A DNA stretch of 63,639 nucleotides, the filler included, from Pelomyxa schiedti (lineage: Eukaryota > Protista > Evosea): NCBI GenBank assembly GCA_020536535.1. It is 6 parts of 6 records of this genome, joined end to end, with 100 filler letters (N's around TTAATTAATTAA, not from the genome) between each part and the next. Parts side by side here need not be neighbours in the genome. Positions count along the whole stretch, not along the records: positions 40,521 to 57,555 come from JAHLWZ010000282.1; 5 more parts are not named here. The stretch is one strand, 5' to 3'. The translations under genes and the position numbers were made by a program. This document shows positions 1 through 63,639 of the stretch, one piece after another (position 1 is the stretch's first letter; each line of letters begins with the position of its first letter). The notes below the pieces were generated by a model. It was not told the DNA's origin and ran no database searches. It saw only the letters and a list, made by a program, of their open reading frames with translations.

Positions 1-957
1 TCATCCTGGTAACACCTGTAGCCTGACCATGTGCAAAAGCGGCCTGCAGTGCATTTCACAACAGCCTTTTGGCATGCGGTTGATTTGTGTTCCTCCAGTT
101 GTCTTGGTGTCACTTTATCACACCCATTCGGGCAGTCTTTGGTGTGTGTTATTCTTGTTGGAAAGTAAAATCAACCTGAGGGGCAATCAAACTTCTTGTG
201 TGAATGATCCCTCAAAAATCTCCTTTGAACAGATTGTTGACATGAATCACAAACTTGGCACATGGCCATGCACTCTGTTCTTTCATGTTCTTCTTGTTGA
301 GGGTGCAACTTTTTGTCCCACATCTCTTCGGGCAGTCTTAACAGCAATATTAAGTTGGATAACTTAAACACAACAGAAAAAAGATAGCACACCAACCTGA
401 TGGGCAGTGTGAAACGTGAAAATCGAGAGAATCCCTTTCGGTGCCTTGGTTGCACGTTGGGCACCGAACCTGAATCGCAGCGAGCTTCAACATAATCCTC
501 TTCGCTGTTACAGGTTTCAATTTTCCGTCACTTATCCTCTCCTCACACACTGGACATGTCACAACCTGTTGATATCGAAAAAAAAAAAAGTGATTACATG
601 GAGACAATGTTGTACAATACACACCGATTCGGAGCAAGCAGAGCACAGCCATGAGCCACAGCACTCGTGGACCACGGGCACGTGCGCAGGTGCGTGGCAC
701 ACACAACACATCCACCTGACGTCACACCTTCCTCCGTTCACTTCATCACAATAGCTGAACGAGGAGCCCCGCTGTTGTGGTGTGTGTGTGTTGGTATGGT
801 ATCGTTGTACTGTACATTCAGCAGTACTGTAATGTGGTTGAGGTACCTTGCGCACTGTAGAAGTGGCGTTGATGGTCGTGGTTCCTACCAGTTTGTTTTC
901 TCTGAAGAGTGATGGGCGAAACCAGTCTGTTGATTTATCTCTGAGAATGGGTCCCAT
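1..957 (-). CDS. RING finger + TRAF-type zinc finger protein (spliced; 3' end beyond window; apparent frameshift near 310-314)
   Basis: Spliced minus-strand translation: WMCCVCHAPAHVPVVHECCGSWLCSACSES|VVTCPVCEE (RING-like), then CPTCNQ..HVSHCPS|DCPKRCG..HERTEC and DCPNGCDKVTPRQLEEHKSTAC (TRAF-type fingers); GT-AG introns. Confidence 0.75.
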
Positions 958-1330
958 TATAGTGTGGTGCCATCGCGTGCTTGTTGCCGCTTTTTCTTTT
1001 TTTTTAACTTGTTAACTCGGCACTACTGCTGCCACAGTTGCTGTGATTATAATCAGGTGCTGCTATTCCATAGCAAGTTAGAATAGAGTGTATGCGTAGC
1101 TACTGAATTTTCTACCGACGCAAAGGGTACAGTGGCCAGCCACAATTATAAGTACAGAGTACATTGTTCTAATACGATTCAGAAAATAAAAAAGATGCCC
1201 AAGAACATAAAGTAAAAAGTGGGGGACTTAAAGGACTTTGCCTTCCCGTTTTATTATGAGTTTGTTAATTCCATTTAGACTCACCACATTCACGAGCAGG
1301 AAGGCTCTGGCTGACAATAATGGAAAATCT

Positions 1331-2100
1331 TCAGATGCATTTGCACAAATCAATCACCTCCTCAAGAGAGTAAGAAAATGAGATGGATTCCGGCTTTTTC
1401 CAGTTATCAACTTGCTTGTGCAATTCTGTGCACTGGTCCTGACAAGCAGCCCATCGCCGGTATAGACTTACATACTCTTCTGTATCTGCAGCGGAAATCA
1501 TGTGCTGATCCTTAAGTTTCAAGAAGAGTAAGTTACAATTGGAGAGTACAAAAGGATTGGATACCTTGATTGGCCAGGAGAGCTCCACTTTCTGTGCGGT
1601 TAAGTTTGCCCTCAAACTCTCTAGAGTTGGCCTGATTGTTTGCATTGTGGGACCATCATCTTCATCAATAACAATAACTGCATCATTAGGACGATTGTGA
1701 GGATCACGTATAGCTGTGAGCCTGCCCATATCTCCACTCAGCAGTGCCTGTGTGTAAGTTAAAAAAAAGGATGACAATAGTGCGGTCACATAACTGACAT
1801 CAAATCAAAAATGCCAACACAGAGAGTAGATGGAGTGGTTTTTTGGCTTGTTTTTTGTTTGGGATGTAATATTATAATAAGGAATGTTTAAATGAGTGCA
1901 GAAATAACACCAAGACCAACCTGAAGCTGGGTCTTCAGATTGTTAAGTGCAACATCGTTGGTTCTTGCTGTGTCTTCCATTTTGTGTACTTCCACAAAGT
2001 ACACGAACTTGGCCTTGCTCGCGAGGCTCTGAAGTCCTGGCGGACTTTAGTGGGATGATTGGAGAGACTGAGGACTGAGCCGAATCTGGACTATTACCAG
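1331..2100 (-). CDS. Hypothetical spliced protein (boundaries uncertain)
   Basis: Exon-like segments SPPGLQSLASKAKFVYFVEVHKMED..KTQLQ| and |ALLSGDMGRLTAIRDP..SWPIK| joined by GT-AG introns; no family recognised. Confidence 0.35.
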
Positions 2101-2799
2101 AATGAGACAGCGAAGGTAATGATCAGCGCACAGCGCAGCTGGGCGCACAAATACAGCAACAACAACGTGGCAGGCGGTTTTGATCACATGCACACTTGTC
2201 CGAGAATCCATTTGAACATCGCAGCCTTTTAACCCAATCGCACAACCGCTCTGTGAGATTTTACACACTCCCTTTTTATCCCCTTTACACAACAACAACA
2301 AGAACAAACAAGAGAACCCTTTATTCTCTTCACTCTCACTCGTTTTCTTCCTCTGTGGGACTTATTCTCAAGCCCACAGAAGCTAACAAATTCGTCCAAC
2401 TCTCTCATTGCTCTGTTGAGATCTTCCAGAGACCCGTACTTTGCCGATTCCTGTGCTAAAAGTGCTTGTAGCTTCAACTCCTTCCAAGATGTGCACTCGC
2501 CTTGCAATGTGAATCTGAGATTCCAGTTCTGGTTCAGTGGTGACATCATAATTCGCTGACTTCCTCATCTTTGTGCACAAACAACACCATCATTCAAACA
2601 ACACCTCCTTCTCTTCCCCTTTGCCTCTTTTTCTGTGCCCTTCCTTTTCTCTTTCCTCTTTCTTTCCACTTTCTTTCCCTCTTTCCCTCTTTCCTCTTTC
2701 TTTTTCTGCATTCTAGAAGAATTTGACTAGCCTCATTTGTGTTCTGTATTGCAACATTGAGGCACCCTCTCATACCTGTTTGAAAGTTTGCAATGTTGT

Positions 2800-3009
2800 T
2801 CCCTCTTGTTCACCTCCTTGATTTGCTGCTGTCTTCCCTTCTTTTATTGCTCCAGGTTCAATAGCAGGTGCATCCCCATGCTGCAGTGCCTGTGTACACT
2901 CTTTCTTTTTAACTTACCAATTTGCCACAGGCACTGCAGCATGGGGATACACCTGCTATGGAACCTGCAAAAGAAGCAGGCAGCAAATCAAGGAGGTGAA
3001 CAAGAGGGA
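2800..3009. repeat. Long inverted repeat (fold-back), ~210 nt
   Basis: Inner arms 2853-2894 / 2926-2967 (42 bp, 2 mismatches, 31-nt loop); outer arms 2800-2829 / 2980-3009 (30 bp, perfect). Confidence 0.9.
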
Positions 3010-3431
3010 TGATGATGATGATGGTGAGTGGCCACAGGCTTAGAGGTGTCTTTGCTTAGTTCCCCTCCATGCTGGTGGTCAACCCCAGCAGAGGTGGCCA
3101 CCTCAGCAACCATGCCAGTATTCCAAAACAACGTCTTTCACTCATCCTGATGTTGGCGGGGTGTTGTTGTGTGCGGATTGTCAACAACGGGAAGTCGGTA
3201 TATGATGTGTCGGATCCCATCATCCATTCCCACACAGTCCTTGGGAAATTTTTAGAAAACTCCAAATTGGCGACAAAGTTGATTGTAACACCCCCTCTTG
3301 CTCTGTAAAAAGCACACAACAACACAGTCGCGTTTTCCCGTCCCGACGTTGGGTTGGTTCATGACTGGGGGAAAAAAGTAAGTTCGAATACTCAGAAAAT
3401 GGAAGATCTTCTCAGTAAGGGGGAGCTCACC

Positions 3432-5969
3432 TCACCAGCAAACACAAAACTGGTCGGGGATGTTGGCCTGTGAACACGTTCTGTTTGTGGGAATCCTGTG
3501 TGAAATGACGCTCTTGGTGCACACCGGGCAGTCTGACAGCTGCCTTGAGGGTGCTGCAACACCTGCAATGTCCAGTATCGTACCAAACACATCTGTTTGT
3601 ACTGTGAGGTTGTGGTGCGGAAAATGTTTTATTATGAGGTTGCTTACTGTGGGGTGTTATGAGCGCCTGTTCGTTTTCTCTGCATTCTAATGAGCAGGAG
3701 GCAAAAGGGAAGAAGGAGGAGAACTACGCACTCGAGTGGAATTTTCACTCCCGGCGCACTTCGTTGCTGTTGCAGCCACCAGTTGGGAAGCACCAGGAAC
3801 AGTGCCGGCAGTCTGTTCTCCAATTTGGAGGAGAAGGCACCAAGTGTCCAAGGAATTCCCATGTGCGACCCGTGGTCCGAAACAAGCACAACTGCCGTGG
3901 TGTTGAGGTCGAGTGATGAGAGAAAGCTGTGCAAGCCCTCATCGACCGCGGTGACTACCATCCCACTAGGTTCATGTGCCTCCGTGAGCTGCGAAATTGA
4001 GTTGGTAACTCATAATCAAGGAAGGATTCACACACCTTCAGGAGAAGGAACTTCGGGCAATCACGGTAGGTATTCATAAACAATGTTGCGTACTCCATAG
4101 CCCACATGTGAACTGGTTTTCCAAAAAGACACCGCCGCTGAAAGCTCCAGGGCCCGAAAAACGGATTGAAAGTTTCGCCGTCCGTTGTTGTGCTTCCAAT
4201 GTATTCCGGCAAGCACCAGATAGAATTCAACCTGTGGTCCGGAAAGGTAGACCGCGAAAGATACCTGGTTGCAGTGTTTTAATGTGATACCGATTTCTAG
4301 AAAGAGGCACTTACTTTGCAGACCACTCCATACAACTGTTGTCAACGATCCCAGTCACAAACTTGGGCTTGACCAACTCCCACAAGGTCAAAAAGTCCTT
4401 CTTGGGTTTACTGTGCCCAGTGAACATCGCAACACCATTCAATTTGGTTGTTTGGCCCAAAGCATGATAGCGAAGAAATTGAGCCACGTGCGCTTCTTCG
4501 TCACTTTCTATTTTCTCCAGCAGGCGCGTAGTTTTGGGCAGTTTTCTCAGCCAGCCTGCTCTTGAAAGAGCATCGATAAAGATAACCACAATGTTCGGAA
4601 CAGAGTGTTGCTGGTGCTCAGCTATTTGATATTTCTTCACACGGTCTACGGCTGAGGGATTTCTTGGGCAATGTAAAAGTAGATTCTTGCTACTTCCGCA
4701 AGTAATCACTGCGGCATCGGTGGTGAGAGTAAACGCTGGTGTACAGTTATGATTGGTTATCCTGGATTGAACATAATCCATCATGTGACTTCCGGTATCT
4801 CCCTCGAGGCGCGGCAGCAACGCGTACTCGTAGGGTGTTGAACTGCACGTTGAGGTTACAAATCCAGTGCTGTGGTTGATGTAAGAAAACTGAGGCTCTG
4901 TCGGGCATCCACGAAGCGCCCAGACTGAGAATAAAGAACCAACGGTCCCCTGTTACTTTTTTTAATGAAAATGAAATAAGCCCTCGGAGAGTTACCTCCC
5001 AAAGGAGATCCCTAAAGAGTGTTATGAGCTTTGCTTTCTTGCAGTAGTTGCACTCTTACCATGAAATCCATGGAGAAGGCAAAGAACATCCCTGTTTTTT
5101 TTAAATATGAGAACGCACTCTTGAGAGTAATTGATACCGGAAATGCAAATTGAATCCTCGAAGTAAAAATGCCTTCACCCCATGTGTAATTAGCTGTCTT
5201 GAACAACAAAAACAGCAAAAGAATTGTCAGAGAAAATACACCCAAAAGATTGCACCTGGTTATAGTTGGTCTAATCTCTGAAAAAATTCTTAGTGCAGCC
5301 GATACCTGGGCCTGCATTTCTTTTTATCGTAGAAGCACATGAAAGTTGACATAAAAATAGAGGAGAGGAATAAGACGGCGATGAACCCCAGGGCATTGAA
5401 TGCTCCATGCTTCTATTTGAGGGGTAAACATTTTGAGACGGAAACAGAGAGAAACGGTGATACCTCAACGGTGGCACCATGGTCGGAAAACAATAAAGTG
5501 ACAGTGAGGTTGAGGATGCACCAGCATGACATGATAGATGACTTCCATCCACTCAGGCACACGTAGGACAACAAAAATGCCGCATCAAATAATAAGCATG
5601 ACCACACAACAAGCCATTTCATTCGGTGCATGTTCTTCATCATCCATTCTTCCTTATTTGAGTGAGTGAGAATAAACGGAACCACAGAGTACCGCCTAGC
5701 CTGGACACACCTCATTCTGTTGGTCGCCCCCAGCCAGTGACTCCACTGTTATATATAAAGAAAGTCAGAAAAATGTCTTTGCCCACAAGAGAGAGATTGG
5801 CACCCAACGCACCATAGAGAAACTGAGCCACAACGGGCAACACGAAGCACACAACCATCAGCATGAACACAGTGTTAATCGGTTGTCTCCTTCGGCTGTC
5901 GATTTTTGACCCGTCGCAGCACCGGCAACAGCCCTCCCGTTCCTCGCATTGTTGTTGTTGCGTCTCCAT
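3432..5969 (-). CDS. Membrane protein with N-terminal multi-TM region and DUF229 (alkaline phosphatase/sulfatase superfamily) domain, multi-exon
   Basis: Motifs NIVVIFIDALSR, AVVLVSDHGSHMG, KLENRLPALFLVLP, ENEQALITPH and C-terminal RTCSQANIPDQFCVCW*. Upstream hydrophobic exons (from METQQQ, ATG 5969) join in frame through GT-AG introns. Confidence 0.75.
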
Positions 5970-7367
5970 TTCGACAGCCCTCAAGCGACAACACAACAGC
6001 GTTCTTCCCCCCGCGATTACTTCCTGAACGCGTGTCCTCTTTTCTTGTAAGGACTTGTTTTTTTATTTTTTATGTGTTTTCGTCTCGGGTAGTGATGGGT
6101 GCAGTGATGTGTGCAGGTAAATGCTGTAATACTTATTTTTTTCCCTTTTTTTTGTTTTTTTGTTCGTTTTCAACAGGTGTGTCAGTGCTTGCCTTTTTTT
6201 GGGGTCTTGTTTTAGAATAGAATTTCAGAGGTAAATGTGTGGGAGATACCTGGTTGTTGGTAGTAACCATAGGGCTGTGGTGTGTATGACGTATATATTT
6301 GTCCTGGTTGTTGTGGTTGCATTGGTGGTGGTGGAGTCATTCCAGTTGGTTGTGGCTGTTTGGTTGTGTAATTAACAATTAGTAGTGGTACTAGGATGCG
6401 GTATGTTTTGTNNNNNNNNNNNNNNNNNNNNNNNNNNNNNNNNNNNNNNNNNNNNNNNNNNNNNNNNNNNNNNNNNNNNNNNNNNNNNNNNNNNNNNNNN
6501 NNNNNNNNNNNGCACACGTAGGACAACAAAAATGCCGCATCAAATAATAAGCATGACCACACAACAAGCCATTTCATTCGGTGCATGTTCTTCATCATCC
6601 ATTCTTCCTTATTTGAGTGAGTGAGAATAAACAGAACCACAGAGTACCGCCTAGCCTGGACACACCTCATTCTGTTGGTCGCCGCCAGCCAGTGACTCCA
6701 CTGATATATATATATATATAAAGAAAGTCAGAAAAATGTCTTTGCCCACAAGAGAGAGATTTGCACCCAACGCACCATAGAGAAACTGAGCCACAACGGG
6801 CAACACGAAGCACACAACCATCAGCATGAACACAGTGTTAATCGGTTGTCTCCTTCGGCTGTAGATTTTTGACCCGTCGCCGCACCGGGAACAGCCCTCC
6901 CGTTCCTCGCATTGTTGTTGTGGCGTCTCCATTTCGACAGCCCTCAAGCGACAACACAACAGCGTTCTTCCCCCCGCGATTACTTCCTGAACGTACGCGT
7001 GTCCTCTTTTCTTGTAAGTACTTGTTTTTTTTATTTTTTATGTGTTTTCGTCTCGGGTAGTGATGGGTGCAGGTAAATGCTGTAATACTTGTTTTTTTTT
7101 CCCCTTTTTTTGTTTTTTTTTCGTTTTCCACATGTGTGTCAGTGCTTGCCTTTTTTTGTGGTCTTGTTTTAGAATAGAATTTAAGAGGTAAATGTGTGGG
7201 AGATACCTGGTTGTTGGTAGTAACCATAGGGCTGTGGTGTGTATGATGTATATATTTGTCCTGGTTGTTGTGGTTGCATTGGTGGTGGTGGAGTCATTCC
7301 AGTTGGTTGTGGCTGTTTGGTTGTGTAATTAACAATTAGTAGTGGTACTAGGATGCGGTATGTTTTG
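5556..7367. repeat. ~850-bp near-identical direct duplication (5556-6411 vs 6512-7367) across a 100-N gap
   Basis: The same sequence (ALIX 3' end + DUF229 gene 5' end) lies on both sides of N 6412-6511, with scattered SNPs/indels; probably two haplotypes scaffolded in tandem. Confidence 0.8.
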
Positions 7368-10300
7368 TAAAGCGGAGAAGGAGGGAAGAATTCAGTACTC
7401 TACCTGGTAGAAACCACCTGTTGGGGGTTGGTATGTGTAAGTTTGTGGTGGCGGGGGAACTTCCGGAAGTTAGTGGTCTGAAATAACTAGGGTTTTGTAG
7501 CTCACCTCTTTGTGGCGCTCCGGGAGTTGGCAATGGCTTGTTTGGTACTGTTGATGGCGGGCCTGTTCGAGGCGTGGTTAGATTGCTGGAGTGATAGAAA
7601 ACTGGCTGGTACCGGGCAGGGCATATAATTGCTGTTGTGGCATCGGCTGCGGTTGAGCTGAATAGCTTGATGCCGAGGCTGCTATTTGCCTGTACAAATG
7701 ATTATTAATCGGGAAGAGACTTCCGGGTTGTACATTTTAACGTCATTGAGTTCAGTTCTTCGGGCAAGAGCGAAGTCATCGCACTCAGTTTTAAATCGGC
7801 GGAGTAAGTCCTGGAAAGTAGTGTGGAACTATCTGGTGTGTAAGAGTAAAAAAAAATGCCCAGCGGATCTAATACCTGAATTCCTTCTCTGTGTTAAAGA
7901 TGAGTGGAAGAAAAGATACAAAAATAGACAACTTCAAGTTGGCTTTCAGTTCAGTGTATGCCTGAAACGAGGCAGAAATTTGCTGCAGTACTTCTTCCCG
8001 TTTTCCAGAGGATTGTGCAGACGATTGCTTTGCGGCAGAGAATTTGCCATTGTCATCCTACGGTACATCATTAGTAGGCCGCGACACACTTGTATTGGGG
8101 CTACTACATGGAGTTTTTTGAGGAGTGGATCTTGAGCTGCGTACTCCTTCTGTAATGCCGCAACAAATGTCTGATATTTCTTTAGTTCTTGGGTAAATAT
8201 CTCTTCCGGGTTGGCAGACTTATTTGCAAGTAATATTGCTGTTATGTCGTCCTAAAGAAATGATGAATGCAATGGCTGGCAAACAGCAACTCTGGGGATA
8301 CCCGCAATGAAGTCTCAAGCAGCTGCTTCCTCAAGGTAGTCCGCTCAGTAAGCATGGCGTCAATGGCGGAAAGGTCAGCCACGAGAGCACCAACAATAGG
8401 ACTTGATATAAGTTGGCTTTGAGTGGATGGTGGGATAAAGCTCAGCAATTGCGACTTACAAAGAAGATACGTTAGTCTTCACATTTGAAAAGTGCTCATT
8501 CTTACTTCTGCGCCACAGAGTAGATCAATGATTGGCTTGTGAGCCTCCCATTTTTTTGCAATAAATTGATCCGATTTGGCAGAGTGCTTGAGTTTCGGTG
8601 AGCTCAACAATCTTTTTGTTTAATGTGATAGATCTACCTCCCAGTTTCCTCTGTACTTCATTCCATCTTGCCTCAGACGAACCGTGAGGGTATGAGATGG
8701 AGTCCTAACGAAAAGTGATTTGTATAAATCTTTCAGCTTGGAGACAACCAAGTGTATACCTTATCCATCTTGGTCCAAATTGTGCCCGATGAGTATTATC
8801 CTCTTCCTCTTCAGCATCTAGTGCCTAAAAAGCATGATCCTTAGGTGGGGTCACAAAAGTAAGTACACACATGAAGAGCAGCGCCCAATAGTTCGCCATT
8901 GGCATGCCCCATTTGTTGGAGAACAGCAATGTTCTGTGGTATTACAGTGGAAGCATTCTGGGGAACGATAAGAAGAAAGGAAATGTGTAAAAATGAGAAT
9001 GAGATACCTCAGAAACTACTATTCTACGTTTATCAACAACAGCTTGTGGCATACCTGTTGGTGACTGCAGAGCTTCAATGGCCCCTGGTTGACCAAGTGC
9101 TTGAAGTGTGCTGTGTTTCCGTTATTGTAGCCGCTTCATTTCTTTTGAATAAATACTTTTTCACGATCTCTGTCTTGGCGTCAATCTCTTTCACCATAGT
9201 GCTCACTGCTTGATCTTTGCGATCCTAGATTTGTGATTAGTAGAACCCAATCACATCCACCAGCCACACTCTATAAGCTACAACGTGCTGACGAACGGAA
9301 AACGGCACAATCCTAATAAATGGGTCCTCAGTTTTAGGGAGTTCAAATGGAGGGATATTGGCCACAAGGGACTTTCCAGCTGGTAGGAGCTATTAAGATA
9401 AGAAAACAGAGCTCTCTTGCCAAACCTATCGGTGAAAGGGAGGAGGGTGCTGGTGGTGGGTCATGGTAAATAGAGTTGTTGTCTTTCACAGCTCCTTGGT
9501 ATTTGGGACAAATTCTCTAAGTGGTGTTACGTGTGGGAGTGGGAGTGGGAGTAAAATTTTAAAGAAAACCATAGCAATGGATTCAACATAGTCTCTCAAT
9601 TCAGGAACTTGTTTTAGCTGCAACAACCATATTAAAAGAAGTACGGGAAAAAGGATGATTAGCGAACCTTTTTACGCGACTCTTCGATGTTTGTGTTAGC
9701 TACGCCCAACCTGGAAACTGCCTCTCCATACTTCATGCGTTCTTCTAGGTCTGGTGCACTTGCCGCATTTGCCTCAGCCCATAAGGTGGCACTCATAATT
9801 TCCGTGTGTAAAATCATGTTCTAGAAAGACTACTGAGAGAACGCCTCTACAATTAACTCGCTCACCCGTGGGATGTAGGCCGCCAAAGAAGGCAACGCCA
9901 TGAAGCGTAATACATTATCATAGTATGTAGCCGCCTGAGAAGCGAGCATGGCTAAAATGGAAGGACTTGAATTTGATTTGAAGGCCTGCCCAAGGAAAAT
10001 TGGATAAAAAAGGAAAAAAATTGAACACACTTTGTCAAAAACACAGAACTGGGCATTTCCTAGCATGAGCTCCTTGAATAGATTAAGAGCATCCACAGTC
10101 AAGTCAATTGTCGAATTCTGGCATTCAGGTTCCATTGCCATTTGCTCCGAAAGTAATTGGAACACGGAAGCAGAAGTCTGAACTGGGTTGGGAAAGCAGC
10201 TTGATTTTTTGTTTACCTTGAAATAGTTGCAAGCATTTTTCGCCCCGTCAGCAGTCGTTCGATTCTGAAGTGTACCGAGCTGACTGAGAACAGCAGCTAC

Positions 10301-10896
10301 ATTGAAAAGAACGCAAGCATACTCAAATTTCGCACTATACACACCTGCTCAAAGTAAGTTTTTGAGTCCCTTGCATCCATTAGAGGTGAAGAACAGCCGT
10401 ACATGCTTTTTTCGTTCTGTAGGCGTCGTACCATGCAAACTGTAGTCGTACCTAGAAAAACTATTAACGGAAAAATGGCATAACCCAACGTCCTACATTA
10501 TTTTCACTTATTGGAAACCTCATATCTAAGTGCTGCACCAGCGAGGCGTACCTAGTGGTGTGAGATGAAACCAAGCCAACTGCAGGCAATTACTTTAGAT
10601 ACAGGTCTTTGGTTGCATCGTTCTTGTCTTGTGCCAATCGAACCTCTTCTCTGAGTTGGGCCAAATTTTCAATATGTGCATTGTGCTCAGTCCCGCACCT
10701 ACATTAATTTCAACAGGGGAAAAATAACCCCAAAAGTAAACTAAAACACATTCAGCTGTGGAAGAAAACAAAACACAAAAACAAATGCAACACACACACA
10801 CCTCTCATCGTAGTTCTGATTGAGATACCGTACCAACACACGTTGCAGGTCCCCAACCTTGTCCGTTCTCTTACGTTCAACACCACACAGTTGCAT
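7140..10896 (-). CDS. PDCD6IP: ALIX / Bro1-domain ESCRT adaptor (Bro1 + V domain + Pro-rich tail), multi-exon; 3' end approximate
   Basis: Start MQLCGVERKRTDKVGDLQRVLVRYLNQNY; Bro1 motifs FEYACVLFNVAAVLSQLG..AKNACNYFK and KDNNSIYHD; Pro/Gln/Tyr-rich C-terminus. Confidence 0.85.
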
Positions 10897-11588
10897 TTAC
10901 GACCAACTCCAATCGATGCTTCTTCTACGTCACTACACACTTACAGTGAGAAGAGGAAAACCAATCAAAAAAGTGACCGACCGTAGCACCACGTGTGGTG
11001 GTTGTCACTTCAAACTGTTTTTTGTTGTTTTCTGATGTGAGACCAAGTTGGCCCCTAATGTTGGTCCTCTTAGTACATGGGGATCTATTCGGAGTAACAA
11101 CGCGTTGTGAGGATGCCCTCAGGACTGGGGAGTGATGGCAGGAGACTGTGAGATCCCTTGATGTCGAATCTGCAATGGAACTTCATTCCATTAAGGGAGT
11201 GATCAGCTATTTTTAACGTGAGTGCACTTTTCGCCTGTCATCACGACTTTTTCTGTTTCGTTTTTCACTTTTCCACAACAACAAACCAACCGACACAACG
11301 ACGTGCCGCACGAAGCGACGATACGAAACGACGTTAACGCGAAAAACCAAAACGAAAGTGCTGAAAAATNNNNNNNNNNNNNNNNNNNNNNNNNNNNNNN
11401 NNNNNNNNNNNNNNNNNNNNNNNNNNNNNNNNNNNNNNNNNNNNNNNNNNNNNNNNNNNNNNNNNNNNNTTTTCTGTTTCGTTTTTCACTTTTCCACAAC
11501 AACAAACCAACCGACACAACGACGTGCCGCACGAAGCGACGATACGAAACGACGTTAACGCGAAAAACCAAAACGAAAGTGCTGAAAA

Positions 11589-14500
11589 ATGATGAACCCA
11601 ACTTTGACAAGAAAACAAGTCAAAAACCAGGACATAGTCAATAAGAGACTAGAGGTACCAATTCCTGAGCTATTCTACTAGAAAAAACAAAGCGGAAGTG
11701 TTCATTAGAATCCCTATTTGTTTCCTTTTCAAAAAACCAAACGAAATCATTAGGCTAGGGATTGGATACAGAGAGTTACTGGGGAAACTCTGCCTGGAAA
11801 AGATGGAGACGATTTGCACGACGCCTTGAAAGATGGCGTGGTATGTACTCTTGAAAGTATCTTGTTCGGTGATTAAATGTCTCTAGGTTTTGTGTGAACT
11901 GGCTAATAAAATGTTTCCGAATGTGATTCCCAAGTACCACGGACACGAAGCACTTGCTTTCCAGCACAGAGAGAATATTAACTTCTTTCTTGACCTCACG
12001 AGAAAGGTAGTTCTGTTCCCACGTTGGGCGGGAGTTTCTTATATTCTTTAGCTCGGAATCCCTGAAGCTGCCATTTTCCACCCTGAGGATCTCTATTCTG
12101 CCCGTAAGCTAGAAAATGTGTATGCTACCTTGTATACGCTCGCTGAGATGGCAGGAGGAAAAGTAAGCTCTAGTCTTTCCTAATTCAACTTATACTCATT
12201 GGTCAAAGGGATTCCCAGTCAAGTGGATAAAAATTGCTGAAGAAGGGAGAATGGGCATGAGAAGGTCCACAAACGATTCCATTGCTTGGGGTGGAATGTC
12301 AGATAAGTCGAACATAAGGACATCTGGTGCCAAAATAGCCACACCGACACCAACACTAACACCGACGCCTACGCCAGCGGCCCCAACACCAACACCAACT
12401 CCAACACCAGCACCTACTCCCACTCCCACACCTACCCCGACACCTACCCCAGCACCAGTTCCGAGTTCGCCTTCCCCTCCTCCAGCCTCTCCTGCTGTCA
12501 AAAAGCCTACAACACCAGAAGAGCGGCTGCAAGTATGCTGTTATTTTATGTTGTCATCTTAACATTTGTCTAGAGTTTGGAGGCATTCTTGGCCAAACAA
12601 GCCAATCCAGATAACATCGGGGCTATTCACTTTGCAGTTCGAAACGAACAGACAGGTGCCTTCCACACCACTATTGTGGCAAAGAGCCTAATGCATTCCA
12701 GCCGACCTCGTGGATCTTATCATTGCTACTCGTAAAGGTGACTTGGCCTTGAAAACAGCTTCTGGCCTTACTCCATTGCATTTTGCTGTTTCTCATTCCA
12801 TGCCTCAGTATGTTCGCTTCAAAGTGGTGTTGTTATGTCTAATGCATAGTGTAGGTATGTTGAAAAATTGATTGCTGCTGGCTGTGACATCAATGCCGTT
12901 ACTGCTGATGGGGTATCCTCTCCTGTGATTGACCTCCTTTTTCTAAGTTTTAGTAGGATACTCCACTCCACCTTGCGGTCCAACGGGATGAAGACTCGAT
13001 TATAAATATGTTAATGGCTGCTCACCCTTCTTTGGATGTGCAGAACAAAGACGGTTTTTTTTTTGTGGTCTCGTGTGTGGTCTGAATTTTGAAAAGGGAG
13101 GACTCCTTTACATGTTGCAATAACTGATGGAAGTGAAGACACAGTCAAGACCCTACTAACAGCTGGCGCTTCAGTCTCACAAGTTGACAGTTTGGTAAAA
13201 TTTTCATCCTCATGAAAACACAATCTCACAATACGCAGGGGAACACACCACTTCATCTTGCTTGTTCTGTTCCGCTTACTCCCCCTATCGTACAACTTAT
13301 GCTGGACAGGGGCGCAGACCCAAAAATTGTATGGTAAAACCCAAAATTTATATTCTTACTTCCCACAATAGGCAAATAAAAATGGAGACGTACCGCTTCA
13401 CATTGCCGCTGAGACTGGCGACGCCAATGTAAATATCACTCACTCTAGAAACAAAAAAGTAACGCTAATATCAAAAGATCTTGGAGATTTTGTCCCATGT
13501 TACCGAAAAAGCTGCACTTAACCAAAAGAATAGTGCCGGTAACACTGCTCTCCACGTTGCCACATTAAGGTAATTGATAAAAGTACTCAACAAAGCTCTC
13601 ACATTATCAAAGAGGAGCAAGGGCAATAGCACAGAAGCTTATTGCAATTGGAGCCGATCCAAATGCAAAGAATGCTGACAACTCAACTGCCCTTCAGCTG
13701 GCTGGTACACATTTCCATGGACTTCAACACAATTGACGTTTATTAGTTGATAGCGATAGCACCGATTTGGTTGACGCTCTTGTCACCACAAGAGCCGTGG
13801 ATTTAGATACAAAGAACAATGAGGGCAAGTGTGTATCCCAAATGCACCCAGCAACTCTCACTCAATATTCAGAACTCCTATATACACTGCGGCTTGGAGA
13901 GGAAATTTAGCGTCAGTTGGTGCACTAATTAGAGGAGGCGCCAACGTTGCAATCAAAAACAAAGACGTATGTTATAATTTCTGGTTCCTCATCTTACTCT
14001 TTGAAAGGGGTGGTCTCCCATACATGCTGCGTCCTTCAACGGGCATCTTGATGTGGTGAAAGAGCTTGTTGCTGCCCACGCCGATATCAATGGGCAAGAC
14101 AATCAAGGAACCACTCCGCTTTACCATGCATGTGACGCCAGGAAAGAGGCTGTTGCTGAATACCTGCTATCTCTACCTGGAATAGACCCCCACCTGTCGG
14201 CTAAAGACAGCTGGAAACCAATCCGTAATTACAATTCAAACCCACTGCATTGAAGGATAACACTCCACAGATGCCGCATCAAGGAGAGGACTGTTGAGCA
14301 TCACAAAGGCACTGATAACTACATATCATGCCGATCTTAAGGCCATTGTTAAGGAGTGCCAAGGGTAATTCACTGTTGGTAATTCTTGTATTCTAAACGC
14401 AGTTCTTAGATACGGAGTCCTTCATTTGGTAACCTCAAGTGCCAACCCGAGGTAAGCTCCTTGTTAGAATTCCCGCCTATTCATATTCCTATGCTCAACA

Positions 14501-14946
14501 GCATTGAAATGTTGCAGCTTCTCATTTCGTCCGGTGCGGATATTAATATGCAAAATGCTCACGGACTGACTTCCCTTCACCTTGCGTGCTGTGTGGATAA
14601 CAAGCCTCTCATCAAGTTCTTTGCTGAAGCACCTAAGGTTTGACCGTACTTTTCAAATGGAAAAGCTCTCACCACTACTACAAAGATAAAACTGGACATC
14701 AAGAACCGTGACAAAATGACGGCTCTAGATATGACCTGCTACTATGGGTTCGAAGAAACAGCGGTACAAATTTATTAACTTACTTTGCTTCCTCATTTCT
14801 AACATTGAACATAGAAATACATTGCAGGAAAGATGGGGAAGAAGAAGATACCACCAATTCAGAAACACACCCTCACATCCACCCCCATGTCAGGTGTGCT
14901 GCCATCAGCACCCCCAACCCCTGAGGAGTTTGAGAAACACTCGTAA
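11589..14946 (+). CDS. Calponin-homology domain + Pro/Thr linker + ankyrin-repeat protein, 22 exons
   Basis: Fully spliceable with 21 GT-AG introns. CH motifs EARDWIQRVTGE..DALKDGVVLCELANKM..ENINFFL..FHPEDLY; PT-repeat linker ~12340-12490; more than 10 ankyrin repeats (GxTPLH); stop TAA 14944-14946. Confidence 0.9.
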
Positions 14947-15067
14947 AAAAACACTATGTTCTTTGATGCCTTGTTTTTATCCACTTGGGGTCTTTTTTTT
15001 CTCCTTGTGAAAGTGTGTAACTATTCAAAATACCAATGGTTTTCTTTTTCCCTGTTGTAGCAGAACA

Positions 15068-17020
15068 TCAGTGGTGGTGTGGTTTTTTTGATGCTGATGA
15101 AGCGGGCTTGGGCCAGTATGGTGACAAGAATACACCAACGAGGAGGGTGATGTGACATAGCAGAAGAACAGCAGAGCTGTAGGCATTGGAGGGGAACACA
15201 TAGGACCAAACCCCATCAATGGCACAGAGCAGNNNNNNNNNNNNNNNNNNNNNNNNNNNNNNNNNNNNNNNNNNNNNNNNNNNNNNNNNNNNNNNNNNNN
15301 NNNNNNNNNNNNNNNNNNNNNNNNNNNNNNNNGCCAGTATGGTGACAAGAATACACCAACGAGGAGGGTGATGTGACATAGCAGAAGAACAGCAGAGCTG
15401 TAGGCATTGGAGGGGAACACATAGGACCAAACCCCATCAATGGCACAGAGCAGCGCAATCCTGGGGGAGAATGAGTTGATTGGCAATTTTATTTGGTTGT
15501 GTGTACAAACCTAAGAAGATTAGGGTACGGTGTCATCCATGCAAGGTAAACCAGGGTGTGGAAGTACCACACATAGAATTGGAAGTGTAGGCTGCGAGCA
15601 CATACAATTCCAATGAAGTTGCTTGTAAACAATACACGGAGAATGTCTGAAGGTACATCAGTAGTTTGCGGTGGTACCGCGGGGTACATACGGTCGGGAG
15701 CGAGTCTATTTACTTTGCCTATCTTAGAAAATATTGCCAAATGCCTCCACCTCTTGAATGCAAAGAGAAGTAACAAGATCATCTGAGCAGATAAAAGTGA
15801 AAGGGCAAGTTGCTTGCTGATAAATATCTCCTCTGGAATGAATTTCCAGTTTACAGTCCACTTATATAAGAAGACTCTGCCTGTGAAAGAAGTAAGCAGA
15901 GAGCACAAATTGAGTAAGTTTACCAAGATCAAATGCCATCTTTATATACTGGAACGGGTACGGTATCAAAAACGGCAGGCCTAATGCCAACTAGGGTTTG
16001 TTTAGTCGAAAATAGCTTTTGTTAGTGCTTTTACTTGGATAAATCCGCAAATGGCAAGGTAAAACGGAGTCCAAAACATCCCAAAACGCTGCAGAAGTAG
16101 AGTGAGCAAGCCGGGAGCATAGAGGAGCACATTCATTTTGATGGACACAGCAAAACTGTTGTAATAAGTACAGAATGTAACACCACAGACAGTACCTGAA
16201 AACCGCACAGCCAACAGACCACCAGTCACAAAGAAAGAGCAGTATGGAGGTATATAGAAGAGCCATTGCAAAACAGTCATTAAATAACCGCAAAACAAAA
16301 ATTGAATGAATCCTCAAAGAAATACAAAGAAGTAGCATAGCCCAGGCAGGAACCTAATACATAATATCACACTTGTTGGTCTGGAGGTGTCAGATGTGCT
16401 CACCTTTTTTTCTGATTTCTTTAAAATAGCGAGAACAACACAGAGTGTGTAAATGAAGAGGCATGCCCATATGCATTGTGCCAGGAAAATATCTTTCCCG
16501 TTGCTGGTCACATGGAATAGTGCACTAAATAAATAAACAAACCCTGCCGGGTACACAAGGGGGCCAGTGTCACCTATTTGATTTCGAATTAAATATTCAA
16601 TTTCAAAGTGGCAATTGCAGAGGCGGAAACCTTTCATCATGGTGTAGTCTCTCTCACCTCCCAAGAAACCTTCCACTTCTTGCATGTAAGCAATCCAATC
16701 AATTTCAGTATCTTTCAAAAAAAAAAAAAAAAAAGGTGCAGGGCATTAGACTCCAAAATACAAAAAAAAAAAAAAAAACCTCAACAAAAAAAGCGGGATG
16801 GTGATGAGGACACACAAGGCCTGAACAGGATAATTGCCACGACTCCCGCTACCTCGGCCACCAAAATCGCGGCTGCCACCAGCCAGAAGTTGTTCGCACA
16901 CGACCGCAAATACCCAATCGCCCCGCGCGAAGAGGACCCTCGTTTGCTGCTGTTGTGGTCCGCGCCGCCGCCGTCGGCCGAGTGGTGGTGTTGCTGTGGC
17001 GACGCAGTCGCCTGCCGCAT
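15068..17020 (-). CDS. ALG3: Dol-P-Man:Man5GlcNAc2-PP-Dol alpha-1,3-mannosyltransferase (last exon duplicated across N gap 15233-15332)
   Basis: [91 protein letters not shown]. Confidence 0.95.
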
Positions 17021-17214
17021 CGCCGTCGTCTTCTTTCCTTTCATTTCTTTTGATCGTTTGAACAGTCGGTTACAAAAAGGGAAATAAACGATCGGATCGC
17101 TAACAAGTCGCCGCAGCATAACGTAATGAGTGGCACCAGTTACCTGCCCAAGGGGCAGGAAATTCTGTACTGGTTTTTTGGAGGCAAACAGTGAATTAAA
17201 AAGGACAAAGGGAC

Positions 17215-18792
17215 ATGGCTTTGCAAGAGCTTGAAGATCGTGGGGTGGCAGGAGATCTCACACGCGCGTTCGGTGCGATGGAGCCGTCTTCGTCGCTTTG
17301 CGATGCGATACTTGTGGTGGAATCTACGCCCTTGCCATCTACATGCGGTGAGGCGCCTGGAGACGTTGTTTGTGCTGTCGGGGTGTGCAAGGAACTGCTC
17401 GCTGCAAGGAACGAAATGTTTGCGGCTCTGTTTTCTGGGAAGTTTTCTGCGCCGTCACCAGGTACCGCTTCTGGGCCTGGTGCTTTTTTCTCACTTTCAT
17501 CCAAAAGACTCCAAACGTTGGGAAAAGCAAGCGTATACAGTAAAAGTGGACCACGGGATAGGGGCAGCAGCCGTGAGGCTTGCACTTGAGTGGGTCATGT
17601 GTGGCCGTGTATCTGTCCCCGATGACCCATCTGTTCTGCTTCAGGTCTGTGCTTTGGCCAGGATGTGGCTCATTCCGGAGCTTTTTTCCCAGTGCTCAAG
17701 TTCGTCACTACGATGCATGAAAAAGTCAACAGTGTTCCTTCTTCTTCAACTTGCACATTTATGGAGGATGGAAACACTCAAGGTTTTGCCTTTCCTTTTT
17801 GCCAATTTTTTACTTCATGCAGTTCTTTTTCCTTGATTTTATGCGAAAATCAGAGATGTGTGCTGAAGTATTGGATGCCATTTCTGATCCACACTTGCTG
17901 GAGTCCTTACTGGAGTCAGACCGTAGAGCCTCTAAGTCTTAATTCCAACTAACGTGGCGTTGCAGAATTCAGTGGCGTTCCTGAGAGGGTTGTGGCAAGG
18001 CACGTTTTGCAAGTGACCAAAGATATGACAGATAACGCGCTGGCTATGAGATTGCTCAATAAGGTGCACTGGGAATGTCTTGGCACAGAAATATTGGAAT
18101 TTGAAAAGGAGCTCCCTCATTCCATTATTTTCCAGACTTTGAAGTATCTTGTAACACTGACCGCTGCCATTCACCAAGAGCCAGTACTCGACTATAAACG
18201 CTCAGCACCATTTTTGTGGGACCCCTCTCACATGGGCTCATCAATGGCTGTTGATAAAACTATGCAAGTGATCACATCTGAAAAGCCCTCTCTCAAAGAT
18301 CGTGCGGACAGCCACGAAAGTTGCATTGGCTCCACCGGCTATGTTGATGGCATACACTGCTGGGAGTTTGAAGTGATATCACCCTGCAGCATGATGTGGG
18401 TTGGAGTATCCACATCGCACATCGACTGCAACCAATGGATGGGCAAGCAAGCCGGTGCCTTTGCGTTCTCATCCGAGAATGGCTACCTCTGCACCAACAC
18501 ACAGACAGACAACGGGCCATACGGAGAGAAGCACGCCTCGTTCAAGAAGCCAGGAGACACCGTGCAAGTGGTTGTGGACCTGGCCAGCGCGCGCCGTGCG
18601 GTGTGGTTTGCTGCCAATGGGGAGTTCGAGGCCTACGGGGTCGGGTTCACCAGCGAGCAGCTCCCTCCGCGAGGCACCCCGCTGTTCCCCTGCGTGTCAC
18701 TCACCAAGGGCGGGTCCCTCCGCACCAGGGTCCTCTCATGCGACACCGCCGCCCTCGCCCCTCTCCTCCTCAGTATTGAAAACAGCCATTGA
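17215..18792 (+). CDS. BTB/POZ-BACK-SPRY protein (Cullin-3 adaptor-like), 4 exons
   Basis: BTB: CKELLAARNEMFAALFSGKF..LALEWVMCG..LQVCALARMWLIPEL; SPRY: GIHCWEFEV..MWVGV..GDTVQVVVDL..VWFAANGE..LFPCVSL; three GT-AG introns restore the frame. Confidence 0.85.
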
Positions 18793-18842
18793 CAAATTCC
18801 TTGTGCACCACCTTCCTTTTTTGCTTTTTTTTTGTAACTAAA

Positions 18843-19951
18843 ATGACTTCGTCGACCCCGACGACGAGTCGCGAAACGGCCTCGTCGTCAATGTCGGCAC
18901 CACTACCATCTACCCCCATAAGCACGATAACGGCCAAGCAGTGGGTTCGGTACGAGAGGCTCATCGAGGCTTCACGTACACGGAGAGGTGGTGATGACAC
19001 AACTGCCACCACCACTACTGCTGTTGCTGCTGCGGTTCCTGTTGGTGGTGATAGTGGCGGTGGTGGTGGTGACGAGGAGGAGGGAAATGGGGGGAGTGGT
19101 GGTGGTGAGAGGGAGTGGGAGTGGGAGTGGACGGTGGCTGTTGGGACACTGGGGGAGCATGGGGTGGGAAGGAGTTCGTTCAGGAGGCTATGCGTCGGGC
19201 TGGCGTCGCCTGTGGCGAATGGCTTGGGTTGGTTGTCTCCCCCTGCCTGTTCTTTTTTTGGGGCCACAGTCACTGAAACACAAAAGGTGCACGAGAATTG
19301 GAGTGCGACCAGGACTTGTTCTATCACGGAACATTTGACTTGGCGGAGAACGGCAAACACTCAGTTTTTAAAACAAAGGTATACTTCCAGTTCCTATGTG
19401 TTTTTTTTGTTCCAAAGAAAACATCTAGATGTGGGACTCGAATGGGGAGGACAAATGTCAAGGTGTGGCTGCTGGTTGGCACGAAAAGTGTGCTGGTATG
19501 TATGTTCCCCTCTGTTAAGCTTGCACCTAAACTTTCAATTGAAAAGGGTTCTTTGTTCTCTTTGACCTCAGCGATCATGTAACTTTTGATTTTGTTCGTT
19601 ATTGGATTGCGCACATCAGGGGGCACACTTCCGCCGAGCAAGGTGACATTCTGCCCAAGGTGTTTATTGTTGGAAACAAGAGTGATTTGGCACGAGAAGT
19701 TACACCTGAGGAGATTCAGGCACTCTGCTCTCAATTTGGTGGTGTTCCATACTTCGAGGTAAGAGCTACAAACATTCAGCCTGGGGAATCACAGGCTCTA
19801 GGTGTCCTGTTCAACATGCCAAGGTGTGCAAGAGTGCTGGAATGCAATGATATCCAGTGCATACCATGACCTTGCAATGCTTGCCAATTGGTTGCCAGAG
19901 AACTCTTCCAAGCACAAGAAGAAATCCGCTGAGCACTGTTCCTTGTCCTGA
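18843..19951 (+). CDS. Atypical Ras-superfamily small GTPase with N-terminal extension and CAAX box
   Basis: Spliced: GEHGVGRSS (G1-like), MWDSNGEDK (G3-like), IVGNKSDL (G4), YFEVSCST (G5-like), C-terminus KHKKKSAEHCSLS*. Confidence 0.75.
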
Positions 19952-20183
19952 ATGATTTCTTTTTATCAAACCCATTCCACAACACAATTTCTGACACTTT
20001 GTGCACCACCACGGGTACCTTTCGCGTAACTCAAAATGATCATCAACATCAAGAGCACGAAGCGTTTTGGAGCCGATGGCCCTGACGTTGGAGTTTGCAA
20101 CTGCGAGGCACTTAATAATTGGTTTTAGTGTTCCGATTGAGTGAGTGTTTCATTTCAATCATCAGTCAGGCCAAGCCACAGCT

Positions 20184-20283
20184 NNNNNNNNNNNNNNNNN
20201 NNNNNNNNNNNNNNNNNNNNNNNNNNNTTAATTAATTAANNNNNNNNNNNNNNNNNNNNNNNNNNNNNNNNNNNNNNNNNNNN
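20184..20283. other. Artificial contig linker N-TTAATTAATTAA-N (also 40421-40520, 57556-57655, 58778-58877, 60520-60619)
   Basis: Identical 100-nt N-padded six-frame-stop spacer occurs five times. Confidence 0.95.
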
Positions 20284-20619
20284 CCAAACGTGTGCCAGGG
20301 AGGGTGTACAATTCCTGGGGTCTGAACAGCTCTTGCATAAACTTCTCACCAGTGATACCCAATATAATGTCCCTCAATACTTACCCCACGTGTGAGTAAA
20401 AAAAACAACAACAAGAACAAAAAAAAAAACTTTACATAAATCACATTACATTCGGCACGTGAGGCACCGAAACGACAAACAATCAAAACAACAAACAGAC
20501 AACAGACTTGCAGTGACTCTGTCAGGAGCCACGCCCTGTGCTGTCAGTCGTTGCTCCAGAATATACAACATCTCGCCCCCCAGGCAAACAACCATGAACG
20601 GCATCCCCATCAACGCCAT
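20284..20619 (-). CDS. OSCP1: OSCP1-family protein, 5' part (truncated at contig end)
   Basis: MPFMVVCLGGEMLYILEQRLTAQGV..VLRDII..KFMQELFRPQELYT matches the OSCP1 N-terminal signature LGGEMLYILxQRL..ELFxPQELY. Confidence 0.85.
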
Positions 20620-21181
20620 TCGCCCAATTCGGCCGCCTGGTGCTCGATTGGTTGGGATTTCGTGAAAGATGAAAAAAGCGAAATGTGTGATCATGAACAG
20701 TGTGGTCGTGAATTTGGCCGGCTACACATCGGTGGCACCATGGTGCCCCGTTGGACCCGCGGTTATTTGCATTTCCTTGTGTGAGTGTGGGCGGGGGCTG
20801 CATCACGGTGGCAAAGTGGTGGCAACCTCCTGGGAGAAAATTGTGCTCTCAATGGGGTGTTTTTTCTCAATCACTGTGGCGAGGTGAGCTAAATATTTGG
20901 ATAGAAAATCTAAGCCCGTTTGTCACCTGTCATTACGTCAGCCCTTTGACACCATTCCCCTGCGTCCATTCCTTATAAACCCCTTTTTTCCCAAGATTTA
21001 TGTGGCGTATTAATGTTAATTAAATCGTGTCTGAAAACTAGGCACGTAAAATCCCAATTCCTCTTTTCTTTTCATCTTTCTACGTTCTTTTCTAAGCGTC
21101 TATGGCCCACCAAAATGATTCTGGAGTGCCACAATCACCATCACTTCTTTCCTTACTTTCATCTGCACTTGAGTCATCGCT

Positions 21182-23362
21182 TTAGTCTGCAGCTCTCTCC
21201 TGCATGTACCTGCTGATGTCATCCTGTGTGAGTCCCACAATTTTCCTAGAGACCGTGGTGTGGAGCGGGGAGGCTATCACCCATTTCATGAAGTGTTCCT
21301 TGACAATTGCCGCTGTCATTTCAGGAAAGACGCGAAGGATCATCTTCCACATGCACAGACCCACAGTAGAAGGGCGAATTTTATGTTTGGAACCCATTCT
21401 GATGAACTCGTTCAGGCTCACGTGAAATTTGTGAAGGAACCACTCAGCACAGCCAGTTTTGTCCATCTTGATCAACAGTGCCAGCAAATAGTTATTTTTC
21501 ACCTTGACTTGGTCTTCACTGAGGTGAAACTGATGAAGGAGCCACTTAAGAACTTTTCCAGATTGAACAGCATCACATTCTAGAAGGGCTTCTTGAATGT
21601 CAGACGAAGAGAAGTCGCCATATCTCATAATTAGCTTGACCTGTGAAATATCTCCATCTTCGAGCAACCTGCAGATAACAGACGACTTATGGGAAATCCG
21701 GACATTGAATTGCTGCAGCAAAAACAATGTCAATGTCATGCAGCCACATACTTCCTCAACAAGTGAGAGCACTGAATTTTCCCTGATATTGCACACTGTT
21801 GTATGTGAAAGGAACCATTGAATGCCTCCAAAACCACCGTTGAGCTTATGCCCAATCTTACGGAAAACTTCATCTGTCATTTTGGGAGCAGAGTTTACAG
21901 CTTCCATGACATGGAAGGTGTTTTCCAACCACTCTGCGATTGCTGTGTTGTTGTTGGAGAGGCATGAAACCAGGCACTTTCGGAGCTCTTTTGGTCGGAG
22001 AGGCTTTGCTGCTTTTGGAAACAACCACTTCACCACTGCCACACTATCTTTCTTGTTCCCACATGCATCAATTATGGTACGAGGGATCACTTGTGCAATA
22101 CTGAGTTTGGCAAACAACCACTCAAGAACCTCCACGTCTGCAATTTTGCCTAAATGTGATATAATTTCTTGTGTTGGTTCAACAGAAAAATTGTTGATCA
22201 CCCACTTGAGACCCTTGCCGTTCCCAATCCAATGGATTCTCCAGAACTTATGCACAGAGAAAGTGTCCTTGATCCACTGGCATCCTTCCTCAAAATCGTC
22301 ACCATGTGAACAATACTCAATAAACTTTGCAAGAACCTCAGCGCCGTATTCGCGCATGCCACCCTTCTGAAAGAACAACCTCATACAAAGCTTCACAACT
22401 TGCAAAAACGTCTGAGGAGCACACTGGCAAGTTGGTGTGGCCATCATCTGTTTCTTGCAGGAATCCACCACACATGTTGAAGATGCCATCCACTCTGCAA
22501 CCTCAACATTACCCCGGGTCAGAGCGACTTGAAAGGGAGCCACAAGCTCCCACGGCTCTGTGCCCACACCAACAAACCTTGACATCACCCACTTGACAAC
22601 CTCCAAATTGCCACCAGCACATGCGCCATACAAAATGCTGTTGTAGTTGTCACTCACCTCCCTGAGGTCATCTAGGAGGTCTACATCATGCACTGGCCAC
22701 CTCAAGGCCCCACCCCTCCATGGAACGTCACCATTGTCAACAAGTTCTTTTGCCATATCTAAGAATCCTCCTGCATAAATTTGAGTTTTATTATTATTAG
22801 TATTATTTGATTGTTGTCTTCCAGTTTTTTTGTTTTTAAAAAAATTATCCGGCCCTATTTGAATATATGTTTTTAAAAACTATGCCCATGCCAACAAAAA
22901 CCGCATGCACTGCAACGAACAAGCGATTAGGACGAACGAACCAGTACATAGACCCTCGAGCACCACGGCGCACTCCTTCCGGTTGTTCCTGGTCTTCCTG
23001 GACCCCAGTATCCACTCGATGCACCGCCCGCTGCCCACCCTCGCGGCGCACCCCAGCGCGAAGTACCGCGACGTCCGCTGCAGCGCCGGCCACTTGGTCG
23101 GGTTGCCCTCCCCCTCCCCCTCCCCCCTCACCGTCGCCCCGATGACCGCGCGGCAGGCCCGCGGGACCAGCGGGAACAGCGCGTCGGCCAGCCCCAGGAG
23201 CCACGTGCAGTCGGGCCTGCTCATGAGGTCGTGGCGGGCGAGGGCGGGGTCCAGGAGGCGGGGCACTACAACGTAGTCCCACACTACCCGCGACACGGCG
23301 ATCACCTGCCGCGTAGCTGCTACTTGTGGGTCCTGCTCGTCGGAGCGGTGTTCTCCACTCAT
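21182..23362 (-). CDS. 'SRVVWD'-family divergent ankyrin-like repeat protein, copy 1 (one 171-nt intron, 22771-22941)
   Basis: N-terminus RQVIAVSRVVWDYVV..ADALFPLV; splicing gives LEGLCTG|GFLDMAKELV, colinear with paralogs; repeated GNLEVVKW / VAEWL helical motifs. Confidence 0.8.
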
Positions 23363-23407
23363 TGGTCTCGGCAAAGAGAATCAGTTAGGCGAAACGAGCG
23401 AGGGGTG

Positions 23408-24568
23408 ATGAGCGATGACAGGACCAAGACGGAACTGTTCGATTTGCTGTTGGACGCGCGGTCACAGTTCATTGCGTTCGCGAGTGTGGTTGTGGCCCGG
23501 TGCGGGGGTGGAAGCCAAGCCAGGGTGCTGTCCACCTCGATAGTTCAACACCTTGGCAGGGAGTGGATGGTGTCCTGCTGCTGGGTGACCGGCCTCACTG
23601 TCGGCTCAGTGGCACGCGTGCAGATATCTGCGGGCACCCAGACCACCACCGCAACCAACTGTTCCTCGCCCATCCATCTGTTCGTGGGACTGTCCCCAAC
23701 GCTTGGCGTGGTGTGGCACAGGTGCTGGAACGCGAGTCAGTTTGGCGACACCACCACTGTCATTGACTGCTGCATTGGAGGCGACAAGTTCGTAGTGAGG
23801 ACAACTGGGCCTGGTGGTGGAATGAGTGCTTTTGTGGCCGACGCCAAAACGGGGTCCTTTGTGAGGAGGCTGGTGTCTGACTGGCCCAAGTATCAGGCTC
23901 CGGCATTCGACACTAATGGGAAGTGGCTGGTCATGACGAGTCGCAGTGCAAAGGACTCAATATTAGTTACTCTTATCATCTGGCCGATCTCACACAATGG
24001 TGATCTCCTGGGTTCTGGAGTGAAAGTGAAGTTTACAATAACTTCCTTCGAGTTTGTCGAATTTCCAACACATCAGTGGGGTGCAGAAGAATTGGTCTGT
24101 ATCTCCATAGAAAAGAGAGAAGACCGACACGCAAACTTGAAGCTGAACACGGTGTGCATTGATTTGCAAAACAGTTTTCTCCTAGGCACTTGTGTGATTT
24201 CACGCAGTTACGTTCTAGAACAGTGGTTATGCTCCAACACCCACGTGTTCCTAGCGACGACAGATTGGATCATATTTAAATGTGACCTGGTGTGGAGTGA
24301 AAAATATGCAACGTACAACACCGAATCCCGTGAGCTTAGTTGGTTTCAATCACTCAAAGAATTACAGTCATCTCTGAGCGCAACCTTCCACTTAGAAAGA
24401 GCACACAGATGGACAAGCCTGGAGGCAGACTCAGACAAAATCTACGAAGAAACAAGTAATGCACATCTGGGCACAGTTGTGCACTACAACTGGAATTACA
24501 ACACATGTTTCCCACCATTTATGCAGTTCCCACGTCCTGCTTCCCCCGCTTGGCCCATTTTGGAATGA
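23408..24568 (+). CDS. 'SxTLG'-family intronless protein (ARxQ..GxEW..SPTLGV..NGKW; beta-rich)
   Basis: Open frame from ATG 23408 (MSDDRTK..DARSQFIAFAS..RCGGGS..LGREWM..LSPTLGVV..NGKWLV) to TGA 24568; motifs shared with the genes at 60.6-63.6 kb. Confidence 0.75.
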   Translation: MSDDRTKTELFDLLLDARSQFIAFASVVVARCGGGSQARVLSTSIVQHLGREWMVSCCWVTGLTVGSVARVQISAGTQTTTATNCSSPIHLFVGLSPTLGVVWHRCWNASQFGDTTTVIDCCIGGDKFVVRTTGPGGGMSAFVADAKTGSFVRRLVSDWPKYQAPAFDTNGKWLVMTSRSAKDSILVTLIIWPISHNGDLLGSGVKVKFTITSFEFVEFPTHQWGAEELVCISIEKREDRHANLKLNTVCIDLQNSFLLGTCVISRSYVLEQWLCSNTHVFLATTDWIIFKCDLVWSEKYATYNTESRELSWFQSLKELQSSLSATFHLERAHRWTSLEADSDKIYEETSNAHLGTVVHYNWNYNTCFPPFMQFPRPASPAWPILE

Positions 24569-24601
24569 TTGAAGAGATACAAGAAGGAAAGAATATCTTT
24601 A

Positions 24602-25525
24602 TTATTCCAGGAACCCCTTAAAGAGAGCGAGGAGCTCTGTGTTGCCCCTATTCTTGGCTATCTCCGCAGGCGTCCCATCAGCACACCTCTTATGGACACT
24701 CGCACCAAGCCCTATTAGCTCTCTGACACAATTCACCGGCAAAACGCCCACTGTGTCCGCTGCATAATGCAAGAGGCAGTACCCTTTATTACAGGCATTC
24801 GGCGGCGACACCGGATACTGAACGATGTCCGGGCAAGAGCGGACTTGCTCGACAACTTCTTCCCACCTTCCAGCCTTCACCAGAGCGTGAACTGCAGCGG
24901 ACTTGGATGCCACGTGGTCCGGAATGCTGAGTTCCGTTATGAATGGGTGCGGAACACCGTGGCTTGACAGGTATTCCTCCGCGTCCTCAAACGAGACTGC
25001 CATCGCGCTTCTCTTGGAGGTACCAGAGTACACCTGGAATCCACCGTAGTCGTCAAACTCGGAATAAAACCCTTTTGGTGCGGCTGCCTCCAGCACACAG
25101 TCGTACCACCAAAGCCACCTGAGCTTCTGCGGAGATAGGCCAACGAACTGGCTGGACTGAGGCACCACGTCGGAGGCATAATTCAGGATAGCATCCGCTA
25201 TCTGTACTGGAGTCATGGAGGACGCGTCCTTGCCGAACAGCTCTGGGCCATAGGCGCTGTCAAACAACAGCACATGTGGCTCGTCGTCATCGCCGACGTG
25301 TGTTGCTGCTGTGATAGACGACGACGATGACCGAGAGGAGGCCGGGGTGCACCACAATTCGAACCGCCACGCACAGTGGGAGGTTGTGTAGGCTTTGATG
25401 TTGACGTAGTAACCCCTGCGGTGGAGCACCTGTGTAGCCAGAAGCATCCTGCGCATGAGTGGAACCTGCAGTGTAGAGCTTTCTGTTGGAGCTTCGTTGG
25501 TTGTAAGTGCGTTGTTCGACGCCAT
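24602..25525 (-). CDS. Intronless 307-aa protein: uncharacterised N-terminal domain + C-terminal ankyrin repeats
   Basis: ORF track; C-terminal GYCLLHYAA..VRELIGLGASV..GTPAEIA..GNTELLALF. Confidence 0.75.
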   Translation of the reverse strand: MASNNALTTNEAPTESSTLQVPLMRRMLLATQVLHRRGYYVNIKAYTTSHCAWRFELWCTPASSRSSSSSITAATHVGDDDEPHVLLFDSAYGPELFGKDASSMTPVQIADAILNYASDVVPQSSQFVGLSPQKLRWLWWYDCVLEAAAPKGFYSEFDDYGGFQVYSGTSKRSAMAVSFEDAEEYLSSHGVPHPFITELSIPDHVASKSAAVHALVKAGRWEEVVEQVRSCPDIVQYPVSPPNACNKGYCLLHYAADTVGVLPVNCVRELIGLGASVHKRCADGTPAEIAKNRGNTELLALFKGFLE

Positions 25526-25728
25526 CGTAAGGAGCTTTTTTAAAAAAAAATTAAGTTAGTCGGCTCTAGCTGTGTGGCGGAATCAAGTTGCTGGGGTCGA
25601 AATGGCCAGTGCCGTGGGGAACAAACACCGCTGTGAGTAGAAGGTGGGCAGAGAAGATCAGAAAAGGCCTCAGAGGTGGAGGGAAGAATTGGGGGACCAA
25701 GTTCCCCAACTCACAAAAAAAACACCAC

Positions 25729-27360
25729 ATGGCGGCGAATAACGGGGCCGCAGCATACTCGACGCCCCGTGACATCAAAAAGATACAACAAATCCAAGCA
25801 CTTCTCGCTCAGTTGCCTCCTGATCAGGCAGCACTCCTGCATGTATGGCAGCCTTTTTTTTAAGCGGCACCCAGACCCACTCCCTTTTAAACATTCATTC
25901 ACTTCATCACTATGAAGGAAGAAATGCAAGACCGTAGCCAGCCTGATGACTTATTCTTGCTCCTCAGTGCCTTTGGTCTGGGTGACTATTATGCTAAGCT
26001 TCTGGATGGTGGAATTAACACTTGTGAAAGACTAGCAGACTCGGTTATTATTTCCCCACTTTCTTGTTTTTTTTAATTTTTGCTTTTGCTTTTGTTGGTG
26101 GGGTTTGTCTTCTTTTTATGTGGGTTTTTGTTAACTCTTTTCTAAACCTGCAGGGTTTGACACGCCAACAGTTGATTGAAATGCTTCAAGACCCAAGCAC
26201 TAGTGATCTGAGCATGGCCTCTGCAGTCGCTGATGAAATTATGGCTGCAGCACGCCATTTGATTTCTGGTGTTGCTCCGGTATGCGCTGGTCACCTCTAT
26301 AATAGACTTAAATTCGAGTAATGGAGTGAGACTGGCACCCATTCGTGCACCTATCTTACTAGGGGAAACTTATTGGAGGAGGAAACTTCAGTACGGTGTA
26401 CAAGGGAATCTGGCTTGGTCGTAACGTGGCTATGAAGTGTTTGAAGAAACATGACTTCGGGGCTCTTCTTAGGGAACACAAGATGATGTCCATGTCGGAG
26501 CAATTTCCTCTCCCTTTTCTTCTAATATTTGATGTAGTTTAAACCACCCAAATATTGCATATTCCTATGGAATAGCACTATCTGAGGGAAACCAATATCT
26601 TGTAATGGAATACTGTGATGGGCCACTCTGGAGAAAATGTTATTCTGTTACAATCCCTACCAAGATACAATTCGCTGTTGAGATTACTGCCGCAATGACT
26701 TACCTGGAAGCACGTCATGTAGCTCACAGGTAGGTTCATTGTTACCTTACTACTATTACTTATCCTTGGCAGAGATCTGGCACTGCGAAATTGTCTTTTT
26801 CGCGAAACAGAACCTGGAAGGTTCACAGTAAAAGTAACAGGTTTGTTAAGGTAAGATTTTCTTTATAACATTTTCTAGACGTGGGATTGTCTCGCTTTTC
26901 TGCTGAGGGATACGTTGGCCGGTCTGCATTTAAAATCGAAGATGCGGCCCCAGAAGTTATTTGGGACTCTGGAGTGTGCAGCACCGCCTCTGATGTGTGG
27001 AGTTTCGGAGGTATTCACCAAGATTTTTTCTCGTGCGTAATTTGTATAGTACTCCTGTGGTACATGTTCTCTCCAGAGGGCTCAGTAGCCTATGCCGATG
27101 TTTTTGCACATGTTCGCGTTGATGAAACAACCCTATCAGCGAATGACAGTACGGCACAGCTTCGTCTGGAGGAAGCCAAAAGTGCAGCACTACACAACTT
27201 CCTGTGCACTGAACGGAAAACTCTGGAATTTCTCCCTGGTTGCCCTGCGGAAATCACAGAATGTGCCAAATTGTGCTTCAACTTGGTTCCAGAAAGGCGA
27301 CCCACATTTGCATCCCTCTACGACATGATGCTCCAGGCCCTGCAAAGATACATTTCATGA
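25729..27360 (+). CDS. Tyrosine-kinase-like protein kinase with SAM-like N-terminal segment, multi-exon
   Basis: Spliced: LIGGGNFSTVYKG, VAMK, LNHPNI, HR|DLALRNCL, DVGLSR, APE, SDVWSFG, ERRPTF; N-terminal FGLGDYYAKLLDGGINT. Confidence 0.85.
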
Positions 27361-27542
27361 GAGCTTCCTCCACAATTTTGCTGTAGTTTTGCTTGCTTCC
27401 AGATCTGTTGGATTTCTTCTGATCTGTTCGGCAAGGAAAAGCGAAATAATAAAAATTAAATATTATTATTTTCCTTTTCTTTTTCACGGTGGTGCAACAG
27501 ATCTGCACCTGGTCCTACAACAGTTTTGGTAGCAGGCAAGTT

Positions 27543-30500
27543 ATGTCAGACTCCGACTGCAAGGACGGAAACTCCGATGACAACGTAGATTCTGCTTCCA
27601 GTTCTGAAGAAGAGGGCTCGTTGCCAAAGTCGTCGTCAGACAAGCCGCATCCCGCGTCTACCACCACGTCGTCTTGTGGGGCGCAGGATCGAGACCGCGC
27701 GGGGGCGAAAGAGGAATTCTCTGAGGACAGCGACTTTTCCTGGGAGGACTCGGAGGACAGTGAGATAGACCAAGGGTGCGGAGGTCACAAAGGAAAAAGC
27801 GGAGGTGCAACAGCAACCCCGGACCCGACAAAAGAAAAAACCGAAGAGAAAGCCAGTGCCACTCCCATAACTGCAGTTCCGGCTCCCGATGCGATTGCAA
27901 GTAACACCACCACCACCGCCGCCTCCGCAACGACCACGACCAACACCGCAGCACCAGGAGATACAGATTCGCCGGAAAAGGTGACACCTGAGATTCAGAT
28001 GGAAAACATCGGATCTGAGGAGAAGAAGAAGAAACGACCCAAGCTCGTGACCAACCCCCCTCTGCCACCATTCCCCTTCCAGGCCTTTAGATTGGCGAGA
28101 GAAACTGGCAATTGTGGGTTGTGCAGCGGGTCAAGCGAATGGACTCCAATCTGGAGCGACTTCCTGTCAAACACTGTTGCCACTTCCAAATCAACTTGCC
28201 TGGGGTCGACTTCACCGAAGAGCGCATTTTGGAGCCAATCTTCCGCGAAGTGGATTCACGCCAAGCCATCATTCCATGCAGTCGATATGAGAGGTTTTTC
28301 CAGCGGCGATTCAAACTCCTCTGTGACACAGACTTTGGCTATATCTCAACCAGGCACGGCCAGTTTGGCGGATTCTCATGTGGAACCTGTGGTGCAGATA
28401 CCACCACTGCCACCAAAATACCAGTCTCCAACATCAAAGACAATACCGATGTATGAAGGTGAATGGCTTTCTTCATTTCGCTTTTGTAACAGGTCTCCAC
28501 CATCGGTGAAGAAAGCTTCACCCAACTGGCCATCACAAGACAATATCAGTGCCTCCCAATTTGGTCCCATTTTTCCCGAGACAAAACTAGAGGGTGACCA
28601 AACGACATCTACTTTCTTCTCCTCGATTTTTGCGCAGAGTTTGTCTGATTCATGCTCTTCCATCAAAATTCAGGACTCCGTGGCAAATCGAGAAAAAGAA
28701 AAAAGCAGTTTCACATCTGATGTACCAATACCATCTGTCACCTCTTTACCAGCAACTTTCCCAACATCCACCTCCCCCACAAGAGACCCACTCCCTCCTC
28801 CTCACTCACTGCGGGTCTTGTTGATCTCCTCCCTCATCAGTGTTCTCCCTCGCGAGTCCCGAATGTCCATATACCTGTCTCTTCACAAGATCAAAACAGA
28901 AGACCAGAAGGAAAGTGACAACCATGGCACATCCACAAAACAAGGCACAGACACTCCGGCACTGACTTCAAACAGTACTACTCCTATGGAAACTACGGAA
29001 ACAATCAGTACTGAGAAAGCTTTTTCTGAAGCTGAAGTACTCAATCACTCCCCACTATTTTTTATAACCTGTTTTTTTAGATTGCATCACTGCTTATAGA
29101 TTCAGTCACAAACCCTGTCAAAACACTTTCAGTATGGTCAATCACATTTCTCATCCTTCTCTCAACTTTCTTCCTCTCATTTCAAGGTGTTGTCAGTAGT
29201 CATTCCTGAAATTGAGCGATTGTGTTCTGTGGATCTGCAACAAATTCATTTTTTATTGCGGAACATTTACCGATTCCTCAATGTTGCCCCTGGCTCTGCC
29301 ACTTTATCATCAAGGGAAATAGAACCTCTCCTCAAGTTGGCAGAACAGTGGTTAGATAAAGGTATTTCCATCCTGGACCTGGAGTTAGTGCGAGGTTCAG
29401 TACTAGTCACCATTGGATTTGCGCTTTCTGCTCCCTTCATGTTGACCTCCGTCTATGCTCTAAGTAACTTAATTTTCTTTACACACTGGTAGTTGACCCT
29501 ACTTCAGAGGCCCTTCTTAAAGCCCAGCCACTACTACCTACAGACCATATTCCCGTTTGCTGGAAACGACTGTATGATTGGTTCTCAAAAATATCACAAC
29601 CTTTTTCCAGCAGAGTTAAGCTTCCAACGCAACACATAGCTCATGCTTACGATAGTCCACATGTGTACATTGTACAAAATGATCAAGTTGTCAAAATGGA
29701 TACAGGATTTGGGAATTCAGAAGGTTGGCAGGAGAATGTGCGGATACAGTTGCCTTCTGCACTAGATAGGAGCTTATATTCAGCACCTTTTGTTGGTGTG
29801 GGTGTTTTGTGGATTCCACACTGGTCGCACGAGGCAACAGACCGATATCTAGCACTCATGGCTCTTGATTGCTCTACACTGAAAGTATTGGCACAACGAA
29901 TTGTTCTAAAAAATGGGGAACTTCCTGGGTTTACTGCCAACCAGTCATATTCTTTTGCAGGCCAGGATTTATTTATTTATCTGTTTACTGAAACTGAATA
30001 CCATAAATATGAACTACGTAGAGTTGAAAGTTCTCTGAATGGGGATTTTGTGCAGCTCCAGCACCTCAAACAATCATGGTGGACTTCTCCTCCACCATCA
30101 ACTTCTAGTGCAGAGACCAACAAGCCTCTTATCGAAACCTTCTCACCTTGCCTGGGACTTGGTTCTAATTGTAATTCCAGATTTCTCTCTCCCAACACCG
30201 TTTGTCTCTCTTCCAACACAAACTATGGAATAAATGCTCGTGTTTACGACTTGGAAAAATCACTATGCCGTTTTTCTGTCTCTTCATCTCCACGCTCCAT
30301 TTTCGAGACTTCCCCTTTTTTTATGAGTAGAATTCATGCCACCTGTGATATATGTCTCCAATCTGAGGTACTAACAGGGGCCCATTATTCTGAAGAAACC
30401 AAGATAGATGTGAACAGTCTATGCTCCATCATCTCAACTTCTATGCACTCCATGGCCATGTTCCGTAAAAATGCACCACTTTGGGAAAGTACAAGTGGTC

Positions 30501-33500
30501 TATCTCGGGTTCTTTGTGAAATTCTGAAACTTTCACTCAAACAAGTCAAGTCTCAGTGTGATCAATTGCCGTTATCTACTGTACATCTCCTTGAAACCGT
30601 ACTGCTGACAACATTTGTTTGTGTGAGGAAGGAAACTTCTGATAAGAGCCAACTATTGGAAATCATTGCATTGATAAAACCTCTCACATGCTTAGGAGAC
30701 ATACAACTCAAAACCAAGTACAATGAATTAATTCAGAGCTTATGTATCAAGTTGTTTGGGACTTGCCTGGACTCACTGCAAAAAACAAGTCAGGACTGTT
30801 TTTATTCCGTAATTTGTGGGTTGCCCCAGAACAGACAAACAGGCCTTCTCTATGCAAACCTTGTGATGCATCAAGCAATGTTGATGCCAACACCATTGGC
30901 AGGTTCAAGTGTTCCCTCAATAGGAACAGTTCGGCCAATATTTCCTGTTGATACTGATACCGACAACGGATTTCAGCCTCTTACTATTTTAGAGCACAAT
31001 AACATGATCACTCAGAAGTATTTACATTTTCTTTCCTTTCCAAGTCCTGTCAAAGACTTTGCAAGTCATGAGCTGAAACTTCTCCAATTTTTAGTTGAAA
31101 AGCTGATATGCTATGGATATTCAATTCTCCCACTTATGGTCCAGCTTGTGAAAGACCAACTGAAGCAGGGAGGCGCTAAGGCTCAGCTTCCTGAAGTATT
31201 GGGAAAACTTGCCGCAATGCTTGATCTTCATGGCCGCACATTTAAAGTTTCGCAAATGAGGGAGCTGATGTCTCTCTGTTTCAATCTTACCAAACTTCTG
31301 CTTTGCATACAGAGTGTCTCTGACTTGCCCACTGCTGAATCCCTTTCCCAGCAAATTTTATACTGCTTATTTCGGTATTGCCACATACTCCGAAGAAAAT
31401 CATCTTCCCCCACCGATTTAGAAACTTCCATCAATAAATGGTTACACTGGAAAGTCCTAACTGCCACCACGGAATATAATAGCTTACAGTTGGAGACGAA
31501 GAAGTCCCTGAAAGAAAGACTGGAATTTCTTGATGACATCGTCAACAAAAAACCTGGGAGTTCTGCAGCACAGCTCATAGAGTTTATGGATGGATGCATT
31601 GACTTGGTCCCGCCTCTAGACCAAGATCCCAAAATAGCAAGCACGGAGAGAGCTGTAATTGCATGTCTCCTGCTTCATTGTTGCTGTCTTGACGAAGCAC
31701 TAGAGTTTTCCAAGCAAATACAAACAAACAGAATGGGAAATCCTCCGAAAAGGCTCTGTTCTTTGTGGAGGATTTCACACCAAGCACGGCGATATCTGAC
31801 ACAGCTGGGACCAGGGGGAGACCAGTGTATGTGCTTTTTGGAGCGGTGTCAGTTCCTCCTTACAATGATTCCATCATCCTTGGTGATCCAGACCACTCAG
31901 ATACATGGTCCCCAAAATCCCCCAGAAAGGCCAGTATTAAGACGCTGCACTACACTGCCATTAATTGATGAAAAGTTACCTCCATCCACACCATCCACAC
32001 CAAACCCACCATCAAAAGTAAAAAGAAGTGCTTTGGCACGGTCAACAACAATGTCCCCCAGTGTCCGCAGTGTTCGACCATGGGCTCAAAGAGAACAACA
32101 AAAGATGGAAGAGCTTAAATCACGCTTTGCCAAGTGGAAATTGATTCGCAGTCACCCATCACCAGTCTCTATTGAAGACCAGTCTGACCCATTGGGTGCT
32201 GAGATTTTTTCTTTCTTACAGCATCAAACCCCTAGACATTTATATGTGAACTGCATAGAATCTCATCAACTGCGGGCTAATTGTATGAACACCATATTCC
32301 AAATCTTTTCCAAAGTCATCTCTAATGATACAACTGGCAAAAGCACCAAGAGTGTAATAAAATTTGCTCGAATCGTTTTGTCAAACCAACTAGACATTGC
32401 CGAAGAGGCACCCTTATGTGGACATGAACTAATTAGTAGTACCAAACACGAACGGAATAAATTTGCTGAGCTTGCCTTCTCCTGTGCCACAAGCATGGAT
32501 AGGTCTCTGGCACGACACTTCTTATCATTGATTACACTTCATGTACCCCAGGAATTTTTGGAATTTCTTTTCAATTTGGGTGTATTCAAGTGGACAAGAC
32601 ATTGCACCCAAATTGTCCCAGATGGGGTTGCTTTCTACTCCTACAATTCATTGCTGTTGAACTCTGCTGACATTCTGAAGGGGAGGGAATTTTCCTATAT
32701 TAGTGGCTGGATAACCAATAGACTGAGAAACTTCTGCCGTTTTCTGACAAAGCATGTGTACACACTACCCAAGGGCAATTCTGCCCCACTTAGGGCGATG
32801 CCATCTGTTCCCCCACTCAGTCAGATTTTTGTAATGAACACAAACAGTACAATCACTGGTGTTGTTTCTTCATTTATGTGGCCGCTATCTTTGCTGAATA
32901 TTTTATCAACCAAACATTTTAGAGATCACATCAGCACTGAAGAGATAATTAACCTCCTTTTCTCCATAACCACGGTTCCCATCATCAAAGTAGTTGTTCT
33001 AGCACTGGATACTCTTGCAAATCTTCTTCCTGTCTCCAATCCAAGTACTACAGTTATCAACTCTTTGATGATGTTAGTCCAATCAGAGTTAGTGATGTGG
33101 GGAAACCTGTTGCCTTTATCTGAATTGAAAAGTACATCACCTCTGGAATCAAACAGTGCAGTACCTTGTCTTGCTACGCCTGCAACAGCCCCCAGTGAAC
33201 CCAAAACAAGTTCAGTATCAAGCGCAATTACCAATGTAGTAGACCAGGGACTTCGTCATGATACCGAAATCCTTGCTGTACGACCTCGGCTTACTATATT
33301 TACTTCGGCCCCCTGGACTCCAGAAAACTCTACGGAGTCACCCCGTACAGAGAAAAAAAAAATACCGAGTTTACAGCCGGTACCCTGGCAAGTCAATACC
33401 CCACCTGAATGTGACTTCATTCAGCTCAGTGGTTCAGAGGCTCACCTGGTCTCTGTTTGTGCACTAAGACTTTTGTGCAAGTTGTCCCATGAAACAAGAA

Positions 33501-36500
33501 AAGGATGGGGCTCGTTAATATCTAATTATCTACTCTCAGCCCTTAAAGAGAGTGGGTCTGTCTTGCCTTGTTCACAACCATTGCCATTTCATCAGTATGG
33601 CTCCTTGGTTCGTTTAAACTGTGCCTTACAGGTACTGGGAGGAATGGGCAAACATATTGATATTCTCTCTCGGCTTTGCTTCCATGTTGCTTCCGTTACT
33701 TCTGAAACCCTGTACACTCAATCCAACATGATGGGGGCTTTCACCCGAGCAATGAAGGCAAGGCCAAAAGTCGCCCCACTGGATGTCTCCCCTGCGATTT
33801 TAGAAGAGAGCTTTCCACTTTTGTTAGAGTTGCTTCCAAGAATTTGCTTTCCTTCAACTGCCACAACAGAAATTGGAATTAGTGCCATGATAAATGCCAG
33901 GCTCTACACCAACGTTCTTTACTGTGTTAAAAAGGGACTCCAACTTAATTCTGTACATTTGAGCATCCCTTCACATGTACTAAGTCTGTTACTTGATTAC
34001 TCCTCCTCTTTTCTTCCCACCCCAGATTGCATGCAGGGTGATACAAAAAATTCCAATTCTACCTTGTACTCTTTACCCAGTGAAGTGAAACATTGTGTAT
34101 ACTCCGATGTTATATTTGATTTCTCAAGGCACTTTTATACAAAAATGCTTCCTTTTTCTGCTTCCTCTACTGCGCAAATCCTACCTACACAGTTTTCAAA
34201 TCGAACTTCACACGGCAAGTGCAAATTCCTGTCTCCACTTGTTGTGCGACTAAATACAAAAGACTTTTCCGTTGCAACTACCAATTGTCCAATCAAGGAC
34301 TCTTTCTACTTTGAAGTCTATTTGAAGGAGCTTTCTGGCAAATATATTGTTGTAGGATTCGCCACGAAATCACCCAACTCGTTTTCTAAAGCTATTGTTT
34401 TGTCTATGGGAGGAAAACTTATGTCTCTTTCCTTTGCCAATGACACACCCACTGTGGAAGAGGAGCTGGGGACATGCACTCCACTTTCATCTGGCGATGT
34501 TGTTGGATGTGGTTGGCTTCCAGCTACAGAGGAAATTTTCTTCACTGCCAATGGGGTTCTACTTGGGAAGAAAGTACGGTGCACTCTCGATGGTCTTCTG
34601 TGGCCAGTGGTTACCCACACCATTGGTATGGGCAGAGGCTTTGTGATCTTAAATTTAGGACAGTGGCCCATGCTCTTCGCACATAATGCATGTGCTGGAG
34701 TGGAAGGACCAACAATTCGCCTCCAGGACTTACTTGTTGAAATGGATTTCAAAAAGACTGAAATGATTTCTCCACAGCTTACTCCTGGAGCTTCTATAGG
34801 TGCCTACTGTCATTCTACTTCTGAGGGTGATGGCATTTTAAGAGGATTTGGGACTGACCGTGACAAAGCACTCTTTGAAACATTCCAACAGCAAAAACTT
34901 GTTCCATTCAATAACTTGGGTATTATCCGCAGTACTATGTTTTTTGACACCTCTCCTGTAAATTCCATGCTGCAAATTATATTGCTTGAAAACTTACGGG
35001 CATGCACCCTTCTTGCAGCTGTTCTATGCAGATCACTCTCTGTAGATTGTATCTGCAAAATGATGTCAGCTGAACCTGACAGGGCTCATTTACTCATTTC
35101 GAGGTTATTGAATATCAACTCAGATGCAAACTCGAAAAAAATGAGAGCCTTGTTGAATAGCAGTCTTAGTAGGATATTTCATCAAAAAAAAGCTACGAAA
35201 CCCTGCCGTAGCTCATTGGATGCGCCACCAAAACACCGCAAAATGGCACAGGAATACACTTCACAGCCGCAGGGAAACATTGAAACAGTGGCTGAAAAAA
35301 TAAAAACTCAGGTCCTGCAGTCACTGATTACCCAACAAGTTCCTTCTATGGGTGACTTCTACATTCTCCCATATGTGATTTCCTCCTCAGCAGCGGAATT
35401 TTCTCTTCATCTTCCTTCCATTCTTGAGTCCTCCTTAGCACTATTGGGGTCATCAAGCACTGCAAGTTCGACAGTAAGCAAGGGTCAAATAGCAACCACC
35501 CTGACTCGACTTCTGGCCTCTCTTGATCCCTTATCTGTAACAAAGACTTGGGAGACCACTCATTGGCAAAAGTTTGAGGGTGTCCTTTCTCACATAGCGC
35601 AAATGCCTCTGGAAATCCAGGAGAGCCAAAAAAGTTATTCAGAACTTCCAAGAAGACACATTCCAGTTGAAAGCACAACAAAATGGGGGGATGTAAAATT
35701 TTCCAAATCGCTGCAGGAGATGCATCTACTTATGGAAGATTTTATTAGATACAAAAATATTTCATCTGCTCTTCCTGTATTGCTTGATTCCAAATTTTCA
35801 ACACCAAAGGTCCGTACATTAAGCAAATTCAGAAGACTCTTGAAAGCTTTTTATCAACACCAAGACTTACCACTTTCTTTTTGTGAGAAGGCATATCAAA
35901 GAGGAGCGGTTGGATACCTTTGGGAGGTTGTTGGAGCTTCAATGACAGAACAACAGAGTGGCCGCATTTTTGAGTTTCCTGACGCTCTTAAGGTGAATTG
36001 TGTAGTTGACATGGGTCTACCAGAAGAAGTTGTCATACATTTTTATGCGACTGCATCTCAATCACCTTGTTCTAGTGTAAAAGCTGGTGGCACAAAGCAA
36101 CGTATTATTGGCAGCTCTTGCGCCATCACAGTATCACACAAGGAGCCAGAGGTGAAAAAAATGAACTCCCATGACGAAAGTGATTCCAGTGACTCATCAG
36201 ATTCCGAATCGGAAGGAAAAAACCTCAAATCCTGCTGTGCTGCAACAGTATCTGGAAGTAGCACTACCAAGTTTGAAATAAAGAAAGCTGAACGAATTCG
36301 AGTCGCTATTTTACCCCGTTTTCCTAAACACTCGCAAGTGGTTCAAAAAGAACGTGATTTCTTGATAGCTAATAGTACTACCTTCCCTACTTGGGCATCT
36401 TCTCTGAGAGACATAGCCAGCCTCGCAAACGAGTTCAAAATAGAGACTCAATACCCTTTATCCTCTCATAACGTGTTATTGGTGTGTAGGAAGAAACCAT

Positions 36501-38679
36501 TGACTTTGTCCTCACCTCTCTAAGTTATGGGGCTACCTGAAATCTCACCCTCACAGCTTCCAATCTCTAGCAGACCTTCCTAGTGACGAATTCTTGTTTA
36601 GAGCAGGTTGTCTGGTTCAATTCAACAAAGATGTCTCCAAGCATATCAAAGAAATTGCTTTATACAAATTCTATAAAACAAAAAACACAACTGGGCACAT
36701 GTTAAAACAATTAAGTGGAATCCTGTTCTACGATGTGAAACAAAAGTATTTTGACTGGATATGTAGGTCTCAGCGGCAGGCCAGTGAACCTAGTATCTTA
36801 ACACAATTTCAGATAAGAAAATGCCACTAACACATACTGTAGAATCTCTCCACATTCGGCGATGTGGGTCCATCCCGTTAATATGCCAAGTACAATGCAC
36901 AAAGTCTTGAAGAAGTTCCTAACTTCACTCCACAGCTACAAAGACAATTTGATGAGGTTAAAGACTACCAACTACGACCACAAGGAATGCAAGAAGGATT
37001 TGAAGTCAAGATGGCGGGAGAAGTATTTATGATTTCCTTTTATTTAGACTTAGTCCAAAAGGGGGCAGAGGATGCGGGTGGCCCATACAGAGAGGCAATT
37101 TCTTCCATATGCAAGGAAGTTTCTGTACGAATACTATCAAGCTGAGCTATCTTACCTTTTTTTTTTTAGAATGCACCAGGCCCAGACTCTTTCTTCACTA
37201 GTGACTACGCAAAATTGTTACCTCTGTTCATCCTGTGTCCTAATGCAAAGTACTTCTTTGACGTTTTTCTCGATCGATTTAATCTCCTCTAGGCTTGAGG
37301 AAGAGCAAATGGGGATAGGTGAAAATCGGGACAAGTATATTCCGAATCCAAACGCCACTTCCCCAGAGCAGATCAAACTTTTCAATACTATTGGAAAACT
37401 CATGGGCATATGTTTGAGAGGTTCTTCTTCCATTCACACTCACACGACTCATTATTACCAGGGAACTCGCCAATGCCTCTAAACCTCGCAAATATTGTTT
37501 GGAAGCAAATCCTAGGCATTACACCTGATAAGAAAGATCTAAAGTCTATTGACCAATTTTGCTATCAGGTTTTCCTCGTAACAAATCTGCTCATTTTTAC
37601 ACAATTCGGTAGTGCCTGGCTGATATTAAGAAAGCTCAACTTAAGGGAATTACATCCGATACATTTAGTGACACGTTTTGTCTCGATTCATTTACTATAA
37701 CCCTCAGTGACGGAAGAGAAAAAGAACTTATCCCCAATGCCAAATCAACCCCTGTGACATGGGATAACCGTTTTGAGTGAGTACTTTGGTCTTACCATTT
37801 TTATTATAATCTCTCATAGCTTTGTGGAAAAAGCCATTGAGGCGAGACTTGGGGAATGTAAACCACAAATTGACGCGATTGTATCAGGGTTGAATTTTGT
37901 TGTGCCTCTCAAATCATTATCCTTGATTACCCCCAAGGAACTGGAGGTTCTCGTTCTCAATTATCATCACATCCCCATGTACTCAAATTTTTACAGATTA
38001 TTGTAACCGGATCGCATGAAATGCGTTATGAACAGGTCGTAGCCAGACTTAAAAACAAACGGTGTCCTGTGCAACAGTTTCAGTTCCTCAAACTTGCACT
38101 TTCCGAATTCACAAAAACTCAGCTTGGTCTATTTGTCAAGTAACTTCCCAAATTGTTGGCAACCAAGTCAGTCACGTCACGCCTAATGTTTCCTTTGGCA
38201 GGTTCATAAGTGGCCGGGAGATACTTCCAAGTGACCCGACCGTGCAACTGAATGTTGTGCAATATCACTGTGATGGTTCGTATTCACTCCCAGTCATACA
38301 ATAACAACAATCAATCAACACAACAAACCTTGTAAACTGCAACCCAACCACCACAGCAATTCCGCGCATCCCACAATCTCCAAACAACCGACTGACCAAC
38401 ACAACAAAACCTCCAGGAAACCCAGACCGGTGCCTGCCCAAGGCCAGCACGTGCTTCTACGAGCTCAAGCTCCCCGCGTACACGTCGGTCGACGCGACCA
38501 AAGACCGGCTCCTCTACGCCATCACAGCGTGCGCCGACATCGACGCCGACTTCACTGGCGACAGGAACGCCAACGGCGATGGAGATGACGACGGCGACGC
38601 GAGCAGCAGCGAAAACGACGACGACGAGGAGCCACCATCATCGAGCAGCGAACACGACGGCAGTGCCTCCTCGTCGTGA
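27543..38679 (+). CDS. Giant HECT E3 ubiquitin ligase with internal SPRY domain
   Basis: SPRY: FYFEVYL..VGFA..GDVVGCGW..IFFTANG..LWPVV. HECT: GAEDAGGPYRE, YIPNP, IGKLMGICLR, LPKASTCFYELKLPAYTS..LLYAI..IDAD. Acidic tail; TGA 38677-38679. Confidence 0.9.
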
Positions 38680-39129
38680 AACAGGTGCTACTACCTGCGG
38701 ATTTTGAAAAAAATTTGAAAACAGCTTGCTCCAAAGAAATAAACAAAAAAAAAAAAAAAAAAACACAGGAAAAAAAAAAGCATTGGGTTCAACTCTCTCG
38801 ACGATTTGTATGCTGCCATAAGAAACCATACCGCTGAGGTTGACAAAAGTTATCGTATGCCTCTCGACTGAACGCAGGGTTTCCTCTTCCAGCCACTGCC
38901 CCGGCCCCAACAGATTGCCCTGGGTACATCCAGCTTGCCGTACCAACACCCACCAGAGCTGAAAGAATCAGGAATGTTTTTGTTTTAGTCGGGGCTTTTA
39001 CCCCCCCACAGACGGGGTTCGATTCCGGCCAAACCAATTTTTTTTTTTCAAATTTGCACCAATCTGCGAGGCATCCCAGCTCTGGAACCCACGTTGGGTT
39101 GAAACATTTTTTTCTCGAACTTCAAGCTG

Positions 39130-40082
39130 ATGAGCGGTGACGAGAACGTGAGTTACAGCGATTGCAGTCGTAGTAGTGGTAGCAGTAGCGACAGGAAAGA
39201 CTCCAACCACGGGCCGCACAAGCGGTCTGGAAAAAAGACAGTAGGGCGACGAAAAAGTCTAGGGTAGAGGCAGCAGAGTACAAGGCAAAGAGAGCGGCAG
39301 AGAAGGCAAGGAGCTACAAGGCGAAGGCAAGGAGGTACAAGGCAAAGGCAAAGCGTTACAAGGCGGAGGCAAAGAGAAAGGCAGCAGAGGACAATCCGAG
39401 AAAGGTTACCGAGGCAGAGGCAGAGGCAAATGCAGATGCAAAGGCACAAGCAGAAGCAGAAGAGGAAGAGGCAGAGGCAGATGCCGGCACGGATGCAGAT
39501 GCAGATGCAGATGCAAATATAAATGCAAAGGCAAAAGCAGAAGCAGAAGAGGCAGAGGTAGTTGCAGGCCCAGATGCAAAGGCAAAGGCAAAAGCGAGTC
39601 ACAATATAAGCACCCCATCAAAGACCCAGGTACCATTCCTGCCTGCCTGTACCGCAACCACACAGGTTCAGAAGGCACCATGCAACAACAACAACCAGGA
39701 GAAAACAGAGACAAAGACAAAGACAGTGGACCTTGAGCCATTATCAGGGATTGACGAGCAGGAGGAGCAGAAGTCTGCTGCCAAAGTGACACCAGCTAGG
39801 AATGATGGCTCTGAGTCGCTCTCGGCCATATCTGCCACACCTACCACATCAACACCAGGTGACAATGACACTCCGAGCAAATCACCCACTGATGTATTCC
39901 CATTTCCCATACAACTGCCAGCCCATCTCATTGAGAAAATCAACTCCAGATACCGCAAACCTCACCAAGATGAGTAAATAATTCAATTTTCTTGTTGTTC
40001 TCACCAATCTTTTTGCCGAATTTTTATTTTTCTTCATTTCCCCAGACTTCCTGATGGGAGTCCCTGCCGTGGCTGTGTTTGA
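39130..40082 (+). CDS. Low-complexity Ala/Glu/Lys-rich protein (needs an intron or -1 shift near the 5' end)
   Basis: Long open + frame from ~39190 (YKAK repeats, AEAEA/DADAD repeats) to ~39975, then a GT-AG intron and a short last exon. Confidence 0.5.
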
Positions 40083-40520
40083 TGAGAATGTGCCCACCTT
40101 GTGGGGTGCAGGTGATTTAGGAAGATGCCCAAACGATCTTCCTGAACTGTCGCGCCCCTCCTGAGAAAAGGGTCAAATGACATTTTACTGTGAAACTGTC
40201 AGTCGGGGATCAGATCAGAAAAAAAAAACGCGTTTTGTCGGGGTTGATTTAACCTCTTACAGGAGGTATGGCCCCCTATTTTGGGTACGCATGGGGTTAA
40301 AAAGGACGGACAACAGAGGTTATGAGAATCCCGCTGTAAAGTAACAACGAAAAGCCCTGGGATCGAAAAACACAGTTTTTCGCGGGTGGGTCAGCGAATG
40401 GGCCCACTAGAAGACCCAGTNNNNNNNNNNNNNNNNNNNNNNNNNNNNNNNNNNNNNNNNNNNNTTAATTAATTAANNNNNNNNNNNNNNNNNNNNNNNN
40501 NNNNNNNNNNNNNNNNNNNN

Positions 40521-40836
40521 CCAGCTGGCACTCAATGTCATCCGGGAATCCATCGCCCCCCGCATGTTCATAGCTTTTCGCGTCCTCGCGTGTCGGTTCG
40601 TCGTCGTCACTCGTCGCCGCGAGCGAAACGGTGGGTGCCGACGAGGACCGTCGTCGCCGCCGTGAGAAGGCGAGCGTGAGGGTCGTCTCGGCCAGGAACC
40701 ACGCTACCCGAGTTTTGACAGACACGCTCCGTGGTGGTATGTTGCCCAGTACACTGCTCGACGAGGCCGAGCACGCCCGCAGCGAAAACAGCCCACCGTC
40801 ACTACCGCACCCAGTGTGTTGGTTACTGGCGTCCAT
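40521..40836 (-). CDS. First exon of a second VIT-domain gene copy (truncated by contig end)
   Basis: Near-identical to 51349-51664 (MDASNQ.TGCGSDGG..DIECQL). Confidence 0.75.
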
Positions 40837-41000
40837 TTGTTGTTGAAATGGTTCAACGTCCTGGTTTTGGATCTTAAAGGTTCTTCTCGGAACCAAATAA
40901 TATTTAATTATTTTTCAGATGACGAGAAAGACAGACCCAACTTGGGGAAAACGCAAACGCGCGAGTGCGCTAGAAATACTTGTGGGTTTTTTTAATTTGC

Positions 41001-41616
41001 TTAGACAGCAGAGCAACCCTTGGGGTAGGCGGCGTCGGTGGAAATACCGCACTGGTTCTTGCCAATGCACATGCGGAAGTACCCGCCCTCGCCCCATGAT
41101 GTTCCCCAGCTGTTCTTGATCTTGTATGACTGCTCGGCAGTGTTGAGGCCAATCAGAAGAACGGCGTGATCAAGGGATGATGTGGAGCATGCGTCTGGGC
41201 ACCAGATTCCTCCAGTGTAGGGTCTGTAAAGAAAGGGTTAGAATACGGCGAGAAACGAGGCAAAGCCATACGAGAGAAGGCGGGCATCAATGGCAACAGC
41301 AATTGGCTGTGTGAGAAGGGCACTTTGAAGCGCGCTGTCGGATCCCTTGGTGACCTCGACGTATGATGCGATCTTGGTGACCATTGTCTCCTTAGTAACA
41401 CAGGCCTTGGTATCAACAGCAGTATAGGGATAGGCTTCCTCAGTTGGGAGACCGGATTCAGCGCACTTGAAGGCTCCCACAATTGTACCGCCAGTGCATC
41501 CGCTGCAGCAGAGGCCAGTGCAGCAGTCGACGAGGTCTTGTTCAGAGAGGGAAATGAGCTGCTTGTCTCCGAGGATGTTTCGGCAGGCCTCAATTGCGCC
41601 AATGGAGCCGAATGTC
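41001..41616 (-). CDS. Papain-family (C1A) cysteine protease, 3' part, paralog/allele
   Basis: TFGSIGAIE..SEQDLVDC..DHAVLLIG..KNSWGTSWGEGGY..CGISTDAAYP; 5' part lost in N gap 41617-41716. Confidence 0.9.
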
Positions 41617-41716
41617 NNNNNNNNNNNNNNNNNNNNNNNNNNNNNNNNNNNNNNNNNNNNNNNNNNNNNNNNNNNNNNNNNNNNNNNNNNNNNNNNNNNN
41701 NNNNNNNNNNNNNNNN

Positions 41717-43416
41717 ACAAGAATGACCTTTAATTGAATGGGGTGTCTCTGAAGCTGATACTGGCTGAAGGTATCCAGCAGGAATACAGCAGAATCTGAC
41801 CACTGGTTACTGAATAAATGTGAAATGGCATCCCCGAAGGAGCTCTCTTTCAAACTCAAAGGTTGTGGGAGGTGATGGATGAGCCACGCCAAACCGTTCA
41901 AAAGAGGCGAACTATAGACAGAGCACAACTCAGTCAGTATGCTTTCAACGCAACCTGGTTTGGAATTGATGTGATCCATGACGTGGAAGGTGACATCCAA
42001 CCACTCTGCCACATCAGTGTTGCTCTTCTCCAGTGCTTTTTTCAGGCCTTTGGTGATGTCACTTGGTGTGAGTGTCACCCTCGTTGAAAGCCACTTGGCA
42101 AGTGATGAGGACGAAGAAGGACCACTTGATTTACAAGCCAATACAAATGATTCAGGAGTTGGTGCAAGTTTCTTCACAGTCACCAACCACTGAGCAAACT
42201 CCACGTTTCCAAGGTTTCCACAGAGACTGTTCAAAGTATCCTGACTTGGATTGAGGGGCAAAGTTGTCAGAACCCACTTGGCAACATCTGCATTCCTAAT
42301 CTCTTTCAAGATCACATCACTTTCTCCCAACACACTTCGAATATCAGCTTCAAAATATTGGCAATCTTCCACAGATGCATGTGCGTTCCTGAGCAGTGAG
42401 TGCACAGTTTCCTCCTTGTCAATAGGAACAGTACATTTCTTCTCAATGAACCACCTCGAATCTCCAGGGGAGTCGCCTCTCAAACACCACATCAACAAAT
42501 CCTCAAGTGTCGAGGTGTCCAGCCTTTCCTGCAAATCAAACTCATCAAACAACCACTTGACCACTTTGCTTTTCCCGTTCCACAGAGGAACCCACAGAGA
42601 TTGGCACAGAAACCAAGGGGCATCCTCCCACCCAATCCCAAGAACAGAGAGCAGCCACTTGGCCAGCTCCACGTTTTCAGACTCACACACGTTCCCGAGA
42701 ATCGAGTGCTTTGACTCGCACGACGCCCTCACATACTCAATCACCTTCCTCCTAAGCTCCCCACCGCCGCCGCCGCCGCCGCAATCAGTGACATCATCGA
42801 CATAGCCATCAGCTGCCATCCACCTCGTGGCCACGCGCCGACCATCCCACAGAATCGGCAGCGTGCCTCTGCTGCTGTCCCCATCGTAATCACCCCCCAT
42901 CAGCGAGCGAGCGGCCTGCACGTGGCCCCCCATGCACAGGCCCGAGAGCGTCGCCACCACCTCCTTCACTGCCAGATTCTGCCCCCGAATTTGGTCTTGC
43001 CGCTGCCGCTGGTTCCAACGCACCTGACTCGCAGAGATGATGATGGCGGCGGCGGCGGTTGTTGTTGGTTGTTCCCTGTGGTTGGAGATCCACGCGATGC
43101 ACGAGGGGGCGGGGGCCCGGGCCGCGAGCGTGATGACGCCGTGCTTGGACCCTGGGTCGTTGCCCTTGAGCGTGCGGGGGAGCGCGAGGACCCGGCGGCA
43201 GGCGAGGGCCACGAGGGGGAACATCGCCTCGGCCACCGAGAACACGTCGACTTGGCCGCAGCACCAATAGCTGTTGGCGAGCGAGTCGAGCCAGCCGGGG
43301 GCCACCACCATGTCCCACACAACTCGCGAGAGGGCCACCACGCGATCGCGCGCCACACAACGTTGGTGGTCGAGGTCGTAAGATACTCGCTGCGTCGTTG
43401 TGCCTGTTGATGACAT
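41717..43416 (-). CDS. 'SRVVWD'-family ankyrin-like protein, copy B (3' end in gap)
   Basis: Intronless ORF MSSTGTTT..VVALSRVVWDMVVAPGWLD..GNVEFAQWL. Confidence 0.8.
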
Positions 43417-43474
43417 CGAATCGTTTCTTGGCGAAAAGAGAAGAGATTGATAAGCTCCATGTTCCGTCACAAAA

Positions 43475-45352
43475 GGCTGTGGAGAGGTTGAACTTTCGAA
43501 TCACCCACTTCACAACTTTGCTGCTGGGGTGCTCGTAAGGGATGTCTGTGGTCAAGCACTGGCCCACGAACTCTGGTGTCAACACCAACGAGGAATCCAC
43601 ACCAAGACACTGAATGACGTGCTGAAGAGCTCCAAGGTCACTCTTCATCAGCCCAACAAGAATTGGCTTAAATTGAATGGGGTTTCTCTGGGGCTGGTAC
43701 TGGGTGAAGGTGTCAAGCAGGAATACAACAGCATCTGACCACTGGTTACTGAATAAATGTGAAATGGCATCCCCGAAGGAGCTCTCTTTCAAACTCAAAG
43801 GTTGTGGGAGGTGCTGTACAAACCACTTCAACCCCGCAAGTGATGGAATATAACCAGAGAGCAACTCAGTCAGTGTGCTCTCAGAACAACCTGGTTTGGA
43901 ATTGATGTAATCCATCACATGGAAGGTGACATCCAACCACTCGGCAACTTCAATGTTGCTTTTCAGCAGTGCATTGATCAGGCCTTTGGTGATGTCACTT
44001 TGTGTGAGTGTCACCCTCGTTGAAAGCAATTTGGAAAGGTGACATCCAAGTGATGAAGAAGAACAAGCCAATATAAATGATTCAGGAGTTGGTGTAAATT
44101 TCTTCTCAGTCATCAACCACTGAGCAAACTCCACGTTTCCAAGGTTTCCACAGAGATAGCTCAAAGTCTCCTGACTTGGACTGAGGGACAAAGTTGTCAG
44201 CACCCACTTGGCAACATCTGGATTGTGTATATCTTTCAGGAGGTAGTCGTCGACACCAACACTTTGAATATCAGCTTCAAAATATTGGCAATCTTCCACA
44301 GATGCATGTTCGTTCCTGAGCAGTAACTCTATGGTTTTCTCCTGTGCGGGTAAAGGAAATTTCTTCTCAATGAACCACCTTGAATCTCCAGGGGAATTAC
44401 CTCTCAAACACCACTCAGTCAACTCCTTGAGGTTTGAGGGGTCCAGACTTGCCTCCAAGTGAAACTCATCGAGCAACCACTTGACAACTTTGCTTTTCCC
44501 ACGATTAACAGGAGGCCACAGGGAATTGCACCGAATCCAAGGAACATCCTTCCTGCCAATCCCAATAACAGAGAAAAACCACCTGGCCAGCTCCACGTCG
44601 TCAGACTCACACACGTAGTCGATAATCGGGTACTTTGACCCACACGACGCCCTCACATACTCAATCACCCACCTCCTAAGCACCCCACCGCCGCCACCTC
44701 CTCCCACAAGTCTGCTTCCACCCATGCAATCCCCTACATCACCGTCACCACCACCATCATCGGCGGCCTTCCACCTCGTTGGCACACACCGACCATCCCA
44801 CAGCATCGGCAGCGTGCCTGTGCTTCTGTGTTCGCCGCCGCCGCCGTCGTCACGGCCACCACACCCTTCGCAGTCGTCGTGGGCCCCCAGCAGCGATCGC
44901 GCCTCCTGCACGTGGCACCCCACGCACAACCCAGCCAACGTCGCGGCCACCTCCTTCACTGCAATCACCATCGGGCTATTTTGCCGGGTTGTGTTTGTTG
45001 TTGGTTGTTCCCTGTGGTTGGAGATCCACGCGATGCACGAGGGGGCGGGGGCCCGTGCCGCGAGCGTGATGACGCCGTACGTGGACCCTGGGTCGTTGCC
45101 CTTGAGCGTGCGGGGGAGCGCGAGGACCCGGCGGCAGGCGAGGGCCACGAGGGGGAACATCGCCTCGGCCACTGAGAACACGTCGACGTAGAGCCGCTCG
45201 TTGGTGGCGGCGTCGGTGCGCGGTGCGGCGTCGAGCCAGCCGGGGGCCACCACCATGTCCCACACAACTCGCGAGAGGGACACCACGCGATCGCAGGCAA
45301 CTTGGCGTTGGCCCTCGTTGGTCACCGGGTGTGCTGTTCCTGTTGTTGCCAT
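43475..45352 (-). CDS. 'SRVVWD'-family ankyrin-like protein, copy A (C-terminally truncated, no own stop before copy B)
   Basis: MATTGTAH..VVSLSRVVWDMVVAPGWLD..KVVKWVIRKFNL; homology to copy 1 ends about 90 aa early, and the frame runs on into copy B out of frame. Confidence 0.75.
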
Positions 45353-46052
45353 CAGCACTTCGGAAGAAAATGGGATTGGTCGTCCTTGTGCCCTTATCTG
45401 TGTTGGTTGTCGAGCTTGGCAAACAACTCTACATCTGTCCACAAGACCAAGTACTTTGTGCGGAGGTCGTGAAGAGGCGGGAGGAGGTGGTGTTGACATA
45501 CTTGGAGGAAAAAAAGTTTCAGTGATGAAAACAAAAAACCCATAAGTTGGGGGTGGGGAGGAGGGTACAAAAAGCGCGGGGGCAGACGAGAAATAAAACT
45601 TCACCCGTTTATTTTTTTGCGGGGTGCGAAGCAGCCTGCGTTACCCGGCGTTACCCGTTGCTACCCGCGTGCTTCGGCTAGCATGGCTAGCGTGGCTGGC
45701 GTTGTTGCTTCGTATTGTTTTTTTATCTTTCCATTTTTTTCCTGGCCACACTCATTGTGGGCCACTGTGACAACCTCATTGGTGTCACAAGGAAAAAAAA
45801 GGTCAGAGAAAAAAAGTTGCCCACTCCACTGGAGGGTGCAGCATTTTAAATTAAAGAGAAAAATGTTGTGTGTGTAACGTGCTAAGGATGATGCCTTTTT
45901 TAAGGTGTCTATTTATTTAAACAAAAAAAAAAGTGTAGAAGGGGGAGGAGTGACGGGGGCTAGAGATCGACAGTGACGCAACAACCGCGGTTCGCGACAG
46001 TTTTGAGGTCTCTGAGTGTGTTTTTAATATTGCCGCGCAAGTGACTTTGGGC

Positions 46053-46172
46053 GTTGTTGGTTGTTCCCTGTGGTTGGAGATCCACGGCCCGTGCCGCGAG
46101 CGTGATGACGCCGTACGTGGACCCTGGGTCGTTGCCCTTGACTGTGCGTGGGGGCGACGAGGGGGAACATCG
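46053..46172 (-). pseudogene. ~120-bp internally deleted fragment of SRVVWD copy A
   Basis: Matches ~44997-45162 (KGNDPGSTYGVITLAAR, WISNHREQPT) with copy-A-specific bases and short deletions. Confidence 0.8.
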
Positions 46173-46298
46173 GACACGCGCAACCAAACGTTGGAAGTAG
46201 GCGATGGAACTTTAGCGGATCTAATACTACCAAGTTGGTCGACAGTATTAGGTTTGCTGTGGATCCGCCCCACAAAAACAACACTACAGTTACAGCAG

Positions 46299-49200
46299 TC
46301 AGGGGGCAGAAACGATGATTGTGCCGGCCACGGCAGTGGGAGCTGCGGGTGTGAGGAACAGGGTGGAATTGGCCAGAGTGCACTGAATGCCAGGCCGGCA
46401 GAAGTTGGAGTAGATAATTACGTTACACACCACGACTCCCCTGTGATTTTGTTTGTTGTTTCAAGTTTATTTGGTTTGTTTGTTTTGTTTTAGTTAGTTT
46501 ATGTTAGCAGGCGAAGGTGGTGCATACTTATCATTTGGAGTGTGATGTAGCTTCACTTGGACATTGTAGGGGCCCGGCGGTGCCTTTTTTATCTGAAGAG
46601 GTTACTTCACTTCACCAGTTAGAGCCGCAAAACATAACATACCAAATATTCCGTGGGTCCATACCCTCCAGTAAAGTTTCGCGAAAGAAGACCTGTTTAA
46701 TATGAGGAAGGAATGATATGGAGAGGTGCTAACCCCCGAATCTGGTGTGATTGTTGAAACTGTAGCAAGTTTCTCCAGAAGGCTCCGTGATTATAAGGTC
46801 AACATCTTGACTAATATATTAGTTTCCTACAGGCCGGCGAGAAATCATGTTTGTTTACCTGCTAAGTTAGTGTCCCAGGTCAGCACACAGCGGAGATCAA
46901 CACCAAGTGGTGAAATTATGCGGGCATCGAAATTGGGCCTGAGTTGTGGCAACAACCTGGAAAGTTTTGTGGGTACAGGCAAAAGATCATAATGCCATTA
47001 CCCTTGAGATTCAGCTTCAGCCAGTATAGAATTCAATTCCTTTAAACAGTCAATCGTGGACACTACAGATACAGCAACGTGCCATTATTGCCACAAGTTC
47101 AACTTGCTCAAATCGGATATCCCAGTGTCTTTTTAGCACTTCATTCAGCAACTCCAGTGCCCGTTTCAGGGAGTCTTTGTACTATTTAGAAGGAAAACCA
47201 GTGGAACTGAATGGTACCAATCGTGTCGACATATGTGAGGGCGCATGCAAGGTCTAGGTATGACTAGAGGTGTTTTAGTCAATACCAGAAAATCGGGGAA
47301 CAACCTGTGGTTCCTCTGGTCTGCTTTTCAGTATTTCTTCAAGAAGGAAGATAGCGGTTCTACTTTCAGTTAGGTGCATGGGAATAAGAAAAAAGTACAC
47401 ACCGGAGACAGCCCATTTGCAGCAAAATTTTGCACATTAATCTCACTGTTGAGGGCTTGGTGTGAATAAAAACTTCAGAAACATTGCTCAGAGCACAGAG
47501 TGCCATCTGCTTCTTGAGTTTCGTGCTTCCACTCGCAAGAACTATGCCTGCTTGAAGACACAAGGAGGAATATTTCTCTTCTGTAATATGTTCCGAAGGC
47601 AACCCAGCAAACTTTCTGAATTCCTCAGAAAAAGTGTCTGTGCTTCCTTGAAATCACATAGGACATTACAGGATCATACCTTCAGGGCAATAGAGGAGCC
47701 GAGAGAGTTGGGTGATGTAGCTTGGTGAAGCGGGTGAGAATTTGAATGCTGCTGAGATTGCTGGAAGTGCTGGTTTTCGGGGAAGTGCCACTAAAGAAGT
47801 TGAATGTATAGAACCGGTTTGGGGTTGTTGAAGAGAGAGTTCTTGGAAACGCGGGTGGAGAGAAATTACTGGAATCATGGAAAGGGCCTGAACAGGGATC
47901 AACGGGGCAACGAGACTTTCTCCTGCTTGGGGTTGAACTGGGAGAGCTGGAGTAATAGTGGGAGCTTCAGCATTCCCTTCAGTTCGAGGATGGTCAGGTT
48001 TTGATGGTTCCGGTGGAGCTAGTTTCTGTTCTACTGGCTTACTGTCAGGAACAGATGTACTTTCACTGGAAGGCAGAGCTTCCTCCCCCCTAGAACGACT
48101 TGGAGTTACGTCAATACGAGGCTCTTGTTTGACTTCCTAAAGATCGATGAGATTCTATTGAGAAAAGATACTCTTACTGGTGTAGAAAAAGCCACACCCC
48201 CGGCACCATAGGGACTTTCAGCATATCCACCTCCAAAACACTTTCGATGAACGATGGAAGGTCCTGATTCATCATACCTACAAGCGATTAGGAATTCACG
48301 TGATTTGAGTTGACAAACTCCTCTTTTGACTGCCAAGGAAGCATGAACCCCAAATTTAACTTCCTCAGGCCTGTTGTCTCCTCCTAAAAAGAGTTATGGC
48401 TCTAAACGCTTTCCCTAAAGGAGTGATACATTTATTTCCAGTGCGGAATTGGTTACCCATAGCCTTCCTTCAAGATTGATTTTGATGTTTTCTTTTACCA
48501 TCTTGCCCTCTCTATCAACGATTACGTTGGAACTTGTATCATCTGGTCTTCTTTGTAGTCCCCTTTGCTGTTGTTGTTGCTGCTGGTAATACTGACCATC
48601 ACTGAAAAAGCTCTTATTCTGAATTTCATGCTGTGTCTCTGAAGAAGTGATTTTTCAATCGATGTCTTATCATTAGAATGAATCTGGTTGAACCTGCATT
48701 CAAAAAAGAGCGATCATTTGCTGACAACAGGTGACCAATATATTTTGTGAGATGCTTAGGGGCAGCTTTCATTCCAGGTCTCGGGGCGTTCTGCGGGGGA
48801 GATGGTCTAGCTGCTTGTTCCTCAGGGCTTGGTTCAATCTTGGCCTCTACGGGAGTATCAGCATTTGCAAGATCCGCCTTCATTTGTTAGGATAGTTCAG
48901 CAAAGTAAATGTTGGTGAACCGAGGTTTTTGAGGTATCTTTTTCAAGTTCCACAAAATTCATATCCGGTTGTTGCTTAAGAATTCGTTAGCTATTTCTTT
49001 TCTCCCCACTGAGAGAGTACTGGAGTGGAGCCGTCGTAGGATGTATTCCACCAAGATAGCCGGCGCCTCCACATTTGATAAGTTCGATATGATTTCAAGT
49101 TACTTTTTTCTTCTTCTTCAGCCTAAGTGAAAATTACTCCCAGGAGGTTAAATGGAACCCCACTCGCTGCTTAGCAATTTGAATTAAATACTCTCTTTTC

Positions 49201-51664
49201 ACAGAGGGAAGAGAGTCTGGAGGTTCAATGTGGTGCTTAAGATACTTGTTGAATGTCAAAATAAGGGAAAGTAAATAGTTGGAGATTGCCTGATCCAAGT
49301 GTTCTAAAACAATGAGAGAGGTCTCTGGAGTAACGAATCTGGAAAAACACATTTATTTTCTTCGAAGTGGTAACGTGAGTGTACCGATAACGTCGTCCCA
49401 AGTGGAGTATTTTTGCCTGATTTTGTTCATAATCACCAAATGTCGTAAGTTCTTCTGTGTGTTGTTGCGCCCAGTATCTAGAAACTAACAACAAAAATTG
49501 GTCTACACAAAAACAGAGAGGAGGTACCAGTTCCTTGTGTTAAAAAAGAGGGCTTTCGAGGAACTAAAATAGTTTGAGTCATCACGACACCAGTTTTCGG
49601 AGTTTTAAAGTGTAATAGAAGCTGCACTTTGGAGTAACATGTTACTAAGGGCTATTGTTCAGTTAAATTACACACTGTCTTCCATTGGAGATGGTATTCT
49701 GCCAGCAAGTTTGAAAACGTCAGAGAGGGGAGTTGGGGTTGCGGGAAAGGTATCAGATAAAGGTAAGCCAGCGGCATCAGTGCAACCAGTGTAAAATGTG
49801 ACTGGCTGGAGTATTAAACTCATTGGATCACTGATGGTGGTATGAGAAGTTGTAGAATTTTGGTCTGATACCAGGAGTTATTGAGATTAAAAAATAGTCC
49901 TCCACTTCTTGCGGAAACTCTCTGATAAAAGTAGGAACCAAGATTCACAGAATGGGTACAACCTTCATGTAACTGAAGTCTGCTTGAAGGGACGCAGTCA
50001 GGGTGAAAATAGGAACCGAGAAAGTAAAGCCCTGATAATCCTCATTCTGTAGGAACAACAGTATTAGTTTAGTAAACGACTATTGAAGTACCTCAATCCA
50101 ATTGTGCATCCCATCAGTAAAGAGGAGACAAATGGAATTTGGAGGAGCGGCATTAGCCCTAGCACAAGCACAAAGGAGGTTTGAACCGCCGTTGTAAACG
50201 GACTTAGATTGGATGTATGCCAGAATTGCAGTGGTATCAGAACACTTGGTACGGAATTCACTGATAATGGAGCCGGAAAATAATACTATATCGATAAAGG
50301 TTTTGCTTAAAATAGAGAGTGACTTGATAACGGCAAGTTCCCTGTGCAGTGTGAGAAATTTTCATTCAAAGTGGACGCACTTTGAGGTATCACACTGGGC
50401 CCTACTCAGAGATGTGTCCCAAAGAATAACCACACTGCTGACACTCTTCTGAGGCACCATGCCCTCTACATCAAAGTGCGCCTGAAATGCAAAAAAAACC
50501 TTGTCTGAGTCGTCTGTACTAGATTCCCCCGCCTCAGTGAGGGCGCGGGGAAGATGCTCTGTACAAGACTCGGAAGTAACCTCCTCTGAGGCGTTGGAGT
50601 GCTGCATTGCCATAGGAACATAAATGCTTATTGTATGTGGCGGAGCAGTATTGTGCATTTCATATTCGCATTCAAATTCATTTGGTGAAACTTGAACACC
50701 AGTCGGGGCAAGTAAACCACTCGCAGTCGCCAATACAGTACGAGGAGGAGAAATGAAAGGTGTTGGTGTCACAATAGAAGCCTTGTCTTACTGTTAGAAA
50801 TTGATGATTCACAACAGAGGACTACCTTAAAGTCAAAGGTATGTAGCTTGCTGACAGTACATAAAGGAAGTGTGTAGGCTATTTCTTCACTAAGCCGTCC
50901 CAATGGAGTAGTGAGTTGCTGGGTGAAAACAACTTGTACAATTCGGTCTGTATCTTTGTGAAATGGATAAATTCGCAAAGTGAAAATATTGGCAGTTGTT
51001 TGTTCTGCAATGGCTGCACCACGTTTTTCTCTCATCTGGGGAGCAAACCAATCAAATTTCAAATGCGAATTAGGTACAAACCTCCACTTCAAAGGTGGTT
51101 CTCGCTTTTTCTTTAGAAACCACTACCGCCTCAACAAGTTGGCCTGTTCTAAGGTTAGTCGCATAATAACAGAATATAATTGTACCATCCACATCAACCG
51201 CATACCCACAAACAGTTGCGTTCTCTGGCAAAGTCATGACCTGTGTGGAGCAAATAAGCACACCACTGAGTGGCATATTAACATATAATATTAATAATAT
51301 ATTAACAGATAGTAAGCAAACAAGCCCTCTTTCTTGTGAACAACCATACCAGCTGGCACTCAATGTCATCCGGGAATCCATCGCCCCCCGCATGTTCATA
51401 GCTTTTCGCGTCCTCGCGTGTCGGTTCGTCGTCGTCACTCGTCGCCGCGAGCGAAACGGTGGGTGCCGAGGAGGACCGTCGTCGCCGCCGCGAGAAGGCG
51501 AGCGTGAGGGTCGTCTCGGCCAGGAACCACGCCACCCGAGTTTTGACAGACACGCTCCGTGGTGGTATGTTGCCCAGTACACTGCTCGACGAGGCCGAGC
51601 ACGCCCGCAGCGAAAACAGCCCACCGTCACTACCGCACCCAGTGCGTTGGTTACTGGCGTCCAT
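46299..51664 (-). CDS. VIT + VWA-like + TPR + DUF2135(YfaP-like) protein, many introns, with embedded actin C-terminal peptide
   Basis: VIT: [43 protein letters not shown]. VWA-like: VVILWDTSLSR. FVTPETSLIVLE..HIEPP. TPR: ALSNVSEV..RPEEPQ..WDIRF. DUF2135: DLRCVLTWDT..DVDLIITEPSGETCY..SRNFTGGYGPTEY. Stop TGA 46299-46301. Confidence 0.85.
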
Positions 51665-51818
51665 TTGTTGTTGAAATGGTTCGTCCCGGTTTTGGATCTT
51701 AGTACTTCTCGGAACCGAATAATTAATTTTTTGAAGATGCCGAGAAAGACAGACCCAACTTGGGGATAACGCAAACGCGCGAGTGCGCTAGAAATACTTG
51801 TGGGTTTTTTTAATTTGC

Positions 51819-52911
51819 TTAGACAGCAGAGCAACCCTTGGGGTAGGCGGCGCTGGTGGAAATACCGCACTGGTTCTTGCCAATGCACATGCGGAAGTAT
51901 CCGCCCTCGCCCCATGATGTTCCCCAGCTGTTCTTGATCTTGTATGACTGCTCGGCAGTGTCGAGGCCAATCAGAAGAACGGCGTGATCAAGGGATGATG
52001 TGGAGCATGCGTCTGGGCACCAGATTCCTCCAGTGTAGGGTCTGTGAAGAAAGGGTTAGAATACGGCGAGAAACGAGGCAAAGCCATACGAGAGAAGGCG
52101 GGCATCAATGGCAACAGCAATTGGCTGTGTGAGAAGGGCACTTTGAAGCGCGCTGTCGGATCCCGAGGTGACAGCGACGTATGATGCGATCTTGGTGACC
52201 ATTGTCTGCTTAGTAACACAGTCCTTGGTATCAACAGCAGTATAGGGATAGGCTGCCTCAGTTGGGAGACCGGATTCAGCGCACTTGAAGGCTCCCACAA
52301 TTGTACCGCCAGAGCATCCGCTGCAGCAGAGGCCAGTGCAGCAGTCGACGAGGTCTTGTTCAGAGAGGGAAATGAGCTGCTTGTCTCCGAGGATGTTTCG
52401 GCAGGCCTCAATTGCGCCAATGGAGCCGAATGTCCAGCATGATCCGCAGCTGCCTTGATCCTTGGGCTTCTCGCACTTGTCAGTCCAGTCAACGTCAGAG
52501 GCAGCAGTTCCCTGAACCACTGTAACGTTGCCGTGGACTTGTGGCTTCATGAGGTATTGAGACTGCAGCATGGTAAGGAGGTGACAGGGAAAAACAAACA
52601 AATTAATTTAATTAATTTAATTTGTTTAGTTTTTAAATATAAGAATACATATTAGTAAAGGGGTAAACTATTACCTGAAACTCCTCGGGAGTGAGGTCGG
52701 TGAATTTGTTTGCGCCAACGGTCCAGGAGTGTCCCTCAGCGTTGAACTTGTCGAAGAACTTCATGTTGTGGCTCCAAATCTTGAACCTGAGGCTTGCCTG
52801 GTCCTCCGAGTCGTACTTCTTGCCATACTCAGCAGCCCACTTCTGGAAGTCAAAGCGTGTGTAAGCCGCAGCCGCGGCAACTAACAATGCAACAAGGAAA
52901 ACTGTCTTCAT
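51819..52911 (-). CDS. Cathepsin L-like papain-family cysteine protease, complete (signal peptide, I29 propeptide, 2 introns)
   Basis: MKTVFLVALLVAAAAA; GANKFTDLTPEEF; DQGSCGSCW; DHAVLL; KNSWG; ends CGISTSAAYPKGCSAV*. Confidence 0.95.
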
Positions 52912-53236
52912 TGTTTGCTTGTAAAACTTTTTTATTTTGTTTGTTTTGTGCTTAACGCTTGTTTAAAAGGCCCCGATCGTTAGCGGAGCTTTTGGGGTCG
53001 GGGAAAAAATGGGAACCCCCCAAACGCTTTTTCATCTCCGTTTCACCGCCAGAAATGTCAGATGAAACACGCCGGTGTCAGAATCTGAAAAAAGATGGAA
53101 AAACTGCATTTTGGGTAGGACCACTGTGGTCGAGGAAGTATAATTATGTAATCAGGGTACCCTCCACACACGCACTGCCCTAACCTGCAACCACACTGAT
53201 AGCAAACCCTTTTTCTTCGAATTGATTTCAAACAAA

Positions 53237-54927
53237 ATGTCGTTGGCAACGGGCGACCCTGAACAGAGTGGGAGGACCGATGAGGGTGATGGTGATGGTG
53301 ATGGTATCGAAGTTGCCATTGATCGGATTGGGGTGCTGATCCGAGCGTGCAACGAATGCAGGCAACTGCTGCCAGTCGCCCACGCAAATTTCAAGGTTGT
53401 TTTGTGGCTTGTGGGTTATTTTTCAAAATATTATTAATAGGGGTCGGTGAGGCCCCAAGTGTTTCCTGTGAATTCACAGGAGGTCATAACTGCAAAACTT
53501 CTTGTTGAATCTGCAGAAAAGGTGCTTGCTGTTTCCAAGGTACCTTCGCTTTGCATATTATCTCTTGATATTATATCTTGATATCGAGTTAAATACTGGG
53601 GCTGGGGTGTGGAAAAAGACAGAAATTCATACAAGCGAGCCATTCAACAACCCTGGTGGTTTACAACAGCTGCTGGATTTGACAAAGGAATTAGCAACAC
53701 GCCTTAAGGCTGACACTTGGCAGGAAGCGAGGACGTTCTTCTGTCAAGTTGATTCCCTGAACAAGGCTCTGCCGGTGTGCATTCAGAGTTTGCAAGCGAT
53801 AGAAGGTTCAAGGAAAGCAGCTGCTGAGGCACGAATCAAAGTGGCCTCCTTAGAAAGCGCAGTTGCCAAACTTCCTCCAATTGGTGGACCGAATGTCAGT
53901 TTGAGTGACCTCAAAAACCCCACGAGACTGGCACACACCAAAGCAAAGGGAGAATTGGCAAGGGCAGAGAAATCTATTCAGACCTACGACCAAAAATTGC
54001 GCAACCAGGGGGCCGCGATTCAGCCTTTCAACAGGTATTTTATTCTGTACAACAGCGGTCTATTCGAAAGAATCAGTAAAACAGAGGTGCCAAATATATA
54101 TATCCTTCCTTTTCTCACCAGATACAGAAGTATCTGGAAAGTAAAAAGGAACTCGAAGAACTTGAGGCCCGTTTGCCTGCACTGGAAAAAGAATTAGGCC
54201 ACCGCACAACACAAGCCAGGCTTCTGCTTCTTTCGCAGGTGAACTTCCACCAAATACACCATTGTAAAAAAATAGCCAGGGTCAAATTCCTGAAAACACA
54301 TATAATGTGTTGCAAAGACAGTTTACCATGCTGACAAACCCCTTCAGCCTGCTCCCTGTTGATGTGGCATGCTACATTTTCTCGCTTTCTTGCAAGAATC
54401 AGAGCAAGTATCTCCGGATGGGCCTTGTTTGCAAGAGTTTTCTATCTGCCATGCGCTTCCCGAATTTCTGGTGTGATGCGTATGTTGCCAGATTCGGGAA
54501 GCCTTGCTCAGAATGCGACCACGTGGATTGGTTCAAAAAATGTAATGGCTCTTCTTCCGTTCTTCTTTTGAACCGCGAAATCTAATCTAATCTAATATGA
54601 TCTATCTCACCACAAGACCTGAACCGGTCCAAAGCCTTCAAGCAGGCAGCCAAAGAAAGGAGGCATATCACAGTGCACCCAATAGAAGAGTGCAACAACA
54701 CGCAGTGCCCGGAACTCGTTGAGAACTGTACATACACATCAGCCACCACAAGGACCTGCCCCCAATGCCACAAGTCAACTCCCTGGCCTCCCCCTGGTGA
54801 CATTGATGATGCCAGACAAAGCAAAACCCGCAACAACAACCTATTACCAAACAAACAGCACACACACCATCAACAGCAACAACAACATCTTCATCAACAC
54901 AGCCCACCACTATCAACAACAACATAA
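53237..54927 (+). CDS. Coiled-coil protein with C-proximal F-box and Cys-rich tail, multi-exon
   Basis: F-box-like PFSLLPVDVACYIFS..YLRMGLVCKSF..FW; tail CNNTQC..CPQC; start taken where homology to the paralog begins (MSLATGDPE). Confidence 0.7.
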
Positions 54928-55247
54928 TTACGGTTGGGCATAAGTTTGATCTTCACGAGATACAAACCCCCGAGCGCAGAAACAAAGTGGTACTCAAGGT
55001 GCAGAATCCCATGACAGGGTACTTCTGGGGGCACCCCTACATCAGAAACGAAGCACACATCCCTTCGTTCCTCATCTACTAGAAGGAGTCCCTCACTCAC
55101 AAATCAATAACTGTTGCCACCCACAAGAAACAAGTCACTTGTAATCCTTTTTTTTTTTTTTTTTTGGCATGCATACTGAGATGAGACGAGAATCAAAGCG
55201 AAATCACTTTGTTTTGCGTTACAACAGGTACAATACAAACAATGGAG

Positions 55248-55569
55248 TTAGCAACCTTTCTTCCTCTTTCCTGCATAGAAATCTGGGTAAGTGCAACAAC
55301 CTCACTCCACAAGTTGTTATACCTGAGCTGTGTGCAGAGCTTGTGCCGGAGGATGAAAGAGTGACTGTACCAAGGTCACCGACGCCGCTGCTTCCTCCGC
55401 TTTTCATATCGGCATCCACAACTCGGGCGAACTGTTCACACGCCACGCGTGAGAATAGCTCCGTGACTCCAACTCCGGTTTTTGCCGAAGTCTCAAAGTG
55501 GCCTTTCAGGCCGTTCTTGGATGCAAAGTCACGGCCCTCTTCAAGAGTGACGCATCGCTCTTCATCAAT
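55248..55569 (-). CDS. Rab-like GTPase, C-terminal exons (5' part in N gap)
   Basis: ERCVTLEEGRDFASKNGLKGHFETSAKTGVGVTELF (G5 ETSAK); predicted last exon GKRKKGC*. Confidence 0.75.
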
Positions 55570-55689
55570 CTAATGGCAAAGATTACTGANNNNNNNNNNN
55601 NNNNNNNNNNNNNNNNNNNNNNNNNNNNNNNNNNNNNNNNNNNNNNNNNNNNNNNNNNNNNNNNNNNNNNNNNNNNNNNNNNNNNNNNN

Positions 55690-55846
55690 AGAACTTCATG
55701 TTGTGGCTCCAAATCTTGAACCTGAGGCTTGCCTGGTCCTCCGAGTCGTACTTCTTGCCATACTCAGCAGCCCACTTCTGGAAGTCAAAGCGTGTGTAAG
55801 CCGCAGCCGCAGCAACCAGCAATGCAACAAGGAATACTGTCTTCAT
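55690..55846 (-). CDS. Papain-family protease, 5' fragment (third locus)
   Basis: MKTVFLVALLVAAAAAYTRFDFQKW..HNMKF, same protein sequence as the start of the 52911 gene; truncated by N gap. Confidence 0.85.
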
Positions 55847-56199
55847 TTGTTTGCTTGTAAAACTTGGTGTTGTGTTGTCGGCTTTTTTATTTTGTGTTTT
55901 GTTGTGCTTAACGCTTGTTTAAAAGGCCCCGACCTTTTGGGGAGCTTTTGGGGCTCGGGGAAAAAAGGGAACGCCCCAAACGCTTTTTCATCGCCGGAAA
56001 AGAGAGATGAACACACCGGGGTAATAATCTGAAAAAAGATGAAAAAACCGGAAGATCTTGTGTACGGAGACTGCCGGCATTGAGGAAGTAACCGTAGTCC
56101 AACGCGAATTTTGTACACATTGGACTCAACGTGATGTCCCTCCCTGGAACTTGCACTCACACAACCATCACCCTTTTTCAAATTGATTTGAAAACCGGA

Positions 56200-57555
56200 A
56201 TGTTGTTGGCAACGGGCGACCCTGAACTGAGTGGGAGGACCGATGAGGGTGCTGGTATCGAAGTGGTCATTGATCGGATTGGGGTGCTGATCTCGGCGTG
56301 CAACGAATGCAGGCAACTGCTGCCAGTCGCCCACGCAAATTTCGAGGTTGTTCTGTGCTTGTGGGGTTTTTAAATTTCCAAAATATTATTAATAGGGGTC
56401 GGTGAGGCCCCAAGTGTTTCCTGTGAACGCACAGGAGGTCATAACTGCAAAACTTCTTGTTGAATTTGCGGACAAGGTGCTTGCTGTTTCCAAGGTACCT
56501 TCACTTTATATACATACAATATCTGATATCGAGTTAAATACTGGGGCTGGGGTGTGGAAAAAGACAGAAATTCATACAAGTGAGCCACTCAACAACACTG
56601 GTGGTTTACAACAGCTGCTGGATTTGACAAAGGAACTAGCAACACGCCTTAAGGCTGACACTTGGCAGGAATCGAGGATGTTCTTCTGGCAAGTTGATTC
56701 CCTGAACAAGGCTCTGTCAGTATGCATTCAGAGTTTGCAAGAGATAGAAGGTTCAAGGAAAGCAGCCTCTGAGGCACGAATCAAAGTGGCCTCCTTAGAA
56801 AGCGCAGTTGCCAAACTTCCTCCAATTGGTGGACCGAATGTCAGTTTGAGTGACCTCAAAAACCCCACGAGACTGGCACACACCAAAGCAAAGGGAGAAT
56901 TAGCAAGGGCAGAGAACTCTGTTCAGACCTACGACCAAAACTTGCGCAACCAGGGGGCCGCGATGCAACCTTTCAATAGGGACTTTATTCTATACAACAG
57001 CGGTCTATACGAAAGAATCAGTAAAACAGAGGTGCCAACAAGATAATATCCTTCCTTTTCTCTTTTTCCTCTGCTCACCGTTCTAATACAGAAGTATCTG
57101 AAAAGTAAAAAGGAACTCGAAGAACTTGAGGCCCGTTTGCCTGCACTGGAAAAAGAATTAGTCCACCGCACAACACAAGCCAGGCTTCTGCTTCTTTCGC
57201 AGGTGAACTTCCACCACATACACCATTGTAATAACACATCCAGGGTCAAATTCCTGAAAACGCATATAATGTGTTGCAAAGACAGTTTACCATGCTGACA
57301 AACCCCTTCAGCCTGCTCCCTGTTGATGTGGCATGCTACATCTTCTCGCTTTCTTGCAAGAATCAGAGCAAGTATCTCCGGATGGGCCTTGTTTGCAAGA
57401 GTTTTCTATCCGCCATGCGCTTCCCGAATTTCTGGTGTGATGCGTATGTTGCCAGATTCGGGAAACCTTGTTCAGAATGCGACCACGTGGATTGGTTCAA
57501 AAAATGTAATGGCTCTCTTCCGTTCTTCTTTTGAACCGCGATATCTAATTTAATC
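56200..57555 (+). CDS. Paralog of the coiled-coil/F-box gene (truncated at contig end)
   Basis: Colinear with 53237-54600, with substitutions and a diverged 5' flank. Confidence 0.7.
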
Positions 57556-58136
57556 NNNNNNNNNNNNNNNNNNNNNNNNNNNNNNNNNNNNNNNNNNNNT
57601 TAATTAATTAANNNNNNNNNNNNNNNNNNNNNNNNNNNNNNNNNNNNNNNNNNNNCTGTGGGCAGCTGTGTCCCGAACCTTGCTGATGTCACTCCAGCAA
57701 TGCACAATACCACTAATACTGTCGCCAGGTTTGTGATTATCATTTTTGTTTGTTATTCTATTGGTTTTGTTGGCTTGTTGGTTTGAAGGCTGTTTGCTGT
57801 TTTATTTATACTATAATTTGAGTATGTAGTCTACACAGTTGTTGTTTTTCAAGGTGGCGAGTTTGCCTTTCAACTAACAACAAGATTGGTACCTCGTCCA
57901 ACTCGCAAAAAATTTCATCTGGCACCGGTTTTCGTGCTGGCTTTTTTCCAGTGCGTGGAAATGGGGCTTTGATGCAATTTTCATTCTTACCGTGCTTGAA
58001 CCTTCACTACATTTTGATCAAGAGGAATGGTGTGAGTGTAGTCGCAAGAGATTTCCCAGAAAGTGGTAACTAGAAGACGACCACGGCGGACATAAACACA
58101 CATAGGCTTACAGTCGCCATACACCAACCACCACAG

Positions 58137-58777
58137 GACGGCGATGTGTCTGACCATCATCAACAAGTCGTCAACGAGGTTGTTTCCGCGATCGGGATGC
58201 TGGCCAGGGGCGACCTCGCCGCCTGCGACGCCTGGTGCGCACAAATTGTGGGTCTGGGTGTCAACACCGATGGCGCTGGCCTAGGTGGCGCTGCACGCGT
58301 TGGTGGTTGTGGTGGTGGTGGTGGCATCGGATACTACTGTGACAAGAGGAAGTGCGCGGCACATTTGCTGACCCGGTGCGTGTTCACACACGCGCCCAGT
58401 TTGCTGAGCAAGAGGAGGCCGTTCAGGGCCGTCGACACGATGACTGAGGAGATCCAGCTGGCCCAGGCGTGCTCATGGGATTCAAAGGAAGTGCTGGTGA
58501 GTGCTGTGATTGCGACTGTGAGGCTTGGTGGCGGCGGGAGAACCGGCGGTGAAAAGTTGAGTACCCCGGGGGACGAGGCTCTGTACTTGGGGACTGGATA
58601 CTACCTGATGGGGCTGCTGTTTGAAAAGGGTCTTGGTGTGCAGCAGAATCATGCCGAGGGCGCCGAGGCGTTCAGGATTTCGGCATCGCTTGGTCACAGC
58701 ATGGGGCAGAACAACCTGGCCTTCTGCTTTGATAAAGGCGCGGGCGTGGAAATGAACCAGGACGAGGCAATCAGGCT
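58137..58777 (+). CDS. Sel1-like repeat protein (partial)
   Basis: YLMGLLFEKGLGVQQNHAEGAEAFRISASLGHSMGQNNLAFCFDKGAGVEMNQDEAIR. Confidence 0.85.
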
Positions 58778-58877
58778 NNNNNNNNNNNNNNNNNNNNNNN
58801 NNNNNNNNNNNNNNNNNNNNNTTAATTAATTAANNNNNNNNNNNNNNNNNNNNNNNNNNNNNNNNNNNNNNNNNNNN

Positions 58878-59030
58878 TGGGACCCTGCGGAGGCCGCCCC
58901 GGGCTTTGGTGGTTGGTGTGGTGGGAGTGTCGAGCCACCCTGGGGCAACTACACTGTCCCATACCACGCGAGACACAGTCAAGGTGTGTTGGCAACGATA
59001 CGACAGTGGCAAAGGCTGCAATTCACCCAT
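58878..59030 (-). CDS. 'SRVVWD'-family gene, N-terminal fragment at contig end
   Basis: MGELQPLPLSYRCQHTLTVSRVVWDSVVAPGWLD. Confidence 0.7.
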
Positions 59031-60232
59031 TGGTGTGGTGGTTCTCCCACCAGCACTGTTGTTGTCCAACATTATTTTACATGAAAAAACACAAAAGTGG
59101 GGTGTGATTCAGTAGAATACACAAGCAAACTCTCTGCGAGCACGAGCACGAACTCCGAGACTGAGAGACTTACCGGCTGAGTCAGCACCCGGACCTGACA
59201 TCTTAGGAAATCAAGCTCGCGGAAATCTACCAGATCGTTCACCTCGATTTCAAGTCCTTTTCATGTCCGAAGAAGCCTGACACACTCCAACCTCAGAATC
59301 ACGACTAAAACCTCACAAAGCTAAACAAACAAGAATCCTTTCTTGATCTTGTTCTTGTTCTCTGCTTTGCCATCACACAATTAACTACACAGCACAGAAG
59401 CACTAGTGGTGAATGTGGTGGGTGTTGAGGCTGCCAATGACATAGTGCTTAGTTCCTGAGGGTGAAAGCACCCAAATTGTCTGAGTTTGCCACTAAAATG
59501 TGGGCCTTGAACACAACTGTGCATACAGTTCTGTGTGTCTCTGTGTGAGGATTACGGCTCACAGCATTGCAGGAATGAAGTGTATAGTCTCTTTCCCACC
59601 TTGTGGCACACTGACATTGCATACCCTCCACCCAAAAGTGGCTCCCTTTGGTAGCACACTTTTGGGTGGTTACCTTTTTTTACCAGATTTTTACCAAAAA
59701 TGGGTTGGAATTAGTTGTTCAGATGAACCAATCATTTTCAACCCAACCAAATTCTAACCCCTTCCTGGTGATGAGTGTGGCCCAGAATGGTACATAATCA
59801 CCAACCAAAAGGACTGCATTTGGAGAAAAACTCTTACCTCTGGAAGTGTTATGTCAATGGAGTTTATCAACCCCACTGCTCCACCCCTCTTGCCCATGTT
59901 CAGCATTTTGAAAAGGAGGTGGTTATTGCAGGCCTTGCACTTTACAGAAGTATTGGCGGAACTGTTGTAGGCAAGATACTGGAAGAATGTATTCACACCC
60001 ACCTATTTGGAAATCAGGCTCCATGGGTGGTGTTCATCCCCATGAAATATTGGCACCATCTCCACCACACAAGACTCATCCCACTCCAGAACACGTCCAC
60101 CATCCCACAATGCTGGAATCCTTCAACGTGGCCACCTACACAGCCCCTGCACAGTCCACCTGGCTTCCTTCACCATCACCCTCCTCCTCCCCTGATGATG
60201 CATCAAGCCCAACAATTCATATCTGGATCAAA

Positions 60233-60342
60233 GGGCGGCTGTTTTTTGGCCTGTCAAATTCCTGTAAAAACAGCCGCCCCTTTTTTTGGGTGGCTGTCCT
60301 ATCACAAGCATGTGCAAAACAGCCGCCCCAAGGGGCGGCTGT
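60233..60342. repeat. Cluster of five GGG(C/T)GGCTGT motifs in alternating orientation
   Basis: 60233-60246 / 60266-60279 form a perfect 14-bp inverted pair; 60288-60297; acagccgcccc-aa-ggggcggctgt palindrome at 60319-60342. Confidence 0.8.
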
Positions 60343-60619
60343 CTGAAGTACTTCAGGAAGTGGTGGGCACAAAAGGAAAATGTGTCCCCTTGTGGGCGAG
60401 ACTATCAAAACAGCACAGGAGCGTGATTAATCGAAGGGTGTTTGTTCTGGCTGGAAAGTCACGGGAAACCAAACAACAGTGTAGTACAACAATAGGGGGA
60501 AGTAAAAAGGGGCGGCAACNNNNNNNNNNNNNNNNNNNNNNNNNNNNNNNNNNNNNNNNNNNNTTAATTAATTAANNNNNNNNNNNNNNNNNNNNNNNNN
60601 NNNNNNNNNNNNNNNNNNN

Positions 60620-61490
60620 CGTCCTGCCGGCAGCGGGGCTTGTCACTTTTTCGATCCTCGTACGACCCTGGTTCGGTGGCCCCACTTATCTGCTGCTGCC
60701 ACGTTGGCGTTTTGCCATTGTGGGTGTTGGTGGAACTGATCGGGAAGAGGTGGGTGATGTGGCCCGAGAGGAGGGCCCTTGTGGAATTTGGGGCAAATCC
60801 AACTGCTGATTATAATGAATCTGAGAACTACTTCGTGTTCTTCAGTGTGGGGCCAACACTTGGGCTGGTTCACAAGCCTGTTGTGGTTTCAATGGAGGAG
60901 TTCTGTGTTGGGTGGATTGGGAAACGCGGTCGTCACTCAGACGAGGTGGTTGAAGAAATTCAGTGTGTGCGAGGTACAACGTCCCCAGATTTATCCTGGA
61001 TCCACCTCAAAAATACATGTGAAGGGCACGAAGGGGTGCTGCAACCAGAGGTTGGTTGCCATTGCTGGAGCCAGAAAGAGCACCAATGAGTCTGGGTTGT
61101 TTGGCTCCAGTGAGTTCGACTTTGAGTCTGATGTTCTGGAAGTTATTTTCACTGAGACAAGGGGCACTGGTGGTGAATTCTTGTGCGTTGTTCACATCAA
61201 CCTGAACACATTTGTGGCCAATGTCGAACATAGTTTGACAGTGCCACTCGAAGTGATTGGAGAGTGCAATGTCTCAGAGAAGGGCATCAAGGCAGAGTCG
61301 CTCACGCAACCACTGGTTGACAGATCGAGTGGTATCACTTCCTGCTTGGAAACCGAACTTGTGAACTCAAGGTGTTGGTGTTGAACACAGGCGAGGTTGT
61401 CACATTGAGTGAAGGCTCCCCATCTGCCAGAAAACTTATTGTGGAGGCAGTTGACGAAACACACTTGAGCCTCTGTATCGTGTAAATAGC
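60620..61490 (+). pseudogene. 'SxTLG'-family copy, frameshifted
   Basis: LPLWVLVELIGKRWVMWPERR..FSVGPTLGLV in one frame; CCNQRLVAIAG..VLEVIF in another; later in-frame stop. Confidence 0.7.
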
Positions 61491-61624
61491 TGAGTCATCT
61501 CGGGAAACACATGCAACTTGCCGATGGCGCACCCAGCTGCGGCAATACGTTATGGGCCGAGGAACAAATTCTTCAGCTGCTCGCAGCCGAACCCAACACC
61601 ATCACCACGACAACAAAGTCGTCG

Positions 61625-62140
61625 ACTAATGCAAGATATCGCCAAATTCGCCGCTGTTACGTCGGTTGGTTGCCATTGTGGGTGCTTGTCGAGTGCATTT
61701 GGAAGAGGCCTGAGAGGAGGCTCGTGGTCACGATGGAAGACAACAACGAGAGCCAGGAGTGCTTCTTCTTCAGTGCGAGTTGGACACTTGGGATCGTGAT
61801 GAAGCCTGTGTATGTCACCATGGATGACAGGTGCGTCGGCTGGCTTGGTGGGATGAACTTCCTCACATTTGATTCTGATGGACTCAGTGCGTGGAAAGCC
61901 TTGCACACTGAGGGCACTGCCGNNNNNNNNNNNNNNNNNNNNNNNNNNNNNNNNNNNNNNNNNNNNNNNNNNNNNNNNNNNNNNNNNNNNNNNNNNNNNN
62001 NNNNNNNNNNNNNNNNNNNNNNATTCTCTCCCAGATTTGATTTCATCATCAACCCCTTCTTCATTGCCACCACGCCCTGAAACATCCTCCTGCTTTGACA
62101 AAGTAACTCCATGCCACGTTCACCGTTCTTCACCAGGAGC
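61625..62140 (+). pseudogene. 'SxTLG'-family copy, partial/deleted, spans N gap
   Basis: Near-identical to 62370-62672 but lacks the QWVMR segment; remnant DKVTPCHVHR after the gap. Confidence 0.6.
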
Positions 62141-62355
62141 TGTCGGATTGAGAGAAAAAAACAAGTTTGACACAAGTGAGTGATCTTGGGAAACACATGC
62201 AACTTGCTGGTGGCACACCCGGCTATGGCAATACGCTATGGGCCGAGGAACAAATCCTTCAGTTGCTCGCAGCCAAACCCCCACCACGACGCCGCAGCAA
62301 GACAAAAACAACGGCAAAGAAACCCGACAGCAGCCCCACAACAACAAACTGTCGG

Positions 62356-63570
62356 ATGGCTGTTGCCTACGCAAGAGATCGCCAAACTCGCCGCTGTTAC
62401 GTCGGTTGGTTGCCATTGTGGGTGCTGGTCGAGTGCATTGGGAAACAATGGGTGATGAGGCCAGAGAGGAGGATCGTGGTCACGATGGAAGACAACAACG
62501 AGAGCCAGGAGTGCTTCTTCTTCAGTGTGAGCTGGACACTTGGGATCGTGAGTAAGCCTGTGTATGTCACCATGGATGACAGGTGCGTCGGCTGGCTTGG
62601 TGGGATGAACTTCCTCACATTTGATTCTGATGGACTCAGTGCGTGGAAAGCCTTGCACACTGAGGGCACTGCCGAGTGCATTTCATCATGGAAAATGCAA
62701 GTGAGAAAGGTGTGCTGCAATCAGAGGTGGGTTGTCGTGGCTGGGAGTTACTGTGAGATGTCTGGACTGTTTGTGTCCACTGTGGAGAATTGCCAGCCCA
62801 ACTGTAGACAAGGGAGCTTCTTGAGGTATCCATGGATTGATGGAGTTCTGTCACTTCGGTTCCTGTGTTTCTCAGAGTATGAATGTGAATCTTCTGTTGT
62901 GGAAGCAATCTACGCTGAGAAAAGAGGCTCCTCTGAGTTTGTTTGTGTGGAACACATCAACCTGAGCACTGAGACGAGTGTATCATCTCAATTGGTTTGT
63001 GAGTGCGAGCTTCCAGAGATACCGTTCGGCGGCATCAGCACACCTCTTGTGAACAGGGCTGATGGTACTTATTACTTGCTAAACGGCAGCAGCACATTGT
63101 TACCACAGTTGCTGGTTCTGAACACTGGGAAAACCTTCGACATGCACGGACATGAGGCTGTTGATGAAATGCACTTTGCAACACTCAGTGAGCAACCAAC
63201 AGAGGTGCCAGTGTATTCGCTTACAGAGCTGCCTTTTGACAAGGCCACTCCCTGTCACGTTCACCGATTTGCACCTGGAACCAGGGTGAATGTTGGTTGT
63301 GGGATGGTCATTTCCAGTTCCGTCTCAATCCTCCATCATTTTCCACAAAATAAGCCAAGGCTCTCAGAAGCTGCTGTGTTCCCTCTGTCATAACATGAGT
63401 TTGACTCCCCTCACATTCACGTGGAGCACCATTTCACAGACGCAACAACAGGCACACTTCTGTTCACCATGACAAAATGGTCGTCGTGCCACCTCCCAAC
63501 TGAAATACAAGCTGTCCCTTCCCCTCTCCTTTGTGAAGAAAACAAATTGTCCCCTACTTGTGAAAATTGA
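62356..63570 (+). CDS. 'SxTLG'-family protein with in-frame TAA at 63391-63393
   Basis: MAVAYARD..WLPLWVLVECIGKQWVMRPERR..SWTLGIV..CNQRWVV; the frame stays open 59 codons past the TAA (..FTDATTGTLLFTM..) to TGA 63570. Confidence 0.7.
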
Positions 63571-63639
63571 CCCCTTCACTGACATGCAACGTCATGAAGA
63601 CAGAGGCTTCTACTGCTATGTTGTGACGTCCCAGGAAGA

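Follow-up and report, generated by a model that had tools for sequence, protein, structure and literature searches.

A conserved actin C-terminal tail inside a bacterial-type VIT-VWA-TPR-DUF2135 protein of Pelomyxa schiedti, probably the maintained end of an integrated actin domain

The window (the whole stretch of DNA that was analysed, 63,639 nucleotides with filler) comes from Pelomyxa schiedti, an anaerobic amoeba (archamoeba), and its 17-kb piece from JAHLWZ010000282.1 carries the gene described here, at 46299..51664 on the minus strand, to which all features below belong. This gene has more than 30 exons, separated by introns of 40-55 nt, and encodes VIT and VWA-like regions, an actin tail, TPR-like helices and DUF2135. 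Its start was taken from the NCBI model KAH3764445.1 (P0001), which maps to 51664-49137 at 100% identity, and its stop codon (46301-46299) was placed by homology to the C terminus of a paralogue, KAH3764700.1 (P0002). The public model has 661 aa, is annotated "TonB-dependent receptor" and ends upstream of the actin tail, truncated because it retains one intron and reads through another.

Pfam scans of the window gene were run exon by exon. The VIT-domain exons (50826..51237; Pfam VIT 6.8e-17 on P0001, with matches exon by exon) are followed by a VWA-like region (50092..50430) that is collinear with P0002 and gives a weak VWA_2 match in one exon (E 0.016). The bacterial protein P0005 aligns to the VIT part at 51231-51082 (E 1e-5) and again at 50430-50113 (E 8e-5), where the window region is collinear with the VWA region of this homologue. 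The final block shared with the bacterial N-terminal module is exon 49021..49122 (AEEEEKS..MWRRRLSWWNTSYDGSTP; RNA joints 49122/49166 and 48974/49021), 46% identical to P0002 residues 573-613, and the insertion starts just downstream. On the far side of the insertion lie helical, TPR-like exons at 47053..47637 (..AIFLLEEILKSRPEEPQ / SYLDLACAL.. / DSLKRALELLNEVLKRHWDIRFEQVELVAIM), collinear with P0002 residues 1216-1385, a part of P0002 with a weak TPR_19 match (E 5e-4), and then the DUF2135 / YfaP_C exons at 46497..46997 (..DLRCVLTWDTN.. / DVDLIITEPSGETCYSFNNHTRFGG / LLSRNFTGGYGPTEYL / KKAPPGPYNVQVKLHH), identified from P0002 HSPs. The DUF2135 part of P0005 (Pfam DUF2135 1.2e-12) aligns to window exons 46806-46643 (E 7e-5); the per-exon Pfam scan of this C-terminal half returned no matches, its exons of 15-35 codons being too short. 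The VIT match and the three P0005 alignments bear out the earlier note's description of the host protein as a bacterial-type VIT-VWA-TPR-DUF2135 protein, the VWA domain being a candidate, with sub-threshold Pfam matches. Bacterial proteins of this kind (Pfam PF08487 + PF09906 YfaP_C, ~890 aa, for example P0003-P0006) are collinear with the Pelomyxa genes at 26-31% identity, both in the VIT and VWA module at the N terminus and in the TPR-like and DUF2135 module at the C terminus. They align only with P0002 residues 1-610 and 1240-1540 (2e-31 for the P0002 C terminus against P0005, whose gene neighbourhood is bacterial), and they have no introns, actin or low-complexity linker, so that the entire actin and linker insertion is absent from them.

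Within the insertion, a low-complexity exon (48694..48877; RNA contig record 2) and a poly-Q, low-complexity exon ending ..NIKINLEGRLWVTNSALEIN (48430..48638; RNA records 1 and 2) precede a GT-AG intron of 46 nt (48384..48429; RNA joint 48382/48429, cut +1). The next exon (48319..48383) encodes the beginning of the actin tail (F..W..SKEE) and ends in phase 2 within a Glu codon, GA|G; a 41-nt GT-AG intron inside the motif (48278..48318; RNA joint 48275/48317, cut +2) separates it from the exon encoding the second part (48178..48277), which, by sequence and RNA, reads on into a Gly-rich stretch. Beyond another 41-nt GT-AG intron (48137..48177; RNA joint 48135/48177, cut +1) comes a linker exon of 457 nt and 152 aa (47680..48136), P/S/T/Q/E-rich and of low complexity in translation and covered by RNA record 1 with no mismatch; it is the counterpart of a 196-aa linker exon in P0002 (L001 exon map). 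On the minus strand, 48335-48319 reads TGG CAG TCA AAA GAG GA and, after the phase-2 intron, the sequence resumes from 48277 as G TAT GAT GAA TCA GGA CCT TCC ATC GTT CAT CGA AAG TGT TTT GGA GGT GGA. The Phe codon (TTT) that would close an actin is thus followed by GGA GGT GGA and no stop, and the frame runs on through three further RNA-confirmed exons. The earlier note, which had placed the motif at 48235-48335 with this intron and with no stop after F, was exact on each of these points.

The canonical actin C-terminal sequence is present in this gene: the tail matches amoebozoan-type actin C termini at 18/18 consecutive residues plus the Trp, as the earlier note had read it, and covers E364, H371, C374 and F375. 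Compared with 177,635 PDB sequences, the 33-aa peptide of its second exon matched actins only (E 1e-3 to 6e-3), with 14/14 identity to extreme actin C termini; SKEE and the Trp come from the preceding exon. Flanks of about 170 and 190 residues, mostly of low complexity, lie on either side. The window gene is transcribed, with correct splicing over the tail. RNA joints extend over 49808-47486, and a single-cell transcriptome (run X1) yielded an 898-nt contig spliced at 48382/48429, 48275/48317, 48135/48177 and 47637/47680, that is, exactly at the predicted intron and at three neighbouring junctions, all four GT-AG, on the minus strand and of 41-46 nt. Its frame is open throughout, which places the tail internally and in frame in the mature mRNA. 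The upstream exon had been thought open in one frame only; two frames are open, and it is the RNA splice that fixes the one in use.

A complete actin fold of ~375 residues is absent from the window gene, as Pfam Actin (PF00022) has no match on any of its exons at E<=1. From the MWRRR..DG block, which is shared with P0002, to the tail there are only about 170 residues (RNA-defined exons), and with introns of 40-55 nt this leaves no room for a hidden full actin. No other actin motif was found within the 17-kb piece, and a 95-aa genomic ORF around the motif had no matches in a set of 5.8 billion proteins. The sole, marginal trace of an actin body is in the last 22 residues of exon 48694..48877 (48766-48701, AAPKHLTKYIGHLLSANDRSFL), which align with actin profile columns 184-205 by hhalign (E 0.01) and with P0002 residues 851-866 by BLASTP (E 0.023), with a shuffle-test z of 2.7 (p 0.016). 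In exon 48430..48638, actin homology went undetected by BLASTP, hhalign and the shuffle test. An alignment by eye of IKINLEGRLWVTNSAL to VKVIAKPERRYNAWIGGSIL was without statistical support and was set aside.

When the VIT exon was compared with 1.84 billion representative proteins, only P0001 and P0002 were recovered, both from Pelomyxa schiedti. P0002 (KAH3764700.1, 'actin family', 1540 aa; contig JAHLWZ010000266.1, L001 3128-9341), whose architecture we read from its public gene model, has Pfam matches to VIT (2e-17), to Actin at residues 676-1040 (3e-115) and, below threshold, to VWA_CoxE (0.003). Its actin module can be aligned with PDB actins over the full length (E 2e-129; 55% identity to conventional actin) and is complete but divergent, with a shortened D-loop and with the nucleotide-site residues S14, G158 and H161 replaced. 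Like the window gene, with which it is collinear by tblastn from 51592 to 46305, it has VIT, VWA-like and helical regions, an insertion, a low-complexity linker, TPR-like helices and DUF2135, but where P0002 carries a full actin domain the window gene carries the last ~20-25 actin residues and the marginal 22-residue trace. The intron within the tail interrupts the same Glu codon in the same phase in both genes (49 nt at L001 7246-7294 in P0002, 41 nt in the window gene), which makes it old as well as real, at least ten other exon boundaries are common to the two, and in both the tail is followed by F-GG and then by a long low-complexity exon. The view that no other actin lies nearby is therefore right for the 17-kb piece and wrong for the gene family. 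A search with the whole of P0002 found no further VIT+Actin protein among 8000 word-sharing candidates of 847-2695 aa. A search with its actin module for a conventional P. schiedti actin gave at least 120 listed matches, all from other organisms; the best of normal length among those listed, P0088, is on a bacterial-type contig.

We consider it very likely, from this gene comparison, that the tail originated as the relic of a whole integrated actin domain, because the full domain is present in P0002, which shares with the window gene the F-GG continuation and the site and phase of the intron. A whole actin domain would have been inserted in frame, in the Pelomyxa lineage, into a bacterial-type VIT-VWA-TPR-DUF2135 (YfaP_C) gene, between its N-terminal VIT-VWA module and its C-terminal TPR-DUF2135 module; the gene would then have been duplicated, with the KAH3764700.1 copy retaining a complete, divergent actin module and the window copy losing the actin body and keeping the C-terminal tail (F..). 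The earlier note had proposed capture of a bare actin tail, and such a tail-only capture (for example, by retro-copying of a 3' fragment of actin), with the tail retained as a decoy on a scaffold unrelated to actin, would fit a peptide that is internal, in frame and conserved in a 17-kb piece without any other actin motif. Against it stands the complete actin domain of P0002, which occupies the homologous site, has its intron at the identical position and in the identical phase, and likewise runs on into a GG-linker; since insertion of a whole domain and its later loss requires fewer events than capture of a tail and rebuilding of an actin at the same site, we rate that proposal as highly improbable. 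Multiple displacement amplification is prone to chimeras. The genome was obtained from single cells amplified in this way (PMC8887013) and the public gene model ends before the motif, so an artefact was considered, whether a chimera from single-cell amplification or from assembly, an error in splice calling or a pseudogene segment that is not translated. This is hardly credible: contigs of 2.8-5.6 kb from three DNA runs (X2-X4) span the unspliced locus, in agreement with the earlier argument against a chimeric assembly, the RNA library, filed under a different sample from the genome, gives spliced contigs whose junctions are canonical and whose frame stays open over more than 2 kb, and the truncation of the public model is accounted for by its one retained and one read-through intron.

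Selection was assessed from one pairwise comparison of 20 codons, the window gene against P0002. The two tails are identical at 19/20 residues, compared with roughly 25-55% in the remaining blocks that can be aligned (VIT block, 41%), and 11 of the 19 conserved codons differ synonymously (for example, TCA/AGC and CGA/AGG), with pS about 1.0 and pN 0.07. Such saturation of synonymous sites alongside near-complete residue identity argues for purifying selection on the tail peptide and against recent capture, and the earlier suggestion that this is not a fresh insertion stands. Directly upstream of the tail, the actin-invariant FQQxWx has become FMLPWQ, a change at 4/6 positions compared with 1/20 in the tail (Fisher p about 0.005, hand calculation), which suggests unequal constraint in the window lineage after the requirements of the fold had lapsed. 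On balance, selection probably maintains the tail for a function that it serves by itself. The tail in a VIT-DUF2135 context is represented by two sequences only; we found no orthologues in other species, and a metagenome scan for IVHRKCF-GG read-through returned two actin fusions or extensions, both unrelated, and no relatives of the Pelomyxa type. A rival reading is that the tail was recently orphaned and has no function of its own, the body having been deleted recently and the conservation being left from the folded module, with decay to come. In its favour, the conservation is based on a single pairwise comparison, and upstream exons with no significant actin homology fit deletion and replacement over long decay. 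The remnant itself would fit deletion with unrelated filler as well as slow decay, and because it is marginal (E 0.01-0.02) and the mode of loss ambiguous, the timing argument for selection after fold loss is the weaker for it. We nevertheless judge a recently orphaned tail to be unlikely, given that the adjoining actin-invariant positions, with their F..W spacing unaltered, changed at four of six while only one of the next 20 residues did, and that transcripts of the gene show correct splicing over the tail. Most actin genes exist in several copies, which could have supplied differing synonymous variants had the tails of both paralogues been overwritten repeatedly by ectopic gene conversion from true actin 3' ends. 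The homologous tract is only ~60 nt long, however, and split by an intron in both paralogues, homology does not extend into the flanks of the window-gene tail, the conserved block takes in the GG that follows the Phe and is not part of actin, and the two tails differ at 11 synonymous positions, all of which make gene conversion very unlikely.

The best explanation, and one that we regard as probable, is that the tail survives as the end of a once whole actin domain, is maintained by selection and probably serves as a docking motif. Without subdomain 1 to pack on, the tail would be an exposed short linear motif that could dock a protein normally recognising actin's C-terminal segment, and docking would couple the VIT-VWA/DUF2135 scaffold to actin-regulatory machinery without the whole actin fold. 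We infer that it most likely docks a partner of the actin C terminus independently of the fold; that the specific partner is profilin or another actin-binding protein can be suggested with little confidence. Profilin contacts the folded actin surface, of which the C-terminal tail is just one part, and a linear peptide may not suffice for it. The putative function as an actin mimic, decoy or bait, as first proposed, is neither supported nor excluded by these results. It is possible, although doubtful, that the tail is an autonomous, selected actin-mimic motif, the fold having been deleted from an actin-fusion protein and the peptide alone kept. If so, the peptide alone would recruit or trap a reader of the actin C terminus (profilin or a different ligand of the barbed face, an enzyme that modifies actin, or an effector from a symbiont or pathogen). 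The Pelomyxa pair would then represent a new class of scaffold coupled to actin, or a sensor with an integrated decoy, with bacterial ancestry.

The two paralogues, one with a whole actin module and one with a 20-residue tail, amount to a natural deletion experiment, which may indicate a fold-independent role for the extreme C-terminal segment of actin (E364, H371 and Cys374; part of the profilin contact area). To our knowledge, fold-independent activities of this segment have so far been studied with synthetic peptides only. The uncharacterised DUF2135/YfaP_C family would also gain its first functional lead, a connection with the actin system in Pelomyxa schiedti at least, and the public annotation is corrected here, KAH3764445.1 being truncated and misnamed and the tail absent from the public proteome.

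We know of almost no case of actin as a domain within a larger protein, and the literature searched contained no description of a VIT-VWA-actin-DUF2135 fusion and no mention of DUF2135. The tail of conventional actin (residues about 352-375, subdomain 1) packs against subdomain 1 and terminates in the free carboxylate of Phe375, whereas that of the window gene is internal, continues into GGG and is not surrounded by an actin fold. In plant NLR integrated decoys, a copy of an often-targeted host protein is built into a larger scaffold; with no NLR-type signalling domain and no evidence of effector targeting here, the likeness is an analogy only. Dictyostelium Vwa1 is an intracellular VIT+vWFA scaffold that has no signal peptide and belongs to a clade continuum with bacterial members (PMC10539598); it resembles the Pelomyxa genes in domain content but lacks an actin or DUF2135 module, to judge by that paper, which uses neither term. 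Profilin is the best documented ligand of actin's C-terminal segment, through its E364 contact and the effect of Cys374 modification: Acanthamoeba profilin cross-links to actin E364 (PMC2115722), and nitrosylation of Cys374 impairs profilin binding (PMC5386235). Isolated actin C-terminal peptides of 8 and 11 residues, (SGP)SIVHRKCF, are active alone, and the actin C-terminal peptide, like adenovirus pVIc, can bind DNA, slide along it and stimulate the proteinase of adenovirus (PMC4740752). These pVIc-type or 'molecular sled' peptides are free C termini that end in three basic residues, Cys and Phe, whereas HRKCF is internal in the window-gene protein as encoded, which has no evident adenain-type protease or DNA context; we make no claim of membership and take the sled peptides as a precedent for the autonomy of the peptide only.

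The actin-like tail lies on the minus strand at 48235–48335 within the window gene (46299–51664), exactly the span proposed in an earlier note, and is divided between two exons. The upstream exon ends ...TTC ATG CTT CCT TGG CAG TCA AAA GAG GA, a 41-nt GT–AG intron (48318–48278; gtttgtc...gcttgtag) interrupts the Glu codon in phase 2, and the next exon reads G TAT GAT GAA TCA GGA CCT TCC ATC GTT CAT CGA AAG TGT TTT GGA GGT GGA TAT..., with no stop after the Phe codon of the tail and the frame continuing into GGA GGT GGA. Searched against all PDB sequences, the 33 residues of this second tail exon matched actins only (E = 1e-3 to 6e-3), with 14/14 identity at the very C-terminus of those actins; SKEE and the Trp come from the preceding exon, giving the match of 18 consecutive residues plus W that the note had recognized. 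The low-complexity flanks that it described recur in the RNA-defined exons. Its statement that no other actin sequence lies nearby holds for the 17-kb piece (40521–57555), where no other actin-like motif was found in any frame, but fails for the gene family, in which a paralogue carries a complete Actin domain.

Transcripts carry the tail in frame. Contigs from run X1, an RNA library (single-cell transcriptome, label 'protist metagenome'), and from three more libraries of the same study (type unrecorded, but containing genomic DNA, judged by their long unspliced contigs) were mapped to positions 46350–52340. An 898-nt RNA contig covers 47486–47637, 47680–48135, ~48177–48275, ~48317–48382 and 48429–48553, and its splicing matches the predicted in-motif intron exactly and removes three more introns nearby (46, 41 and 42 nt; each GT–AG on the minus strand), with the frame open by hand-checked phases (...AFSTP/EVKQEPRID...(152 aa)...CPEG/DTFSEEFRKF...). 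Two further RNA contigs carry the spliced transcript upstream to 49808, across eight more introns of 40–55 nt; the N-terminal half (49950–51750) had no RNA contig in X1. In the DNA runs, the contigs across the locus (2.8–5.6 kb) were all unspliced, so the mature mRNA carries the peptide internally, in agreement with the note's reading of an intron-split motif with no stop after F.

Public annotation misses this tail. The VIT-encoding exon matched just two of 1.84 billion representative proteins, KAH3764445.1 (P0001) and KAH3764700.1 (P0002), both from Pelomyxa schiedti. The former ('TonB-dependent receptor', 661 aa) is, by its mapping to 51664–49137 at 100% identity, the public model of the window gene. 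Relative to the RNA joints, it retains an in-frame 45-nt GC–AG intron (49289–49245), adding AISNYLLSLILTFNK, and then runs through a canonical intron (49162–49123) to a stop, so that the protein is cut at 661 aa, ~800 nt short of the tail, which is therefore missing from the public proteome. Introns of the gene agree with the statistics published for P. schiedti (7.43 introns per gene, of which 98.4% are GT–AG and 1.6% GC–AG, in an assembly from single-cell MDA; PMC8887013). The RNA contig differs from the genome at 49165 (R/Q; G>A on the coding strand).

The paralogue P0002 ('actin family', 1540 aa), on another contig of the same assembly (L001), is 41% identical to the window gene in the VIT block and has Pfam matches to VIT (2e-17) and, over residues 676–1040, to a complete Actin domain (3e-115), which matches actins of known structure over its full length (4efh_A, 2e-129) and shares 55% identity with an actin consensus. 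In the public gene model, its actin tail has no stop and is followed by a 196-residue low-complexity exon, TPR-like helices and DUF2135. By tblastn, P0002 is collinear with the whole window gene except for P0002 residues ~635–1016, which have no counterpart; exon maps and RNA joints reveal at least ten common intron positions, and in both genes the in-tail intron interrupts the same Glu codon at the same phase (L001 7246–7294, 49 nt; window 48318–48278, 41 nt). The best conserved blocks of the P0002 actin module are the tail and residues ~76–113. In this module S14, G158 and H161 have given way to other residues and the D-loop is shorter by four, which suggests a non-canonical and probably non-polymerising actin.

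Little of the actin body persists in the window gene, whose exons were searched one at a time (Pfam, BLASTP and hhalign). Between the shared block ...MWRRRLSWWNTSYDGSTP (49122–49021) and the tail, the RNA-defined exons encode ~170 residues, much of them low-complexity and including a poly-Q run, and the introns are all 40–55 nt, which leaves no room for a full actin upstream of the tail. Per-exon Pfam found no Actin domain; the sole actin-body trace, AAPKHLTKYIGHLLSANDRSFL (48766–48701), is collinear with a 22-residue actin segment (hhalign E = 0.01; BLASTP to P0002 E = 0.023; shuffle p = 0.016) and is a marginal candidate for a remnant, and the other two exons before the tail had no actin homology (BLASTP, hhalign, shuffle test).

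Bacterial homologues (~890 aa) carry VIT and PF09906 (DUF2135/YfaP_C) and align with P0002 residues 1–610 and 1240–1540, with a gap over the actin-plus-linker region; one of them (P0005), with bacterial ribosomal-protein and trmD genes as neighbours, aligns directly with the VIT, VWA-like and DUF2135 exons of the window. In the simplest history, a bacterial-type gene, now rich in spliceosomal introns, would have gained a whole actin domain in frame, the gene carrying it would then have duplicated, and the window copy would afterwards have lost the actin body. The tail of the window gene thus very probably descends from an integrated actin domain. The earlier note had proposed capture of a bare tail, which is highly improbable given a complete actin at the same place in P0002, with the same intron codon and phase. 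An assembly chimera is excluded by the spliced RNA and the DNA contigs spanning the locus, and these same contigs contradict an artefact, to which we give almost no weight.

The 20 tail codons, ending (S/A)-I-V-H-R-K-C-F-G-G, differ by one amino acid between the paralogues, with synonymous differences in 11 of the 19 conserved codons (including Ser TCA/AGC and Arg CGA/AGG); in this single pairwise comparison, of the only two sequences that carry the tail in this context, pS is ~1.0 (saturated) and pN 0.07. Remaining alignable blocks are roughly 25–55% identical. By this codon measure, the tail is shown to be under purifying selection, as the note had proposed, and both recent neutral capture and recent conversion between the paralogues are ruled out; conversion from genuine actin genes is very unlikely. 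Just upstream, FMLPWQ replaces actin FQQ(M/S)W(I/T), in which F, Q, Q and W never vary across 20 aligned actins, P0002 among them. With four of six residues changed there versus one of 20 in the next stretch (Fisher one-sided p ~0.005, by hand), constraint in the window lineage appears to have lapsed on residues serving the fold and not on the tail, and a recently orphaned, functionless relic is unlikely.

With no subdomain 1 to pack on, the conserved tail is probably an exposed linear motif, which would bind a factor that recognises actin's C-terminal segment. CH-domain proteins and ADF/cofilin-type proteins are also reported to contact actin residues ~350–375. Profilin is the best documented candidate ligand: Acanthamoeba profilin cross-links to actin E364 (PMC2115722), the Glu of YDE in the tail, and profilin binding is impaired when Cys374 is nitrosylated (PMC5386235). 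Actin C-terminal peptides of 8 and 11 residues, in isolation, bind and slide on DNA and stimulate adenovirus proteinase (PMC4740752), so such a peptide can work without the fold. Alternatively, the tail may bind the protein's own TPR module, act as a decoy against actin-targeting factors or be processed proteolytically after Phe.

The first exon of the gene (51347–51592, minus) has ~32 extra Arg/Ser/Asp-rich residues (RRRRRSSSAPTVSLAATSDDDEPTREDAKSYEHAGG) relative to the paralogue, in a GC-rich segment. At the left contig edge, 40521–41210 repeats 51349–52028 (the VIT–VWA first exon plus the 3′ end of the protease gene upstream) at 97–99% identity; this could be a very recent further tandem copy, cut short where the contig ends, or an overlap in the assembly, and may explain a variant cluster at 51470–51767 in DNA runs X2 and X3. 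The protease gene directly upstream (51822–52962, minus; papain family, Peptidase_C1 9e-34) shows splicing in X1 (joint 52041/52090), has far deeper RNA contigs than the VIT gene and lies within a tandem array of period ~2.95 kb (52755–54421 versus 55690–57385). A 1.93-kb tandem pair (41717–43366 versus 43656–45311; 82–98% identity) has GC-rich segments (~60% GC); a 71-nt GC-rich element occurs three times in this region (including 46086–46156), and a 904-aa minus-strand ORF across the pair had no Pfam match and may be spurious.

Neither an actin domain integrated in a VIT–VWA–DUF2135 protein nor a paralogue with just the actin tail left was described in the literature searched, which has no mention of DUF2135; a whole-length P0002 search (8,000 word-sharing candidates, 847–2,695 aa) found no other VIT + Actin protein. 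We regard the Pelomyxa pair as a case of domain fusion and later reduction to a conserved linear motif, which would isolate a function for actin's C-terminal peptide. Elsewhere, a 28.8-kb contig (L006; Logan SRR9302962) carries, in tandem on one strand at 2183–4603, profilin, an 87-aa ORF, a 375-aa actin (P0088), cofilin/ADF and an ankyrin protein; it is compact and prokaryote-like, with typically bacterial flanking genes (GlyS beta subunit, amidase, ThyX and a Der/EngA-like GTPase), and looks like an actin–profilin–cofilin cluster in a bacterial-type genome. An actin C-terminal half (JGI Ga0105054_10310760, 579–854, minus) continues for ~75 in-frame residues before a stop, and would be an actin with an extended C-terminus or else part of a fusion. 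The parts of the Pelomyxa pair belong to known families (actin, VIT, VWA and DUF2135/YfaP_C), and cytoplasmic VIT/vWFA proteins are present in Amoebozoa (Dictyostelium Vwa1; PMC10539598). A single 1,101-aa ORF (JGI Ga0073954_11719846, 3–3305) likewise fuses actin to a VWA-fold protein, its near-complete actin (Pfam 1e-112) reading through the tail into a linker, a Sec23/24-type zinc finger and a VWA/Sec23-trunk-like domain; its domain order differs from that of the Pelomyxa pair.
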